Source: an uncultured Oscillospiraceae bacterium (GTDB lineage: Bacteria; Bacillota; Clostridia; Christensenellales; CAG-314). From it: 33,428 nt of DNA. The stretch lies in assembly GCA_964474475.1 (NCBI GenBank), contig CAYYTD010000001.1, forward strand, positions 1 through 33,428, in the 5' to 3' direction. The translations under genes and the position numbers were made by a program. This document shows positions 1 to 33,428 of this stretch, piece after piece; within the stretch, counting starts at the first letter, position 1; each line of letters begins with the position of its first letter. The notes beneath the pieces are model-generated. The model did not search any database, was not told where the DNA came from, and was given only the letters and a program-made list of their open reading frames with translations.

Positions 1-1
1 C

Positions 2-643
2 GACGGCGCCATCATCATGAGCCCCTGTTTGCACGACGAAAGAGTGGTGCAGTTTGATTCGCAACACGCCGATTTCGTGGTAATCGGTCGTCCGGAAAAT
101 TCCGAAGCCATCAGCTACGTGGACGTAGACAACGTGGGGCTGGCAAGGGACACCACCCTCAAATTGATGGAGCTTTCGGGGCTTGACAATGTGTACCTCG
201 TCAACAGCGGCGAAGAAATGACCATTTCTCAAGACCGTATCAACGGTTTCGTAGAGGCGTGTGCCAAATGCGGCTTGAATGCGGAAGGTCGCATACTTTC
301 AAGGGCGGCTTTCGTTGGCGACGACGTTCAGGAGGAGGCACGTGCCAAGGTGCAGGCAGGTAGCATCTTCATTACCTGCGATGACATCGTTGCTCAAAAA
401 ATTTACGGCGTTGCCGCCGAAAAGAATTTGGTAGTGGGTGAGGACGTTTCTGTGTTCTCTCTCGGTCGCTCCAAGGATAGCGGCACTTTTACTCCGCCGC
501 TCAGCTACGCCAAGCAAGATTACGGCCTTTTGGGCAAGACTGCAGTAAGCGTACTTATTTCACTCATAGAGGAAAAGGCACAAAAATCGCAAATCTTCAT
601 CAAAAGTGAAATAATTTTTGGCAACTCAGTGAAAAAATTTTAA
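2..643 (+). CDS. LacI/GalR-family transcriptional repressor, C-terminal sugar-binding part (5' truncated by window edge)
   Basis: The frame is open to the window start (DGAIIMSP...). The sequence resembles the periplasmic-binding-protein-like effector domain of LacI repressors, e.g. VDVDNVGLARDTTLKLMELSG and IFITCDDIVAQKIYGVAAEKNLVVGEDVSVFSLG. The N-terminal HTH would lie upstream of the window. Confidence 0.75.
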   Translation, partial: DGAIIMSPCLHDERVVQFDSQHADFVVIGRPENSEAISYVDVDNVGLARDTTLKLMELSGLDNVYLVNSGEEMTISQDRINGFVEACAKCGLNAEGRILSRAAFVGDDVQEEARAKVQAGSIFITCDDIVAQKIYGVAAEKNLVVGEDVSVFSLGRSKDSGTFTPPLSYAKQDYGLLGKTAVSVLISLIEEKAQKSQIFIKSEIIFGNSVKKF

Positions 644-651
644 AAAAGGTA

Positions 652-680
652 TTGATTTTCCGTTCAATTAGCAATATAAT
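652..680 (+). promoter_or_regulatory. Sigma-70-type promoter candidate for the mannan locus
   Basis: TTGATT (652-657), a 17-nt spacer, then TATAAT (675-680). It sits about 130 nt upstream of the GH125 start. Confidence 0.5.
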
Positions 681-692
681 TAATGCGAATTG

Positions 693-792
693 AAAAAACG
701 GTTTTTTAGCTGTATCAGAAAAACGGTTTTTAATAACCGTTATTTTTTACCCCTTTAATGGGAAAAAGAGCGTTTTTTGACGTAAACGTTTA
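693..792 (+). promoter_or_regulatory. Cluster of four short palindromes, candidate LacI-type operators
   Basis: AAAAAACGGTTTTTT 693-707, AAAAACGGTTTTT 719-731, AATAACCGTTATT 732-744 and the perfect 10-mer TAAACGTTTA 783-792. All lie between the candidate -10 and the RBS AAGGAG (796-801). The AAACGTTT core resembles LacI/CcpA-type operators. Confidence 0.4.
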
Positions 793-811
793 ACAAAGGA
801 GATGTCGTCTT

Positions 812-2080
812 TTGAAATACGAAGTTTTGTACGGCTTTGTCGATAAGGCTGCAAATTTGCTTGCCGATCCCGTCGAAAAGGAGATGTTTCGCAAGTGCTA
901 CTTAAACACGCTGGAAACCACCGTGGAAGAGGACTGCGAAGACGTTTTTATTAAAACGGGTGATATTCCTGCCATGTGGCTCCGCGACAGTAGCGTGCAG
1001 GTGAGCCATTACGTGAGGCTTGCCGGCAAGGATCCCGACGTGAAGGAGTTAATTCGGTCGGTACTCAAAAGGCAATTCAAGTGTATTCTCATCGATCCTT
1101 ACGCAAATGCCTTCAACAAAACCGCCAACGGCATGGGGCACAAGGACGTTACCGAAAACAACGACAACGTGTGGGAACGTAAGTTTGAGCTCGATTCGCT
1201 AACCTATCCCCTTTGGCTGCTCAACAATTACTACTTTTACACGGGCGATGCGCAAGTGTTCGACGAGTTGTTTTTCAAGGCGTACGAACTAACGCTTAAA
1301 ACCATGCAGGTAGAGCAACATCACGACGAGCGTTCTCCTTACTACTTTAAGCGCTTTGGCGAGTTTTGTTACGACACGCTGGAAAATGACGGCAAAGGCG
1401 CCCCGACGGGATACACGGGAATGGTGTGGTGCGCGTTCAGACCTAGCGACGATCGCTGCAAATATCATTATCTCGTTCCTGCAAATATATTTGCATCCAC
1501 AACGCTCAAAAAACTTCTTGTCAACTTGGAAAGCGCCGGAGTGGACAACCCTTACAAAGAGGCAACGGAAAAACTCGTTGAACAAATTGACCGCGGCGTG
1601 GCGGAACACGGAGTTATCCACACCGAGCAGGGCGACGTGTACGCTTACGAAGTGGACGGGCTTGGTGACGTAAGTTTCATGGACGACGCCAACGTGCCCA
1701 GTTTGTTGTCCTTGCCTTACCTCGGCTGTTGCGCCAAGGACGACAAAGTGTATCTCAACACACGCCAAGCCGTGTTGAGTGAACAAAACCCCTATTATTT
1801 TTGCGGAAAGTATGCATCTGGGGTAGGTAGTCCCCACACTCCGCACAATTACGTTTGGCACATAGCTTTAATAATTCAAGCGTTAACCTCGCTTGACGTC
1901 GACGAAAAGCAAAGGATAAGAGAAATTCTCAAAAATACCACTGCGGGCACGCTGTTCATGCACGAAGGGTTCAATGTCGACAATCACTACGAATTTACTC
2001 GGGAGTGGTTTGCTTGGGCAAATACACTCTACGCAACATTTATTATGGATTGCGTAATAGATAAAGACGAAATTATTTAA
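812..2080 (+). CDS. Glycoside hydrolase family 125 (metal-independent exo-alpha-1,6-mannosidase, DUF1237)
   Basis: 422-aa ORF with a TTG start 10 nt after AAGGAG. The KTGDIPAMWLRDSSVQ motif and overall length are typical of GH125. No signal peptide, so probably cytoplasmic. The exact start codon is uncertain. Confidence 0.8.
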   Translation: MKYEVLYGFVDKAANLLADPVEKEMFRKCYLNTLETTVEEDCEDVFIKTGDIPAMWLRDSSVQVSHYVRLAGKDPDVKELIRSVLKRQFKCILIDPYANAFNKTANGMGHKDVTENNDNVWERKFELDSLTYPLWLLNNYYFYTGDAQVFDELFFKAYELTLKTMQVEQHHDERSPYYFKRFGEFCYDTLENDGKGAPTGYTGMVWCAFRPSDDRCKYHYLVPANIFASTTLKKLLVNLESAGVDNPYKEATEKLVEQIDRGVAEHGVIHTEQGDVYAYEVDGLGDVSFMDDANVPSLLSLPYLGCCAKDDKVYLNTRQAVLSEQNPYYFCGKYASGVGSPHTPHNYVWHIALIIQALTSLDVDEKQRIREILKNTTAGTLFMHEGFNVDNHYEFTREWFAWANTLYATFIMDCVIDKDEII

Positions 2081-2101
2081 AATTAAATAGGAGTAGAAAA
2101 A

Positions 2102-3463
2102 ATGTTTAAGAAAATTGCTTGTTTATTGATAGCGGTAGTCATGTGTTTGTCCGTGGCTGTAGCGCTCACGGCATGCGGCCCGCAGGGCAGAGATGAAAAC
2201 ACCATCTTGCTTTGGGCAGGCGGTCAGTGGACGGGTACCGACGCCGACAACCTTTACAAGTACGTCGATTGGTACAACGACAATAACGACCTGGGTTTGA
2301 CCATCGAGCTGCAAATTCAAACGGACTTTGAAATGAACTTTGCGGCTGCAATCAACACCAACACGGGCCCCGACCTGATGATTTGGGACAGATTCAACAC
2401 CCCGTCTTACGCTTACGACGAAGTTTTGCTTCCTCTCGACGAGTATATCGAGCGTGACGGAGTTGATGTAAACAAGTTCAACAGCACTGCTTACAACGAA
2501 ATGAACTACAAAAATATCCAATACGGACTTCCTCTCGACTTGGATATGTGGGGCGTGTACGTAAATATGGACGTTATCAATGCCTACAACGAACAAAATC
2601 CCACTGACAAAATTACCTGCTTCTGGAATGAAGACGGAACCGACCGCCTCGAATGGACGTGGGAAGAACTTCTTGATACGGCAACGAAAATTAAAGGGCT
2701 CAATTACCAGGTTGCAGGCACCACCGTGCAAGTCAAGAGTGGTTTCGACGGAAAGGACGTAAGCGAATTTTTCTACCACAACTACGTTTCCACCGGCAAA
2801 GAGTTCTTTGACGAAGACGGCAAAGCCAACGTAAACACGCCCGAAGGCGAAGCCCTCCTCAGTTATTTGCACAAACTTTACAACAACACTTATACCGAAG
2901 GTTACGTTAGCGAAATGGCGTTCGTTCAAGGTCAACTTGCAATGTACTATCGTCCCACCTACTTCATTTCCTATTTGCAAACCTTTGCAAGCAACATCAA
3001 CGTTAGATACATGCCTCAACCCAAGTATAGCGGCGAAGGCGGCATGAACCGTGGCGTACTTGGCGGATACGGACTTGCCATTCCTAAACCCATTTACGAA
3101 CAAAACAGAGACGACGCTTGGCAAGCCAAGGTGGAGCGCTGCTGGGATTTCATGATGGATTGGGTTTACAATGAAGAAAACATGCTCAAATGGGCGGAAA
3201 TCAGTAGCACCGTTCCCGCACTCAAGTCCACACATACAAACGAAATCATTACCGGCAACAAAGTGCTTCGCGACACCGTTCCTTTCGCCGACACTTACAC
3301 CACACGTCCCAGCGTTCCCGGTTGGAAAGACGTTCAAGTTAACGTATTTAACGGCTATGTAACCTCTTTCTGTAAGGGTACTGATAGCAAAACTACGAGA
3401 GAAAGCATTCTCAACACCATTCAAACACAAACGGACAATCTCTTAAAGGTATATCTTAAATAA
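2102..3463 (+). CDS. ABC transporter extracellular solute-binding lipoprotein (carbohydrate, family 1)
   Basis: Lipoprotein signal MFKKIACLLIAVVMCLSVAVALTAC-G. About 450 aa, W/Y-rich like sugar-binding proteins. It lies immediately upstream of two permease genes. RBS GGAG upstream. Confidence 0.85.
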   Translation: MFKKIACLLIAVVMCLSVAVALTACGPQGRDENTILLWAGGQWTGTDADNLYKYVDWYNDNNDLGLTIELQIQTDFEMNFAAAINTNTGPDLMIWDRFNTPSYAYDEVLLPLDEYIERDGVDVNKFNSTAYNEMNYKNIQYGLPLDLDMWGVYVNMDVINAYNEQNPTDKITCFWNEDGTDRLEWTWEELLDTATKIKGLNYQVAGTTVQVKSGFDGKDVSEFFYHNYVSTGKEFFDEDGKANVNTPEGEALLSYLHKLYNNTYTEGYVSEMAFVQGQLAMYYRPTYFISYLQTFASNINVRYMPQPKYSGEGGMNRGVLGGYGLAIPKPIYEQNRDDAWQAKVERCWDFMMDWVYNEENMLKWAEISSTVPALKSTHTNEIITGNKVLRDTVPFADTYTTRPSVPGWKDVQVNVFNGYVTSFCKGTDSKTTRESILNTIQTQTDNLLKVYLK

Positions 3464-3486
3464 CACCATTAACGGAGGAAACGAAA

Positions 3487-4392
3487 ATGCGCAAAGGTAA
3501 AAAAATATCCGCAATGCAACGTTCGCAAGAACGTACGGCCTATGCGTTTATCCTGCCGGCATTGATTTTTTTCTGCTTGTTTACCTTGCTGCCCGTCTTG
3601 ATGGCTTTGTTTTTTTCTTTTTGCGACTACAGCCAAAAAAACCTCAGCAAAATCACTTGGACGGGTTTTTCCAACTACATTGAAATTTTCACAGCCGAAG
3701 GTCTTGCCCCCTTCCGTGAATCTTTCTTGAACGTACTTTACTACGTAGCAATGTACGTACCATTGGTAGTAATAATATCCTTGCTTTTTGCAGTGCTTGT
3801 CAATCAAAAGATAAGGGGTGCAAAGGCGTTTAGAATCATGTACTATCTTCCTTCTGTCACAAGCGGTGTGGCGGCGGCGTTCGTATTTCAGTTCATCTTT
3901 AACGCCGCCGACTACGGCTTGATGAACCAAATAATATTTGGCGGAAAGGAATTCGACTGGTTGGGCACGGGGGGCGTGGCAATGGCAGTTATTGCCTTGG
4001 TAAACGTTTGGGGCGCAATCGGCGGAAACATGATTATCTATCTTGCCGCGTTGCAGGGCGTTCCGCCCGATATCGTCGAGGCGGCGCAGGTAGACGGAGC
4101 CAACAAATGGCAAGTGTTCAAGCACATCACCCTTCCGCAAATAGCTCAAGCCACCTTCTTCGTGGTCATGATGAGCTTGATAGGCGCATTCCAACTTTAC
4201 GACCAAGTCAAGATTATGACGGGCGGCGGATCGGGCACGGCAACGCCGGTATTCCAAATTTACTTTATGTCTTACGACAGCAACCGCAGCGGTATGGCAA
4301 ACGCAATGGCAGTGGTACTTTTCGTGGTTATCTTGATTATCACCACCATCAACAATAAGGTGCAAGACAAGATTAACGGCACGGAAGATTAG
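3487..4392 (+). CDS. Carbohydrate ABC transporter permease (MalF/UgpA-like)
   Basis: Polytopic membrane protein with the EAA loop EAAQVDGANKWQVFKHITLPQI. RBS GGAGG upstream. Confidence 0.9.
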   Translation: MRKGKKISAMQRSQERTAYAFILPALIFFCLFTLLPVLMALFFSFCDYSQKNLSKITWTGFSNYIEIFTAEGLAPFRESFLNVLYYVAMYVPLVVIISLLFAVLVNQKIRGAKAFRIMYYLPSVTSGVAAAFVFQFIFNAADYGLMNQIIFGGKEFDWLGTGGVAMAVIALVNVWGAIGGNMIIYLAALQGVPPDIVEAAQVDGANKWQVFKHITLPQIAQATFFVVMMSLIGAFQLYDQVKIMTGGGSGTATPVFQIYFMSYDSNRSGMANAMAVVLFVVILIITTINNKVQDKINGTED

Positions 4393-4405
4393 GGAGGAGC
4401 ACGAC

Positions 4406-5326
4406 ATGGCAATGAAAACTTATGGTAAGTCGGCGCTTTCGACGTCAAAACGTGTGTGGAACGTAACCAGCAAAGTACTTATTTACATATTGATGACTTT
4501 TTTTGCAGTCGTCATGCTGCTTCCCTTTTATTGGTCCATCATTACGGCAATTCGACCGGACTCCGAATCGCAAAAAATTCCCCTTTCCTTTATTCCGGAG
4601 CAAATCACCTTTGAAAACTTTACAAAGTTTTTCTCCAATAGGCAGGTCAATTTCTTTTCCGCCTTGGGGTATACGGTGTTGATTACCGTGGTGGGTATGT
4701 TCACCAACCTGTTCTTTGGCAGTATGGCAGGTTACGCCTTTGCCAAATTGCAGTTTAGGGGGCGCAAGGTCATCTTCCAAATTATGATTACCGCCCTCAT
4801 GATACCGAGCATAGTAACGCTTTTGCCTCAATATTTCGTTTTGGCAAAGTTTCCGCTTGTAGGCGGCAACGATATTTTCGGTCAAGGCGGTGCAGGTTTC
4901 GTAGGCACTCCGTGGGCAGTAGTTTTGCCCGGCGCAATAGGCGTTTACGGCATATTCTTCATGCGGCAATTCTTCCACGGCACGCCAAACGCTCTCGGCG
5001 AAGCGGCACGAATTGATGGTGCAAGCGAATTTAGAATTTTTTGGCAGATTTATCTGCCGCAAGTGTCGTCGGGACTCATCACCCTCGGCATCATCACATT
5101 TAACTCTTATTGGAACTCCTACTTGTGGCCAAGCGTAGTGCTTCCTCAATCGAGTCAAGTACAAATGTTGTCGCTAATTTTGGGGCGTTATCAACAAGTG
5201 TACGACGCAAACTATGGTGCAATTATGGCAGGTTCGCTGATTATTATGTTGCCCTCTCTGCTCATCTTTGCCTTCCTTCAAAAATACTTTATGAACACCG
5301 TGACCTTTGCGGGTATAAAGGAGTAA
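4406..5326 (+). CDS. Carbohydrate ABC transporter permease (MalG/UgpE-like)
   Basis: Polytopic membrane protein with the EAA loop EAARIDGASEFRIFWQIYLPQV. RBS GGGAGG upstream. Confidence 0.9.
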   Translation: MAMKTYGKSALSTSKRVWNVTSKVLIYILMTFFAVVMLLPFYWSIITAIRPDSESQKIPLSFIPEQITFENFTKFFSNRQVNFFSALGYTVLITVVGMFTNLFFGSMAGYAFAKLQFRGRKVIFQIMITALMIPSIVTLLPQYFVLAKFPLVGGNDIFGQGGAGFVGTPWAVVLPGAIGVYGIFFMRQFFHGTPNALGEAARIDGASEFRIFWQIYLPQVSSGLITLGIITFNSYWNSYLWPSVVLPQSSQVQMLSLILGRYQQVYDANYGAIMAGSLIIMLPSLLIFAFLQKYFMNTVTFAGIKE

Positions 5327-5329
5327 TTC

Positions 5330-6790
5330 ATGAAAGTAAACGCACAAATTATCACGAAAGGCGTATTTGCGCTTTTGCTCATCGTCGTAATGCTTGCGCC
5401 TGTCTTCACCTTTACTGCTTGGGCAGCAGACGACACGGCGGCAAAAGAAGCATTAACACCGCACAGAGAGGAATACGGCAAAACCGTCGGCGAAGTAATT
5501 ACTCTTTCCGATGGCAAAACCGTTTGCCAAAACTACGAGTACGGTTACGTTTATGCAGAAAAAACGGCGGACGACCGTTATTCCAACAAACGTGATGTCG
5601 GCGGAATGAATATAGATGCGGACGGCAAAACGGAATTTGTCGACATGCAGGCTTTTATTCTCAACAGAGATGCCGATCACGACGTACAAACGGTTTGGAA
5701 AAAACTCAACACCAAGTACGACAAAAACGTGGCTTACAACGCAAACTACGCTTTGCAAAAAATCTACACCGAATACGCCGCTCTTTGCGACGACGGATAC
5801 AACTGCGGCATTCCTACGGATAATCTCAGCGTTTGGGACGGCGCCGTTATCAAGCTTGACTTTTACGACGGCGACAGCGAATACGGCTTTGAAAGTCCGC
5901 GCGTTCACGTCACCACGATAGCTTATTCCTTCCTTAACGACAAGGCGTACATGATTTCCGGCGAATTCTTCAACTTTTACAAAGAAGCCAAAGCAGGCAG
6001 CCTCATGGAACCCATTTCCGATCCTTTCGCTTACGAGTTGGAAGGAATGAAGGGCAAGGCACAGGCGTTTGCTCAAGGCATGCTTTTCCTCCCCGAAAAG
6101 GGCGATTTGCTTGTGCGTGCAGGCGTTAGGTACAACGAAGAAACGGGCAAGTTTGAAACGCTGGAAATGGATTTTGACGAGCTTACTCGCACGGAAATTA
6201 CGCAGCCTGCAATCGATGCAAGCCCCTTCTACGGCAACAAAGGTTTAACGGTTGCCGACGTTCAGCAAAAATTCCACGACAAATTTTACGAACTTGTCGA
6301 CGACGGATTCATTCCGGGAATTCCCGACCACGAAGGCATCCTTTATTGGGACAGTTTGTACCTCAAACAGGCTTATGTAGGCAGTGAGGGTACGGGCAAC
6401 GCTTGGGGTAGAACCAACATGATGCTTATGCTCAACCCCAACGACATGAAGGTTTACATGATTTACGGCGAAATTCTCAACATCGTCGACGAATCGGCAC
6501 AAGGACTTGGCAACGCTCAAAAACTCGGCTATCCCCTCGGCGATCAAAAGACGGCAGAAGTGAACGGTTTAACTTATTATTACCAAGATTTCTCCGAAGG
6601 AACCATCTATTCCATCGAAAACGTTCCCCAGCTCACTCGCTTTATCAAGGGAAAAACGTTTGACCAAATAATTGCCGACAAAGGTGCATCCAAACCCAAC
6701 AACCCCACGTTTTACTACGTAGTTCAGTCTTGGTTCCGCAGGATATTCATTTCCATATCTCGTTGGTTCAGCGGACTGTTCGGCGCATAG
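5330..6790 (+). CDS. Secreted protein of unknown function with an internal duplication and LGFP-like repeats
   Basis: Signal peptide ending TFTAWA-ADD. Duplicated segments: YTEYAALCDDGYNCGIPTDNLSVWDG vs FHDKFYELVDDGFIPGIPDHEGILYWDS, and MISGEFFNFYKE vs MIYGEILNIVDE. LGFP-like segment LGYPLGDQKTAEVNGLTYYYQDFSEGTIY. The start is 3 nt after the permease stop. Confidence 0.6.
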   Translation: MKVNAQIITKGVFALLLIVVMLAPVFTFTAWAADDTAAKEALTPHREEYGKTVGEVITLSDGKTVCQNYEYGYVYAEKTADDRYSNKRDVGGMNIDADGKTEFVDMQAFILNRDADHDVQTVWKKLNTKYDKNVAYNANYALQKIYTEYAALCDDGYNCGIPTDNLSVWDGAVIKLDFYDGDSEYGFESPRVHVTTIAYSFLNDKAYMISGEFFNFYKEAKAGSLMEPISDPFAYELEGMKGKAQAFAQGMLFLPEKGDLLVRAGVRYNEETGKFETLEMDFDELTRTEITQPAIDASPFYGNKGLTVADVQQKFHDKFYELVDDGFIPGIPDHEGILYWDSLYLKQAYVGSEGTGNAWGRTNMMLMLNPNDMKVYMIYGEILNIVDESAQGLGNAQKLGYPLGDQKTAEVNGLTYYYQDFSEGTIYSIENVPQLTRFIKGKTFDQIIADKGASKPNNPTFYYVVQSWFRRIFISISRWFSGLFGA

Positions 6791-6825
6791 GCTGACTTAT
6801 TGAAATCAAGAAAGAGGTGAAAAAC

Positions 6826-8118
6826 ATGAAGAAAATACTATCCTTAACCCTGATTTTAGTAATAGCGTTAAGCGGGCTAACATTAGTTGCGTGTTCGGGC
6901 GATCTCGAGGCAGGCACCGGGTTTAACGTTAACAGCCTGTCCACAAGAAATCTCATGCGCGGCGAATACATGTCCATCGAGCTTTACAATGACTTCTTCG
7001 TCCCCGAGCTTGAATACGCACACCGCAACATTCCTCAACTTGAGGGCGAATCCGACTGGTCGGACTGCTGGCGTTTTACCGGGCTCGTAAGCATGATGCT
7101 TCGGCTCAACGAACTTACGGATAACAAGTATCAAGACGAAATGAAATCCATCTTTTCGGCTTTCGATTACTATCGCGGCGTTCGTGACGACAACACGGTT
7201 GGCCCCAACGGAACGGGACGCGAATTTACCGTTTTTGCCGTTAACCGCGCTACGAGAGGCAAATTCAAGGCAAACGCACTCGGCACCTTGTCGGTATTCG
7301 ACGACCAAATTTGGATTGCACGCGAATACTACAATGCTTACAAGCTTTACGGCGACAAGATTTATCTCGATACTGCCATCGAACTTGCTGAATACGTTTA
7401 TTTGGTAGGGTTCATGCCCAACGTAGGCGGCATCACTTGGGGACAGGACTACACTTCCCGTCACTCGTGCAGCAACGCTCCTTTCATTAAGGTACTCGTT
7501 GACCTTTACAAGGAAACAAAGCGTGATGATTTCTTGACCTGGGCAACCAACGTTTACGAATTCATGTACAACACGCTGCGCGATCCGTCCGACAATCTTT
7601 ACTACGACCTTGTCGGCACCATTTTCAACGAAGACGGCGTGCCCGTTAGCAACGACAGTTTCAACAAAACCAAGTACACCTACAACAGCGGAGCAATGAT
7701 AAGCGCAGGCGTTGCCATGTACAACGTTACCGGCAACGAAACTTACCTCGATCACGCAAGAGCAACGGCAGAGGGATGCCGCGCGTACTTTGGCTACCAC
7801 GATTTCAAAGAGGGTTACGTCATGTATCCCACGGCAACCACAACTTGGTTCAACTTGGTAATGTACATCGGCTACTACGACCTTTTCCTTGCAGATCCCA
7901 CGCAAACGGTCTATCTTGACGACGTGCAAAAAACCATCGACTACGCTTACGACAACTACGGCAGAGACGGTTACATCCCCGTATCTTGGCTTGCCGGTTG
8001 GGAAGAGGGCTGGGCAAAGAGCGATTGCAAGAACCTGCTCGACCACACATCCCACGCCGAAACGTACCTGTTGTTGTCGCAATATCAACAAGCAAAGGAA
8101 GAGTTGCAGGAAAAATAA
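6826..8118 (+). CDS. Glycoside hydrolase family 76 (endo-alpha-1,6-mannanase) lipoprotein
   Basis: Lipobox LTLVAC-SG. GH76-like catalytic DD motif in SVFDDQIWIAREYYNAYKLYGDKIYLDTA, and KYTYNSGAMISAGVAMYNVTGNETYLDHA. The ORF track starts at GTG 6817, but ATG 6826 has better spacing to the AGAGG RBS. Confidence 0.75.
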   Translation: MKKILSLTLILVIALSGLTLVACSGDLEAGTGFNVNSLSTRNLMRGEYMSIELYNDFFVPELEYAHRNIPQLEGESDWSDCWRFTGLVSMMLRLNELTDNKYQDEMKSIFSAFDYYRGVRDDNTVGPNGTGREFTVFAVNRATRGKFKANALGTLSVFDDQIWIAREYYNAYKLYGDKIYLDTAIELAEYVYLVGFMPNVGGITWGQDYTSRHSCSNAPFIKVLVDLYKETKRDDFLTWATNVYEFMYNTLRDPSDNLYYDLVGTIFNEDGVPVSNDSFNKTKYTYNSGAMISAGVAMYNVTGNETYLDHARATAEGCRAYFGYHDFKEGYVMYPTATTTWFNLVMYIGYYDLFLADPTQTVYLDDVQKTIDYAYDNYGRDGYIPVSWLAGWEEGWAKSDCKNLLDHTSHAETYLLLSQYQQAKEELQEK

Positions 8119-8173
8119 TTTCTTGTGCAAAGTTTAGTCAAGCAAAAAACTGTTTTTTTGGGAGGCGTTGCCA

Positions 8174-9376
8174 ATGAACATGCAGCAAGCAACCGCAATG
8201 GCACAAACCGTTCTCGATTTGTACGTGAAGGATACGGCAGACAAGGGTTTGGTTGTATACAACGTACTTAATGACAAGGACGAGCCTTCGGACGTAACGG
8301 ACTTTTGGTCCATGACCTCTCTTTTGGCGCTGGCAGTGCGTATGTCGGCGGCAAACGGCGGCAAGTACAAGGACGCCGTCGAAAGAGTAGTGGAGGCAAT
8401 GGAGTACTATCGCGGCTACCGCAAGGATAACCACGCGGGCGAAAACGGTGAAGGCAGGAACTTCAGCGTTTACGCCGTTCCCAGAGGCAAAGCCAAGGGG
8501 GAAGCCGACGTAATAGGCGAAAGGGGCGAGCTGTCCGTTTTCGATGACCAAATTTGGGTAGCGATAGAAATGGTCAACGCTTACAACCTTTACGGCGAAG
8601 ACAAATATTTGCAAATTGCCAAAGAGCTTACCGAGTATATTTATGAAGTAGGCAACGATCCTTACCTTGGTGGCATCTATTGGGGACAAGCTTACACAAC
8701 GCGACACGCTTGCAGCAATGCACCGTTCGTAAAACTTGCCGCACTAATGTACCAAGCCACGGGCGAAGAAAAGTATCTTTCTTGGGCAAAAGCCATTTAC
8801 GAATTTTGCTACACGACGTTGCGGGATGAAAATGACGATTTGTACGTCGACTTAATTGGCACCGTGTACCAAGAGGAGTCCAAGGATATTTGGCATGGTG
8901 GCAAGAGCGTACAAAACGGCAGCATAGACGACAAAAAGTACACTTACAACAGCGGAGCAATGATAAGCGGCGGTGCGTACCTTTACAAAATAACGGGAGA
9001 ATCGCGCTATCTTAACGAAGCAAAAGCAACGGCGCAAAGCTGTCGCAAACGTTTTGGCAATACCCAAATAAAAGAAGGATGCGTGGTGTATCCCGGCAGC
9101 GACGGCGGCACCACGTTCAGCTGGTTCAATTTAATAATGTTCAAGGGCTTTTATGATCTTTTTACGGTGGACGAGTCTTCGGCGCATTACCTTGAAGAAG
9201 TAAAAACGGTTGTCGATTACGACTACGCACACTACGAAAGGAACGGGTTTGTTCCCACCTCCGGCGCAATCGGTTGGACTAACGGCAGAAACTCCTTTAA
9301 TAATCGCATATTGATGGACCACGTTACCAATGCCGATGTAGCCTTGCTCGTAGAACAGTTCAGCTTGCAAAAATAA
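8174..9376 (+). CDS. Glycoside hydrolase family 76 paralogue with no signal peptide (probably intracellular)
   Basis: Same motifs as the upstream paralogue: SVFDDQIWVAIEMVNAYNLYGEDKYLQIA and KYTYNSGAMISGGAYLYKITGESRYLNEA. No hydrophobic N-terminus. ATG 8174 is 8 nt after GGAGG (8161-8165); the ORF track gives TTG 8168. Confidence 0.75.
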   Translation: MNMQQATAMAQTVLDLYVKDTADKGLVVYNVLNDKDEPSDVTDFWSMTSLLALAVRMSAANGGKYKDAVERVVEAMEYYRGYRKDNHAGENGEGRNFSVYAVPRGKAKGEADVIGERGELSVFDDQIWVAIEMVNAYNLYGEDKYLQIAKELTEYIYEVGNDPYLGGIYWGQAYTTRHACSNAPFVKLAALMYQATGEEKYLSWAKAIYEFCYTTLRDENDDLYVDLIGTVYQEESKDIWHGGKSVQNGSIDDKKYTYNSGAMISGGAYLYKITGESRYLNEAKATAQSCRKRFGNTQIKEGCVVYPGSDGGTTFSWFNLIMFKGFYDLFTVDESSAHYLEEVKTVVDYDYAHYERNGFVPTSGAIGWTNGRNSFNNRILMDHVTNADVALLVEQFSLQK

Positions 9377-9433
9377 GTATTAACTTGCGGTAGACCGCAT
9401 TAATAAATAAAAACAAAAAAAGGAGAAGTAAAG

Positions 9434-12400
9434 ATGAAAAGGATTTTAACCTTGGTTTTGGTTCTTGCGGTAATGCTTGGCGTTGTTGCAGCCTGCACGC
9501 CCGATCCGGAACCGGATCCTCAACCTACTATGCTCACCGTCACAAGCGCGGCAGAGGTTAGTTTGGAACTAGGTCAAAGCTATATGCTTGCTTACGATAC
9601 GGACGGCACCGTACAAGTTAGCGTTAGCGGTGGTAGTTACGATGCAGAATCGCAAAAGTTTACTGCAACGGAAGCCGGGACCTACACGATCACTCTTACT
9701 GCAACCGCACAGGGCAAAAAGGAAACTGTTGCCACTGTAAAAGTTACATTCACGGTTGCAAGCGCCAACAAAACGGCGCTCGGCACAGCTATCGAAAGTG
9801 CCGGTGCTCTCGTTAAAACGGACTACACGAGTAGCTCGTGGAGCGCTCTTCAAACTGCACTCGACACGGCAAAAGCCGCACTCAATCAATCGGGCATTTC
9901 TCAAGCAGACGTTGACGCCGCAACCGCAGGCGTTACGAGTGCAATTTCCAACCTCGTGTCCAGCCTTGTCAAGGCCGAAATTGGCGCCGACAACAAGTCA
10001 TTCACCTGGATGGAAACTACCTATGCCGAAGCAGATTACGACAACTTTGCCGATATCGTGGCAGAAATTAGCGCGTTAAACGCCAATGCGGAAATGACTG
10101 TCAAGTCCAAGTACAACCCCGCAATCTCCGCCATTCTCGACAAACTCGTTGCAAAGCTTAAGCTTGCCATCAAGAGCGAACTCAAGAACAACGCAACGAT
10201 GATCGTTGAATCTCTCGTTGAATACACTCTCACAGCCGAATCGGAAGACGGCGCAACTTATTCTTGGAAGGTTGACGGCAAAGAAGTTGCAACTACCGCA
10301 ACGCTTGCGTTTACTCCTACGGAATTCAAACGCTACGAAATCGAATGCACGGCAACCAAGGGTAAGAGCTCCAACGTTAAAACACACACCGTTGCATTCG
10401 TAAAGGCCGATTACGTAGTTAACGGAAGATTTACGGACAGCATCTCCGTTGCAAACAACGTTATTAGCGTAACCGGAGACCTTGGCTGGGGCGACGAAGA
10501 AGGCAAAAAGGTTACTCTTCCCGATCTTAGACTTTCCGGTAACTTTACGGTTTACTTCGACGTAACCTTCACCAAGACGGCAGATCCTGCCGTTATGGCA
10601 CTCTTCCTCCTCAAGGACAACGGCGAACGCAACGATTTCTGGGTGGCAGTACTTCAACACAACAACAGACTTGAAGTTGCAACCAGAGGCGACAGCGACG
10701 ATTTCAAGCCTCGTTACGAAATGCCCGCCGGAACGGCAACTCTCGACAAGGTTATCCACGTAATGATGACTCGTACCATCAAGGACGGCAAAGCATATCT
10801 CTACGCTTACATACTTGACGACGATGGCAAAGTCATCATGACTCACGATGCAAACGGTCTTTACAAGGACGACGCTGATTCTCTCGGCACCGTACAACTC
10901 GGTATCCAAGCAGAACACGCTCACTTTACCGTTTCCAACCTTGCAGTTGGCATCAACGACAATCTCGTCAATCGCAAACCCGTCAACGAAAGTATTGCAA
11001 AACTTTCCGGCTACGTAGAATCCGACTACACGACGGAAAGCTGGGGCAAGATTACCGCAGCAAAGACACAAGCTGAATCTGCGGCAACTCAAGAACAAGT
11101 TAATGCTGCTGCAGCAGCCATCGACAAAGCCATTGCCGAACTCGTACCCGCAACGTTCGAAAAAGCCGAAGTATCCGCAACCGGAATTACTTACGCAGGC
11201 AGAACGTACGGAGCAGACGATTACACCAACTACGAAACGGTACTTGCACAAGTCAACGAACTTGCAAAACTCACCCTTCGTTCCAAGTATAATCCGGAAA
11301 TCGTCAAGGTTCTTGCAACTCTCCAACTCAAACTCAACTTCAGCGTAAGCGGTATTGCAGACGGTACCAACCTTATTGTTAAGGCTCTTACCGAGTACAC
11401 CCTTACTGCTTCCAGCGAAACGGAAGGCGTAACTTACGCTTGGTCGGTTAACGGCACAGCTAAGGGCACTGGCGAAGAATTTAAGTTCACTCCCGAATCA
11501 TTCGGCAAAGTGGAAATTACCTGCCAAGCCAGCACGGCTAGCGGAGCAGTGGCAAGCCGCGTTATTTCCGTTTCCTTCATCGAATCGGACGTTAAGACTC
11601 CTATCGGCGACAAAGTAACCATTGGCGACGACGGTTCCTTCACGACGCAAACCGGCATCGAATGGCCCTACTGGGAAGGCAGAAACGTTCTTTACGACGA
11701 TCTTATTTTCAACGGTTCCTTCTCCATCACGATGGACCTTACCTACAACGGAACGAGCGACGGAGCCACCGTTGCAACCATTCACCTTCTCAATGCAGAT
11801 ACGCTTAGCCCAAGCTGGGGCGGCGACTGGGCATACGTAGGATACGGCTGCATCTGCCTCCACGAAAATCCCGTCAGGTTAGAAACCTGCTGGTCAGGCA
11901 CCGGCAAAAAGCAATCTAGCGACGGCGGATTCGATTCCATCGCTACGGCAATGAGCGGAGTAGCAGACTTGCTTGAACAAGGCGACACCTTTACCGTAAA
12001 ACTTACTTGCTACCGCAACGCAGAAAAACAACTTCAACTCGTTTACTCACTTTTGAACACCAAGAATGGTGAATGGATTGAATTCAACCGCAACGAATGG
12101 GCCGGAGACATGGGCGGCGGCTTCATCGTAGGTATCAACGTTGAACATATCGGTCTTACAGCCAAAAACGTTCGTTACGAACTTCTTGACGCAACGGGCA
12201 GCTACTTGGCAGGTTCCGTCAAGTCCAGAGCAGTTCTTTCCGCAACACTCGTCAAGTATCAAGACGTAGTTGCTTCCGAATACGTAAACGGCGCAGCATT
12301 CACCGCAGCTTACAAAGCAGCATGGGCTCTTATGAGCAACAACAGCGCAATTGTCGACTACGATGCAGCAGCACAAGCTCTTGAAACGGCAGCAAAAGCT

Positions 12401-13204
12401 CTCGTTCCTAGAACCGTAGCCGTCTCCGCAGGAGCGCTTGACAAGGGATATGCAAACTACGTAGGCGTAACCGAGTTTGAAGCCAAGTTTGCCGAAGGCG
12501 TAACCGCAACGGACGTAAAATGGACCTACAAACTTAATGGCGAAGCAGGCGAAAAGGTCGGCGCAAAACTCGCTCTTGAAAACGGTGCTTACACCGAAGT
12601 TAAATTGTCCTTTACGGTTGGTGGCGAAACTTACACCTATCAATATCAAGACTTTAAGGTTTCGGCTCTCTCACTCAAGTCCTACACGGAAAAAGTTACC
12701 GTAACGGGCAGTACCGTTAGCGTTGACGACGGCGCAGGTTGGGGACAAAAGGATCAACTTGTAATCGAAAACGTACGCGCTCAAGAATTTGAACTCGTGT
12801 TCAACGCAGAGTACAAAGGAACGCCCGGCGGCGGATACCGCGTAATGTGCATCAACCTCTTTGGTGAAGCGATCAGACCGGTATTCGGTTATCAAAGAGA
12901 AGACCGTGCCGACAGAGCACAAATCGGTTTCGACAACAATGGTGAATGGACAGACATCAACAAGGCCGATGCGGAAGCAGATTACAACCACATCTTTGGA
13001 GAAGCAACCAAGTTCAGCCTCAAGCTTTCACAAGACGGCGAAGGCAAGTTCTGGATCACCTTCACGGTTTACCGTGCAGACGGCAGTGTTATTGCCCAAA
13101 AGACTTGCGACCACGCTGCATGGTACAGCTCCACTACGGAACTTCGTTTCACCTTCGAAAACATCGACCTCACTCTTGGCGGTTTTGAGGTTTACTACAA
13201 CTAA
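9434..13204 (+). CDS. Large surface lipoprotein (1256 aa): N-terminal Ig-like domain plus three tandem modules of FIVAR-like helical segment, Ig-like domain and jelly-roll/LamG-like beta-sandwich
   Basis: Lipobox GVVAAC-TPD. FIVAR-like segments include DYTSSSWSALQTALDTAKAALNQSGISQADVDAATAGVTSAISNLV and DYTTESWGKITAAKTQAESAATQEQVNAAAAAIDKAIAELV. Ig-like repeats: ATYSWKVDGKEVATTATLAFTPTEFKRYEIECTA vs VTYAWSVNGTAKGTGEEFKFTPESFGKVEITCQA vs VKWTYKLNGEAGEKVGAKLAL. Each is followed by a roughly 170-aa beta-rich block. Confidence 0.8.
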   Translation: MKRILTLVLVLAVMLGVVAACTPDPEPDPQPTMLTVTSAAEVSLELGQSYMLAYDTDGTVQVSVSGGSYDAESQKFTATEAGTYTITLTATAQGKKETVATVKVTFTVASANKTALGTAIESAGALVKTDYTSSSWSALQTALDTAKAALNQSGISQADVDAATAGVTSAISNLVSSLVKAEIGADNKSFTWMETTYAEADYDNFADIVAEISALNANAEMTVKSKYNPAISAILDKLVAKLKLAIKSELKNNATMIVESLVEYTLTAESEDGATYSWKVDGKEVATTATLAFTPTEFKRYEIECTATKGKSSNVKTHTVAFVKADYVVNGRFTDSISVANNVISVTGDLGWGDEEGKKVTLPDLRLSGNFTVYFDVTFTKTADPAVMALFLLKDNGERNDFWVAVLQHNNRLEVATRGDSDDFKPRYEMPAGTATLDKVIHVMMTRTIKDGKAYLYAYILDDDGKVIMTHDANGLYKDDADSLGTVQLGIQAEHAHFTVSNLAVGINDNLVNRKPVNESIAKLSGYVESDYTTESWGKITAAKTQAESAATQEQVNAAAAAIDKAIAELVPATFEKAEVSATGITYAGRTYGADDYTNYETVLAQVNELAKLTLRSKYNPEIVKVLATLQLKLNFSVSGIADGTNLIVKALTEYTLTASSETEGVTYAWSVNGTAKGTGEEFKFTPESFGKVEITCQASTASGAVASRVISVSFIESDVKTPIGDKVTIGDDGSFTTQTGIEWPYWEGRNVLYDDLIFNGSFSITMDLTYNGTSDGATVATIHLLNADTLSPSWGGDWAYVGYGCICLHENPVRLETCWSGTGKKQSSDGGFDSIATAMSGVADLLEQGDTFTVKLTCYRNAEKQLQLVYSLLNTKNGEWIEFNRNEWAGDMGGGFIVGINVEHIGLTAKNVRYELLDATGSYLAGSVKSRAVLSATLVKYQDVVASEYVNGAAFTAAYKAAWALMSNNSAIVDYDAAAQALETAAKALVPRTVAVSAGALDKGYANYVGVTEFEAKFAEGVTATDVKWTYKLNGEAGEKVGAKLALENGAYTEVKLSFTVGGETYTYQYQDFKVSALSLKSYTEKVTVTGSTVSVDDGAGWGQKDQLVIENVRAQEFELVFNAEYKGTPGGGYRVMCINLFGEAIRPVFGYQREDRADRAQIGFDNNGEWTDINKADAEADYNHIFGEATKFSLKLSQDGEGKFWITFTVYRADGSVIAQKTCDHAAWYSSTTELRFTFENIDLTLGGFEVYYN

Positions 13205-13242
13205 TTTTTGTAGTATCAAATAACGTTAGTTATTAAAATCAG

Positions 13243-13306
13243 GTTTTCCACTCACGAGGGGCGCCTTTTACAAGGCGTCCCCAAAGTGGAAACTAAATAG
13301 TTTTTT
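13243..13306 (+). terminator. Two-tier GC-rich hairpin followed by a T-run (terminator-like, possibly leaky)
   Basis: Outer stem GTTT(T)CCACT 13243-13252 pairs with AGTGGAAAC 13285-13293. Inner stem GGGGCGCC 13258-13265 pairs with GGCG(T)CCCC 13274-13282. TTTTTT at 13301-13306 is 8 nt from the stem, so this is not a textbook intrinsic terminator. Confidence 0.4.
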
Positions 13307-13320
13307 ACAAAGAGGTTGAC

Positions 13321-14238
13321 GTGAAATTCATGAAACCCCTCATGATTGCCTTTGCAATCATACTTTTGCCTTTGTTCGTGCTGTCCACCATGCAGCTGTT
13401 TGGCTGGACGTGGCCTACGGAATTTGCAGGCGCCAACGTAGTAATGACGGTGGTTTTGGCTGTTTTTACTGCGTTACTGGTAATTTCTGCTTTCGGGCAG
13501 AAGTTTAGAATACAAAAAATAGGCACTTATCTTCTCCACGCGGGATTCGTTTTGTTCCTTGCGGGGAGTTTGCTCTACGTAACTACGGGTACTTCTCTCA
13601 CAGTAGCCGTGCCTGTGGATAACACTAAGGCTTACAGCTATTTGGAAGATAGCAACGGCAACGTGGTAGAGCTTGGCTTTGCCTTTGGTCTTGACCAATT
13701 CAAGATTACTTATTACGACCCTGTTTACGACGTTTACCAAGTGGACGGGGAAAACACCAAGACGGTAATGACCGACGTGCAAGTGCAAAAGTCGGCAACC
13801 GGCGAATGGTACTATGATTTTGACAAATACGGCGCAATAACTCTCAACGAGTTACTTGACGGCGAAAGTATAGATACGATAAAACAAACGGTCACTTTAG
13901 GCGACGGAGTGGTTGCTTCCGTTAGGTTGTTAGTCAAGGAATACGTTGCCAACGTTACTTTTATTGACGAAAACGGCGGCGAAACGAGCCAAGAACTGTT
14001 GGTTAACCACACGTTGTACAAAAACGGATTCAAAATTTACCTCATGGGGTACGACGAAGTATCTTCGCGCGTTACCTTAATGTTCAAGAAGAATATCGGC
14101 GAACCTTTGTCTACGGCAGGGCTGATCGTCGTAATGGCAGGCACCCTCTTCCAATGCATCGTGTATCCTTTAATTGTTAACAGGAAAAGCAAAAATGCCT
14201 TGCCCGCATCCGAAAAGGACGAGGAGGGCAAGATATGA
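13321..14238 (+). CDS. ccsB: Compact ResB/CcsB (Ccs1)-like cytochrome c biogenesis protein (System II)
   Basis: 305 aa. N-terminal TM helices include a His-containing helix (IGTYLLHAGFVLFLAGSLL), then an extracytoplasmic domain, then VNHTLYKNGFKIYLMGYD (compare the ResB consensus VNHPL..G...YQ.sY) and a C-terminal TM. The stop overlaps the ccsA start (ATGA at 14235-14238). GTG start 5 nt after AGAGG. Confidence 0.65.
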   Translation: MKFMKPLMIAFAIILLPLFVLSTMQLFGWTWPTEFAGANVVMTVVLAVFTALLVISAFGQKFRIQKIGTYLLHAGFVLFLAGSLLYVTTGTSLTVAVPVDNTKAYSYLEDSNGNVVELGFAFGLDQFKITYYDPVYDVYQVDGENTKTVMTDVQVQKSATGEWYYDFDKYGAITLNELLDGESIDTIKQTVTLGDGVVASVRLLVKEYVANVTFIDENGGETSQELLVNHTLYKNGFKIYLMGYDEVSSRVTLMFKKNIGEPLSTAGLIVVMAGTLFQCIVYPLIVNRKSKNALPASEKDEEGKI

Positions 14239-14993
14239 GTTGGTTGAAAATAGTAATGGTTGCCTCGGCACTGTTCCTTTTTGCGGCAACTGCGTTGTTC
14301 GTTAAGAAACGCACCTACGCCAAGTACGTGGCGGCAATCGGCTTTGTTTTGAACGGAGTAGTCGTTGCGGTAAACTGGATTTCTAACGGCTATGTTCCCT
14401 TCATCAGCATGTATCAAGTGCTGGCGTTCGTGGGTGTTTGTTTCCCCCTTGCGTATTTGCTAATTCACTTCGTGCGCGAAACCAAAGTGAATTTTGCTTG
14501 GTTTACCCTTTGCGCAGGCGTGTGCATGGTCGGTTCGGCAGCGATGTTCAGCACCATGATTTGGCATCGGGCACCCGCCTTGCAGTCACCTTTCTTTATT
14601 CCTCACATACTTTGTTACATTTTGTCCTACTCTTTGTGCGCCGTCGCTTTCGTGCAGACGATAGTGATGATGTTCCAAAAGAAAGAGGAAGACAAGGCAG
14701 AAACGGAAAAATCCATCTACGCCATAGTGATAACGGCATTTCCATTTATGGTAATGGGTATGTTTCTCGGCGCCATTTGGGCAAACGAATGCTGGGGCAA
14801 TTACTGGTCGTGGGATCCCAAAGAAAACTGGGCGCTCATCACCACTTGCTTGTACGCATTCTATTTCCACGTAAGAAAACGCAAATTTTTCAAAAAATGG
14901 CTTGTTCCCGTTTTAATAATCGCTTTCGTAAGCCTAATTATTACATTTATCGGTGTCAATGCGGTAGAAGGCGCATTGCACTCCTATTCATGA
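14235..14993 (+). CDS. ccsA: Cytochrome c assembly protein CcsA/ResC (haem-handling, System II)
   Basis: Polytopic membrane protein with the tryptophan-rich WWD motif WANECWGNYWSWDPKENWALIT (nt 14778-14831). Flanking conserved-looking histidines occur in FFIPHILCY and FYFHVRK. Confidence 0.85.
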   Translation: MSWLKIVMVASALFLFAATALFVKKRTYAKYVAAIGFVLNGVVVAVNWISNGYVPFISMYQVLAFVGVCFPLAYLLIHFVRETKVNFAWFTLCAGVCMVGSAAMFSTMIWHRAPALQSPFFIPHILCYILSYSLCAVAFVQTIVMMFQKKEEDKAETEKSIYAIVITAFPFMVMGMFLGAIWANECWGNYWSWDPKENWALITTCLYAFYFHVRKRKFFKKWLVPVLIIAFVSLIITFIGVNAVEGALHSYS

Positions 14994-15012
14994 ATATTTA
15001 ATGGAGGTATTT

Positions 15013-17259
15013 ATGGAAAAGAAACTTATCAAAAAGCTCCTAATAGGCACCTGTTGCCTGCTGTTTGTTCTTGCTTGCGGTTTTGCACTAACCGCTTGCG
15101 ACAAAGAGGAGCTCAACTTTGAGTCGGTTAGTGTGTATCACACGGCCGAACAGTACGTTTCTCCGTCGGGCATTGCTCGCAAGGGAGAGTCGACTTTCGT
15201 TTCCGATGCTACGCTCAACAAGGTTTACAAGCTCAACGAAGAGGGCACCGTTCTTAGGTCCTATTCGTTTGACCAAACGGTCAACTCCGTTTACGTAAAC
15301 GGCGACAACGTTTACGCGCTTGTAGGCGAACTTGCAGGGGAAATTTACCGCTTCGACGGATCCCTTAATCTCCTGTCTAAGGCAGAAGTAGAGCACACCC
15401 CAACGGATGCACTCGTCCTTGACGGCAAGATTTACGTGGTGAACAGATTTTCGGCGTCGATATCTATTCTTTCCGAAGACTTGACAACTAACGTAGAAAA
15501 GATTGACCTATCCGACGGCAGAGAGCCCATGGCAATTGCAACGGCACAAAACAAAATATTCGTTGCTTGTCATCTTCCTAGCGGCAAAGCTACCGACGCA
15601 ACCGTATCTGCCGATTTGTTCGTGATCAATCCCGAAACGGCAAAGGTTACCAAGAAAATAGAGTTGCTCAACGGAACGGGCGGACTCAAAGACATGGCAG
15701 TATCGTCCGACGGCAAATACGTTTACACAACCAATTTGTTCGCAAGATACGCCTACCCCACGTCGCAACTCGATCGCGGATGGATTAACACCAACGGCAT
15801 TACCGTGGTGGATGCCACAGCCGAAGAGGTGTACGCAGGAGTGTTGCTCGACAGCGTTGAACGCGGAGCATCCAACCCGTGGGGAATTGACGTAATAGGC
15901 GAAGGCAAAAATGCCAAAGTCGTTTGCGCCATCAGCGGTCTTGGCGAAATCTCCGTCATCGACGAATCGGCAATGTTTGCCAAGCTGCAACGCGTAGAAA
16001 AGGGCGAGTTTGACTACGGCTTGGATGCAGTAGTGGATCGCGTTGAATTTTCTTCGGATATCAGCCAGCGCATTTCCGTTGGCGGCAACGGACTTAGAGA
16101 AGTTTTGCTTGCCGACGAATACGGAACGGAATATGCCTACCTTACCCAGTATTTTGACGGAACTATTACCAAAATCGCTCTCGAAACGGACGAAGTAGGT
16201 GAGCGCGAAAAGGCCGTTTACATGATCGGTTCGCAAGGAACCCCCACTAAGGAAAGAATAGGCGAAATTCTTTGGTACGACGGCAATTACTGTTATCAAG
16301 CGTGGGAGTCCTGTGCAAGCTGCCACCCCGATGCAAGAGCCGACGGATTAAACTGGGATAACCTCAACGACGGTCTTGGCAACCCCAAGCAGGCAAAGTC
16401 GATGATGTATTCACATCGTACCCCTCCCGAAATGGTCACCGGCGCGCGTGAAACTGCCGAGCTTGCCGTGCGCAAGGGAATGCAGTTCATTCAGTTCAAC
16501 ACCATGGAAGAAGAGCTTCTTGAGTGCATCGACGATTATCTCAAGTCGCTTGCGCCCACGCAAAGTCCTTACCTCAACAGAGATGGCACGCTTACTGCCT
16601 CGGCAGAGCGCGGCAAGGAATTGTTCAGTCAGTTCAATTGCGCATCTTGCCACACCGGTCCATATTACACCGACCTTCAAATGCATCAATCCTCCTCTCT
16701 CGACCTTGACGACACGTGGGAAGACAGAGCTTTCGACACACCCACTCTCGTTGAAATTTGGAGAACGGCACCATACGTATTCAACGGAAGTTGTGCAACG
16801 ATGGAAGATGCTGTAAGGTATTTCGTAGAAAAATCCGGCAAAACCATTACCGACGAACAAGTAACGGACCTTGCTAACTACATACTTTCCATCGGCGACG
16901 AAGGGGAATATTACGGCGTTCAACAGGTATTTTTCGATAGAAACGACGACTCCGGCGAACTTGCCGTTCAATTGCTCGTTCCGGGAAGAACCATGAACAA
17001 GGTGACGATACGCAAGCAGCATGATACCGACAAGAATGCGTACGTTTGCATCAAGCTTTACGATGCAAGCGGCAAGCAAATCGGTGAAAGCGTCAACGCC
17101 GTTCTCACGGGAATGGTAAAGGGCGATTACGCCATGTTTGAGTGCGATCTCGATGTGCCTGCGGATCTTGCCAAAGGAAGTTATTACGAAATTACAATCG
17201 TAAATGCAGACGACACGGGTGAAGCGTTAGCAACGCCGCTCCGCGTGTATTATAATTAA
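15013..17259 (+). CDS. Lipoprotein: N-terminal YVTN/lactonase-type beta-propeller fused to a di-haem cytochrome c peroxidase/MauG-family domain
   Basis: Lipobox GFALTAC-DK. Propeller-like repeats include KIYVVNRFSASISIL, KIFVACHLPS and DGKYVYTTNLF. Two CXXCH motifs: WESCASCHPDARADG (nt 16312-16326) and FNCASCHTGPYYTD (nt 16639-16653). CCP signature: AFDTPTLVEIWRTAPYVFNGSCATMEDAV. ATG 15013 is 5 nt after GGAGG; the ORF track gives 15001. Confidence 0.8.
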   Translation: MEKKLIKKLLIGTCCLLFVLACGFALTACDKEELNFESVSVYHTAEQYVSPSGIARKGESTFVSDATLNKVYKLNEEGTVLRSYSFDQTVNSVYVNGDNVYALVGELAGEIYRFDGSLNLLSKAEVEHTPTDALVLDGKIYVVNRFSASISILSEDLTTNVEKIDLSDGREPMAIATAQNKIFVACHLPSGKATDATVSADLFVINPETAKVTKKIELLNGTGGLKDMAVSSDGKYVYTTNLFARYAYPTSQLDRGWINTNGITVVDATAEEVYAGVLLDSVERGASNPWGIDVIGEGKNAKVVCAISGLGEISVIDESAMFAKLQRVEKGEFDYGLDAVVDRVEFSSDISQRISVGGNGLREVLLADEYGTEYAYLTQYFDGTITKIALETDEVGEREKAVYMIGSQGTPTKERIGEILWYDGNYCYQAWESCASCHPDARADGLNWDNLNDGLGNPKQAKSMMYSHRTPPEMVTGARETAELAVRKGMQFIQFNTMEEELLECIDDYLKSLAPTQSPYLNRDGTLTASAERGKELFSQFNCASCHTGPYYTDLQMHQSSSLDLDDTWEDRAFDTPTLVEIWRTAPYVFNGSCATMEDAVRYFVEKSGKTITDEQVTDLANYILSIGDEGEYYGVQQVFFDRNDDSGELAVQLLVPGRTMNKVTIRKQHDTDKNAYVCIKLYDASGKQIGESVNAVLTGMVKGDYAMFECDLDVPADLAKGSYYEITIVNADDTGEALATPLRVYYN

Positions 17260-17271
17260 GGAGGGCAAAAT

Positions 17272-20200
17272 ATGAAGGATATGAAAAAACGTACCGTAGC
17301 GGTTATCGCTTTTGCAACTTTATTGATTATTTGCCTTACGTTTGTGGGTTGCAACGACAACGGCCCCGTTAAGGGATACGAACCGTCTACGTTAACCAAC
17401 AACACGACGACCATCAAGACTACCTCTGCCGAGCAAACGCAGTACTATGGTTCTCTTGAAAACGTAATCGAAGGATATGCCTCCGAGTACGTAATTACGC
17501 GTCACAAACCAATGGCAGGTACCTTTTACGCCTACACCGAAGGCATCACCGACGACCTTGCCGGACTTCACGGCGGCGAAGGCAACGAAGCCGTCTTTTG
17601 GCCGGGCTCTCAACTGCTCAAGTTGAAGCTGTCTTATGACCTTGACGGAAATCTTCAAAAGGAAGAAGAACTGCTGGTAGATTCTCCCAACGGAGTAGTG
17701 CGCGATCCGGACGTTTCCGCCGATGGCAAAAGAGTGGTGTTCAGCTGGAAACAAAACAAACAAGACGACTACCACCTTTACATTTACTTTTTAGAAACGG
17801 GCCTTGTTGAGCAAATCACCTTTGGTCAAGGCATCAGTGATACCGAACCCAAGTGGTTGCCCAACGGTCAAATAGTCTTTTCCTCGTCCAGAACGGTACA
17901 AATAGTAGACTGCTGGAAAACCCCCGTATCCAACCTGTATATTTGCAATGCAGACGGTTCGGAAATGATCCGCGTAGGATACGACCAAGTTCACACAACC
18001 TACCCCACCGTTACGGAAGATGGCAGAGTGCTTTACACTCGTTGGGACTACAACGACAGAACGCAAATGTTCGTTCAAGCGCTTTTCTCAATGAATGCCG
18101 ACGGCACCGGACAAACGGCAGTATTCGGAAACAACAGTAACAACCCTACTACGGTAATGCACACCGTTGCCGTTCCCGGTTCGTCCAGTAAGTACCTTAC
18201 CATCGTTTCCGGTCACCACGTAACACAAGGCGGCAAACTTGCCGTTATCGATACCGCAATCGATCGTGACGGACAATCTCCCCTCGATTACGTATTCGAA
18301 GCTGCCGAATCGGGCGAAAGTATCGACACTCTCGGTCAAGCAGGCAGAATTTACAAGTACCCCATTGCAATTAACGAAAATGAAATGATTTTCGCCAGAG
18401 CGGAGTCTTGGGCAAGTGCCAAGCAAGAAACCAAGTTCAGCTTGTATTATTACAATTCCGAAACGGGCGAAATGATTTGCATTGCCGATTGTAACGGTGG
18501 CAAAATTTCCTGTTCGCAAATTGCACCCATTCGCACCAAACGCACATTCGTTCGCCCCAGCATGGTCGATTACTCCAAGGATACCGGCACCTATTACGTT
18601 GCAAACGTTTACGAAGGCGACACCATGAAGGAAGTTGAATTCGGTGCAGTCAAGTATCTCCGCGTAGTTGCGTTGGATTACAGACCTTACGCCGTTGGTG
18701 CGGTTTCGGCAGGAAACAGCTCGGCTTATCCCGACGGTTTTGGTACTTCCGACCCGTCAACACCCGTAGGAACGGCAAACTCCACGTGGGACGTAAAGAA
18801 GGTTATCGGCATCGTGCCTGTCGAAGAAGACGGCTCCGTAATGTTCAGTTGCCCGTCGGACGTTCCCGTGTACTTCCAGCTCCTAGATGAAAACGGATTG
18901 ATGATTCAGTCCATGAGAAGTTGGTCCACCCTCATGCCGGGCGAAACTTTCTCCTGCGTGGGATGTCACGAAAGCAAAAACAACGTTCCCGTTAGCGGCA
19001 GCATGGTTACGATGGCAATGAAGAAGGGCGTCCAAAAGCTTCAAAAAGACATTTGGATGACCACTGAAGAGTACGAAAATTACGATCCTTACACCGATTA
19101 CAAAGGATTTAGCTACGCCGACGAAATTCAGCCCATTCTTGACAGAAGTTGTGTGTCGTGTCATACTAACGTAGAATTGGCAAATAAGCGTCTTGGCAGC
19201 CAAGGCATTTCGGTAGATATAGGCAAAACGGTTACTTCTTCCACGTGGAAGTATCTTGTAACTACAAAGAGTAACGACGTTTCTTGGACGAGTTCCGCCT
19301 TCAATCCCGATTGGTCAACGGCAACGCAACCCTTTGGTAGCGATTCAGGCAGTTCCATCACGTGGGGTGCAAGTTCCGATGCTTGCTTCTACATGACGCA
19401 ACAATTTACCCTCACGGCTGACCAGCTCAAAGGCAAGTTCTTTATCAAGTGGCAGTACGACGAAGATCCTCAACTCTATCTCAACGGTACGAGAATCGAT
19501 TCCGTTCCTGTCAACGGCACCTACATTACAGGCACAACCTATTTTGAACTTTCCGCATCGCAAAAAGCACTTCTCAACGAAGGTACCAACACGATTACCG
19601 CGCGTGCTTACAACGCTATGGGCGGTTCGTATATGTACGTAGAGTTAACCTGCAACACTGAGGTTGCTTCCACAACCACAAGCCCTGTTGCACTTACGGA
19701 CGAAATTAGGGTAGCAAGCCGCGACAAGGTAGATTACTATCTGTCCTACCTCGTGCTTACAGGTTCTTTCCTCAAGGGTAACTTCTATTGCGGGACTCCC
19801 ACTAACGACATCACCGATTGGATCGGCGGCATGAGCGATCCTACGACCATTCCTGCGTATACTCATGGTTCAACCCAAAGCGGAATCATCGAAATGCTCA
19901 TGAACGACCATCAAGGACTTCTTTCTTCGGGCAAGATCAGCAAGGAAGACATCTACCGCATTGCAGCATGGATCGATCTCGGCGTTCCTTACAGAGGAAG
20001 CTACAACGAAGCTTCGGAAAACTGGGGTTCGTTGGAAATGGGTGAAGCCGAAAGACGCCAAAACATGCGCGACTATTACAACAAGATCGACGAGTTGAAC
20101 AAGGCAAAAAAAGCAGGCCAACTCAGCAGAAAAAAGGTGCTCATCGAGTACTTTGATGCAAGTGGCAACTATATCGGCGCAGTAGAAGATAGACACCTTT

Positions 20201-20949
20201 CCATTCTCTATCTCGATCAAAAAATTCAAGCGGGCGACACCGTCGTCGTAACCCTTCCCAGTGGCTACGAATACGTGTGGTTTAGCCTCAGTCCCAAAAT
20301 GAAGCTGGCACTCATGTACTGTCCGGACGGCGTGTTCACTTACACGGTTCCCCAGTATGCCGAAAATATCTTCCCCAACCTTACCGTAGGAAAGGATCAA
20401 TACGTTTACACCCATCCCACGATTACCGCCTTCCTTCCTAGCGAAGAAGACTTGAATGCAATTTACAACGTAGCACTCAATCCGTACGACGCAGGCTACA
20501 AAAACGAAGGAGCCAAGATAACCACAGGCAGCGCTTGGGAAAACGACGGTTACGGCAACTTCTTCCCTGCAAACGCATTTGACGGATTCACCTGCAACCG
20601 CGGCCACGGTGTATTCCCCAACCAAAGCTGGGGACCGGACAAGAACGTAGGCAATGAAGATAGATGGCTGCAAATCGACTTCGGTAGAGAAGTAGAGCTT
20701 TACTCCTTTGAAATGTTCATTCGTGCAGACTTCCCGCACGATGCTTACATCACCAAGCTGGAACTTGAATTTTCCGACGGGACGATAATAGAGTGGACTG
20801 ACCTCAAGCAAACGAATCAAGGTCAAATCCTCGTCCTCGAAGAAGCCATCAAAACTACTTTCGTAAAGATTAAAAATATCGAAACTTCCAAGGACGATTG
20901 GTTCGGAATTTCCGAGTTTATGGCTTACGGCAAAAACGTTATCAAGTAA
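17272..20949 (+). CDS. Lipoprotein (1225 aa): PD40/TolB-like beta-propeller, HzsA-like di-haem c module, galactose-binding-like beta-sandwich and C-terminal F5/8 type C (discoidin)-like domain
   Basis: Lipobox LTFVGC-NDN. PD40-like repeats: DVSADGKRVVFSW, PKWLPNGQIVFSSSR, PTVTEDGRVLYTRWDY. CXXCH motifs: PGETFSCVGCHESKN (nt 18955-18969) and DRSCVSCHTN (nt 19150-19164). Beta-sandwich pattern: FFIKWQYDEDPQLYLNGTRI. Discoidin-like: NEDRWLQIDFGREVELYSFEMFIRADF. RBS AAGGAGGG. Confidence 0.75.
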   Translation: MKDMKKRTVAVIAFATLLIICLTFVGCNDNGPVKGYEPSTLTNNTTTIKTTSAEQTQYYGSLENVIEGYASEYVITRHKPMAGTFYAYTEGITDDLAGLHGGEGNEAVFWPGSQLLKLKLSYDLDGNLQKEEELLVDSPNGVVRDPDVSADGKRVVFSWKQNKQDDYHLYIYFLETGLVEQITFGQGISDTEPKWLPNGQIVFSSSRTVQIVDCWKTPVSNLYICNADGSEMIRVGYDQVHTTYPTVTEDGRVLYTRWDYNDRTQMFVQALFSMNADGTGQTAVFGNNSNNPTTVMHTVAVPGSSSKYLTIVSGHHVTQGGKLAVIDTAIDRDGQSPLDYVFEAAESGESIDTLGQAGRIYKYPIAINENEMIFARAESWASAKQETKFSLYYYNSETGEMICIADCNGGKISCSQIAPIRTKRTFVRPSMVDYSKDTGTYYVANVYEGDTMKEVEFGAVKYLRVVALDYRPYAVGAVSAGNSSAYPDGFGTSDPSTPVGTANSTWDVKKVIGIVPVEEDGSVMFSCPSDVPVYFQLLDENGLMIQSMRSWSTLMPGETFSCVGCHESKNNVPVSGSMVTMAMKKGVQKLQKDIWMTTEEYENYDPYTDYKGFSYADEIQPILDRSCVSCHTNVELANKRLGSQGISVDIGKTVTSSTWKYLVTTKSNDVSWTSSAFNPDWSTATQPFGSDSGSSITWGASSDACFYMTQQFTLTADQLKGKFFIKWQYDEDPQLYLNGTRIDSVPVNGTYITGTTYFELSASQKALLNEGTNTITARAYNAMGGSYMYVELTCNTEVASTTTSPVALTDEIRVASRDKVDYYLSYLVLTGSFLKGNFYCGTPTNDITDWIGGMSDPTTIPAYTHGSTQSGIIEMLMNDHQGLLSSGKISKEDIYRIAAWIDLGVPYRGSYNEASENWGSLEMGEAERRQNMRDYYNKIDELNKAKKAGQLSRKKVLIEYFDASGNYIGAVEDRHLSILYLDQKIQAGDTVVVTLPSGYEYVWFSLSPKMKLALMYCPDGVFTYTVPQYAENIFPNLTVGKDQYVYTHPTITAFLPSEEDLNAIYNVALNPYDAGYKNEGAKITTGSAWENDGYGNFFPANAFDGFTCNRGHGVFPNQSWGPDKNVGNEDRWLQIDFGREVELYSFEMFIRADFPHDAYITKLELEFSDGTIIEWTDLKQTNQGQILVLEEAIKTTFVKIKNIETSKDDWFGISEFMAYGKNVIK

Positions 20950-20970
20950 TATTAGGGAGGAAACAAAAAC

Positions 20971-22659
20971 ATGAAGAAAACACTCGCTTTAATTCTTTTG
21001 TCGGTGTTGGCGTTAACGTTGGTTGCTTTTGCAGCTTGTGAAAAGGAACCGCCCGCACCCGTAAAGCCCACCGTGGGCACAGTAAGTGGCGTTGTAACCG
21101 ATTCTGCCGGCGATCCGCTTGAAGAAGCAGAAGTTTACTATTCCGAAGATTCTTCCGTTGAAACAAACGAGAACGGCAAATTCAGCATCAAAAACGTAAC
21201 CGTTGGCGATCTTACTTTGAAGGTAACACTCAAAGGCTACGCCACGAAAACGGTCAACGTAAACTACGACAGTTTCGACGACGAAGGCAACTGCAACTTG
21301 ACCATCGCCCTGGAAGATGGCGTAGGCACCATTAAGGGTACCGTCAGCGTAGACGGACTTACTTCCAAAAAGCTCCAAGGCGTTACCGTCTCTCTCGGTA
21401 GTTCGCAAGTGACGACGGACAAGGACGGCAAGTACGAAATTACCAACGTTTCCATGCACGGAACCAAAACCCTTACGGCAGTCGTCGACGGCTACGGTCA
21501 GTCGCGCAAAACCGTAACCGTTCGTTCCTTCGACGTAAACGGCGTTGCAACGGTCAACTTCCAACTCGTTCAAAACGACCTTGCCGAGTTGCCGGGCATC
21601 AAACCCAGCCAGCTTGAAGCGCTCGAAATTATTCCCGCAAGCAAAACGCAACTCAGCCTTTCCGACCTGAAAAATCTCAATCGCAGCCCGGACGGACTTG
21701 CAGGCACTTCCAAGGTTGAAGATCACGGCGAAGGTCTTTGCGTTAATGCCGATACCAAGAGTGACAATTCCAATATGGTTGCCTTCATTTACGGCAAAAT
21801 TAAAATTGACGACAACCACAAGTTCCTTACCTCTTACGTAAGAATTTTCTTCGGACAAAACGGCGGCAAGGATCACGATGCAGAAGCCGCAGGCGACTTT
21901 TCAACTGCAAAGCTTGCCGAGCTTGGCGTGTACATCATCAACGAACAAGGTGAAGTCGTCACAGACGTTGCTACCTTCCAAAAGGTAACCACCGAAGGTT
22001 TCATGCCCGTAACGTTCGATCTTTCCGCTTTTAGCGGACAAACGGTAACCTTCATTCTCGGCACCAAGACGGGATATCACTGCTGCTTTGACAGAGTAGA
22101 ATTTGCTGCCGCAGCTCCCAGATATCTTACCGTTAGCGGAGTGGACGGACTTACCAGCATTATGCTTCACAGCAAAGTGACGGATACTTCCTTCGATGCT
22201 GCAGCGCTCAAAGAAAAATGGGCTATCAGCGGTGGCGTAGGCATGGTGAGTGAAGGCATACAACTTAACGGCGCCGATCCTTGGAAGGCTGAAGATTTCG
22301 ATGCAGCCAATCCTCAGCCTGTAAACTCCTATATGTACTTAACTACGGATATTACCGCACAAAACAGTCAAATGTCAATTGCGGCAACCATCGTTAACCT
22401 TAAAGAGTGCACAGACCCCGCTTCTGCCGATCCCAACCATCACTTCTTCCCGTGGGTTTCCGTAATAGTGCTTGACAGTAACGGCAATGTTCTCAAGCAA
22501 ACGGACTGGACCAAGGTTGAAGTTGCCGAAAACAACGCCGAGTTCAATTTGGATTGCGATCTTTCCTCTTGCGTAGGGCAAGACGTCACCGTCGTTATTG
22601 CCTGCAATGTAGGTTATCGTGCAACCATCACGGGCGTAACTTTTGACGCAGCACAGTAA
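20971..22659 (+). CDS. Lipoprotein with two carboxypeptidase-regulatory-like (CarboxypepD_reg) domains and two related C-terminal beta-sandwich modules
   Basis: Lipobox LVAFAAC-EKE. CarboxypepD_reg-like segments: GTVSGVVTDSAGDPLEEAEVYYSEDSSVETNENGKFSIKNVTVGDLTLKVTLKGY and GTIKGTVSVDG...VTTDKDGKYEITNVSMHGTKTLTAVVDGY. C-terminal duplication: VTFDLSAFSGQTVTFILGTKTGYHCCFDRVEF vs FNLDCDLSSCVGQDVTVVIACNVGYRATITGVTF. Confidence 0.7.
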   Translation: MKKTLALILLSVLALTLVAFAACEKEPPAPVKPTVGTVSGVVTDSAGDPLEEAEVYYSEDSSVETNENGKFSIKNVTVGDLTLKVTLKGYATKTVNVNYDSFDDEGNCNLTIALEDGVGTIKGTVSVDGLTSKKLQGVTVSLGSSQVTTDKDGKYEITNVSMHGTKTLTAVVDGYGQSRKTVTVRSFDVNGVATVNFQLVQNDLAELPGIKPSQLEALEIIPASKTQLSLSDLKNLNRSPDGLAGTSKVEDHGEGLCVNADTKSDNSNMVAFIYGKIKIDDNHKFLTSYVRIFFGQNGGKDHDAEAAGDFSTAKLAELGVYIINEQGEVVTDVATFQKVTTEGFMPVTFDLSAFSGQTVTFILGTKTGYHCCFDRVEFAAAAPRYLTVSGVDGLTSIMLHSKVTDTSFDAAALKEKWAISGGVGMVSEGIQLNGADPWKAEDFDAANPQPVNSYMYLTTDITAQNSQMSIAATIVNLKECTDPASADPNHHFFPWVSVIVLDSNGNVLKQTDWTKVEVAENNAEFNLDCDLSSCVGQDVTVVIACNVGYRATITGVTFDAAQ

Positions 22660-22676
22660 ACTTTATAACACAAACG

Positions 22677-22712
22677 GGTAAATGCGGCGCAATTGCCGCA
22701 TTTACCTTTAAA
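22677..22712 (+). terminator. Hairpin terminator candidate after the lipoprotein operon
   Basis: 12-bp perfect stem GGTAAATGCGGC (22677-22688) pairing with GCCGCATTTACC (22695-22706), 6-nt loop, followed by TTTAAACTTT (a weak T tract). Confidence 0.5.
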
Positions 22713-22726
22713 CTTTCAAGGAACAC

Positions 22727-23617
22727 ATGAAACCATCACAAAAAAGCAAACCGTTTGATAGAAAAGACGTATTTTTCCGCACGTTTAAGGAGCATTACGG
22801 CGTTTTGCTCGGCGTAAGCTTGGCAATGTTTGTATTTGCTCTGCCCGTAGTTGCGGTTTATTTCGGCGCGTATATCGAGTTGTCTCTTTTGGGAGAAATC
22901 ACGTTGGAAAACGCAGTGGAAATGTATTCCATACAAACGCAAATGTATATTTGGCTCATTCCTGCCTTTGCCATTTTTTCGGTGGGCGCAGCGGGTGCGT
23001 TTTACGTCATTCGCCGGCTGGTTTGGGATCAGCCAGTTTTGTTCTTTAGGGATTTCTTCCGCGGAATAAAGGCAAATTGGTTACAAAGCTTAATTAGCGG
23101 AGTAATTTTCATTCTTTTTATGGGAGCGCTCAATTACGCAATGAACATGCTCGTCCTCAACGTAGAGTTGGGCTCCGCCTATTGGACGTTGTACGTGGTG
23201 CAAATATTCTTGGCGGTAGTTGCGGCAATGCTGTTGCTGTTTCAGTATGCCGCCATCGCCGTTTACAACGACAACGTATTCAAAATTATCAAGAACAGCT
23301 TTGCTTTCCTTTGGGCGACCTTCCCCCGAAGCATCGGCATCGTACTGTTGGCATTTGCGCCCGTATTTGTTTTGCTTGCTTTTGCTAGTGTGTACATCAT
23401 CTACATCATCGTGTTGATATTCCTTGCGCTGGTGGGCTTTGCTTACGGCATACTCGTCTTCACCCTTCACGCGCATTACGTGTTCGACAAGTACGTCAAC
23501 AAGCAGTCTTTCCCCGACGTGTACAAAAAGGGGCTTTACCACGAAGGAACGACGGTCGGTAGCGAAACGGAATCTTCCGTCCCCGCCACCGAGGGCTACA
23601 ACATCGACGTTGAATAG
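22727..23617 (+). CDS. YesL/DUF624-family integral membrane protein
   Basis: About 6 TM segments. The N-terminal FFRTFKEHYGVLLGVSL and FFRDFFRGIKANW motifs are typical of DUF624 proteins, which accompany Gram-positive sugar ABC loci. The RBS is weak. Confidence 0.7.
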   Translation: MKPSQKSKPFDRKDVFFRTFKEHYGVLLGVSLAMFVFALPVVAVYFGAYIELSLLGEITLENAVEMYSIQTQMYIWLIPAFAIFSVGAAGAFYVIRRLVWDQPVLFFRDFFRGIKANWLQSLISGVIFILFMGALNYAMNMLVLNVELGSAYWTLYVVQIFLAVVAAMLLLFQYAAIAVYNDNVFKIIKNSFAFLWATFPRSIGIVLLAFAPVFVLLAFASVYIIYIIVLIFLALVGFAYGILVFTLHAHYVFDKYVNKQSFPDVYKKGLYHEGTTVGSETESSVPATEGYNIDVE

Positions 23618-23659
23618 GTTTGCAATTTCAAGTCGAGTAGTTTTACAATTTCAATAACA

Positions 23660-23732
23660 AAAAAAGGCGCTCGGCGAAGTTTTTCGTCGGGCGTCTTTTT
23701 CGTGATTTGTTAATTATTATTGCAATTCGTTG
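23660..23732. repeat. 73-bp direct repeat, copy 1 (contains a terminator)
   Basis: Matches 25151-25223 at a constant offset of 1491 bp, with one mismatch seen (23709 G vs 25200 A). Looser similarity extends a few nt upstream (CAATAA...). Confidence 0.85.
23666..23700 (+). terminator. Rho-independent terminator (A-tract upstream and T-tract downstream, so possibly bidirectional)
   Basis: 13-bp stem GGCGCTCGGCGAA / TTCGTCGGGCGTC (three G-U pairs), loop GTTT, then TTTTT (23696-23700). Preceded by A7 (23659-23665). Confidence 0.7.
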
Positions 23733-23926
23733 ATATTTTTTGTATTTTATTCGTTGAGTTTTTTTGCAAATAAATACGCTGATTTTTTTGCAAATGCATT
23801 TTTCGTTGTGTCTTTAGGAATGCGGTCAAAGTGGGTGGATGAATGCGCAAATACAGTTGCAAAAAGGTAAAGCACAAATTTATTCGTCTCGATTTTCTTT
23901 ACCGATGATATTATTTTCGGCATACA

Positions 23927-23935
23927 TGGTATAAT
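23927..23935 (+). promoter_or_regulatory. Extended -10 promoter element candidate for the arsR-nitroreductase cassette
   Basis: TGgTATAAT at 23927-23935, about 40 nt upstream of the ArsR start. The -35 (GATATT, 23907-23912) is weak. Confidence 0.35.
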
Positions 23936-23976
23936 AGCATTGGTTTAAACGTTTAGACGAAAGGAGGTGCATTGTT

Positions 23977-24330
23977 GTGGACAATCACGAAAGGGTACGC
24001 GAGCTTACGGATAGGTTTTCCGCTTGTTCCAAAGTGCTTATTGCCATAGGGGACGAAACGAGACAGCGACTGATACTGGAAATGATGAAAATTGGCAAGT
24101 GCAACGGCGTTCGCGTGGGCGAAATAACACAAAAGACGAATTTGTCGCGCCCTGCAGTGTCCCATCATTTGCAAATAATGAAGGATGCCGGCATCGTCAA
24201 AGTGCGCAAGGAAGGCACCAAGAATTACTATTATTTCGATTCGGAAATGGAGTGCTTCGAGCAGTTAATTTCCACATTGCGTTTTGCCATGGAAATATCT
24301 GCCGATTTGCCCGATAGGCGCGGAGAATAA
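23977..24330 (+). CDS. ArsR/SmtB-family winged-helix transcriptional regulator
   Basis: 117 aa. Sequence LIAIGDETRQRLILEMMK...VGEITQKTNLSRPAVSHHLQIMKDAGIVKVRKEGTKNYYYF. GTG start 9 nt after AAGGAGG. Confidence 0.85.
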   Translation: MDNHERVRELTDRFSACSKVLIAIGDETRQRLILEMMKIGKCNGVRVGEITQKTNLSRPAVSHHLQIMKDAGIVKVRKEGTKNYYYFDSEMECFEQLISTLRFAMEISADLPDRRGE

Positions 24331-24437
24331 CGGGCATTTGCGCAAGACAACTCAAGTGGGCAAAGTGCCTATTTTGATGGCAAATAAAGATAATTAACCG
24401 TTAAGCGGTGCAATTTTACTAAAACGGAGGTAAAAAA

Positions 24438-25094
24438 ATGGATATATTGCAAATAATGCAGTCACGTCACAGCGTAAGGCAATACGCCGATAGGGCAATT
24501 GAGCAAGACAAAAGGCAGCAATTGGACGAATTGGCCGCCGCGCTTAACAACGAAGCGGGTTTGAATATTCAAATTATTTATGACGAGCCAAATTGTTTCA
24601 ATTCCTTCATGGCAAGGTACGGCAAGTTTTCGGGCGTGAGCAATTATATTGCACTCGTTGGCAAAAAGTCTGCCGATTTGGATGAAAAACTTGGCTATTG
24701 CGGCGAGCAGCTGGTGCTTAAAGCGCAAGAATTGGGATTGAACACCTGCTGGGTTGCACTAACTCACGGCAAAAGCAAGGCTGCTATCGGCAAGGGAGAA
24801 AAGCAAGTGTGCTTAATTGCTCTCGGCTACGGCGCCACGTGCGGAATGGAACACAAGAACAAGCCATTACACAAGGTCAGCAACTGCACCGATTCGTCCC
24901 CCGAATGGTTCGCAAAGGGCGTCAACGCCGCACTGCTGGCGCCCACCGCAATGAATCAGCAAAAATTCTATTTTGAGTTGCAAGCGAACGGCAGTGTAAA
25001 AGTCAAGAGCGGTTCAGGCTTTTATACCAAGTTGGATTTGGGCATTGCCAAGTACCACTTTGAATCCGTTTCCAACGTTAAGGTAAGTAAATAG
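24438..25094 (+). CDS. Nitroreductase-family (FMN-dependent) oxidoreductase
   Basis: 218 aa. N-terminal IMQSRHSVRQYADRAIE is typical of the nitroreductase fold. RBS GGAGG. Confidence 0.85.
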   Translation: MDILQIMQSRHSVRQYADRAIEQDKRQQLDELAAALNNEAGLNIQIIYDEPNCFNSFMARYGKFSGVSNYIALVGKKSADLDEKLGYCGEQLVLKAQELGLNTCWVALTHGKSKAAIGKGEKQVCLIALGYGATCGMEHKNKPLHKVSNCTDSSPEWFAKGVNAALLAPTAMNQQKFYFELQANGSVKVKSGSGFYTKLDLGIAKYHFESVSNVKVSK

Positions 25095-25150
25095 TACGCT
25101 TGCACAGCAAATTTTAGTGAAAATAGTCAGTAGAAAGCGAACAATAAAAT

Positions 25151-25223
25151 AAAAAAGGCGCTCGGCGAAGTTTTTCGTCGGGCGTCTTTTTCGTGATTTA
25201 TTAATTATTATTGCAATTCGTTG
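25151..25223. repeat. 73-bp direct repeat, copy 2
   Basis: See copy 1. Identical apart from one position. Confidence 0.85.
25157..25191. terminator. Rho-independent terminator between convergent genes (nitroreductase + / pepV -)
   Basis: Same hairpin as 23666-23700, flanked by A6 and T5, so it could terminate both converging transcripts. Confidence 0.7.
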
Positions 25224-25382
25224 TTATGTTGTATCGTAATAAGTTGGTTTTAATTGCAATTTATCGGTTATTCTTTTGTAATTTGTCCGTTGAGTTTATT
25301 GATTGTGTTTGTTGTAATCTGTCGGTCGCATTCCTCGCAACTCGTCAATTTGCTTTTTGTTCGTCACAAGCAACTGCGCAGG

Positions 25383-26738
25383 CTATTTGGATAATTCGTA
25401 AATGGCTTGCAAATAAATTTTTGCCATAATTTTCAAGTGTTCCAAAATAATGCATTCGTTGGGCATGTGGATGGTTTGTTCTTCTTTGGGGAATAGGGGA
25501 CCGAAAGCCACGCAATTAGGCAAGCAGCGGCTGTACGTTCCTCCGCCGATTGCAATGGGCTCAAGGTTGGTGCCCATGGCGGAATTGTACACGTTCATCA
25601 ACGTCGTCACAAGTTGGCTGTCCGATGGCACGTGCAAGGGCTCACTCACGTGTCCTGCAACTATTTCAAAGTCTTTCGGTGTGTTGTCCACAAGCAATTT
25701 GTGCATGTAGTCGCAATTATAGGTTACGGGGAAGCGGATATCCACGGTTAGGGTAAGAGTTCCGTCCTCGGCAGTGGTGGCAACGCCCAAGTTACAAGTA
25801 AGGTGTCCGCTCGGTTGGTCGCAAAGGTCAATTCCCCAAGCTTTGCCCGTTGTGTCGCAAAGTTTGCTCGTGGCAAAGTTAAGCGTTGCGTTGTCGGGGT
25901 AGGCTTCCGCAAGCAAGCGAAGTACGGGGTGCAGGGCGTTAATTCCCTCGTCGGGAGTGCTGCCGTGCGCCGCTTTGCCCGTCGCCGTTAGTTGAACTTT
26001 ACCTCCGTCAATCAGCTTGACGGAAATTCCCAATTCGTCCGCCCTTTGCTTGGTTACGAGGCCCAGAATGGATTCGTCCGCAGTGACAACGCATGCTGAC
26101 GGTACCACGTTGGCGCGCGTGCCTGCTGCAATGTTTACGTCTTGGGGCAACTTGCCGCACACCACGTCAAATTGGAATATGCCCTTTTCCCTGTTGATTA
26201 CGGGAAAATCTCCGTCGGGCGAAAAGGACACCGTGGGGAAGGGCATTTTCGTAAAGTAATGTTCAACGCACTCCATGCCGCTTTCTTCGTCGCAACCGAA
26301 AATGAGCCTAACGGTTTTGGAAGGCTTAAAGCCTGCTTCTTTCAGTGCTTTTACGGCAAATAAGCAAGCAATCATGGGGCCTTTGTCGTCCATTGCTCCG
26401 CGTCCCCACAGTTTTCCGTCGGCAATTTCGCCGCCAAAGGGGTCGTGATCCCATTCGGATGGGATGGCGGGCACCACGTCCAGATGTCCCAAAATTCCCA
26501 AAACTTCGCTTCCGCTGCCTGCAAAATCCACGTGCCCGGCGTAGCCGTCGCAATCGTAGGTGTTTAGTCCAAAGGATTTTGCCTTTTGCAATACGTAGGT
26601 CAAGCAGTCTTTAACGGGCTGTCCAAAGGGGGCGCCTTCTGCCGCGGCAGCTCTTTCGGTGTTGAACGAAATAGTCTTTTGAAGTGTTTCGACCATTTCG
26701 TTAAAATCGTTGTTTAGTATTTTTTTTGCTTCAAGCAT
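25383..26738 (-). CDS. pepV: M20-family dipeptidase PepV (Sapep-type)
   Basis: 451 aa. Motifs LGILGHLDVVP, GRGAMDDKGP and FGCDEESG are typical of PepV/M20A. Confidence 0.85.
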   Translation of the reverse strand: MLEAKKILNNDFNEMVETLQKTISFNTERAAAAEGAPFGQPVKDCLTYVLQKAKSFGLNTYDCDGYAGHVDFAGSGSEVLGILGHLDVVPAIPSEWDHDPFGGEIADGKLWGRGAMDDKGPMIACLFAVKALKEAGFKPSKTVRLIFGCDEESGMECVEHYFTKMPFPTVSFSPDGDFPVINREKGIFQFDVVCGKLPQDVNIAAGTRANVVPSACVVTADESILGLVTKQRADELGISVKLIDGGKVQLTATGKAAHGSTPDEGINALHPVLRLLAEAYPDNATLNFATSKLCDTTGKAWGIDLCDQPSGHLTCNLGVATTAEDGTLTLTVDIRFPVTYNCDYMHKLLVDNTPKDFEIVAGHVSEPLHVPSDSQLVTTLMNVYNSAMGTNLEPIAIGGGTYSRCLPNCVAFGPLFPKEEQTIHMPNECIILEHLKIMAKIYLQAIYELSK

Positions 26739-26961
26739 AATTCAACCTCGCTTGTAACGGCAACGCTTTTTGTCGGCAAGCGAAGAAAGGTCGATTTTGC
26801 AGAGATAAAAAGCTGCAAATGGGGGGCAATATCTACGCTAATATGCGAACAAAAGGACATTTTTTGCCGTTATTTAAAATTTTCTACGTATAGTATACAC
26901 AAATTTGCGATAATGTGCTATTATATTTGCAAATATTCTTACAAAAAAGGAATCGACGGTT

Positions 26962-27732
26962 ATGTCTAACAAAAAGAGCGGTGCCGGCGGTGAAAGCAAC
27001 GGCGAAAAAAAGAAAAAGAACGAATGCCTCAACGTGGGCCACAGAGCGCGTTTGCGCGAAAGAATGTTGAAAGAGGGGCTTCAAAACTTTGAAGACCACG
27101 AACTGTTGGAGCTGATGTTGTTCAACAGCATTCCGCGCAGAGACACAAACGGCATTGCACATGAGCTATTGAACGAATTTGGCAGCGTAGCCAACGTCGT
27201 AGATGCTCCGCCGGAAAAATTGATGATGATCAAGGGAATTTACAAGACTACGGCTTGCGAAATTTCCATGATCAAAGAGGTGTGGCAACGGTACTTGCGC
27301 GATACGGCGCCCAACGTTTTATTGAAAACCCCGGGCGACATTGCCTTGTACACGCAAGTTTTAATTGCTCAAAGCTACGTCGAAAAGGTAGTGGTGGTTT
27401 ACGTAGACAGTTCCACAAACTTCCTCATGCAGGAAGTGTTTACATCTAACAGCACCAACATGGTAACGGTGGATATCCGCAAAATAATTTCAACCGTCAT
27501 TCGTATCGGTGCGGCAGGCGTAATTCTGTTCCATTGCCACGTCAAGGGCCCGGTAACGCCAAGTCAGGAAGACGACGTCTTCACCGAGCAATTGTTTTTT
27601 GCTTTGGCGTGCATCAACACGATGCTGCTCGAACACATCATATTCAACAACGCAAACCAATTCCACAGCTATTATCTTAGCCACGCAATTCAAGAGATAG
27701 CCGAAAAATACAACGATATGTTCAATCGGTAA
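26962..27732 (+). CDS. radC: RadC-like JAB/MPN domain protein
   Basis: N-terminal GHRARLRERMLKEGLQNFEDHELLELML. C-terminal JAMM-like ILFHCHVKGPVTPSQEDD, a variant of the usual HNHPSG...PS..D. Confidence 0.8.
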   Translation: MSNKKSGAGGESNGEKKKKNECLNVGHRARLRERMLKEGLQNFEDHELLELMLFNSIPRRDTNGIAHELLNEFGSVANVVDAPPEKLMMIKGIYKTTACEISMIKEVWQRYLRDTAPNVLLKTPGDIALYTQVLIAQSYVEKVVVVYVDSSTNFLMQEVFTSNSTNMVTVDIRKIISTVIRIGAAGVILFHCHVKGPVTPSQEDDVFTEQLFFALACINTMLLEHIIFNNANQFHSYYLSHAIQEIAEKYNDMFNR

Positions 27733-27746
27733 ATAAAGAGGTAATC

Positions 27747-29177
27747 ATGAAAGAACTACGCACGAGATTTGCTCCCAGCCCCACGGGCTACCTTCACATC
27801 GGAGGTTTGAGGACTGCATTATATAGCTATTTGTACGCAAAAAAGAACAACGGCAAGTTTGTTTTGCGTATTGAAGACACCGACCAAAACAGATACGTCG
27901 ACGGCGCCGTCGAAATCATCTACCGCACGTTGAGAGAAACGGGCATCACCTACGACGAAGGTCCGGACGTGGGCGGAGATTATGGCCCGTACATTCAAAG
28001 CCAGCGCAAGGACGAATACCTTGCTTACGCCAAGCAACTTGTGGAAAGCGGCCACGCCTATTACTGCTTTTGCACCGAAGAGCGCCTTGCATCTTTGCCC
28101 GACGTAAACGGCGCACGCCGTTACGACAAGCATTGCTTGCACTTGTCCAAAGAAGAAGTGGAGCGCCGCCTTGCAAACGGAGAGCCTTACGTAATTAGGC
28201 AAAATATGCCCACGGAAGGCAGCACGACCTACACCGATGCCGTCTACGGCGAAATCACCATTGAAAACAGCGAGTTGGAAGATCAAATTTTGATCAAGTC
28301 GGACGGAATGCCCACCTACAACTTTGCAAACGTCATCGACGACCACCTTATGGCAATCAACTGCGTTATGAGGGGTATCGAGTACCTTTCAAGCACGCCC
28401 AAGTACAACTTGCTTTACGATGCGTTCGGATGGGAAAGGCCCATGTACATTCACATGCCGCCCATCATGAAGGACGCACAACACAAGCTTTCCAAGCGCA
28501 ACGGCGATGCCAGCTACGAAGATCTCATCAAGAAAGGCTTTTTGAAGGACGCCATCATCAATTACATTGCTCTTTTGGGGTGGTCCCCCAAGGACGACAG
28601 CGAAAAAATGTCCTTTGAACAGCTCAAAGAGAAATTCGACGTCAGCGGCATAAACAAAAGTCCCTCCATTTTCGATCCCGTCAAACTTGCTTGGCTCAAC
28701 AGCCTTTACATCAAGGAAATGACTCCGCAAGATTTTGCCGACTACGCAACGCCTTGGATAGAAAATTGCTACTTGAAGCATTTCAACAAGGAACTCGTGT
28801 GCAAGCTTATTCAAAGCCGCATCGAAACCTTCGGCGAAATTGAAGAAAAACTCAAGTTTTTGGTGGAATACGGCACTTTCAGCAGCGAATTGTACTTCAA
28901 CCAAAAGCAGAAAACCGATGCGCAAACGGCAAAAGAAGTGCTGCCCCTCGTTAGAGATGCCCTTTCGCAAGTGGACGAATGGAACAACGCCCGCTTGTAC
29001 GAAACTCTCGTTCAGCTGGCTCAAAGCAATGGCTTAAAGAACGGCAAAGTGCTTTGGCCTGCACGTGTAGCGCTTACGGGGCTTGCCGCCACTCCTGGTG
29101 GAGCAAGCGAAGTTGCCGAAATTTTGGGCAAAAAAGAAACTCTTCGCCGCCTGGATCTTGCCATAGCCGCACTGTAA
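27747..29177 (+). CDS. gltX: Glutamate--tRNA ligase
   Basis: Class I signature RFAPSPTGYLHIGGLRTAL (HIGH) and KLSKRNG (KMSKS), plus the typical C-terminal anticodon-binding region. Confidence 0.95.
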   Translation: MKELRTRFAPSPTGYLHIGGLRTALYSYLYAKKNNGKFVLRIEDTDQNRYVDGAVEIIYRTLRETGITYDEGPDVGGDYGPYIQSQRKDEYLAYAKQLVESGHAYYCFCTEERLASLPDVNGARRYDKHCLHLSKEEVERRLANGEPYVIRQNMPTEGSTTYTDAVYGEITIENSELEDQILIKSDGMPTYNFANVIDDHLMAINCVMRGIEYLSSTPKYNLLYDAFGWERPMYIHMPPIMKDAQHKLSKRNGDASYEDLIKKGFLKDAIINYIALLGWSPKDDSEKMSFEQLKEKFDVSGINKSPSIFDPVKLAWLNSLYIKEMTPQDFADYATPWIENCYLKHFNKELVCKLIQSRIETFGEIEEKLKFLVEYGTFSSELYFNQKQKTDAQTAKEVLPLVRDALSQVDEWNNARLYETLVQLAQSNGLKNGKVLWPARVALTGLAATPGGASEVAEILGKKETLRRLDLAIAAL

Positions 29178-29465
29178 GCCTTTTGGTGGCCACAACAACG
29201 GAAAACGGAACAAAGGTTAGTAAGTAATTGCAAATTCGCCTTTTGCTGCCACCGCCAATCCTACGCCCTTGTAGAGAAACGCAAGAATGTTTGCAAACGG
29301 CAAACCTGCACGAAAGGCGCGATGGAACAATCGTATAAATCAAGAATCGTGTAGAGGCGAATATTGCACAAAAAATTGTGCAAAGATGAATACCGTGCGA
29401 GCAATCGTGAAAAAACGTCGCACAAATGATTGTGTAAAAAATTGTAAAAAATGTATTGTACAAAG

Positions 29466-29508
29466 AAAGCGGCGCAGACCTAGCCAAAGTGCAGGTTTGC
29501 GCCGCTTT
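29466..29508. terminator. Hairpin in the convergent gltX/deoD intergenic region (probable deoD terminator, possibly bidirectional)
   Basis: AAAGCGGCGCAGACC (29466-29480) pairs with GGTTTGCGCCGCTTT (29494-29508), one G-U pair, 13-nt loop. Both flanks are T-rich. It lies 26 nt past the deoD stop. Confidence 0.45.
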
Positions 29509-29533
29509 ATTAGGTATTCACGATGTTCGGCAA

Positions 29534-30247
29534 TTATTCTTGCGTGCCAATTTCAAGCGCCAGTATCATCATTTCGTGGAAAGAGTTTTGGCGTTCGTCG
29601 GAGGACAATTCCTCGCCCGTCAACAGGTGGTCAGAAATCGTGCAAATGCACAACGCTTTTTTGTTAGCGCGTGCCGCATTCAAGTAGAGGGCTGCCGATT
29701 CCATTTCAACCGCCAACACTCCCATTTTGCCCCAAACCGCGCTGCCTGCGCCGTCGTCGTAAAAGGTGTCGCTCGAAAGAATATTGCCCACCTTGTATTC
29801 GTAGCCGAGTTCTTTTGCCTTTGCAACGGCTTTTTCCAGCAATTCGTAGCTGCAAATGGGAGCAATAGTGCCGGGCATGCCAAATTGATGTGCAAAGTTG
29901 CTGTTGGTGCACGCGCCTTGTGCAAAAACAAGGTTGCGAAGTTTCAAGTCAGGGTGAATTGCTCCTGCCGAACCGATACGGATAATGTTTTCCACTCCGT
30001 AAAAGTTGTACAGTTCATAGCTGTAAATTCCAATAGACGGAATTCCCATGCCGCTTGCCATCACGGATATGCGTTTTCCCTTGTAAGTGCCGGTGTAGCC
30101 TTGCACTCCGCGCACGTTGTTAACCAAAACGGGGTCGGTAAGATAGTGTTCCGCAATGTATTTTGCCCTAAGCGGGTCGCCGGGCATAAGCACCGTAGGC
30201 GCAAAGTCGCCTGCTTTTGCAGAAATATGAGGGGTAGGTATAGCCAT
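29534..30247 (-). CDS. deoD: Purine nucleoside phosphorylase, DeoD type
   Basis: MAIPTPHISAKAGDFAPTVLMPGDPLRAKYIAE..., GMGIPS and VEMESAALY resemble E. coli DeoD closely along the full length. RBS GGAGG. Confidence 0.95.
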   Translation of the reverse strand: MAIPTPHISAKAGDFAPTVLMPGDPLRAKYIAEHYLTDPVLVNNVRGVQGYTGTYKGKRISVMASGMGIPSIGIYSYELYNFYGVENIIRIGSAGAIHPDLKLRNLVFAQGACTNSNFAHQFGMPGTIAPICSYELLEKAVAKAKELGYEYKVGNILSSDTFYDDGAGSAVWGKMGVLAVEMESAALYLNAARANKKALCICTISDHLLTGEELSSDERQNSFHEMMILALEIGTQE

Positions 30248-30426
30248 TTTTGCCTCCTTCGGCGAGTGGTATTTGTGGTTGCCTTTTGCAACGTTTCGCC
30301 GTCATCCGTGTTATTATAACCAAAGTTTTGGTAATTGTCAATACCGACGGAGGCGTTTTAGCCGCGCGGCTGTAACGCAAGTGGGTAATTTTGGCGGAAA
30401 TGTGCGGCACAAAGTTGTAGTAACGC

Positions 30427-30455
30427 TTGACTAATCTCTTGCGATTTGCTAAAAT
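30427..30455 (+). promoter_or_regulatory. Near-consensus sigma-70 promoter with extended -10, upstream of rpmH
   Basis: TTGACT (30427-30432), a 17-nt spacer, then TGcTAAAAT (30447-30455). This leaves a leader of about 135 nt before the rpmH ATG. Confidence 0.6.
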
Positions 30456-30597
30456 GAGCTGTATGCATAATGGTTTAGTATGCTTATGCAAGCCGTGCGT
30501 CGGTCAAACGGAGAGTTTTGTGGCGCAAAGGGCACGCATGCAGTACTAATTTGCAAAAAATAATAACGCGTATATCGCGACGAATAAGGAGAGTATC

Positions 30598-30732
30598 ATG
30601 AAAAGAACTTATCAACCCAAAAAAAGACAAAGAAGCAAAGTGCACGGATTTAGAGCCAGAATGAAAACAACCGGCGGACGCAGAGTACTTGCAAGACGCA
30701 GAAACAAGGGTCGTCATTCTCTTTCGGCATAG
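30598..30732 (+). CDS. rpmH: 50S ribosomal protein L34
   Basis: Not in the supplied ORF track because it is too short. Hand translation gives [55 protein letters not shown] lies 5 nt upstream. Confidence 0.95.
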
Positions 30733-30744
30733 TAGAGGCTTGTT

Positions 30745-31074
30745 TTGAAGTCTATCTACAGACTGAAAAAAAATTACCAATACAACTACGTATACAAGCA
30801 CGCAACTAGCGTTGCGGATAGGCACTTCGTTTTGCTGTATTGCAAAAGCAACTTGCAACAAAGCAAATTTGGTTTTTCCGTTAGCAAAAAGTACGGTCAC
30901 GCCGTGCAGCGCAACAGAATTCGCAGACAAATGAAGGCAGCCGCATCGGTATATGCAGGGCAAGTAAAAAGCGGATACAACGTCGTGTTCATTCCTCGCG
31001 CAGGTGTCGAGTACGAATATTCCGCCATTTTGGCAAGTTTTCGCAAATTGCTTACCAAGGCAGGTTTGCTATGA
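30745..31074 (+). CDS. rnpA: Ribonuclease P protein component
   Basis: 109 aa and basic. Sequence LKKNYQYNYVYKHATSVADRHFVLLY...FGFSVSKKYGHAVQRNRIRRQMK. It has the canonical position after rpmH. TTG start. Confidence 0.85.
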   Translation: MKSIYRLKKNYQYNYVYKHATSVADRHFVLLYCKSNLQQSKFGFSVSKKYGHAVQRNRIRRQMKAAASVYAGQVKSGYNVVFIPRAGVEYEYSAILASFRKLLTKAGLL

Positions 31075-31316
31075 AGTACGTTGCCATTGCATTGCTCAAG
31101 CTGTACAAAGCAACCCTTTCCAAGTGGAAAGGCGCAAAAACGTGCATTTACACGCCCAGTTGTTCCGTCTATTCCATCGAGGCTTACCAAAGTTTCGGTT
31201 TTTGGGGCGGCAGTTGGCTAACGGCAAAAAGGTTGCTAAGGTGCGCTCCGTGGGGCAAGGGCGGGTTCGATCCCGTTCCGCAAAACCTCAAGGGGAGCAT
31301 CAAGTGGTATTTGTAA
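31071..31316 (+). CDS. yidD: Membrane protein insertion efficiency factor YidD
   Basis: CIYTPSCSVYSIEAYQSFGFWGGSWLTAKRLLRCAPWGKGGFDPVP. The start overlaps the rnpA stop (ATGA). Confidence 0.9.
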   Translation: MKYVAIALLKLYKATLSKWKGAKTCIYTPSCSVYSIEAYQSFGFWGGSWLTAKRLLRCAPWGKGGFDPVPQNLKGSIKWYL

Positions 31317-31348
31317 CGTAGTTACGCATTATTTGTGTTGGAGTAACA

Positions 31349-32644
31349 ATGAACAAAAAAACAAAAACAACAATTATCATCGCATTGTTGATGCTGCTGT
31401 GTTTGTGCGTGCTGTGCGCGTGCCAAACCCAACAAGTAAGCTTGTTCGAGTACGACGAGAGCGAATTAGGCTTGGTAGGCAAGCTTGTCCGCCTCATGCA
31501 CCAAGAGTGGATTGGTCAAGGCAATTACGGTTGGACGGTTGTAATATTTACCGTATTTCTCAAAATCGTAATGTTGCCGCTCGATATCTGGCAGCGTTAT
31601 TCTTCGCGTAAAAGCGCAGTCAAAATGGAAGCCATGAGACCTGTCATGGAAGACATTGACAAGCGTTACGGCGCAAATAGTCAACGTGGCAACGAAGAAA
31701 AGCAAAAGCTGTACAAAAAGCAAGGGTATTCCATGCTCAGCACCTGCTTGCCCATGATTTTATCCATGGTCATTTTCTTCGTCATGTTCGGCGGATTGAA
31801 CAAGTATTCTACTTATAGTAGCGTAACCAACTTCAAAACGCTGTCTTCCACCTACGCCGATGCGCGCATTGCCGAGCTAGATAAATCCGAGTATTCCGTA
31901 ATTAGTGCCAAGTACGACGAAATCAAGGCCAAAATCGATGCCGAAACTTCCAAGGAAAGCCAAGAAGTTCAACAAAGCCAACAGAGAATTTTTACCGACA
32001 AGGTAAAGGCTTGGCAACAATTGCTTAACGATTGCCGCACCGATACGGCTTTAATGGCGCAGTTAGATACCATCGATTCCGCCGCATCGCAAGCCGTAAA
32101 GGAGCAATATCTTGCTCAAAAGGAAAGTTGGTTGTGGATTCAAAACGTGTGGCAGCCTGATACTTGGTCTACCATCATGCCCGATTATGACACCTTTTCC
32201 AATTCGGTCAACATGGAATTTGCTGGCAGCGAAGGCATTTACAACAAAGTGCGCCAAGCAGTGCTTTCAACGGGAGAGCGCGGCGAAAGCGGCAGCTGGA
32301 ACGGACTAATGATTTTGCCCATATTGTCAATAGGTTTGTCCTTCCTGTCTTTGTGGATTTCGCAACGTGTCGAGCGCAAGAACCGCAACGGTCAAGTTGC
32401 GCCTGCCGCCAACGATCAGCAAGCAGCCTCTAACAAGATGATGATGATAATGATGCCGTTGATGATGGCTTTGTTCGGATTTATGTATACGGGCGCGTTT
32501 GCAATCTACATGGTAGTTAACTATTCTATCAGCATCTTGTCAACGTTGGCTCTTCGTGCCCCCGTCGAAAAGATGGTGCAAAAGAACATCGAAAAATCCA
32601 ACAACTCCTCCGGCGGTCCCCAAAAGGCTAATTACGAGAGGTAG
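31349..32644 (+). CDS. yidC: YidC/Oxa1-family membrane insertase (lipoprotein) with an enlarged hydrophilic loop
   Basis: Lipobox CVLCAC-Q. Core motifs: MRPVMEDIDKRYG...KLYKKQGYSMLSTCLPMILSMVIFF, WLWIQNVWQPD and a C-terminal basic tail. About 110 aa lie between the TM at nt ~31750-31800 and the WLWIQNVW motif at nt ~32128. Confidence 0.85.
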   Translation: MNKKTKTTIIIALLMLLCLCVLCACQTQQVSLFEYDESELGLVGKLVRLMHQEWIGQGNYGWTVVIFTVFLKIVMLPLDIWQRYSSRKSAVKMEAMRPVMEDIDKRYGANSQRGNEEKQKLYKKQGYSMLSTCLPMILSMVIFFVMFGGLNKYSTYSSVTNFKTLSSTYADARIAELDKSEYSVISAKYDEIKAKIDAETSKESQEVQQSQQRIFTDKVKAWQQLLNDCRTDTALMAQLDTIDSAASQAVKEQYLAQKESWLWIQNVWQPDTWSTIMPDYDTFSNSVNMEFAGSEGIYNKVRQAVLSTGERGESGSWNGLMILPILSIGLSFLSLWISQRVERKNRNGQVAPAANDQQAASNKMMMIMMPLMMALFGFMYTGAFAIYMVVNYSISILSTLALRAPVEKMVQKNIEKSNNSSGGPQKANYER

Positions 32645-32647
32645 AAA

Positions 32648-33412
32648 ATGAAAAAAACTCAGGCAAGCGGTCGCACCTTGGCTATTGCGGTACAAAACGC
32701 ATTAAACGAGTTGCAACTGACGAAAGAACAGGTAGAAATTACCGTTCTTCAACAGGGTGGGTTGTTCAGGCAGTTCAAGGTGGAAGTCACCGAAAAACCG
32801 CAACAAATTCCGCAAGAACAACCGCAGCCCCAAATCGAACAACAACAACCTGCACAACCTCAAGCGGAAGTTGTGGCGGAAAGTACGTCAAACGGCGTTG
32901 CCGTGCAAGAATTTTTGCAAACCGTGCTTGCCAAAATGGGGCTTAACTGCTCCGTCGATGTTACGGTTGCCAAAGATTCCGTTCAACTGGACATCAGCGG
33001 CGAAGATACCCCTTGTGCCATCGGCTATCGCGGCGAAGTATTGGATGCCCTTCAATATTTGTGCAGCTTGCAGTCCTCAACCGAAACCAAGCACAAGCGC
33101 GTAGTGGTCGATGCCGAGGGCTACAGGACAAAGAGAGAAAAAACCCTGCAAAACTTGGCAAAGAATTTGGAGCAAAAGGTTAAGCGCACGGGCAAAGCCG
33201 TTAATTTGGAGCCCATGAACCCTTACGAAAGACGCGTCATTCACACGTCTTTGCAAAGCAGCAAGTTCGTTACCACTTCAAGCGAAGGTCAAGGCGTCAA
33301 TCGTCACGTCGTCATTAGCCCCATCGGGCAAGATAACGTCCTCAACGCCCCCAACGCTCCCCGCAAAACGCTCAACTTTGTGTACCGCAGCGAAAAAAAG
33401 CGCAGGAGATAA
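32648..33412 (+). CDS. jag: Jag/KhpB RNA-binding protein (Jag_N, KH and R3H domains)
   Basis: R3H motif LEPMNPYERRVIHTSLQ, a Q/P-rich linker, and the canonical position after yidC. Confidence 0.85.
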   Translation: MKKTQASGRTLAIAVQNALNELQLTKEQVEITVLQQGGLFRQFKVEVTEKPQQIPQEQPQPQIEQQQPAQPQAEVVAESTSNGVAVQEFLQTVLAKMGLNCSVDVTVAKDSVQLDISGEDTPCAIGYRGEVLDALQYLCSLQSSTETKHKRVVVDAEGYRTKREKTLQNLAKNLEQKVKRTGKAVNLEPMNPYERRVIHTSLQSSKFVTTSSEGQGVNRHVVISPIGQDNVLNAPNAPRKTLNFVYRSEKKRRR

Positions 33413-33428
33413 CCCCCGCCGCGGGGGG
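33413..33428 (+). terminator. GC-rich hairpin directly after the jag stop (truncated by the window end)
   Basis: CCCCC-GCCGCG-GGGGG. Any T-tract would lie beyond the window. Confidence 0.25.

Follow-up and report, generated by a model that had tools for sequence, protein, structure and literature searches.

A four-gene cytochrome c cassette homologous to hydrazine synthase subunits adjoins alpha-mannan utilization genes in an uncultured Clostridial genome

Introduction

Hydrazine synthase (HZS) of Kuenenia stuttgartiensis (PDB 5C2V), an enzyme of the anammoxosome, combines an alpha subunit, which has a propeller, an HZS_alpha middle domain and two haem c sites (alpha-I and alpha-II), with a beta propeller and a di-haem CCP/MauG-like gamma domain (gamma-I and gamma-II). 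A beta-gamma fusion is reported for Ca. Scalindua japonica, and in anammox bacteria the gene order is beta-gamma, then alpha. Co-located genes for an HZS-like alpha protein and a fused beta-gamma-like haem protein are also known as clades I-IV from Planctomycetota, Desulfobacterota and others, and these non-anammox homologues lack key catalytic residues of HZS (PMC12758564). Clades I-III have the alpha gene upstream of beta-gamma together with a FG-GAP/CRTAC1 gene, and the alpha-II haem is absent from clades II and III. Clostridial surface-anchored forms with CBM or dockerin modules and private ccs genes are not discussed in that study, and our literature search found no paper describing the Clostridial cassette reported here.

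Members of the bacterial di-haem peroxidase/MauG/MbnH/RoxA superfamily bind two c-type haems within a domain of ∼220 aa, in which CCP-like motifs (for example, FDTPTL) occur. In System II cytochrome c maturation (CcsBA/ResBC), CcsA has a WWD motif, two flanking outer His and one transmembrane (TM) His, its ResB partner has a TM His, and the two genes may overlap and lie beside those of their clients. In the Bacteroides MAN-PULs (PMC4978465), a single locus encodes a GH76 endo-mannanase, a GH125 exo-mannosidase, a surface lipoprotein, an importer and a regulator. Here we describe a locus that has features of all of these systems.

Results

Layout of the locus

The window, the whole stretch of 33,428 nucleotides that was analysed, comes from an uncultured gut Clostridium and contains 24 main ORFs; all coordinates below refer to its + strand. 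Its mannan genes encode GH125 (812-2080; Pfam 1e-145), a solute-binding lipoprotein with two permeases (2102-5326; Pfam), a secreted protein of no assigned family (5330-6790), a GH76 lipoprotein (6817-8118; Pfam), a GH76 protein without a signal peptide (8168-9376; Pfam) and a PKD/FIVAR lipoprotein of 1256 aa (9434-13204). The original prediction had placed a LacI-type repressor, GH125, a sugar importer and two GH76 genes upstream of the cytochrome genes, and Pfam supported every one of them, including the LacI-type binding domain. This set resembles the MAN-PULs, from which the window differs in its Gram-positive organization (ABC importer, LacI-type regulator), in the absence of GH92, GH99 and GH38, and in its cytochrome c cassette. 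The prediction had known of no described mannan locus with such gene content, and our literature searches likewise returned no mannan locus with a cytochrome c cassette.

Positions 13321 to 20949 comprise a single copy of a self-contained cassette of four genes, which encode a minimal System II pair and two exported di-haem c proteins. The ORF coordinates, the ATGA overlap between the first two genes (13321-14238 and 14235-14993) and the short gaps of the original reading were all reproduced. After ccsA, 7 nt precede the first ATG of the following ORF; a later ATG, at 15013 (gap of 19 nt), has GGAGG ahead of it and is likely the true start. The next two gaps are 12 nt and 21 nt. Downstream lie a 562-aa lipoprotein (20971-22659) with two CarboxypepD_reg domains (Pfam 1.5e-21) and an unassigned C-terminal part, and a polytopic membrane protein (22727-23617), the last gene of the run. 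The latter had been called YesL-type, the one weak point of the original reading: TM prediction bears out the membrane protein, no Pfam family matched, and the product is only weakly similar to MusI, a sugar ABC importer accessory protein (NCBIfam MusI_fam, 5.7e-7 and a sub-threshold 29.6 bits against a cutoff of 160).

All genes from GH125 to the MusI-like gene are on a single strand. At 652-730, 3′ of a LacI-family gene fragment (17-643), a promoter-like site (TTGATT-17 nt-TATAAT) precedes the palindrome AAAACGGTTTT, which is present in two exact copies, and a strong terminator-like hairpin (23661-23700; 18-bp stem with 8 GC pairs, T-rich tail) closes the transcription unit. The proposal of one operon thus gained one good promoter with operator-like palindromes and one strong terminator. 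The operon's largest intergenic gap (116 nt) separates the giant lipoprotein gene from the ResB-like gene, and it holds a GC-rich hairpin at 13242-13294 (dG −28.3 kcal/mol, z −5.5). The position of this stem is kept in relatives despite different sequence, with GC-rich palindromes in loci L010, L001, L088 and L087; no conserved T-run was found 3′ of it, and between 13204 and 13321 we found neither a palindrome of the AAAACGGTTTT type nor a promoter-like site. The hairpin could be a partial terminator, which would count against co-transcription, but we consider that the cassette is probably transcribed together with the mannan genes.

A maturation pair and two di-haem lipoproteins

The first cassette gene (13321-14238) encodes a ResB/CcsB-like membrane protein of 305 aa (relatives, 230-340 aa) with four predicted TM segments and a shortened outer domain. 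It matches Pfam ResB (2.6e-16) at profile positions 142-278 of 486 only, and its His73 in TM3 is kept in 51 of 51 homologues. The second gene (14235-14993) encodes CcsA, the subunit that handles haem in System II, and its product has the WWD motif WGNYWSWDPKENW (Pfam Cytochrom_C_asm, 1.6e-33; TIGR03144, 144.6 bits, below the cutoff of 187.6). W187, W191, D194, His212 and His249 are kept in 49 of 50 homologues and His124 in all 50. The pair departs from System II in its partial ResB match and sub-cutoff CcsA score, and in having no ResA or CcdA nearby, whereas the WWD motif, the three conserved His of CcsA and the invariant TM His of its partner bear out the earlier placement of a System II-type pair directly 5′ of its apparent clients. 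It appears to be dedicated to these two proteins.

The first client (15001-17259) is a 752-aa lipoprotein homologous to fused HZS beta-gamma, with a beta-propeller (∼aa 40-410), a di-haem CCP/MauG-like domain (∼aa 415-635) and a C-terminal beta-sandwich (aa 638-752). It matched the NCBIfam models hydrazine_BC (1.1e-18), hydrazine_gamma (1.1e-15) and hydrazine_beta (6.4e-11), all far under cutoff, as well as Pfam Cytochrom_C and, marginally, CCP_MauG (27.4 bits; cutoff 25.6). The best PDB sequence matches were 5c2v_C (3.6e-13) and 5c2v_B (2.4e-9), and the top Foldseek match of its AF2 model was 5c2v_B (E 1.1e-17; target-normalised TM 0.83). The pLDDT of this model was 84.9, with poor stretches near the first haem site (<50 at aa 453-460 and 472-476). 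The two CASCH motifs, at 16312-16326 (aa 438) and 16639-16653 (aa 547), align to the gamma-I and gamma-II motifs of HZS.

The second client (17272-20949) is a 1225-aa lipoprotein homologous to HZS alpha. It consists of a TolB/PD40-type propeller, the HZS_alpha middle domain (aa 458-567), a second haem domain, two beta-sandwich domains, a helical region and a C-terminal F5/8 type C domain (aa 1093-1215; nt 20548-20916), with Pfam matches to HZS_alpha (6.5e-33), F5_F8_type_C (9.3e-11) and PD40 and an NCBIfam match to hydrazine_alpha (2.3e-17). Its best PDB sequence match was 5c2v_A (3.3e-10), which was also the top Foldseek match of its AF2 model (pLDDT 85.7) with E 1.1e-21 over 710 columns, followed by TolB at 1e-10. 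CVGCH (18955-18969; aa 562) aligns to the alpha-I motif (CSGCH), and CVSCH (19150-19164; aa 627), with IQPILD ahead of it, aligns to the alpha-II motif (IQPILDAKCAMCH). All the domain families that the prediction had proposed for this region (ResB, Cytochrom_C_asm, CCP_MauG, HZS_alpha, PD40, F5_F8_type_C and CarboxypepD_reg) were thus supported by Pfam. Both haem proteins have lipoboxes, as do the neighbouring solute-binding and GH76 proteins.

The four CXXCH motifs lie exactly where they had been reported, two per lipoprotein, and among the 24 main ORFs of the window there are no others. C438, C441, H442, C547, C550 and H551 are invariant across 58 beta-gamma-like homologues. Among 57 alpha-like homologues, CVGCH is invariant, as is the His of CVSCH, both Cys of which are ≥90% conserved. 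In the fetched loci, 71 of 71 beta-gamma-like and 68 of 70 alpha-like homologues have exactly two CXXCH. Judged by this sequence conservation, the motifs are more than chance occurrences. In the window we found no gene for an electron donor, for a thiol reductase of the CcdA/ResA type or for the synthesis or uptake of haem, and the missing CcdA/ResA would fit proteins that have become non-haem surface binding proteins with relic CXXCH sites; given the near invariance of the sites, and a linked ccsA with conserved catalytic residues in 64 of 71 loci, we regard this as highly improbable.

Relation to hydrazine synthase and to di-haem peroxidases

The two haem proteins share with anammox HZS the domain order of both subunits, all four haem sites, the IQPILD...CxxCH stretch and the gene order beta-gamma, then alpha. 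They differ in that structural alignments give only 16-17% identity and NCBIfam scores are 62 against a cutoff of 800 and 67 against 1250. The third haem thioether residue of HZS, gamma Cys165, aligns to Val490 (Val, ≥90% conserved), and at the ungapped +4 position after the alpha-I His, alpha-like proteins have a conserved Asn instead of the Tyr ligand. In addition, the alpha-like protein has ∼600 extra residues of beta-sandwich and F5/8 type C modules, the products are lipoproteins on a monoderm surface, and the cassette has its own ccs genes and no anammox partner genes; no hydrazine dehydrogenase or HAO-type gene was found in the window. Because the specific catalytic features of HZS are missing, we reject an identity as hydrazine synthase. 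The cassette shares this lack of key residues with clades I-IV, but it differs from clades I-III in its reverse gene order and in having no FG-GAP/CRTAC1 gene, and from clades II and III in having the alpha-II motif.

Descent from the HZS lineage could nonetheless mean nitrogen-oxide chemistry at the cell surface, such as reduction of NO or hydroxylamine or even N-N bond formation. No solved structure is closer to either protein than the HZS subunits, and in PDB sequence searches the gamma-like domain matched HZS gamma (3.6e-13) better than bacterial CCP (9.7e-7) or any other CCP or MauG. The same replacements and low scores that exclude hydrazine synthase, the absence of partner enzymes from the window and the residue losses in non-anammox homologues (PMC12758564) make such chemistry improbable. 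The beta-gamma-like protein differs from the CCP/MauG superfamily as well, in that its di-haem domain is fused behind a seven-blade-type propeller, the CCP motif FHDG reads VFNG, and its partner is an HZS alpha-like protein.

Distribution and association with mannan genes

An alpha-like relative is encoded in at least 590 species-level genomes; the hosts are almost all gut or rumen Clostridia, and every relative that we found comes from an uncultured organism. Across the fetched loci we repeatedly saw the order ResB-like, CcsA, beta-gamma-like, alpha-like; of the 71 informative loci, 61 have ccsA directly upstream and 3 have it just downstream. A multi-haem assembly of this kind, anchored at the surface and encoded along with maturation genes of its own, in hosts that otherwise rarely have c-type cytochromes, might pass respiratory or fermentative electrons to an external acceptor. 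However, each protein has only two haems, set within large propeller domains typical of enzymes, and the cassette lacks a quinol dehydrogenase or further cytochrome in all loci clustered, so that extracellular electron transfer seems very improbable.

Most copies of the cassette are found away from mannan or glycan loci. In 28 loci an AraC-type regulator is encoded beside the cassette, and some copies sit amid housekeeping genes; therefore, its core function cannot be mannan-specific. In contrast, in one deep clade (the window, L001, L007, L008, L010, L011, L087, L088, L089 and L090), with alpha-like identity down to 44%, the cassette is always found within GH76/GH125/GH38 loci. The link is kept even in L090, where rearrangement has placed the cassette upstream of the transporter, GH125 and GH76, and GH76 adjoins the cassette again in a second small clade (L017). 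Homologues of the 562-aa lipoprotein were found, among the fetched loci, only in L001, L007-L011, L087 and L088, that is, only in the mannan-type clade. Thus the mannan link is not general, yet it is real at the clade level.

These data bear on the possibility that adjacency is all there is, and that a general-purpose module for redox reactions or detoxification at the surface, such as a peroxidase guarding a strict anaerobe, joined the 3′ end of a mannan operon in a single lineage without a role in glycan use. The original prediction had named independent occurrence without mannan genes as evidence of this kind, and in part it was found: most copies are free of mannan genes, often with their own AraC regulator. 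The CCP/MauG-type di-haem domain also suits this explanation, as does the coincidence of the largest gap and a stable hairpin with the exact junction. However, the clade-level link and its recurrence in L017 argue against it, the window's cassette has no promoter or regulator of its own, and detoxification would not need the carbohydrate-binding-type and dockerin modules of the alpha-like subunit. We consider adjacency alone an unlikely, if serious, explanation. As to the modules, Dockerin_1 occurs in 17 of the best 120 alpha-like homologues, and relatives bear dockerin, Big_2, FIVAR or ricin modules in place of F5/8 type C.

Discussion

The HZS-homologous pairing of the two haem proteins and the four-gene Clostridial cassette are additions to the original prediction, and we are highly confident of the identity of the proteins, as HZS beta-gamma and alpha homologues, and of the architecture of the cassette. 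Taken whole, the account that joins this identity to co-transcription with mannan genes and peroxide-type chemistry is the best explanation we have, and we give it an even chance of being correct. By analogy with HZS, the two haem proteins would assemble into a tetrahaem complex, kept by lipid anchors on the outside of the membrane of a monoderm Clostridium. CcsA and the ResB-like protein would carry haem outward and link it to the four CXXCH sites, and the F5/8 type C domain could tether the alpha-like subunit to glycan.

The chemistry, for which the original prediction had suggested a redox step on mannan or peroxide handling, is the most speculative part of this account. The CCP/MauG-like haem of the beta-gamma-like subunit might react with a small oxidant, for example H2O2. 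The alpha-like haem, receiving oxidising equivalents through the haem chain, might then oxidise a substrate bound at the propeller and the CBM-like modules. Peroxide-driven oxidation in place of hydrazine synthesis is, in our judgement, a tentative idea with rather poor odds.

In the window's lineage, which has no regulator or promoter of its own for the cassette, the LacI-controlled alpha-mannan promoter most likely drives its expression, and the conserved intercistronic hairpin may set relative mRNA levels. If so, the complex would be made while yeast or fungal mannan is used, and a role for the cassette in mannan or fungal-wall use within this clade is a reasonable possibility that we rate a little short of even.

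Gene organisation and transcription signals

The haem cassette consists of four forward-strand genes, encoding a ResB-like protein (13321-14238), CcsA (14235-14993), a 752-aa lipoprotein (15001-17259) and a 1225-aa lipoprotein (17272-20949); the two lipoproteins are homologues of subunits of anammox hydrazine synthase (HZS) and are called beta-gamma-like and alpha-like here. The original prediction had placed these genes and the one that follows in a single tightly spaced operon, and its ORF coordinates were reproduced by an ORF list and a translation scan of the window. The ResB-like and ccsA genes overlap by ATGA, and the next genes begin at 15001, 17272 and 20971, leaving gaps of 7 (or 19), 12 and 21 nt. 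Because GGAGG precedes the ATG at 15013, the beta-gamma-like gene probably starts there, with a gap of 19 nt; the ribosome-binding sites upstream of 17272 and 20971 are also good. Two CXXCH motifs were found where predicted in the beta-gamma-like gene (CASCH, 16312-16326 and 16639-16653) and two in the alpha-like gene (CVGCH, 18955-18969; CVSCH, 19150-19164), with no others among the window's 24 main ORFs in the translation scan. Every domain that had been named was supported by Pfam, except that the downstream gene called 'YesL-type' had as its sole match a sub-threshold MusI-family model (NCBIfam). The observation is thus confirmed, and its interpretation, a haem c-dependent redox step tied to mannan processing, is partly supported.

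The sole good upstream promoter-like site (652-680, TTGATT-17-TATAAT) directly follows the LacI-family gene, which ends at 643, and lies ahead of three palindromes, two exact copies of AAAACGGTTTT (695 and 720) and one variant (732-744), which are likely operators of the LacI-family repressor. No second promoter-like site and no further palindrome or operator was found in the 116-nt gap that separates the giant lipoprotein gene from the ResB-like gene. This gap holds a stable, GC-rich hairpin (13242-13294; dG -28.3 kcal/mol, z -5.5), and a GC-rich stem of differing sequence and with no conserved T-run occurs at the same junction in four relatives (L010, L001, L088 and L087; L handles denote fetched loci carrying an alpha-like gene). 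In our reading the hairpin would act between cistrons to stabilise or attenuate the transcript and would fall short of a full terminator. The last gene is followed by a strong terminator at 23661-23700. Rfam and tRNA scans of the window gave no matches.

Two other regions of the window are recorded here. Beyond the terminator, 23977-25094 encodes an ArsR-family regulator and a TM1586-type nitroreductase; this small pair is redox-related and unlinked to the operon. Overlapping Cys-rich ORFs of 126 aa (11 Cys) and 287 aa (16 Cys), with no Pfam match, occupy about 2 kb (29287-31349) just upstream of yidC (31349) and jag/khpB (32648), two genes usually located near the replication origin.

The two haem proteins are related to hydrazine synthase

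The alpha-like protein matches Pfam HZS_alpha at 6.5e-33 and NCBIfam hydrazine_alpha at 2.3e-17 (62.2 bits vs a cutoff of 800). In a PDB sequence search just two chains passed the threshold, the HZS alpha subunit of Kuenenia stuttgartiensis (5c2v_A, 3.3e-10) and TolB (3.7e-5), and CVGCH 562 paired with the HZS alpha-I haem motif and CVSCH 627, together with the preceding IQPILD, with alpha-II. With a confident AlphaFold2 model (pLDDT 85.7), Foldseek ranked 5c2v_A first in the PDB (E 1.1e-21 over 710 columns) and TolB next (1e-10). The propeller, the middle domain and both haem motifs of the HZS alpha subunit are present.

For the beta-gamma-like protein, NCBIfam hydrazine_BC matches at 1.1e-18 and the gamma- and beta-subunit models match too, although the equivalog cutoffs are missed (hydrazine_BC 66.8 vs 1250, hydrazine_gamma 57.5 vs 625). 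The best PDB sequence matches are HZS gamma (5c2v_C, 3.6e-13, aa 419-628) and HZS beta (5c2v_B, 2.4e-9, aa 221-393), and in the alignment CASCH 438 corresponds to gamma-I and CASCH 547 to gamma-II. The AlphaFold2 model was likewise confident, with a pLDDT of 84.9 (57-58 homologues were used for the two models), and Foldseek placed 5c2v_B first in the PDB (E 1.1e-17, TM 0.83 normalised to target). The propeller and gamma di-haem features of HZS are therefore present by sequence, fold and NCBIfam. Distant representatives of this family bear only 'YVTN/lactonase beta-propeller' labels. In one close relative (L001:7517-9980, MAG GCA_964413365.1) the gene was called as two overlapping ORFs of 434 and 395 aa, which is a frameshift or assembly error.

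Because NCBIfam, the PDB sequence search, the haem-motif alignment and Foldseek all point the same way, we conclude that the haem pair is HZS-like beta-gamma plus alpha, in the anammox gene order. A true hydrazine synthase was nevertheless rejected, as the scores fall short of the curated cutoffs by an order of magnitude and HZS-specific residues appear to be missing. Cys165 of HZS gamma (the Cys of DRVCGRD) provides a third covalent haem link, and in the HMMER alignment it pairs with Val490, which is at least 90% conserved in the family. The ligand of HZS haem alpha-I is Tyr591, four residues after the CXXCH His, and that His binds zinc; the alpha-like protein has no Tyr within six residues after its alpha-I His, and the +4 position, read without gaps since the alignments end at the His, is Asn570 (N543 in the trimmed sequence), again at least 90% conserved. 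Together with the low scores and the lack of anammox partner genes, the conserved Val at Cys165 and, more tentatively, the Asn at the ungapped +4 position argue that these proteins are not hydrazine synthase. No hydrazine dehydrogenase, HAO-type gene or anammox electron-transfer module was found in the window or in 93 clustered loci. Nitrogen-oxide chemistry is an unlikely rival account of the cassette product; HZS kinship speaks for it, and these residues and missing partners speak against it. Chance occurrence of the CXXCH motifs was also rejected, since they are invariant or nearly so family-wide.

A general detoxifying peroxidase is another rival, and one match that bears on it is Pfam CCP_MauG, which reaches 27.4 bits (cutoff 25.6) over aa 416-486 of the beta-gamma-like protein, a protein with two CXXCH. 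The best cytochrome c peroxidase in the PDB sequence search (3o5c_A, 9.7e-7) ranked behind HZS gamma and beta. Di-haem peroxidases and MauG have a conserved Trp between the two haems and a Met or Tyr ligand of the second haem. In the beta-gamma-like protein this part is poorly aligned and poorly modelled (pLDDT below 50 at aa 453-460 and 472-476), and W452 and H472, both invariant in the family, are at best tentative counterparts. The beta-gamma-like protein thus appears to be a marginal, HZS-gamma-like member of the di-haem peroxidase/MauG superfamily.

HZS has, to our knowledge, long been held to be without relatives. Co-located HZS-like alpha and beta-gamma genes of no known function, with key residues not conserved, have been described from Planctomycetota, Desulfobacterota and a few other groups (PMC12758564, Dec 2025), a report that does not discuss Clostridia. 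As in those pairs, the alpha-like and fused beta-gamma-like genes are co-located in the window (12-nt gap), and 79 of the 93 clustered sequences contain the two. However, clades I-III of that report have alpha upstream of beta-gamma together with an FG-GAP/CRTAC1 gene, whereas all the loci listed here have beta-gamma and then alpha; FG-GAP/CRTAC1 was not found as a conserved neighbour in the 93 clustered loci. A large Clostridial branch that retains all four haem sites and the anammox order offers new material for comparison on how HZS originated. It also carries an annotation risk, since surveys of gut metagenomes may count Clostridial HZS-like genes as hydrazine synthase. One ruminant hindgut metagenome study (PMC12784710) counted KEGG K20934 ('hydrazine synthase subunit'), named Clostridium as a potential host and listed anammox among the pathways, and its K20934 matches may belong to the Clostridial HZS-like family.

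A predicted minimal System II accompanies the haem pair

CcsA carries the outer-face WWD motif as WGNYWSWDPKENW (aa 187-199), with W187, W191 and D194 kept in 49 of 50 homologues. Three His residues are conserved, His124 in all 50 homologues and His212 and His249 in 49 each; from what is established for CcsBA rather than from a structure, we take them to be the two outer His that flank the WWD motif and one transmembrane His. CcsA scores 116.6 bits with Pfam Cytochrom_C_asm, well above the cutoff of 29.9, and 144.6 bits with the TIGR03144 equivalog, whose cutoff of 187.6 is not reached, and it is thus a divergent member of the System II CcsA proteins. The ResB-like protein scores 59.9 bits with Pfam ResB (cutoff 24.6), covering just the middle of the profile (positions 142-278 of 486). 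It has four predicted transmembrane segments, with His73 in the third conserved in 51 of 51 homologues, and a short outer domain of ∼180 aa.

We read the ccs pair as a probable divergent, minimal System II. No CcdA or ResA/CcsX-type gene for a thiol-reducing partner was found within the 33-kb window; in Bacillus subtilis, CcdA and ResA are dispensable where an extracytoplasmic thiol oxidase is absent.

Distribution and synteny of the cassette

The databases hold more than 1900 relatives of the alpha-like and more than 600 of the beta-gamma-like protein, nearly all of them unnamed proteins of metagenome-assembled genomes, and in a scan of one genome per species a relative was present in at least 590 genomes. 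Uncultured Clostridia of the gut, caecum or rumen make up nearly all of the best 80 among these at least 590, alongside a few Armatimonadetes, Planctomycetaceae and Victivallales; c-type cytochromes are unexpected in fermentative gut Clostridia. An exact-sequence look-up of the window's CcsA gave no match. Automatic taxon labels conflict among the closest loci (Oscillospiraceae, Christensenellaceae, Lachnospiraceae), and our assignment therefore stops at the class Clostridia. When the beta-gamma-like protein was searched exhaustively, 406 clusters (50% identity) were obtained at E <=1e-30, and its C-terminal beta-sandwich was covered by only about 25 among the matches listed. On the short contigs of six relatives from outside the Bacillota (Armatimonadetes, Planctomycetaceae and Victivallales; L063, L079, L080, L084-L086), neither a beta-gamma-like nor a ccs gene is present, and the adjacent genes are uninformative.

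Clustering of the ORFs of 93 loci yielded five conserved genes, namely those for the two haem proteins (79 loci each), the ResB-like protein, CcsA and an AraC-type regulator (28 loci). Of 71 informative non-duplicate loci, counted with profile HMMs after five frame-segmentation artefacts had been set as adjacent by hand, 61 have ccsA immediately before the beta-gamma-like gene, 3 have it shortly after the alpha-like gene and 7 lack it. The number of CXXCH motifs was exactly two in every one of the 71 beta-gamma-like proteins and in 68 of the 70 alpha-like ones. The cassette appears to be portable and self-sufficient, bringing maturation genes that would serve two clients and no others.

The AraC-type regulator (cupin plus HTH_18) adjoins the cassette mostly just upstream of the ResB-like gene (L003, L018, L020, L025, L034, L035, L040, L041, L043, L047-L050, L060, L064, L068-L070, L072, L073, L075, L083 and others) and in none of the mannan-type loci. 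In one subclade (L034, L040, L041, L043, L047, L048 and L050; e.g. L047:525-4749) the AraC gene faces a divergent operon for two GFO/IDH/MocA oxidoreductases and two xylose-isomerase-like TIM barrel proteins, a set typical of oxidative sugar or glycoside catabolism.

The alpha-like family also varies in its accessory modules. Dockerin is present on 17 of the 120 best homologues, and others have Big_2, FIVAR or ricin-type modules. The Dockerin_1 proteins, L003:10001-15352 and 16 others, are 1500-2100 aa long and occur in unrelated contexts (e.g. L003, L005); the domain implies a c-type cytochrome predicted to be shown on a cellulosome-like scaffold. After the second haem domain, the alpha-like family profile (aa 658-782, ∼19246-19617 in the window) matches part of a sialic acid 9-O-acetylesterase (7kmm_A, 3.7e-6) over a beta-sandwich that may be a carbohydrate-binding-type module. 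A literature search on Clostridial or dockerin-linked c-type cytochromes and on HZS-like genes in polysaccharide loci found nothing relevant.

The cassette is linked to mannan genes in one deep clade

The window locus encodes, by Pfam, GH125 (1.1e-145), two GH76 proteins (1e-23 and 7e-29), a solute-binding protein, two permeases and a LacI-type binding domain. With GH76 (endo-alpha-1,6-mannanase) and GH125 (exo-alpha-1,6-mannosidase) family proteins, an importer and a regulator, it has the predicted make-up of an alpha-mannan utilisation locus. Since GH125 (812-2080) and the second GH76 (8168-9376) lack signal peptides and the first GH76 is a lipoprotein, the locus suggests endo-cleavage at the surface followed by trimming inside the cell. 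No GH92, GH99 or GH38 debranching enzyme was found in the window. The locus further encodes a 486-aa secreted protein of no confident family (5330-6790) and a 1256-aa PKD/FIVAR/BiPBP_C lipoprotein (9434-13204). In most mannan-type loci with upstream sequence, the gene immediately before the cassette encodes a large lipoprotein; none is recognisable in L090.

A first synteny census (tblastn with window proteins, 86 loci) detected GH76 only beside very close relatives, and a Pfam census of the 128 nearest neighbours showed no dominant CAZyme family among the 25 commonest families, a tally in which rarer CAZymes are hidden. That the mannan link is confined to very close relatives was overturned by annotated contigs of intermediate relatives. 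L087, L088 and L089 (alpha-like identity 69%, 63% and 48%) have a giant lipoprotein upstream of the cassette and GH76, GH38, GH43 and a metallophosphoesterase nearby. In L090 (44% identity) the genes after the cassette encode a solute-binding protein, two permeases, an 851-aa protein, GH125, GH76 and a regulator, which makes this a mannan locus in rearranged form. When a neighbour-joining tree was built from the alpha-like core, L087-L090 and the window fell in one deep clade. A second small clade contains L017, with GH76 beside the cassette, L019, with DUF5054 and GxGYxYP putative hydrolases, and L032, with a weak GH38-like match; GH43 and GH130 lie near the cassette in L091, and GH3 in L092.

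Synteny of the ccs cassette with GH76, GH125 or GH38 therefore holds for one deep clade, including the rearranged L090. The large clades with ∼1350-aa alpha-like proteins associate with AraC regulators. We conclude that the mannan link is clade-specific, old and kept through rearrangement, going beyond accidental adjacency, and that the core activity of the cassette cannot be mannan-specific.

Possible function and significance

What the parts are, how well they are conserved and that they are linked is established, and a mode of action can be proposed. The two haem proteins would form a tetrahaem complex anchored by lipid, with maturation supplied by the adjacent ccs genes; the F5/8 type C domain would tether the complex to glycan, and in the mannan-type clade it would be expressed together with the mannan genes. 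More speculatively, a small oxidant might react at the CCP-like haem and a substrate be oxidised at the alpha-like haem. The cassette encodes no electron donor, and a reaction that needs no external reductant is therefore favoured. Extracellular electron transfer is a rival function for such a surface haem complex. The fullest version of our proposal, which we regard as improbable as a whole, is an unrecognised class of extracellular haem c enzymes in gut and rumen Clostridia, of the same stock as HZS and tethered to glycan, or carried on cellulosomes by way of dockerins in some lineages, that performs oxidant-driven chemistry on cell-wall polymers, in the mannan-type clade fungal alpha-mannan or mannoprotein.

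What is new, judged from sequence comparison, is an apparent haem complex of HZS-like type that gut Clostridia would carry on their surface along with a private System II, and that one clade has recruited into its alpha-mannan loci. The carbohydrate-binding-type and dockerin modules and the mannan-locus setting point to possible redox activity at polysaccharide surfaces in anaerobes, where we know of no redox enzyme class that acts in this way. If the proposal is true, it would mean redox-assisted glycan breakdown in anaerobes, and would provide a large Bacillota family as a close outgroup for tracing how HZS arose.

Follow-up and report, generated by a model that had tools for sequence, protein, structure and literature searches.

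What two surface haem lipoproteins and a cytochrome c maturation pair are doing among alpha-mannan genes is the question raised by a contig of an uncultured gut Clostridia genome (contig CAYYTD010000001.1 of assembly GCA_964474475.1; genome 1.35 Mb, 84% complete). The whole stretch analysed, hereafter the window, covers 33,428 nt; its features are listed in Table 1, where the two haem lipoproteins are named BG and A. No description of a haem unit in any mannan locus was found in literature searches.

The mannan locus and its haem genes

The mannan genes upstream of the haem unit were verified as a LacI fragment, GH125, the SBP, two permeases, two GH76 and a 1256-aa lipoprotein. This combination of GH76, GH125, regulator and importer resembles the yeast-mannan PULs of Bacteroides (Cuskin et al., 2015, PMC4978465), but the format here is the Gram-positive one of ABC importer and lipoproteins, with a haem unit added. 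Debranching enzymes of families GH92, GH38 and GH99 are absent from the window. Judging by the N-termini, the first GH76 protein (6817-8118) is a lipoprotein and the second (8168-9376) lacks a signal peptide. A LacI orthologue (69% identity) heads the corresponding locus in G058, and the position of the 1256-aa lipoprotein is conserved in G058, L005, L013 and L012. The secreted 486-aa protein gave no above-threshold Pfam or NCBIfam match, and has relatives of 808 and 851 aa (26-28% identity) in the rearranged mannan and haem locus L009.

Table 1. Features of the mannan locus and haem unit, with positions in the window unless residues are indicated.
Feature	Position	Strand	Support
LacI-type sugar repressor, C-terminal part (gene cut by window start)	17..643	+	Peripla_BP_3 7e-18
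GH125 exo-alpha-1,6-mannosidase family protein, no signal peptide	812..2080	+	PF06824 1.1e-145
Sugar ABC importer, whole	2102..5326	+	SBP_bac_8/1, BPD_transp_1
SBP lipoprotein of the importer	2102-3463	+	
Two importer permeases	3487-4392, 4406-5326	+	
Secreted 486-aa protein, no family assignment	5330..6790	+	
Two GH76 endo-alpha-1,6-mannanase family genes	6817..9376	+	PF03663 1e-23 and 7e-29
1256-aa surface lipoprotein	9434..13204	+	FIVAR, PKD-like domains
Intergenic gap (116 nt) with stable GC hairpin	13205..13320	+	
Short ResB/CcsB, 305 aa, System II cytochrome c synthetase	13321..14238	+	PF05140 2.6e-16; hydrophobic segments
CcsA, 252 aa, WWD domain	14235..14993	+	PF01578 1.6e-33
Lipoprotein BG, 752 aa, fused HZS beta and gamma homologue	15001..17259	+	
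BG seven-bladed beta-propeller, HZS-beta-like	about residues 47-400		
BG di-haem CCP/MauG/HZS-gamma-like domain	about residues 415-635		CXXCH at 438, 547
BG C-terminal beta-sandwich	about residues 638-750		
Lipoprotein A, 1225 aa, HZS alpha homologue	17272..20949	+	PF18582 6.5e-33, PF00754 9.3e-11
Lipoprotein C, 562 aa, two CarboxypepD_reg-like domains, C-terminal half unassigned	20971..22659	+	PF13620 1.5e-21
Palindromic hairpin, 12-bp stem, between gene C and YesL-like gene	22677..22706	.	
YesL/MusI-like multi-pass membrane protein	22727..23617	+	MusI_fam 5.7e-7; 7 hydrophobic segments
Terminator-like hairpin, 18-bp stem, after YesL-like gene	23661-23700		

The ResB and CcsA genes share the ATGA at 14235-14238, and gaps of 7, 12 and 21 nt lead from CcsA to the successive genes, followed by 67 nt before the YesL/MusI-like gene, whose product is a membrane protein of the kind that characterises sugar ABC loci. 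The three proteins encoded directly downstream of CcsA (BG, A and C) all bear lipoboxes. The original prediction had described this overlap, the small gaps and an operon-like order of haem genes inside a GH76/GH125 locus, and coordinates, strand and gaps confirm it in every respect. Since a 23-kb contig from another study spans 8940-23732 without a break, the adjacency does not stem from misassembly. The hairpin in the gap upstream of ResB (RNA MFE -35.6 kcal/mol, z -5.3) has a stem maintained through compensatory changes in G058, L005 and L013; no U-tract directly follows it and the terminator search did not call it. Lying between the mannan genes and the haem unit, it may act in processing, stabilisation or attenuation, and could uncouple the unit from those genes. 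Lipoprotein C is found in 5 of 80 loci and is restricted to the lineage of the window. Beside the locus and outside the haem unit lies an ArsR and nitroreductase cassette, a strain-variable insert.

A private maturation pair in a host apparently unable to make haem

By their sequences, ResB and CcsA form a minimal System II cytochrome c synthetase, and the earlier identification of a System II ccsBA pair was borne out by Pfam matches, invariant WWD residues and conserved histidines. Indeed, His73 of ResB is invariant (34/34), as are W182, W187, W191, D194, H124, H212 and H249 of CcsA (56/56), which scores 144.6 bits against TIGR03144, under the cut-off of 187.6. The pair resembles CcsBA/ResBC in its ResB-like and CcsA families, WWD domain, four conserved histidines and translationally coupled genes, whereas it differs by the shortness of ResB (226-301 aa in annotated relatives) and by serving two dedicated clients in an organism without other cytochromes in its 84%-complete genome.

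The whole genome harbors a single Cytochrom_C_asm gene and a single HZS_alpha gene, so that the "private" character attributed to the system holds: these are its sole Ccs genes. A census of CXXCH motifs recovered no other plausible secreted protein genome-wide (84% complete), in line with the claim that, among the secreted proteins and lipoproteins of the window, haem motifs are limited to the two lipoproteins, and no ORF has more than two such motifs. BG and A are thus the sole apparent clients of ResB/CcsA in the genome. Two other ORFs with two CXXCH motifs were rejected as clients, one being a Cys-rich lipoprotein with CX10CXXC repeats and the other a double zinc ribbon.

Searches of the 84%-complete genome detected neither DsbD/CcdA, ResA nor cytochrome bd, and no ALAD, PBG deaminase or ferrochelatase; five further carrier genomes likewise yielded no ALAD. 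The host apparently cannot make haem, and, since no haem synthesis genes were found, the haem of BG and A would have to be scavenged. Nor did the 84%-complete genome yield UbiA/MenA (quinone prenyltransferase) or small cytochromes c, or, for the unit, an electron donor, an electron acceptor, a haem importer or a thiol-reducing partner. These results bear on the idea of an extracellular electron-transfer terminal, in which the four haems would carry metabolic electrons outward as an extra sink during growth on glycans. Surface haem c lipoproteins with a dedicated maturation system in a Gram-positive bacterium would suit such a role, as would the low-potential electron-transfer haems alpha II and gamma II of hydrazine synthase (HZS) described in PMC12607021. 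However, each protein has just two haems, set inside large enzyme-like propellers, dockerin-borne versions would be remote from the membrane, and UbiA/MenA was not found, nor any membrane quinol- or NADH-linked partner conserved in the unit among the loci surveyed; we regard this role as very unlikely.

BG and A are distant homologues of hydrazine synthase subunits

Sequence, fold and predicted complex agree in showing that BG and A are distant homologues of HZS beta-gamma and alpha. Among PDB sequences they match HZS gamma, beta and alpha best, and the alignments bring all four haem motifs into register: BG matches 5c2v_C (3.6e-13) and 5c2v_B (2.4e-9), and A matches 5c2v_A (3.3e-10). The structure model of BG (pLDDT 86.6) superimposes on 5c2v_B in Foldseek (E 1.5e-18, TMt 0.83) and, in VIA, on HZS beta with a Z of 39.5 and an rmsd of 2.7 over 331 residues, the next match being 8 units lower. 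Similarly, the fold of A matches HZS alpha over 706 columns (Foldseek E 1.6e-22), with TolB as runner-up (4e-10). A starts with a TolB-like propeller, followed by the HZS_alpha middle domain (CXXCH at 562), a second haem c domain (CXXCH at 627), then a jelly-roll-like and a helical region, and a C-terminal F5/8 type C (CBM32-like) domain.

The motifs and positions first reported proved exact, with CASCH twice in BG (16312-16326 and 16639-16653) and CVGCH (18955-18969) and CVSCH (19150-19164) in A. Given the Cys and His content of the locus, about 0.001-0.002 CXXCH per protein would be expected by chance, and neither pair varies in the 68 and 37 homologues aligned; together with the lipoboxes, this supports the assignment of both proteins as putative surface haem c lipoproteins. 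Profiles for ResB, Cytochrom_C_asm, CCP_MauG-type, HZS_alpha, F5_F8_type_C and CarboxypepD_reg, all named in the original prediction, found matches. Its proposal of a di-haem CCP/MauG relative is supported for BG, but a merely CCP/RoxA-like identity overlooked the homology to HZS alpha and beta-gamma.

All three building blocks of anammox HZS (Kuenenia stuttgartiensis, PDB 5C2V) are present. HZS alpha has the propeller, middle haem domain and second haem c domain of A, and BG combines the seven-bladed propeller of HZS beta with the CCP-like di-haem domain of HZS gamma; both systems total four CXXCH, two in each of BG and A, in the gene order beta-gamma then alpha. In contrast, identity is 15-18%, beta and gamma are fused in BG, which is extended by a C-terminal beta-sandwich, A is longer by about 570 residues that include carbohydrate-binding-type domains, and the proteins are lipoproteins at the surface of a fermentative Gram-positive gut bacterium rather than in an anammoxosome.

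The homology to three subunits, the anammox gene order and a predicted HZS-like interface could suggest a genuine hydrazine synthase or another N-N bond-forming enzyme, a reading that we consider extremely improbable. The scores against NCBIfam hydrazine_BC and hydrazine_alpha are weak (62 and 67 bits against equivalog cut-offs of 800 and 1250), the position of gamma Cys165 aligns with Val, and the proximal Tyr is absent after the alpha-I CXXCH, where His+4 is an invariant Asn. As residues special to HZS are missing, the complex would not be a hydrazine synthase; furthermore, since no ORF exceeds two CXXCH, the 84%-complete genome has no HDH/HAO-type octahaem partner. Other HZS homologues were likewise judged not to be hydrazine synthases (PMC12758564). 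That study (Hagglund et al., 2025) described non-anammox pairs of clades I-IV in Planctomycetota, Desulfobacterota, Acidobacteriota and similar groups. In these pairs, as in BG and A, an alpha-like gene is co-localised with a fused beta-gamma-like one, the haem pockets are canonical and HZS-specific residues have been lost. Its main text mentions in passing beta-gamma matches in Bacteroidota and "Bacillus", but it reports no Clostridia clade, adjacent CcsBA, lipoprotein, dockerin or CBM fusions, or glycan locus; clades I-III of that study have FG-GAP/CRTAC1 neighbours and extra c554 domains, neither of which is seen here.

The C-terminal half of BG has the two-haem arrangement of di-haem peroxidases such as CCP, MauG, MbnH and RoxA (3o5c_A 9.7e-7, PF03150 and MbnH/MauG NCBIfam matches). 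This putative peroxidase differs from them by its fusion to an HZS-beta-type propeller and its pairing with a di-haem alpha partner, and the Met position of the CCP electron-transfer haem is Phe in the BG alignment. Such a domain could serve detoxification at the surface of an oxygen-sensitive gut anaerobe, removing peroxide (or NO or hydroxylamine), with CBM-like domains anchoring it to wall or mucus and the glycan context being hitch-hiking. The carriers are gut anaerobes, many units stand alone by AraC or ArsR regulators, and gamma haem I of HZS binds NO (PMC12607021). Still, a plain peroxidase needs neither dockerins nor a 1225-aa alpha partner with two invariant haems, the 84%-complete genome yielded no electron-donating chain (neither quinone prenyltransferase nor cytochrome bd nor a small cytochrome c), and the ArsR cassette near the locus varies among strains; we hold detoxification to be unlikely.

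Predicted complex and proposed activity

BG and A were predicted to form a complex with an ipSAE of 0.67, against 0.00 for the best of three controls, a mark that 58 of 80 solved complexes attain, as do 2 of 110 mismatched pairs, although the prediction may draw on the solved HZS structure. Contacts agree by at least 91% between runs and the pLDDT of the partners is at least 71. From this model we infer an HZS-like heterocomplex at the outer face of the membrane. Its predicted interface has invariant residues adjoining C562 of A: the invariant propeller loop of BG (247-264) and the region of its first haem motif would pack onto the first haem motif of A, as alpha haem I in HZS is faced by the beta loop and by the region of gamma haem I. 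In HZS, the two active-site haems are connected by a tunnel, an arrangement that the predicted packing mirrors.

The complex would most likely be a two-site oxidoreductase, in which the CCP/MauG-like haem of BG may activate a small oxidant, peroxide being the default guess, and a haem of A may act on a substrate, itself a guess, gripped by the propeller and carbohydrate-binding-type C-terminal domains of A. We thus favour, with moderate confidence, a self-contained four-haem surface oxidoreductase on an HZS scaffold, probably directed at glycans or glycoproteins and recruited here into a mannan operon.

Distribution of the unit and extent of the mannan link

The ResB-CcsA-betagamma-alpha unit is conserved in about 80 species-level loci, all from MAGs of uncultured gut Clostridia; it is thus widespread in these bacteria, usually outside mannan loci. 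BG adjoins A in 74 of 80 loci, with CcsA in 58 and ResB in 49 by tblastn, plus 10 more ResB by Pfam. CcsA neighbours are rare for HZS_alpha proteins at large (9/300; by band 3/138, <3/84 and 3/75). Relatives of A commonly bear F5/8 type C domains, with dockerins in at least 14 of the best 120, as well as Big_2, FIVAR, RicinB and GH2-type sugar-binding modules, and cohesin genes occur among the neighbours of the unit. F5/8 type C domains and dockerins are also present on non-CAZyme surface proteins. Of 13 annotated contexts, 9 have GH genes within 10 kb, a frequency that may equal the gut Clostridia background. The neighbours of most units are heterogeneous, some being GH3, GH28, GH43, GH32 or sulfatase genes, and purely housekeeping at L007, L103 and L105; AraC-type regulators make up 24 of 215 nearest neighbours.

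The original prediction tied the haem step to mannan in general, and this part was not supported as worded: homologous units regularly occur without mannan genes. GH76 is near 2 of 80 loci and, within 10 kb, in 0 of 300 carrier genera (bands 0/141, 0/135 and 0/21; fewer than 5 tried in the top band). Synteny of ccsBA with GH76/GH125 was found in the clade of the window lineage and L009 (support 1.0) and nowhere else, save a GH76 neighbour at the unrelated locus L021; the link is confined to these. As the mannan-linked units are a single clade, they represent about one evolutionary event, with L021 as an additional case. Within the genus, CcsA and GH76 co-occur in the same 2 of 47 species with identical gene order, in L012/G063 a same-strand GH125 remains some 21 kb upstream, and L009, whose A is 44% identical, has its unit mid-way in a rearranged GH125/GH76/ABC/LacI locus.

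This distribution makes it rather improbable that the whole family is a mannan-active auxiliary enzyme dedicated to an oxidative step in degrading alpha-mannan or the fungal cell wall. The unit is tight and on the same strand between mannan-locus genes, the entire locus is co-inherited in the genus, the association survives rearrangement in L009, L021 has its independent GH76, and mannose- or N-glycan-related genes (GH38, GH130, EndoS-like GH18) lie near three other units; these points are set against the clade-bound GH76 association and the varied neighbours elsewhere. Under the favoured reading of a recruited surface oxidoreductase, the unit would have entered the alpha-1,6-mannan (GH76/GH125) operon in the clade of the window, between the surface lipoprotein and the YesL-like gene, where it probably acts on some feature of mannan or mannoprotein beyond the reach of the few glycosidases of the locus. 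In other lineages, the ResB-CcsA-BG-A unit would serve different contexts, often with an AraC-type regulator.

Layout of the Locus

A System II cytochrome c synthetase pair (ResB and CcsA) and two large haem lipoproteins, BG and A, which are related to the hydrazine synthase (HZS) of anammox bacteria, form a conserved unit within a mannan utilization locus (Table). The coordinates and gene content put forward by the original prediction were reproduced exactly by ORF mapping, Pfam scans and motif search, including the ATGA overlap of the two maturation genes, the four CXXCH motifs and, on the same strand upstream, a LacI fragment, GH125, SBP, two permeases, a secreted protein without family, two GH76 and a 1256-aa lipoprotein. 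Regulator, importer, GH76 and GH125 thus share one strand, with gaps of 3–57 nt from GH125 to the giant lipoprotein. CcsA is followed by three lipoprotein genes, the intervals in front of them being 7, 12 and 21 nt, and a YesL/MusI-like membrane protein is encoded 67 nt further on.

Table. Coordinates of features in the window.
Feature	Position	Remarks
GH125	812–2080	no signal peptide
Secreted protein	5330–6790	no Pfam/NCBIfam family
Second GH76	8168–9376	no signal peptide
Hairpin-bearing gap, giant lipoprotein/ResB	13205–13320	116 nt; −35.6 kcal/mol, z −5.3
ResB-like	13321–14238	305 aa; PF05140, 2.6e-16
CcsA	14235–14993	PF01578, 1.6e-33
BG	15001–17259	752 aa; HZS beta-gamma-like fusion
A	17272–20949	1225 aa; HZS alpha-like
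Lipoprotein C	20971–22659	562 aa
Direct repeat, first copy	23660–23739	80 nt
ArsR-type regulator	23977–24330	
TM1586-type nitroreductase	24438–25094	
Direct repeat, second copy	25151–25230	80 nt

This adjacency is real, since positions 8940–23732 are spanned unbroken by a 23-kb contig from an unrelated study and since the gene order is identical in three other assemblies (G058, L005, and L013), whose proteins are mostly 65–89% identical to those of the window (about 50% for the giant lipoprotein). The GC content of the unit (0.47–0.49) was compared with that of the genome (0.471) and gave no compositional sign of recent transfer.

Among the mannan genes, the first GH76 is a lipoprotein, and the lack of signal peptides in the second GH76 and in GH125 suggests, from sequence, endo-cleavage at the surface followed by import and intracellular trimming. 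The secreted protein without family has longer forms of 26–28% identity at a metagenomic homologous locus, L009 (3405–5828 and 17366–19918), and it may be a new component of mannan loci in Gram-positive bacteria.

Cytochrome c Maturation and Haem Supply

CcsA scored 116.6 bits against PF01578 (cut-off 29.9) and its Trp-rich WWD segment is preserved, with W182, W187, W191 and D194 present in 56/56 homologues and W199 in 55. Its H124, H212 and H249 are similarly found in all 56 homologues, and H73 of ResB in 34/34; the one histidine of ResB and the three of CcsA, read from these alignments, correspond to the set of four by which System II synthetases are known. The ResB of the window is short, as are those of annotated relatives (226–301 aa); it scored 59.9 bits against PF05140 (cut-off 24.6) and covers only profile positions 142–278 of 486. 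No DsbD_TM match indicative of the thiol-reducing partners CcdA/ResA was found in the 84%-complete genome. These partners are accessory to System II and do not strictly define it; Bacillus subtilis can do without them if it has no thiol oxidant, and maturation in the present case could therefore proceed in their absence.

The maturation system had been described as private to its two apparent clients, and this reading proved right: the whole genome (1.35 Mb, 84% complete, 47% GC) holds a single Cytochrom_C_asm gene and a single HZS_alpha gene, and in a genome-wide CXXCH census no plausible cytochrome c other than BG and A remained, which makes "private" a fair word. Judging from the Cys and His content of the locus itself, only about 0.001–0.002 CXXCH motifs would be expected per protein by chance. 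The motifs do not vary among the 68 homologues of BG and the 37 of A that were aligned and, depending on position, are kept in about 94–100% of carriers across genera.

Two other ORFs with two motifs were rejected as cytochromes. The one on contig C8 encodes a lipoprotein with Cys-rich CX10CXXC repeats, only two of the six repeats having the His, and the one on contig C154 was also ruled out, the other type of two-motif ORF being a double zinc ribbon. The C8 protein (1300 aa, 47–3946), whose repeated modules explain its chance CXXCH matches, and a 1027-aa protein on contig C2 (from about 23311), which has one CXXCH, are further large lipoproteins of this genome.

ALAD, porphobilinogen deaminase, ferrochelatase, cytochrome bd, a Peripla_BP_2-type haem/siderophore binding protein and a UbiA/MenA prenyltransferase were not found in the genome, whose completeness of 84% does not allow gene absence to be stated; ALAD was not found in five other carrier genomes either. 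From this gene content, the picture is of a probable haem auxotroph without a respiratory chain. In gut Clostridia that have small genomes, live by fermentation and are haem auxotrophs, one does not expect cytochromes of the c type. Bacteroides thetaiotaomicron, itself a gut haem auxotroph, matches both Cytochrom_C_asm and HZS_alpha and would, by analogy, be a precedent for cytochromes c made from scavenged haem. It was the only one of 14 control genomes to match HZS_alpha (PF18582), so that the superfamily is represented in a gut model open to genetic work.

Relation to Hydrazine Synthase

Among solved structures, the best sequence match of BG is HZS gamma (5c2v_C, 3.6e-13, both CXXCH aligned), and HZS beta is also matched (5c2v_B, 2.4e-9), whereas classical di-haem peroxidases score lower than either. 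The best match of A is HZS alpha (5c2v_A, 3.3e-10), again with both CXXCH aligned, and the HZS_alpha middle domain covers residues 458–567 (Pfam, 6.5e-33). AlphaFold models of both proteins are confident (pLDDT of 86.6 for BG and 81.4 for A) and lead to the same relatives. Indeed, HZS beta is the top fold match of BG in Foldseek (E 1.5e-18, TMt 0.83) and, by VIA, superposes with a Z of 39.5 and an rmsd of 2.7 over 331 residues, the next propeller lying eight Z units lower; HZS alpha heads the list for A (E 1.6e-22 over 706 columns), followed by TolB (4e-10). PDB sequence searches returned nothing significant for the C-terminal 571 residues of A or for lipoprotein C, and the ESM Atlas offered no usable look-alike of A residues 650–1090. 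We are highly confident in the identification of a System II pair and of HZS-type haem lipoproteins.

Complex prediction for BG (residues 40–650) and A (425–665) gave an ipSAE of 0.67, a mark reached by 58/80 solved complexes and 2/110 mismatched pairs, against 0.00 for the best of three controls, with at least 91% contact agreement between runs and partner pLDDT of at least 71. The predicted interface brings an invariant BG loop (247–264) and BG residues 429–462, around the first haem motif, against the A residues that flank C562. As HZS has already been solved, the score may partly reflect memory of that structure, and we take the modeled complex as likeness to HZS and not as proof of binding.

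The second part of BG has the CCP_MauG fold with two CXXCH, at a borderline score for PF03150 (27.4 bits, cut-off 25.6) and with a match to 3o5c_A (9.7e-7). The sixth ligand of the second haem is a Met in CCP and a Tyr in MauG. In BG, the Met of 3o5c_A aligns with Phe608, next to which lies Tyr607; neither residue is conserved in the alignment of 68 sequences.

In its parts the pair therefore matches HZS, with the domains of alpha, beta and gamma and four sites for haem c. HZS itself is a tetrahaem enzyme, in which a tunnel joins the active-site haems gamma I and alpha I (PMC12607021). That BG and A make hydrazine was nevertheless rejected, on four grounds. Scores are about an order of magnitude too low, the NCBIfam matches lying far below the equivalog cut-offs (62.2 against 800 for hydrazine_alpha, 66.8 against 1250 for hydrazine_BC, 57.5 against 625 for HZS gamma, 41.9 against 560 for HZS beta). 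The third covalent haem link of HZS gamma, Cys165 (chain residue 126 of 5c2v_C), aligns with a Val in BG, a comparison made by phmmer pairwise alignment only. The proximal Tyr of HZS alpha haem I, located four residues after the CXXCH His and whose role is described in PMC12607021 and PMC12758564, is replaced in A by the invariant Asn570 (E-S-K-N after C562–H566), with no Tyr. Finally, neither an HDH/HAO-type octahaem partner nor any ORF with more than two CXXCH was found in the 84%-complete genome.

It was similarly concluded that non-anammox HZS homologues are not hydrazine synthases (Hagglund et al., 2025, PMC12758564). In that study, pairs of alpha and fused beta-gamma proteins are mainly from Planctomycetota and Desulfobacterota, and its main text makes no mention of Clostridia, adjacent ccs genes or glycan loci. 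The unit belongs with these homologues, a recently recognized family, and would work in the manner of a two-site haem enzyme of the HZS type that a System II synthetase matures. As far as the literature was searched, a Gram-positive host, the lipoprotein format and a private CcsBA are unreported for this family, as are, for HZS homologues, fusions to CBM-like or dockerin domains, a gut habitat and the integration into a mannan operon seen in one clade.

At the homologous locus L005 (GCA_964413365.1; A 84% identical), beta-gamma is called at 7517–9980 as two slightly overlapping genes of 434 and 395 aa; beta and gamma may be separate there, as they are in Kuenenia, or a frameshift may be responsible.

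Distribution of the Unit

Full-length relatives of A number in the hundreds (39–99% identity). Dockerins occur in at least 14 of the best 120, and many have F5/8 type C, Big_2, FIVAR, RicinB or GH2-type sugar-binding modules, so carbohydrate-binding-type and dockerin accessories are part of the family. A scan of one genome per species gave 80 loci, all from MAGs of uncultured Clostridia that inhabit the guts of ruminants, chickens, rabbits, humans and other hosts. BG is directly upstream of A in 74 of the 80, the remainder being truncated where their contigs end. Of the 80 loci, 58 have CcsA and 49 have ResB (tblastn), with ten more for ResB recovered by Pfam.

Over the prokaryotes as a whole, HZS_alpha occurs in 2109 of 36145 genera (about 6%), of which about 30 are Clostridia, with a concentration in Planctomycetota, Verrucomicrobiota, Acidobacteriota, Bacteroidia and other groups that degrade glycans. 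A search with the beta-gamma profile retrieved 1150 cluster representatives at E ≤ 1e-30 and 10,400 at ≤ 1e-10. CcsA is a rare neighbor of HZS_alpha overall, in 9/300 carriers (3/138, <3/84 and 3/75 by likeness band), compared with fewer than 3 at random places. A dedicated CcsBA thus seems to characterize the Clostridia form, which is expected where the host has no other cytochrome c machinery.

The Mannan Link and Other Neighborhoods

Among 47 species of the genus, CcsA was found in two, that of the window and that of G058, and GH76 in the same two. In G058, the order is identical to the window from LacI through BG, where its contig ends, and a search of 40 other relatives did not find A, all of which indicates that the whole locus is an accessory island travelling as one piece. 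At a related locus (L012, genome G063; A 69% identical), GH125 lies about 21 kb upstream on the same strand. At L009 (A 44% identical), the unit is placed amid a rearranged mannan locus, in the order family-less protein, ResB, CcsA, BG, A, SBP, two permeases, family-less protein, GH125, GH76 and LacI. The mannan-linked loci, those of the window's lineage and L009, form one clade (support 1.0) in a tree of 90 A sequences.

The proposal that the haem step is tied to mannan accordingly stood for this clade but not elsewhere, as GH76 is near only 2 of the 80 loci (tblastn). As a general rule it failed, GH76 being within 10 kb in 0/300 carrier genera (0/141, 0/135 and 0/21 by band, with under 5 tried in the top band). 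At an unrelated locus, L021, a GH76 is immediately upstream and GH141 and GH95 are downstream.

Thirteen fully annotated contexts comprise mannan genes (two), GH76/GH141/GH95, a sulfatase with an EndoS-like GH18, GH43/GH130, a dockerin-bearing GH28, a GH3 directly downstream, GFO_IDH_MocA/xylose-isomerase-like genes with GH38, a beta-helix protein with GHL10, a distant GH32, and three housekeeping contexts. Such a frequency of glycoside hydrolases is suggestive, and with 13 contexts and no random-place control we claim no enrichment. An AraC-type regulator that has a cupin sensor domain recurs most often (24/215 nearest neighbors); these Pfam censuses cover the 25 commonest families and hide GH families of one or two members, so they yield no total CAZyme fraction. 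Clusters of GFO_IDH_MocA oxidoreductase and xylose-isomerase-like TIM-barrel (AP_endonuc_2) genes immediately precede several HZS-like units, of which one (L101, 2244–7380) has no adjacent ccs genes. Literature searches linking the HZS_alpha/PF18582 family to glycans, including CXXCH in polysaccharide utilization loci, dockerin or cellulosome cytochromes c, and Firmicutes GH76/GH125, found nothing.

Possible Function

A lineage-spanning family with its own maturation genes for just two proteins implies strong selection for their role. In the mechanism that we propose, scavenged haem would be attached to BG and A by ResB/CcsA, and the two proteins would assemble at the cell surface, as modeled, into a complex resembling HZS. 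In BG, the CCP/MauG-like haem may activate a small oxidant, whose nature we can only guess, and oxidizing equivalents or a small intermediate would pass to the first haem of A. The latter could then act, by a reaction that is equally a guess, on a substrate held by the propeller and C-terminal binding domains of A. In the clade of the window this substrate would probably be a feature of yeast or fungal mannan or mannoprotein; GH76 and GH125 are the only glycoside hydrolases in the window, which encodes no debranching enzymes.

A glycan- or glycoprotein-directed redox role of BG and A is a tentative proposition that we hold to be rather doubtful. Even less likely, in our view, is its fullest version, in which the Clostridia pair would be the first haem c-dependent auxiliary-activity enzyme of strict anaerobes: a two-subunit, four-haem, lipoprotein- or cellulosome-borne enzyme, equipped by its own minimal CcsBA with scavenged host or dietary haem, in which one haem uses a small oxidant while the other modifies a glycan or glycoprotein, in this case yeast or fungal mannan or mannoprotein. 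If this is true, the very large non-anammox HZS-like family, whose members are concentrated in polysaccharide-degrading phyla, would receive its first biochemical function. A glycan-directed redox activity would also represent a new enzyme class in anaerobic glycan breakdown and would link haem availability in the gut to the use of fiber and yeast mannan. The compact four-gene Clostridia units make the origin of HZS and the role of its relatives testable, and their CBM32-like and dockerin domains, together with the mannan operon of one clade, hint at where the substrate should be sought.

Transcription and the Neighboring Cassette

The gaps within the unit are operon-like, and the unit may be co-transcribed with the mannan genes. 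The gap that precedes ResB holds a very stable hairpin, whose stem is kept by compensatory changes in G058, L005 and L013 and is not directly followed by a U-tract; it could be a processing, stabilizing or attenuating element. Promoter and terminator consensus scans, which performed at shuffle level, called nothing in this gap. A second hairpin is located between gene C and the YesL-like gene, and a strong terminator-like hairpin lies 3′ of the latter.

Further downstream, the ArsR-type regulator and the nitroreductase are enclosed by two direct repeats that are 96% identical, each starting with a terminator-like hairpin with an 18-bp stem. Contigs from two other studies join position 23732 directly to 25228, without this cassette of 1495 nt, which is therefore a strain-variable indel at the repeats.

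Follow-up and report, generated by a model that had tools for sequence, protein, structure and literature searches.

A putatively mobile haem module of uncultured Clostridia that encodes homologues of hydrazine synthase subunits and a cytochrome c synthase

The stretch of DNA analysed here, termed the window, is 33,428 nt in length and comes from an uncultured Oscillospiraceae bacterium. Nucleotides 13321–20949 are predicted to form a self-contained, horizontally mobile four-gene module, or cassette, which encodes a System II cytochrome c synthase and two lipoproteins, P3 and P4. As judged by sequence and fold comparisons, P3 and P4 are homologues of the beta-gamma and alpha subunits of anammox hydrazine synthase (HZS), whose chains are the top PDB matches for both proteins in sequence and in fold. 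The explanation favoured here, which we consider reasonably probable as a whole, is a self-maturing, HZS-like haem module that is tethered to glycan and performs redox chemistry on a small molecule. Co-localised alpha and fused beta-gamma homologues without the key HZS residues were reported in 2025 from outside the anammox bacteria (PMC12758564); a Clostridial, self-maturing and glycan-targeted form appears not to have been described before.

The first cassette gene (13321–14238, + strand) encodes a ResB/CcsB-like subunit of 305 aa, with about four predicted transmembrane helices and a transmembrane histidine, His73, that is kept in 32/32 homologues. The subunit is atypically short, and the Pfam profile (PF05140, 59.9 bits, cut-off 24.6) is matched in its middle part only, at positions 142–278 of 486. 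The second gene (14235–14993, +) encodes a CcsA/ResC-like protein of 252 aa, whose WWD motif spans aa 182–196; the WWD tryptophans and the histidines His124, His212 and His249 are invariant in 55/55 homologues. It scores 116.6 bits against Cytochrom_C_asm (PF01578, cut-off 29.9) and 144.6 against TIGR03144, under the equivalog cut-off of 187.6. With both Pfam scores over cut-off, the ccsB/ccsA assignment made in the initial annotation is upheld. The two genes overlap by ATGA, and the gaps that follow are 7 nt (19 nt from the probable P3 start at Met5, nt 15013, which is conserved in the family), 12 nt and 21 nt; recomputed open reading frames reproduce the coordinates, overlap and gaps given earlier. 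Nucleotides 13321–14993 are thus predicted to encode a compact System II synthase directly upstream of its two clients. A thiol-reduction partner (CcdA/DsbD) was not found in the 84%-complete genome.

P3 (15001–17259, +) comprises a seven-bladed propeller (aa ~40–410), a di-haem CCP/MauG-type domain (aa ~417–632) and a C-terminal beta-sandwich (aa ~638–750). It matches Pfam Cytochrom_C (38.8, cut-off 21.3) and CCP_MauG (PF03150, 27.4 bits, cut-off 25.6), as well as NCBIfam hydrazine_BC (1.1e-18); hydrazine_gamma and hydrazine_beta were also matched, alongside hydrazine_BC and hydrazine_alpha, in the searches with P3 and P4. The best PDB sequence matches are 5c2v_C (3.6e-13) and 5c2v_B (2.4e-9). 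With the family profile these reach 8.2e-25 and 1.1e-23, compared with 2.2e-14 for the best CCP, and CCPs are matched at 2e-14 to 1e-5. The AF2 model (pLDDT 81) has low confidence at aa 452–483 of the di-haem domain. Its propeller aligns with 5c2v_B at Z 38.5 over 329 of 352 residues (runner-up 30.8), a ranking that concerns the propeller and not the di-haem domain, since propeller matches fill the fold-search lists.

By alignment to 5c2v, the two CASCH motifs of P3, at aa 438–442 (16312–16326, +) and aa 547–551 (16639–16653, +), are the counterparts of haems gamma-I and gamma-II. Across 27 homologues the residues C438, C441, H442, C547, C550 and H551 never vary, and conservation of His562 reaches 90% or more in the same alignment. 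In place of HZS gamma-Cys165, P3 has Val, and the segment that bears gamma-His144 is deleted. The inter-haem Trp and the distal (catalytic) residues of CCPs were sought in P3 and could not be identified.

P4 (17272–20949, +) exceeds HZS alpha in size, with an inserted jelly roll and a CBM32 at its C-terminus. Its parts are a TolB-like propeller (aa ~50–425), an HZS_alpha middle domain (aa 458–567) and a C-terminal haem domain that is split by the jelly roll (~aa 655–815); a helical linker, a beta-sandwich and the CBM32 follow. Pfam matches are HZS_alpha (PF18582, 113.6, cut-off 26.6), F5_F8_type_C (42.4, cut-off 28.2) and PD40, and NCBIfam NF052339 is matched at 2.3e-17. The best PDB sequence match is 5c2v_A (3.3e-10, or 5.6e-14 with the family profile). 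Foldseek with the AF2 model (pLDDT 79) likewise places 5c2v_A at the top (1.3e-21), with TolB next (8e-10), and model residues 43–893 compare with 5c2v_D (VIA) at Z 29.5, with 578 of 770 residues aligned and the alignment reaching residue 893. The motif CVGCH (aa 562–566; 18955–18969, +) aligns with haem alpha-I and is present, as CVGCH or CIGCH, in every P4 homologue whose reading frame extends that far. It is followed by ESKN in P4, which has no Tyr where HZS has alpha-Tyr591. The motif CVSCH (aa 627–631; 19150–19164, +) is the counterpart of haem alpha-II, and an invariant histidine downstream of it, His880 (H855 in model numbering), may take the place of His772, the distal ligand in HZS.

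The CBM32-like F5/8 type C domain (aa 1093–1215; 20548–20916, +; PF00754, 42.4 bits) superposes on the NanJ CBM32 (2v72, a galactose complex) at Z 16.1 and rmsd 2.1, with 132 of 137 residues aligned. Known ligands of CBM32 domains are of the galactose type, not mannose. Among 43 alpha tails, F5_F8_type_C was found in 24, DUF7402 in 20, Dockerin_1 in nine and FIVAR in three; a glycan link through the CBM32 and dockerin tails is plausible.

Lipoboxes are found in P3, P4 and the downstream P5. The four CXXCH motifs lie exactly where they were first noted, two per lipoprotein, and all are invariant or almost so among homologues. By chance, 0.008 such motifs would be expected in a protein of 752 aa and 0.013 in one of 1225 aa. 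The initial annotation missed the identity of the lipoproteins as HZS alpha and beta-gamma homologues. The Pfam families that it named, ResB, Cytochrom_C_asm, CCP_MauG, HZS_alpha, PD40, F5_F8_type_C and CarboxypepD_reg, are all found over cut-off or present. Hydrazine synthase proper is ruled out for P3 and P4 because the HZS-specific catalytic residues are absent. RoxA, offered at first as a precedent, does not extend to family membership, as PF21419 scores 20.2 bits, under its cut-off of 26.7.

The genome is a fragmentary MAG, and its 84% completeness bounds the absence of haem synthesis, CcdA and other cytochromes. Its sole PF01578 (CcsA) and PF00034 (Cytochrom_C) matches are those of the cassette locus; together with the invariant haem-handling residues of the synthase, this bears out the proposal of a private maturation system. 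Five further cassette genomes have one PF00034 match each, namely their own beta-gamma homologue. In a CXXCH census of the genome the single other reading frame with two motifs encodes a lipoprotein with Cys repeats rather than a cytochrome, and there are no HAO/HDH-type multihaem proteins. Searches of the genome for ALAD, Porphobil_deam and Ferrochelatase gave none, and ALAD was likewise not found in the five other cassette genomes. As ALAD, HemC and ferrochelatase were not found in the 84%-complete genome, the haem for the module is probably taken from outside.

Upstream of the cassette, nucleotides 812–13204 (+) carry alpha-mannan utilisation genes, assigned by Pfam and by inspection of N-termini. 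These are a GH125 gene (812–2080), a sugar substrate-binding protein (SBP) gene (2102–3463), two ABC permease genes (3487–5326), a secreted protein without assigned function (5330–6790), a GH76 lipoprotein (6817–8118), a GH76 without signal peptide (8168–9376) and a PKD/FIVAR giant lipoprotein (9434–13204). They are preceded by the C-terminus of a LacI-type repressor (17–643, +), which is cut by the contig end. Pfam thus confirms the mannan setting first described, and the gene order of 812–13204 is identical in loci L001 and L014–L018.

The same six loci share, at the same boundary and with differing sequence, a GC-rich hairpin (13242–13294, +) in the 116-nt gap before resB. Its predicted folding energy is -35.6 kcal/mol (z -5.3 against shuffles), a T-run follows about 10 nt later, and there is no Rfam match; possibly it is a partial terminator, an attenuator or a processing site. 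Downstream of P5 a perfect 13-bp palindromic hairpin (22676–22706, no strand assigned; -24.7 kcal/mol) separates that gene from the next. These conserved hairpins, which precede resB and follow P5, suggest separate transcriptional control, and one transcript with the mannan genes cannot be assumed. The single operon proposed earlier is consistent with strand and gaps, with the hairpin before resB as a caveat.

Some 60 species of uncultured Clostridia from gut and rumen share the four-gene cassette. The beta-gamma gene is followed directly by the alpha gene in nearly all of some 63 Clostridia loci, and resB and ccsA adjoin in most. In the ~57 other loci the neighbours are heterogeneous, the commonest being AraC-type regulators that have cupin sensor domains; outside one clade no mannan genes adjoin, and CAZyme neighbours are mostly lacking. 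No electron-input genes, such as a quinol dehydrogenase, are among the flanking families. Gram-negative relatives have RidA/L-PSP imine deaminase-family genes alongside (five members in 11 loci), which are not among the common Clostridia neighbours. Since other clades mostly lack CAZymes and the Gram-negative relatives adjoin RidA-family genes, the mannan link of the cassette may be circumstantial.

In sister species the whole island was not found, and 36 of them lack the cassette. Four other genomes have GH125 on the beta-gamma contig, 15–17 kb upstream of the beta-gamma gene. Between island genomes the locus proteins are 63–88% identical, and GH125, on the same contigs, 67–81%, whereas GluRS, Jag and YidC are 28–46% identical to those of the window genome. 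On the strength of these identities, the GH125/GH76/cassette island is predicted to move between distant Clostridia as one unit. The description of the cassette as embedded in a GH125/GH76 island therefore holds, as an island inherited or transferred whole. The suggestion that the cassette is a mannan-specific accessory does not, given the mixed neighbours elsewhere, its absence from sister species and the upstream hairpin. Synteny with GH125 is found in the island clade, while elsewhere the cassette mostly occurs without mannan genes.

In the favoured mechanism, P3 and P4 would be exported by Sec and lipidated, and ResB/CcsA would move haem, probably scavenged, across the membrane and attach it at the four CXXCH motifs. 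P3 and P4 would then come together, on the extracellular side of the membrane, as an HZS-like complex with four haems, anchored to glycan by the CBM32, or by dockerin, DUF7402 or FIVAR in relatives. The gamma-II-like and alpha-II-like haems, for both of which a conserved His is a candidate second ligand, would relay electrons, and at the remaining two haems a small diffusible substrate would react. In PDB 5c2v the catalytic haems are buried and linked by a tunnel, and for this reason a small molecule is favoured over direct attack on a polymer. We guess at a reaction of the CCP/MauG type, which peroxide or oxygen would drive, with ambient reductants or the substrate as donors, at the glycan-binding site of the cell; a self-contained reaction of this type is favoured because the cassette is not accompanied by a quinol dehydrogenase gene or any other gene for electron input. 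The habitats of the hosts are strictly anaerobic, which counts against peroxide or oxygen chemistry. In the mannan-island lineage the module is probably used alongside mannan or fungal cell-wall foraging.

The initial annotation had the haem proteins oxidise alpha-mannan, mannoprotein or fungal wall directly, to aid GH76/GH125 as LPMOs or RoxA do. The cassette does lie between mannan genes and a MusI-like gene, on one strand and closely spaced, the entire island is conserved and is transferred whole, and CBM32 and dockerin tails typify polysaccharide-active enzymes. In addition, in the distant locus L005 (46% identity) the cassette again precedes SBP, permease and GH125 genes, and two other loci have GH38 alpha-mannosidase genes downstream. 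Most cassette loci are without mannan genes, however, a conserved hairpin divides the cassette from the upstream genes, CBM32 ligands are galactose-type and the RoxA-like domain is under cut-off. Moreover, the nearest solved relative has buried haems, with a tunnel between them that fits small molecules (PMC12758564). Direct oxidation is thus quite unlikely; of the oxidative step tied to mannan, the glycan link stays plausible through the tails, and the buried haems argue for a small-molecule substrate instead. A purely protective role, in which a surface CCP-like peroxidase or oxidase clears H2O2 or O2 with ambient reductants and the mannan setting is incidental, has a modest chance of being right. 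It would suit a di-haem domain of the CCP/MauG superfamily, gut anaerobes as hosts, dockerin forms that would sit on cellulosome-like assemblies, and a cassette with its own regulator in many unrelated contexts. Yet an alpha subunit with two more haems, two propellers and a CBM would be superfluous in a simple peroxidase, the catalytic residues of CCPs could not be identified, and no gene for an electron donor protein lies close by. Moreover, the common neighbours include no OxyR/PerR-type regulator; most prominent among them are regulators of the AraC type that have cupin sensor domains.

Chemistry derived from HZS itself, either reduction of NO or nitrite to hydroxylamine or ammonia or oxidation of amines (including amino sugars) at the second haem, has only slim prospects. 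For each of the three parts the nearest solved relative is an HZS chain, the two candidate haems for electron relay seem to be kept, and the RidA/L-PSP neighbours hint at imine or amine chemistry in the Gram-negative relatives. Against this stand the loss of gamma-Cys165, of the gamma-His144 segment and of the Tyr after alpha-I (PMC12758564). The census is also without HAO/HDH-type proteins, RidA is not common beside the Clostridia cassettes, and it is not obvious what CBM or dockerin targeting would do in N-oxide metabolism. Extracellular electron transfer, with the lipoproteins as a four-haem conduit to humics, Fe(III), flavins or partner cells, is barely probable. Surface-anchored c-type cytochromes serve in this way in some Gram-positives, e.g. 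Thermincola, FeoB genes occur twice in downstream flanks, and dockerin and c-type cytochromes are reportedly mentioned together for ANME archaea (PMC9012536). The cassette supplies just four haems, though, carried by two large proteins that resemble enzymes. Neither in it nor near it is there a membrane quinol dehydrogenase, a cytochrome b or a multihaem wire, and propellers with a tunnel are the architecture of an enzyme.

P5 (20971–22659, +) is a lipoprotein with two CarboxypepD_reg domains (77, cut-off 32.3), an uncharacterised C-terminal half and no CXXCH. It is limited to the mannan-island clade, where it follows alpha only in L001, L013, L015, L016 and L018, and in the Atlas its neighbours are CarboxypepD_reg lipoproteins that are uncharacterised. 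The island ends with a gene (22727–23617, +) that is kept after P5 in L013, L015, L016 and L018 and encodes a polytopic membrane protein. MusI (YesL-like) proteins are accessory proteins of sugar ABC importers, and the YesL-type assignment made earlier finds a MusI-family match, but a weak one (NF052431, E 5.7e-7, 29.6 bits, under the cut-off of 160); Pfam gave no match to this protein. A strong, intrinsic-terminator-like hairpin of 18 pairs with a T tail (23661–23700, +) closes the island.

The window is the entire contig C1 of a fragmentary metagenome-assembled genome (MAG; 1.35 Mb in 179 contigs, 47% GC, 84% complete, 0.5% contaminated). Its open reading frame map and intergenic distances agree exactly with the values of the initial annotation. 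On the forward strand, a resB-like gene (13321–14238) overlaps ccsA (14235–14993) via ATGA. Next comes the gene for the lipoprotein P3 (15001–17259), after a gap of 7 nt, or of 19 nt if translation starts at the family-conserved Met5. A second lipoprotein gene, P4 (17272–20949), begins 12 nt beyond P3, and a third, P5 (20971–22659), 21 nt beyond P4. The four genes resB-ccsA-P3-P4 (13321–20949) are termed the cassette, and the cassette with its mannan genes the island. The genes proposed upstream were all recovered, i.e. the LacI C-terminus, GH125, a sugar ABC importer, two GH76 genes and a giant lipoprotein with PKD and FIVAR domains. The proposed Pfam families all score above cut-off: ResB and Cytochrom_C_asm, CCP_MauG in P3 (together with Cytochrom_C), HZS_alpha, F5_F8_type_C and PD40 in P4, and CarboxypepD_reg in P5. 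Neither an Rfam family nor a tRNA was detected in scans of the window.

The four CXXCH motifs, two in P3 (16312–16326 and 16639–16653) and two in P4 (18955–18969 and 19150–19164), lie where they had been reported. For proteins as long as P3 and P4, the genome's Cys and His frequencies predict 0.008 and 0.013 motifs of this kind, and all four are invariant or nearly so among homologues; they are thus far beyond chance. The initial annotation had described a private cytochrome c maturation system with two haem lipoproteins in an alpha-mannan locus, and suggested a haem c-dependent step tied to mannan processing. The observation stands; the interpretation is supported in part, and the identity of P3 and P4 is more unusual than had been realised.

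By sequence and predicted fold alike, P3 and P4 are homologous to subunits of hydrazine synthase (HZS), the anammox enzyme. P3 matches the NCBIfam models for the beta-gamma fusion (1.1e-18), gamma (1.1e-15) and beta (6.4e-11), and P4 that for HZS alpha (2.3e-17), with scores far under the equivalog cut-offs of NF052339, NF052341 and NF052342 (62.2 vs 800, 57.5 vs 625 and 66.8 vs 1250 bits). The structure 5c2v, the alpha-beta-gamma HZS of Kuenenia stuttgartiensis (Scalindua has the fused beta-gamma form), supplies the top PDB sequence matches: chain C (gamma) for amino acids 419–554 of P3, chain B (beta) for 221–393, and chain A for P4. Family profiles reach 5c2v at 8.2e-25 (chain C), 1.1e-23 (chain B) and 5.6e-14 (chain A); among bacterial cytochrome c peroxidases (CCPs), the strongest match is at 2.2e-14.

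AlphaFold models of P3 and P4 are of good quality, with pLDDT values of 81 and 79. The modelled P3 propeller aligns with HZS beta (5c2v_B) at Z 38.5 over 329 of 352 residues, the next PDB propeller scoring 30.8; the P3 fold lists are filled throughout by propeller matches, and the ranking covers the propeller. With Foldseek, the P4 model finds HZS alpha at 1.3e-21 and TolB second at 8e-10, and VIA-align superposes its residues 43–893 on 5c2v_D (Z 29.5, 578 of 770 residues). In the wide VIA-align search 5c2v_A fell outside the top 50, the places being taken up by single-domain propellers; the Z of 29.5 is that of a second-look search.

The predicted likeness to anammox HZS takes in all three of its structural parts, and the gene order, beta-gamma and then alpha, is shared. 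The beta-gamma part has a seven-bladed propeller and a CCP-like di-haem domain; the alpha part has a six-bladed TolB-like propeller, a middle haem domain and a C-terminal haem domain. The four CXXCH motifs are at equivalent positions, and HZS chains are the top PDB matches by sequence as well as by fold. There are differences as well. Identity is only 16–20%, and P3 and P4 are Gram-positive lipoproteins whereas HZS subunits are anammoxosome proteins. In P4 a jelly-roll interrupts the second haem domain of the HZS alpha core, which is extended further by a beta-sandwich and, at the C-terminus, by a CBM32 (PF00754, 42.4 bits vs a 28.2 cut-off) with a predicted discoidin fold (2v72, Z 16.1, 132 of 137 aligned). 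The host genome is without HDH/HAO partners. A complex prediction with the di-haem domain of P3 (amino acids 405–640) and the middle and C-terminal domains of P4 (model residues 400–895) scored 0.18 (mark 0.32) and speaks neither for nor against binding.

In HZS, Tyr591 is the axial ligand of haem alpha-I, and His587 and Cys303 form a zinc site. P4 has CVGCH followed by ESKN at the alpha-I motif, with no equivalent of Tyr591; the Asn four residues past the His is invariant in the family. In HMMER alignments, gamma-Cys165 of HZS, the third haem-linking Cys, pairs with a Val of P3, and the segment bearing gamma-His144 falls in a 10-residue gap both in P3 and in the family profile. No multihaem protein of the HDH/HAO type was found in a CXXCH census of all open reading frames of at least 80 amino acids in the 84%-complete genome. 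HZS proper was rejected for P3 and P4 on these two grounds, the missing HZS-specific residues and the missing HDH/HAO partner. A conserved His follows each second haem motif (His562 in P3, His880 in P4), and these are candidate distal ligands of bis-His relay haems. P3 and P4 belong to the HZS-like superfamily, though not to HZS proper, and the synthase encoded beside them is a divergent System II.

For a long time, to our knowledge, hydrazine synthase was believed to have no relatives. It was not until 2025 that homologues from outside the anammox bacteria were described (PMC12758564). Hagglund et al. (December 2025) place them in clades I–IV, with co-localized alpha and fused beta-gamma genes that lack key HZS residues and whose function is unknown (PMC12758564). 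They are found in Planctomycetota, Desulfobacterota and a few other taxa, with Bacteroidota and ‘Bacillus’ in the beta-gamma tree; alpha is mostly upstream, neighbours are FG-GAP/CRTAC1 or SBP genes, and clade I has extra haem motifs (PMC12758564). P3 and P4 resemble these pairs in being adjacent and in lacking the key residues. They differ in that beta-gamma precedes alpha in the window, resB-ccsA lies within the module, and the hosts are otherwise without cytochromes c. Clostridia and glycan loci go unmentioned in that paper, as do lipoproteins, a neighbouring ccsBA and fusions to CBM or dockerin domains (PMC12758564).

The C-terminal half of P3 also has the two-haem architecture of the CCP/MauG/MbnH family (PF03150), with haem motifs 109 residues apart. 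The CCP_MauG profile gives 27.4 bits against a cut-off of 25.6 for the whole protein, with no single stretch passing. Solved CCPs match P3 at 1e-5 to 2e-14, and models of MbnH and MauG match weakly. Unlike members of that family, P3 is fused to a propeller, and it matches HZS gamma much better than any CCP. Three traits of CCP/MauG, namely an inter-haem Trp, distal Gln/Glu catalytic residues and a His/Met or His/Tyr second haem, were not located in the P3 alignments; the segment concerned (amino acids 452–483) is modelled with pLDDT below 50. A rubber oxygenase of the RoxA type was rejected for P3, since PF21419 scores 20.2 bits against a cut-off of 26.7.

The maturation genes resemble System II (CcsBA/ResBC) in the WWD domain and histidines of CcsA, the transmembrane histidine of ResB, the gene overlap, and clients that are predicted exported apocytochromes with CXXCH. 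CcsA scores 116.6 bits with PF01578 (cut-off 29.9); the WWD motif is canonical, and W182, W187, W191, D194, K196, His124, His212 and His249 do not vary among the homologues (55 of 55). With TIGR03144 (CcsB in NCBI's naming) it scores 144.6 bits, below the equivalog cut-off of 187.6, and is a divergent member. ResB, a kind of subunit expected to have a large extracytoplasmic domain, scores 59.9 bits with PF05140 (cut-off 24.6), and its His73 is conserved in 32 of 32 homologues. It differs from known System II proteins in length: at 305 amino acids it is unusually short, matches only positions 142–278 of the 486-position profile, and has no NCBIfam match. CcsA has 252 amino acids. For the thiol-reduction partner CcdA/DsbD (PF02683), no match was found in the 84%-complete genome.

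A further departure from System II is that the system is dedicated to two clients encoded beside ResB and CcsA. The sole Cytochrom_C_asm and Cytochrom_C matches of the 84%-complete source genome fall in the cassette locus, and five other cassette genomes (1.8–3.1 Mb) have one Cytochrom_C match each, their own beta-gamma homologue. The maturation system is private to the two adjacent clients. A third cytochrome was considered and rejected: a 1308-amino acid open reading frame on contig C8 (L098, G000:C8:23–3946), the only other one with two CXXCH strings, has no cytochrome domain, and both strings fall in repeated C-x9–10-C-x2-C-[H/G/L] modules and are thus incidental. The encoded lipoprotein has a Big_3 domain, and its repeats, six or more in number and preceded by an H-x-F/Y-G motif, have no Pfam family.

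No genes for ALAD, porphobilinogen deaminase or ferrochelatase were found in the 84%-complete source genome, and none for ALAD in five other cassette genomes (G001–G005). The hosts of the cassette therefore probably scavenge haem, and they appear to be haem auxotrophs. That fermentative anaerobes of this kind invest in c-type cytochromes bears on the gut's haem economy and on possible uses of redox chemistry by anaerobes that forage on polysaccharides.

Relatives of P3 are encoded in 324 species-representative genomes. Of the best 80, about 69 come from MAGs of uncultured Clostridia sampled in rumen and hindgut; the remainder (Planctomycetota, Verrucomicrobiota, Omnitrophota and a Labilibaculum) are 35–40% identical, those of Planctomycetota and Verrucomicrobiota being 37–40% identical to P3. 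Adjacency of beta-gamma and alpha is common to nearly all Clostridia loci, and beta-gamma comes before alpha almost without exception. resB-ccsA is directly upstream in most and downstream in a few; in L039 and L045 it lies downstream of alpha, and the order in another locus (L062:2084–7790) is alpha fragment, beta-gamma, resB, ccsA, alpha. The C-terminal tails of 43 Clostridial alpha proteins carry F5_F8_type_C (24), DUF7402 (20), type I dockerin (9) and FIVAR (3). The locus reveals a large branch of the HZS family, with about 2,900 alpha-like cluster representatives, in uncultured gut and rumen Clostridia, and its haem-attachment machinery, lipoprotein anchors and carbohydrate-binding or dockerin fusions provide a concrete, testable glycan and cell-surface context.

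For 57 Clostridia loci outside the mannan clade, three open reading frames to either side of the cassette were tallied as neighbours. AraC-type regulators lead the count (15 upstream, 4 downstream), followed by ArsR/MarR types. The CAZymes GH2, GH38, GH127 and GxGYxYP, as well as cohesin, occur two or three times each, and no quinol dehydrogenase or other electron-input gene recurs in the flanks of these loci. From this tally, the cassette is an autonomous module, usually with its own regulator.

The window has GH125 (486 bits), two GH76 genes (84.9 and 101.9 bits), an SBP, two permeases and Peripla_BP_3 on one strand. Judged by gene content, GH76, GH125, importer and LacI-type regulator together are those expected of a Gram-positive alpha-mannan utilization locus. 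Loci that combine GH76 and GH125 are known from the MAN-PULs of Bacteroides thetaiotaomicron (PMC4978465) and from Salegentibacter (PMC9213526). As in MAN-PULs, a GH76 endo-mannanase and a GH125 exo-mannosidase occur with an importer and regulator; the window, however, has the Gram-positive ABC-importer form. A literature search found no described mannan locus with cytochrome c genes; nor, in the incomplete library searched, was there a paper in which HZS-like proteins, or c-type cytochromes of any kind, are tied to glycan loci of Clostridia, to cellulosomes or to mannan PULs. The second GH76 (8168–9376) has a TTG start and no signal peptide or lipobox, unlike the first (6817–8118), and is either cytoplasmic or has a mis-set start. 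Between the permeases and GH76 is a gene (5330–6790) for a secreted 486-amino acid protein of no family, with a weak LGFP match only, that is 81–88% identical in sister islands.

Only the closest clade (L001 and L013–L018, with P3 at 63–83% identity) has the cassette flanked by GH76, the giant lipoprotein, P5 and a MusI-like gene. In L005, a distant metagenomic relative (46% identity), an SBP, two permeases and GH125 follow. The possibility that the cassette is ancestral to the genus was rejected, as HZS_alpha is in none of 36 other species of the genus. GH125 is present in only two of 40, in a different 808-amino acid form (43% identity).

Relatedness of the hosts was gauged by the identity of housekeeping GluRS, Jag and YidC to those of the window; same-genus genomes have GluRS 81–87% identical. 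The genome carrying L014 (G070) is of the same genus (GluRS 85%, Jag 65%, YidC 53%), and four others are distant: G071 with L015 (36, 35 and 34%, in the same order), G073 with L018 (39, 46 and 37%), G001 with L016 (36, 34 and 32%) and G072 with L017 (39, 37 and 28%). Despite this, the island proteins of L015–L018 are 63–88% identical to those of the window. In four of the five genomes GH125 (67–81% identical) is on the same contig, 15–17 kb upstream of beta-gamma. By these sequence comparisons, the whole island, mannan genes and cassette, has moved between distant Clostridia as a unit, and it offers a natural system for presence/absence comparison. TGA occurs twice in frame within the GH125 gene of G071 (L095, G071:C5:34671–35924), and in L018 (L018:9968–12461) beta-gamma is split into two overlapping open reading frames; these may represent decay or assembly errors.

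Are the mannan genes and the cassette used together? Co-transfer is the strongest argument that they are in the closest clade, and yet the cassette may merely be hitch-hiking in the mannan island. A strong hairpin (dG −35.6 kcal/mol, z −5.3) occupies the gap before resB, and all sister loci have one at this position, though of different sequence. Further along are a second hairpin, after P5, and a strong terminator beyond the MusI-like gene. The hairpins before resB and after P5 count against a single operon. Promoter and terminator consensus scans gave no excess over shuffled sequence (16 vs 19.4 and 26 vs 26.5), and are uninformative on a promoter before resB.

By analogy with System II, ResB/CcsA would attach scavenged haem to the four sites, and by analogy with HZS, P3 and P4 would come together on the membrane's outer face as a four-haem complex, held on a glycan by CBM32. 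The catalytic haems of HZS are buried and joined by a tunnel, and so a small diffusible substrate is expected rather than a polysaccharide chain. This tells against direct oxidative attack of P3/P4 on mannan, a rival that the CBM32 of P4 and the neighbouring mannan genes would favour. Our conjecture is a self-contained CCP/MauG-type reaction with peroxide or oxygen, which is favoured because no electron-input protein accompanies the cassette and the hosts are without respiratory cytochromes. The lack of electron-input genes also counts against extracellular electron transfer, the rival that would use the haems as a conduit. Nitrogen-oxide or amine chemistry would follow the HZS lineage, but P3 and P4 lack the HZS-specific residues. 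For pure detoxification speaks the autonomy of the cassette, and against it the carbohydrate-binding tails.

Perhaps, and we regard this as rather unlikely, the cassette represents a new class of glycan-targeted haem c enzyme: an HZS-derived four-haem complex of anaerobic gut Firmicutes, docked in some species on cellulosome-like scaffolds, whose redox reaction the hosts would need when they forage on complex glycans, fungal mannoprotein for example. These hosts would have no respiratory cytochromes and would have to scavenge haem to build the complex. If true, anaerobic polysaccharide degradation would gain its first auxiliary activity that depends on cytochrome c, and the hydrazine synthase architecture a second function, outside anammox.

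Just past the island terminator, the window has an ArsR-family regulator and a TM1586-type nitroreductase (23977–25094); ArsR-like regulators rank second among the neighbours of the cassette in other loci. The Gram-negative loci (L080–L092; Planctomycetota, Verrucomicrobiota, Omnitrophota and Labilibaculum) have no adjacent resB-ccsA, and their recurrent neighbour is a RidA/L-PSP family gene (five members in 11 loci). FGE-sulfatase, arylsulfotransferase and FeoA/B genes are also present there. In the 1976-amino acid protein P0176, an alpha-like protein is fused to FGE-sulfatase (formylglycine-generating enzyme-like) and Cytochrome_CBB3 domains. In the control panel, B. thetaiotaomicron has an HZS_alpha (PF18582) match above cut-off, and thus a genetically tractable gut bacterium has a relative with which the family could be studied.

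What the first reader, a model, noticed from the sequence alone, without database searches (positions are those of the whole stretch)
17272..20949. HzsA-like (hydrazine-synthase-alpha-type) propeller plus di-haem architecture fused to carbohydrate-binding-type domains in a Firmicute lipoprotein
Seen in sequence: a lipobox, then several PD40/TolB-type propeller repeats, then PGETFSCVGCHE and SCVSCHT 65 aa apart. These are followed by a beta-sandwich with the W...YDEDP.LYLNG pattern of galactose-binding-like domains and a C-terminal discoidin-like domain (RWLQIDFGREVELYSFEMFI). Established knowledge: the anammox hydrazine synthase alpha subunit combines a six-bladed propeller, a middle domain and two c-type haems. 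Related proteins of unknown function, annotated as HzsA-related, are as far as I recall mostly from Planctomycetota/Verrucomicrobiota-like genomes. Inference: this is a member of that uncharacterised family recruited, possibly by horizontal transfer, to a Gram-positive cell surface and equipped with glycan-binding modules. That would point to a glycan-directed redox enzyme rather than nitrogen metabolism.
Basis: partly seen in the sequence, partly recalled or inferred. Interest (0 to 1): 0.7.

Follow-up and report, generated by a model that had tools for sequence, protein, structure and literature searches.

The report
Hydrazine-synthase-like haem enzyme in gut Clostridia
The gene is real, but it is only half of the story: with the gene just upstream it encodes a complete hydrazine-synthase-like four-haem enzyme that carries sugar-binding domains, comes with its own cytochrome c assembly genes, and is widespread in uncultured gut Clostridia, where its chemistry is unknown.

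Summary
ORF 17272-20949 encodes a 1225-aa lipoprotein made of:
- a six-bladed propeller;
- an HZS_alpha middle domain (Pfam E 6.5e-33);
- two CXXCH motifs 65 residues apart;
- a galactose-binding-like beta-sandwich inserted in the second haem domain;
- a C-terminal discoidin domain.

Kuenenia HzsA is its best solved-structure match (Foldseek E 1.8e-21).

The upstream gene (15001-17259) is a fused HzsB+HzsC homologue. Upstream of that lie ResB- and CcsA-like cytochrome c maturation genes. This four-gene cassette recurs in every fetched Clostridial locus that keeps upstream sequence (81 of 81 have the beta-gamma gene).

The family is large. A scan of species-representative genomes gave 229 matching stretches; the best 80 are all uncultured gut Clostridia. 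Some alpha proteins carry dockerins. In three divergent lineages, including this window, the cassette adjoins an alpha-mannan locus (GH76, GH125).

It is not a hydrazine synthase. Equivalog scores fall far below cut-off, and the Tyr ligand of haem alpha-I, gamma-Cys165 and gamma-His144 are absent.

The closest relatives of the alpha core (42-49% identity) come from Planctomycetota, Lentisphaerota and Sumerlaeota. The Clostridial sequences form one clade, and nothing points to recent transfer.

The most likely function, by inference only, is a surface, glycan-targeted, oxidant-driven haem oxidoreductase.

The parts
13321..14238 (+). ResB/CcsB-like cytochrome c biogenesis protein. It is short (305 aa) with 4 predicted TM segments.
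   Evidence: Pfam ResB E 2.6e-16. TM prediction. Homologue found next to the cassette in 67 fetched loci.
14235..14993 (+). CcsA/ResC-like haem-handling membrane protein with WWD motif WGNYWSWD (aa 187-194).
   Evidence: Pfam Cytochrom_C_asm E 1.6e-33. TIGR03144 ccsB E 4e-42, below the equivalog cut-off. Motif. Found in 69 fetched loci.
15001..17259 (+). Fused HzsB+HzsC-like lipoprotein (752 aa; lipobox Cys33). It has a seven-bladed YVTN-type propeller (aa ~43-408), a CCP/MauG-type di-haem domain (aa ~415-632) and a C-terminal beta-sandwich.
   Evidence: Best PDB sequence hits are 5c2v_C HzsC (3.6e-13) and 5c2v_B HzsB (2.4e-9). NCBIfam hydrazine_BC scores 66.8 bits against a cut-off of 1250. 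Model pLDDT 83.4. Foldseek top hit 5c2v_B, E 1.5e-18, TM 0.84. Lies directly upstream of alpha in 81 of 81 loci with upstream sequence.
16312..16326 (+). First CXXCH of beta-gamma (C438-A-S-C441-H442), the counterpart of haem gamma-I. A nearly invariant extra Cys431 lies 7 residues upstream.
16639..16653 (+). Second CXXCH of beta-gamma (C547-A-S-C550-H551), the counterpart of haem gamma-II.
17272..20949 (+). HzsA-like alpha subunit, a 1225-aa lipoprotein (the finding). An AAGGAGG ribosome-binding site lies upstream, and the gene starts 12 nt after the beta-gamma stop codon.
17272..17352 (+). Signal peptide and lipobox (LTFVG-C27). The tether that follows is modelled with low confidence.
   Evidence: Sequence. 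pLDDT <50 for model residues 1-29, which are protein residues 26-54. Lipobox conserved in close relatives.
17608..18675 (+). Six-bladed TolB/PD40-type beta-propeller (aa ~113-468). Residues also conserved in non-Clostridial relatives include R144, D145, E192, C214, D238, Q239, R257, W258, Y260, D262, R263 and H316.
18643..18972 (+). HZS_alpha middle domain (aa 458-567), ending in the haem alpha-I motif.
   Evidence: Pfam PF18582 E 6.5e-33. Aligns to HzsA residues 496-562.
18955..18969 (+). CXXCH 1 (C562-V-G-C565-H566), followed by ESKNN. There is no Tyr at the position of HzsA Tyr591.
19150..19164 (+). CXXCH 2 (C627-V-S-C630-H631), the start of the haem alpha-II cytochrome c domain. His880 (nt 19909-19911) is invariant in the 25-sequence alignment and nearly invariant in the 52-sequence one. 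It is a candidate distal ligand.
19234..19671 (+). Galactose-binding-like (GH2-N type) beta-sandwich inserted inside the haem alpha-II domain (aa ~655-800). Homologues have one to three tandem copies.
20548..20916 (+). C-terminal discoidin / F5_F8_type_C (CBM32-like, DUF7402-like) domain. R1151, H1156 and D1157 are invariant.
   Evidence: Pfam E 9.3e-11. Foldseek hit to discoidin 5y4m, TM 0.70. Invariant columns.
20971..22659 (+). Lipoprotein with two CarboxypepD_reg domains. It is a lineage-specific neighbour, present only in close relatives.
22727..23617 (+). Seven-TM membrane protein with weak MusI/YesL-like similarity, also a lineage-specific neighbour. A terminator-like hairpin at 23661-23700 probably ends the transcription unit.
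17..13204 (+). Co-oriented Gram-positive-type alpha-mannan utilisation locus. In order: LacI-type regulator fragment, GH125, sugar ABC transporter (SBP plus two permeases), 486-aa unknown, two GH76, and a 1256-aa PKD/FIVAR surface protein.
   Evidence: The same association appears in the divergent loci L087 and L018.

Best explanation
Shown:
- The finding is the alpha subunit of a Clostridial hydrazine-synthase-like enzyme.
- The conserved cassette ResB-like, CcsA-like, fused beta-gamma, alpha supplies both cytochromes and the system II machinery that attaches haem outside the membrane.
- Together the two cytochromes carry four c-type haem motifs.

Inferred, probability about 0.8: alpha and beta-gamma form one four-haem complex, as in HZS.

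Inferred, probability about 0.85: the enzyme does not make hydrazine. The special haem alpha-I ligation and the gamma-subunit residues of HZS are missing.

Inferred, probability about 0.6: the enzyme works on, or at, glycan-rich material. In this organism that material is probably fungal alpha-mannan, because:
- both proteins here are lipid-anchored on the cell surface;
- alpha has two conserved sugar-binding-type domains built into it;
- relatives add dockerins, Big_2, FIVAR or ricin modules;
- the cassette sits at the tail of the mannan locus.

Inferred, probability about 0.3: mechanism. These fermenters show no membrane electron feed to the cassette, so the redox loop most simply closes outside the cell. 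A small oxidant reacts at the CCP-type haem of beta-gamma. H2O2 is the usual substrate of this fold; O2 or NO are alternatives. Oxidising equivalents, or a small reactive intermediate, then pass to haem alpha-I at the base of the alpha propeller. There a glycan-borne or glycan-associated substrate is oxidised.
For: Identity as HZS-like:
- Pfam HZS_alpha E 6.5e-33.
- HzsA is the best PDB sequence hit, and both haem regions align.
- Foldseek: 5c2v_A at E 1.8e-21 over 701 columns, against TolB at 1e-10.
- The upstream protein's best PDB hits are HzsC and HzsB. NCBIfam hydrazine_BC is its top hit. Foldseek finds HzsB with TM 0.84.

Cassette:
- The beta-gamma gene lies directly upstream of alpha in all 81 fetched Clostridial loci with upstream sequence. 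CcsA is present in 69 and ResB in 67.
- This holds at 39-50% identity and in unrelated surroundings.
- The CcsA-like protein has a WWD motif, and alpha and beta-gamma are the only CXXCH proteins in the window.

Surface location: lipoboxes.

Glycan link:
- A GH2-N-like insert and a discoidin domain are both conserved across the family.
- Dockerin_1 occurs in 17 of the 120 closest relatives, with Big_2, FIVAR and ricin in others.
- GH76/GH125 mannan loci adjoin the cassette in three lineages whose alpha proteins share only 41-44% identity with this one.
- An AraC/cupin regulator lies upstream of ResB in 26 loci.

Shared active-site chemistry: the propeller and haem residues are essentially identical in the Clostridial and PVC/Sumerlaeota groups.

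Oxidant-driven idea: beta-gamma matches CCP_MauG, MbnH, MauG and RoxA-like profiles. All characterised members of this fold other than HzsC use H2O2 or O2 (established knowledge, not tested here).
Against: - No activity, expression or complex data exist.
- Outside three lineages the neighbourhoods are heterogeneous, with no consistent CAZyme partner beyond AraC regulators.
- Sugar-binding-type domains and dockerins could serve only to retain the enzyme on the cell surface.
- The Trp that mediates inter-haem electron transfer in CCP/MauG is not evident in beta-gamma. The first-haem region is modelled with low confidence (pLDDT <50 for aa 447-480).
- PVC relatives of alpha stand alone in the two loci examined, so alpha may not strictly need beta-gamma.
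- H2O2 availability for strict gut anaerobes is limited.
Confidence: 0.5

Rival explanations
1. Nitrogen-oxide enzyme. Like HZS, the complex converts small N species (NO, nitrite, hydroxylamine, perhaps with ammonium) at the cell surface, for example to detoxify host- or diet-derived NO or hydroxylamine. The sugar-binding domains only hold it in place.
For: The only characterised homologue is hydrazine synthase. The overall two-subunit, four-haem layout is kept. Dockerins and CBM-like domains are also used in Clostridia purely for surface attachment (established knowledge).
Against: HZS-specific residues are missing. There is no Tyr after CXXCH-1. Gamma-Cys165 aligns to Arg, and gamma-His144 falls in a 10-residue gap. 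Equivalog scores are 62 against 800 bits and 67 against 1250 bits. No HAO/HDH-type multihaem partner is present in the window. Two sugar-binding-type domains are invariant core parts of the family. The cassette is embedded in a mannan locus in three lineages.
Confidence: 0.12
2. Extracellular terminal reductase or electron-transfer module. The cell feeds electrons to the haems, for example through flavin-based extracellular electron transfer, and the complex reduces an external acceptor.
For: These are surface-anchored c-type cytochromes in a Gram-positive bacterium with private maturation genes. Bis-His type haem motifs could relay electrons.
Against: The cassette and the conserved neighbours contain no quinol dehydrogenase, EetAB/Ndh2/PplA-like or other membrane redox gene. 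There are only two haems per protein, and large propellers and conserved polar pockets suggest catalysis rather than a wire.
Confidence: 0.13
3. Maturase plus quinohaemoprotein. The MauG-like beta-gamma protein oxidises residues of alpha to build a protein-derived cofactor, possibly involving the conserved Cys214, Trp258 and Tyr260. Alpha then acts as a dehydrogenase on sugars or amines.
For: Beta-gamma hits MauG, MbnH and His-Xaa-Ser-associated MauG-like profiles. Cys, Trp and Tyr in the alpha propeller are conserved across phyla. Gene pairing is strict.
Against: HZS itself has no such cofactor. PVC alpha homologues with the same conserved residues lack an adjacent beta-gamma gene. The MauG-type Trp is not evident. 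This reading is entirely speculative.
Confidence: 0.08
4. Non-catalytic surface protein: a TolB-like propeller adhesin that happens to contain CXXCH motifs.
For: TolB is the second-best structural match. The protein has adhesin-like accessory domains.
Against: The CXXCH motifs are conserved across phyla. The HZS_alpha domain is highly significant. Dedicated haem-attachment genes accompany the pair.
Confidence: 0.03

Closest known systems
Anammox hydrazine synthase HZS alpha-beta-gamma (Kuenenia stuttgartiensis, PDB 5c2v; Scalindua has a fused beta-gamma)
   Same: Alpha has a six-bladed propeller, a middle domain and two c-haems. The partner has a seven-bladed propeller plus a CCP-like di-haem domain, fused as in Scalindua. 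The gene order is beta-gamma then alpha. HZS is the best PDB match for both proteins.
   Different: - Only about 16-17% identity in the structural alignments.
- Equivalog scores are far below cut-off.
- No Tyr591-type ligand, no gamma-Cys165 and no gamma-His144.
- A sugar-binding-type sandwich is inserted in the haem alpha-II domain, and a roughly 420-aa C-terminal extension ends in a discoidin domain.
- It is a lipoprotein on the surface of a Clostridial fermenter, not an anammoxosome enzyme.
- No HDH/HAO partners are present in the window.
Non-anammox HZS homologue gene pairs, clades I-IV of Hagglund et al. 2025 (PMC12758564), in Planctomycetota, Desulfobacterota, Acidobacteriota and Verrucomicrobiota
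   Same: Co-located alpha and fused beta-gamma homologues keep the haem motifs but lack the HZS catalytic residues. Their function is unknown.
   Different: - That paper does not mention Clostridia or carbohydrate loci.
- Here the order is beta-gamma then alpha. Clades I-III have alpha first.
- There is no FG-GAP/CRTAC1 neighbour.
- Beta-gamma has no extra c554-type haems. It carries only two CXXCH motifs.
- The cassette carries its own ResB/CcsA genes.
- Alpha has integral GH2-N-like and discoidin domains, and dockerins in some members.
- Placement relative to clades I-IV was not tested.
Stand-alone HZS_alpha/discoidin proteins of gut and environmental Thermoguttaceae, Planctomycetaceae, Oligosphaeraceae and Sumerlaeota
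   Same: They share 42-49% identity over the 590-aa core, both CXXCH motifs and 60 shared conserved core residues. Many carry discoidin/DUF7402 domains.
   Different: In the two loci examined there is no adjacent beta-gamma gene and no Ccs genes. The extra domains are N-terminal. They fall outside the Clostridial clade in a neighbour-joining tree.
Bacterial di-haem cytochrome c peroxidase / MauG / MbnH / RoxA family
   Same: The C-terminal half of beta-gamma has the two-CXXCH CCP fold and hits these profiles. RoxA is a precedent for a secreted CCP-type enzyme that attacks a polymer (established knowledge).
   Different: The domain is fused to a propeller and paired with a second di-haem protein. 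The conserved inter-haem Trp is not evident. The scores are marginal (CCP_MauG 27.4 bits against a cut-off of 25.6).

Membership tests
Anammox hydrazine synthase (functional HZS) | Alpha fold: six-bladed propeller, middle domain and two c-type haem motifs | tested here: met
   Pfam HZS_alpha E 6.5e-33. Foldseek 5c2v_A E 1.8e-21 over 701 columns. The model shows six blades.
Anammox hydrazine synthase (functional HZS) | Beta (seven-bladed propeller) and gamma (di-haem CCP-like) partner encoded next to alpha | tested here: met
   ORF 15001-17259: PDB hits HzsC 3.6e-13 and HzsB 2.4e-9. Foldseek 5c2v_B TM 0.84.
Anammox hydrazine synthase (functional HZS) | Scores above the NCBIfam equivalog cut-offs (NF052339 alpha, NF052342 beta-gamma) | tested here: not met
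   62.2 bits against 800, and 66.8 bits against 1250.
Anammox hydrazine synthase (functional HZS) | Haem alpha-I ligated by Tyr591, with the CXXCH His bound to zinc together with Cys303 | tested here: not met
   CVGCH is followed by ESKNN, where Kuenenia has CSGCHYG(SY). No Tyr is present within five residues. No Cys lies near the position expected for Cys303; this last point is an index estimate and therefore an inference.
Anammox hydrazine synthase (functional HZS) | Gamma-Cys165 third covalent haem link, and gamma-His144 | tested here: not met
   In the phmmer alignment, Cys165 aligns to Arg and His144 lies in a 10-residue gap of the window protein. The alignment around the gap is uncertain.
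Anammox hydrazine synthase (functional HZS) | Pathway partners (hydrazine dehydrogenase and HAO-like octahaem proteins) | tested here: not met
   No other CXXCH-containing ORF exists in the 33-kb window. The rest of the genome could not be tested.
Pfam PF18582 HZS_alpha domain-containing proteins | Domain score above the gathering threshold | tested here: met
   113.6 bits against 26.6.
Non-anammox HZS-homologue gene pairs (Hagglund et al. 2025) | Co-located alpha and fused beta-gamma homologues that lack the HZS key residues | tested here: met
   Definition from PMC12758564.
Non-anammox HZS-homologue gene pairs (Hagglund et al. 2025) | Phylogenetic placement within clades I-IV; FG-GAP/CRTAC1 neighbour (clades I-III); extra c554 haems on beta-gamma (clade I) | tested here: not met
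   No FG-GAP gene in the window. Beta-gamma has only two CXXCH motifs.
Di-haem cytochrome c peroxidase / MauG family (PF03150) | Two CXXCH motifs in a CCP fold, with the conserved inter-haem Trp | tested here: inconclusive
   CCP_MauG 27.4 bits against 25.6. Two CXXCH motifs are present. No Trp is evident at the FWDGR-equivalent position. That region of the model has pLDDT <50.
System II cytochrome c biogenesis (CcsBA / ResBC) | ResB-like protein plus CcsA with the WWD haem-handling motif | tested here: met
   Pfam ResB E 2.6e-16 and Cytochrom_C_asm E 1.6e-33. WGNYWSWD motif. TIGR03144 scores 144.6 bits, below the equivalog cut-off of 187.6. The ResB-like protein is unusually short.
F5/8 type C (discoidin, CBM32-like) domain | Domain score above the gathering threshold; carbohydrate binding | tested here: met
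   42.4 bits against 28.2. Foldseek discoidin 5y4m TM 0.70. Actual sugar binding cannot be tested with these tools.
TolB (Tol-Pal system) | Equivalog score and TolB N-terminal domain | tested here: not met
   TIGR02800 scores 53.6 bits against 343. The similarity is confined to the propeller.

The most novel reading that the evidence does not exclude
Strictly anaerobic gut Clostridia, including cellulosome-bearing ones with dockerin-tagged versions, use a c-type-haem, hydrazine-synthase-derived two-site enzyme to carry out oxidative chemistry on polysaccharides or cell-wall polymers. The oxidant would be peroxide or another small molecule. This would be an anaerobe's counterpart of LPMO/CDH-type oxidative glycan attack, and an enzyme class not yet described.
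Probability: 0.15. Interest if true: 0.9.

Novelty: new variant of a known kind. Interest (0 to 1): 0.68.

Why it matters
Hydrazine synthase was long regarded as unique to anammox bacteria. Distant homologues were reported only in late 2025, from a few Planctomycetota and Desulfobacterota. This locus adds several things:
- A large, conserved, complete HZS-like module exists in uncultured gut Clostridia. To my knowledge, not tested here, c-type cytochromes are unusual in such fermenters.
- The module brings its own haem-attachment genes.
- It is displayed on the cell surface and is decorated like a carbohydrate-active enzyme.
- In some lineages it is embedded in fungal-mannan utilisation loci.

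This offers a tractable route to the ancestral, non-hydrazine chemistry of the HZS fold, because a self-contained four-gene cassette is suited to heterologous expression. It may also reveal redox chemistry in anaerobic glycan degradation or in surface oxidant handling in the gut.

Tried and rejected
- Pfam on the inserted sandwich alone and on aa 800-1100 gave nothing significant. The insert was identified only with a profile of homologous copies. The region aa ~920-1090 remains unassigned; the model shows a long helix plus a beta-sandwich.
- A survey of about 230 neighbour ORFs from about 50 loci, using the alignment trick with Pfam, showed no consistent CAZyme partner. The recurring neighbours are AraC regulators, some Metallophos and CarboxypepD_reg proteins, Gfo/Idh/MocA with xylose-isomerase-type barrels in one sub-lineage, and scattered GH43, GH76, GH127, GH25, GH3 and GH18. 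I therefore rejected the claim that the cassette is generally part of a polysaccharide locus.
- BLAST of the Oligosphaeraceae Metallophos neighbour against the Clostridial neighbours found nothing.
- Eight literature searches found no description of the Clostridial family or of cytochromes in GH76/GH125 loci. The terms included hydrazine synthase with polysaccharide utilisation or Clostridia, HZS_alpha, PF18582, hydrazine synthase-like, dockerin with c-type cytochrome, and GH76 with GH125 and cytochrome.
- Model coordinates are not exposed to scripts. The haem pockets, a possible inter-subunit tunnel and the equivalence of Cys214 to HzsA Cys303 could therefore not be examined. By index offset, Cys214 is probably not the Cys303 equivalent.
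- Recent horizontal transfer was considered and rejected. GC content matches the flanks and the Clostridial clade is deep and monophyletic.
- The Rfam and tRNA scans of the window were empty.
- The third neighbour batch, the 'viral' fold library, the metagenome and viral contig scans and the last homologue search were not used.

Full report
**1. The observation**

- It starts with a signal peptide and lipobox (LTFVG-C27).
- It contains PGETFSCVGCHE (Cys562/565, His566) and SCVSCHT (Cys627/630, His631). The two motifs are 65 residues apart.
- It contains KWQYDEDPQLYLNG and ends with RWLQIDFGREVELYSFEMFI.

Pfam gives three relevant hits:
- the HZS_alpha middle domain at aa 458-567 (E 6.5e-33, 113.6 bits against a gathering score of 26.6);
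- F5_F8_type_C at aa 1093-1215 (E 9.3e-11);
- a weak PD40 hit.

Against PDB sequences the best hit is Kuenenia HzsA (5c2v_A, E 3.3e-10), and both haem-motif regions align. An AlphaFold2 model of aa 26-1225, built on 52 homologues, has mean pLDDT 83.9 and pTM 0.81. It shows 24 strands, which is six four-stranded blades. Foldseek against the PDB ranks HzsA first (E 1.8e-21, 701 aligned columns of 768). TolB propellers follow at E about 1e-10.

A profile of 14 homologous copies does find relatives:
- a GH78 rhamnosidase (3w5m, 3.4e-9);
- a sialate 9-O-acetylesterase (7kmm, 6.4e-9);
- several GH2 sugar-binding domains.

Some individual copies also hit Glyco_hydro_2_N.

**2.

The ORF immediately upstream (15001-17259, 752 aa, lipobox Cys33) ends 12 nt before the alpha start codon. 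Its best PDB sequence hits are the gamma subunit of HZS (5c2v_C, 3.6e-13, aa 419-554) and the beta subunit (5c2v_B, 2.4e-9, aa 221-393). Its best NCBIfam hit is the Scalindua-type beta-gamma fusion model. Its model (pLDDT 83.4) matches HzsB first (E 1.5e-18, TM 0.84 normalised to HzsB, rmsd 3.5 A). It carries two CXXCH motifs, at Cys438 and Cys547.

Upstream of it lie a short ResB-like gene (13321-14238) and a CcsA-like gene (14235-14993). The CcsA-like protein has the WWD motif WGNYWSWD. These two genes are the system II machinery that attaches haem to apocytochromes outside the membrane. No other ORF in the window has a CXXCH motif. The locus thus encodes a complete HZS-like alpha plus beta-gamma set together with its own maturation system.

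**3. The wider locus**

Everything from 812 to 23617 is on the + strand. In order:
- positions 17-13204 form a Gram-positive-type alpha-mannan utilisation locus: LacI-type regulator fragment, GH125, sugar-binding protein, two ABC permeases, a 486-aa unknown, two GH76, and a 1256-aa PKD/FIVAR surface protein;
- the four-gene cassette follows after a 116-nt gap in which the consensus scan found no terminator or promoter;
- a CarboxypepD_reg lipoprotein (20971-22659) and a seven-TM MusI/YesL-like protein (22727-23617) come next;
- a strong terminator-like hairpin lies at 23661-23700.

Housekeeping genes follow, including gltX, deoD, rpmH, rnpA, yidD, yidC and jag.

**4. How general it is**

A word-indexed search found at least 1900 relatives of alpha at E <= 1e-5. 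The 120 best share 39-99% identity. Nearly all are unnamed proteins from metagenomes or from MAGs labelled Clostridia, Lachnospiraceae, Oscillospiraceae or Eubacteriales. Both CXXCH motifs are present in 116 of the 120.

The sandwich insert and the C-terminal discoidin domain are conserved along the whole alignment, with invariant residues in each. They are core parts of the family. Homologues have one to three tandem copies of the insert. Beyond this core, 17 of the 120 carry Dockerin_1, and others carry Big_2, FIVAR, ricin or extra discoidin modules.

A scan of one genome per species found 229 stretches that encode a relative. The best 80 loci are all uncultured Clostridia from animal and human guts. 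Their labels include Christensenellaceae, Oscillospiraceae, Acutalibacteraceae, Ruminococcus, Lachnospiraceae, Howiella and Faecousia.

In every one of the 81 fetched Clostridial loci that keep upstream sequence, a beta-gamma homologue lies directly upstream of alpha. These 81 represent about 76 distinct places. The seven loci without a beta-gamma hit have less than 760 nt upstream. CcsA is found in 69 of the 81 and ResB in 67, usually in the order ResB, CcsA, beta-gamma, alpha. An AraC-type regulator with a cupin domain precedes ResB in 26 loci.

**5. Surroundings of the cassette elsewhere**

Outside the cassette the surroundings are diverse: housekeeping genes, GH3, GH18, GH25, GH43, GH127, Gfo/Idh/MocA with xylose-isomerase-type barrels, glycosyltransferases and others. 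The cassette therefore behaves as an autonomous module and is not generally part of a polysaccharide locus.

One association does recur. GH76/GH125 mannan genes adjoin the cassette in three lineages:
- the window's own lineage (L008, L010);
- L018, whose alpha shares 41% identity with this one;
- L087, whose alpha shares 44% identity. There the whole mannan locus (sugar-binding protein, two permeases, a homologue of the 486-aa unknown, GH125, GH76 and a regulator) lies downstream of the cassette instead of upstream.

**6. Relatives outside Clostridia and the transfer question**

An exhaustive search with the core (aa 60-650) against 1.84 billion cluster representatives found 8870 proteins at E <= 1e-3, 3173 at <= 1e-10 and 1072 at <= 1e-30. 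Below the Clostridial group lies a second large group with 42-49% core identity and a different architecture, in which extra domains are N-terminal. Named members come from Thermoguttaceae, Planctomycetaceae, Oligosphaeraceae and Sumerlaeota. Several fragments are annotated as discoidin-domain proteins.

These proteins keep both CXXCH motifs. Sixty core residues are conserved in both groups, at >=97% of Clostridial and >=90% of other sequences. They include Arg144, Asp145, Glu192, Cys214, Asp238, Gln239, Arg257, Trp258, Tyr260, Asp262, Arg263, His316, Met548, Arg549, Ser550, Trp551 and Glu558. Only three positions are Clostridia-specific. The alpha active site is therefore probably the same in both groups.

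In the two non-Clostridial loci examined, alpha stands alone, with neither beta-gamma nor Ccs genes nearby. In a midpoint-rooted neighbour-joining tree of 229 cores, all 121 known Clostridial sequences fall in one clade of 134 leaves. GC content across the cassette (0.48-0.50) matches the rest of the window. An ancient inter-phylum transfer is plausible but its direction is unknown. A recent transfer is not supported.

**7. Why it is not a hydrazine synthase**

- NCBIfam equivalog scores are 62 bits (cut-off 800) for alpha and 67 bits (cut-off 1250) for the beta-gamma fusion.
- In HzsA the haem alpha-I iron is bound by Tyr591, while the CXXCH histidine binds zinc (summarised in PMC12758564). 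Here CVGCH is followed by ESKNN, with no tyrosine.
- In the alignment to HzsC, the third covalent haem ligand Cys165 aligns to arginine. His144 lies in a 10-residue gap, although the alignment there is uncertain.
- No HAO/HDH-type multihaem gene is nearby.

The same pattern, a kept fold and kept haems with lost special residues, was reported for the Planctomycetota and Desulfobacterota homologues. That paper does not mention Clostridia or carbohydrate contexts. None of eight literature searches turned up a description of this family.

**8. How it most likely works**

Shown:
- two adjacent surface lipoproteins together carry four c-type haem motifs;
- their folds are those of HZS alpha and beta-gamma;
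- private maturation genes accompany them;
- gene pairing is strict;
- alpha has integral sugar-binding-type domains.

Inferred:
- The two proteins form one complex, as in HZS.
- The complex is positioned on glycan-rich material through the insert, the discoidin domain and, in relatives, dockerins and other modules.
- No membrane redox partner is encoded with the cassette. To my knowledge, not tested here, such fermenters generally lack respiratory c-type cytochrome chains. The simplest closed redox loop therefore lies outside the cell. A small oxidant is activated at the CCP-type haem of beta-gamma. H2O2 or O2 is the substrate of every characterised member of that fold other than HzsC. A substrate held at the alpha propeller and haem alpha-I is then oxidised.

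I put about 0.9 on the statement that this is an HZS-like module and not a hydrazine synthase. I put about 0.6 on glycan targeting and about 0.3 on the oxidant-driven oxidation mechanism.

Rivals:
- small-nitrogen-species chemistry, with the sugar-binding domains used only for anchoring;
- a cell-fed extracellular reductase;
- a MauG-like maturase acting on alpha;
- a non-catalytic adhesin.

**9. Verdict**

The finding is real and more interesting than stated. It is a new variant of the recently recognised non-anammox HZS-homologue pairs. It differs in four ways:
- it occurs in a new phylum;
- it has a new domain architecture;
- it forms a self-contained cassette that includes cytochrome c maturation genes;
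- it has surface display, with recurrent but not universal links to alpha-mannan utilisation.

Its chemistry is unknown and can be tested with a four-gene construct.

Noticed in passing
window 23660-23739 and 25151-25230: An 80-nt direct repeat (96% identical) begins with an 18-bp-stem terminator-like hairpin. The two copies bracket the TM1586-type nitroreductase gene (24438-25094). This suggests a duplicated terminator region or an inserted 1.5-kb segment.
   Followed up: partly
window 17-13204: A Gram-positive-type alpha-mannan utilisation locus: LacI fragment, GH125, ABC sugar transporter, a 486-aa protein with no family match, two GH76, and a 1256-aa PKD/FIVAR surface protein. A homologue of the 486-aa unknown also sits in the divergent mannan locus L087.
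   Followed up: partly
window 16291-16293 (beta-gamma Cys431): A nearly invariant extra cysteine lies seven residues before the first CXXCH of beta-gamma (C-Y-Q-x-W-E-S-C-A-S-C-H). It could be an additional haem link or ligand. HzsC has no cysteine at this position.
   Followed up: no
window 13321-14238; also L003, L087, L088: The ResB-like proteins of these cassettes are short (about 230-350 aa). From memory, typical ResB/CcsB proteins are about 500 aa or longer. The Pfam match covers only profile positions 142-278 of 486.
   Followed up: no
L001/L008 7517-9980: In one close relative (alpha 83% identical), beta-gamma is called as two genes of 434 aa (propeller) and 395 aa (di-haem). This is either a real split like the separate HzsB and HzsC of Kuenenia, or a frameshift in the MAG.
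   Followed up: no
L038, L042, L051, L054, L057, L058 (upstream of the cassette, opposite strand): In one sub-lineage, two Gfo/Idh/MocA oxidoreductases and two xylose-isomerase-type TIM-barrel proteins are divergently transcribed from the AraC-ResB-CcsA-beta-gamma-alpha cassette. This gene set resembles 3-keto-glycoside and C-glycoside cleavage pathways.
   Followed up: partly
L089 and L090: The Thermoguttaceae and Oligosphaeraceae relatives of alpha (42-49% core identity) stand alone, without beta-gamma or Ccs genes. The Oligosphaeraceae copy sits beside Metallophos, a weak fucosidase/GHL6-like protein and xylose-isomerase-type barrel genes.
   Followed up: partly
window 22677-22706: A perfect 12-bp-stem palindrome (GGTAAATGCGGC...GCCGCATTTACC) lies in the 67-nt gap between the CarboxypepD_reg lipoprotein gene and the membrane protein gene.
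   Followed up: no
window 29534-33412: The gene order deoD (minus strand), rpmH, rnpA, yidD, yidC, jag indicates an origin-proximal chromosomal region. The long ORFs 29456-30319 (+) and 30484-30963 (-) are probably spurious shadows of deoD and of rpmH/rnpA.
   Followed up: partly
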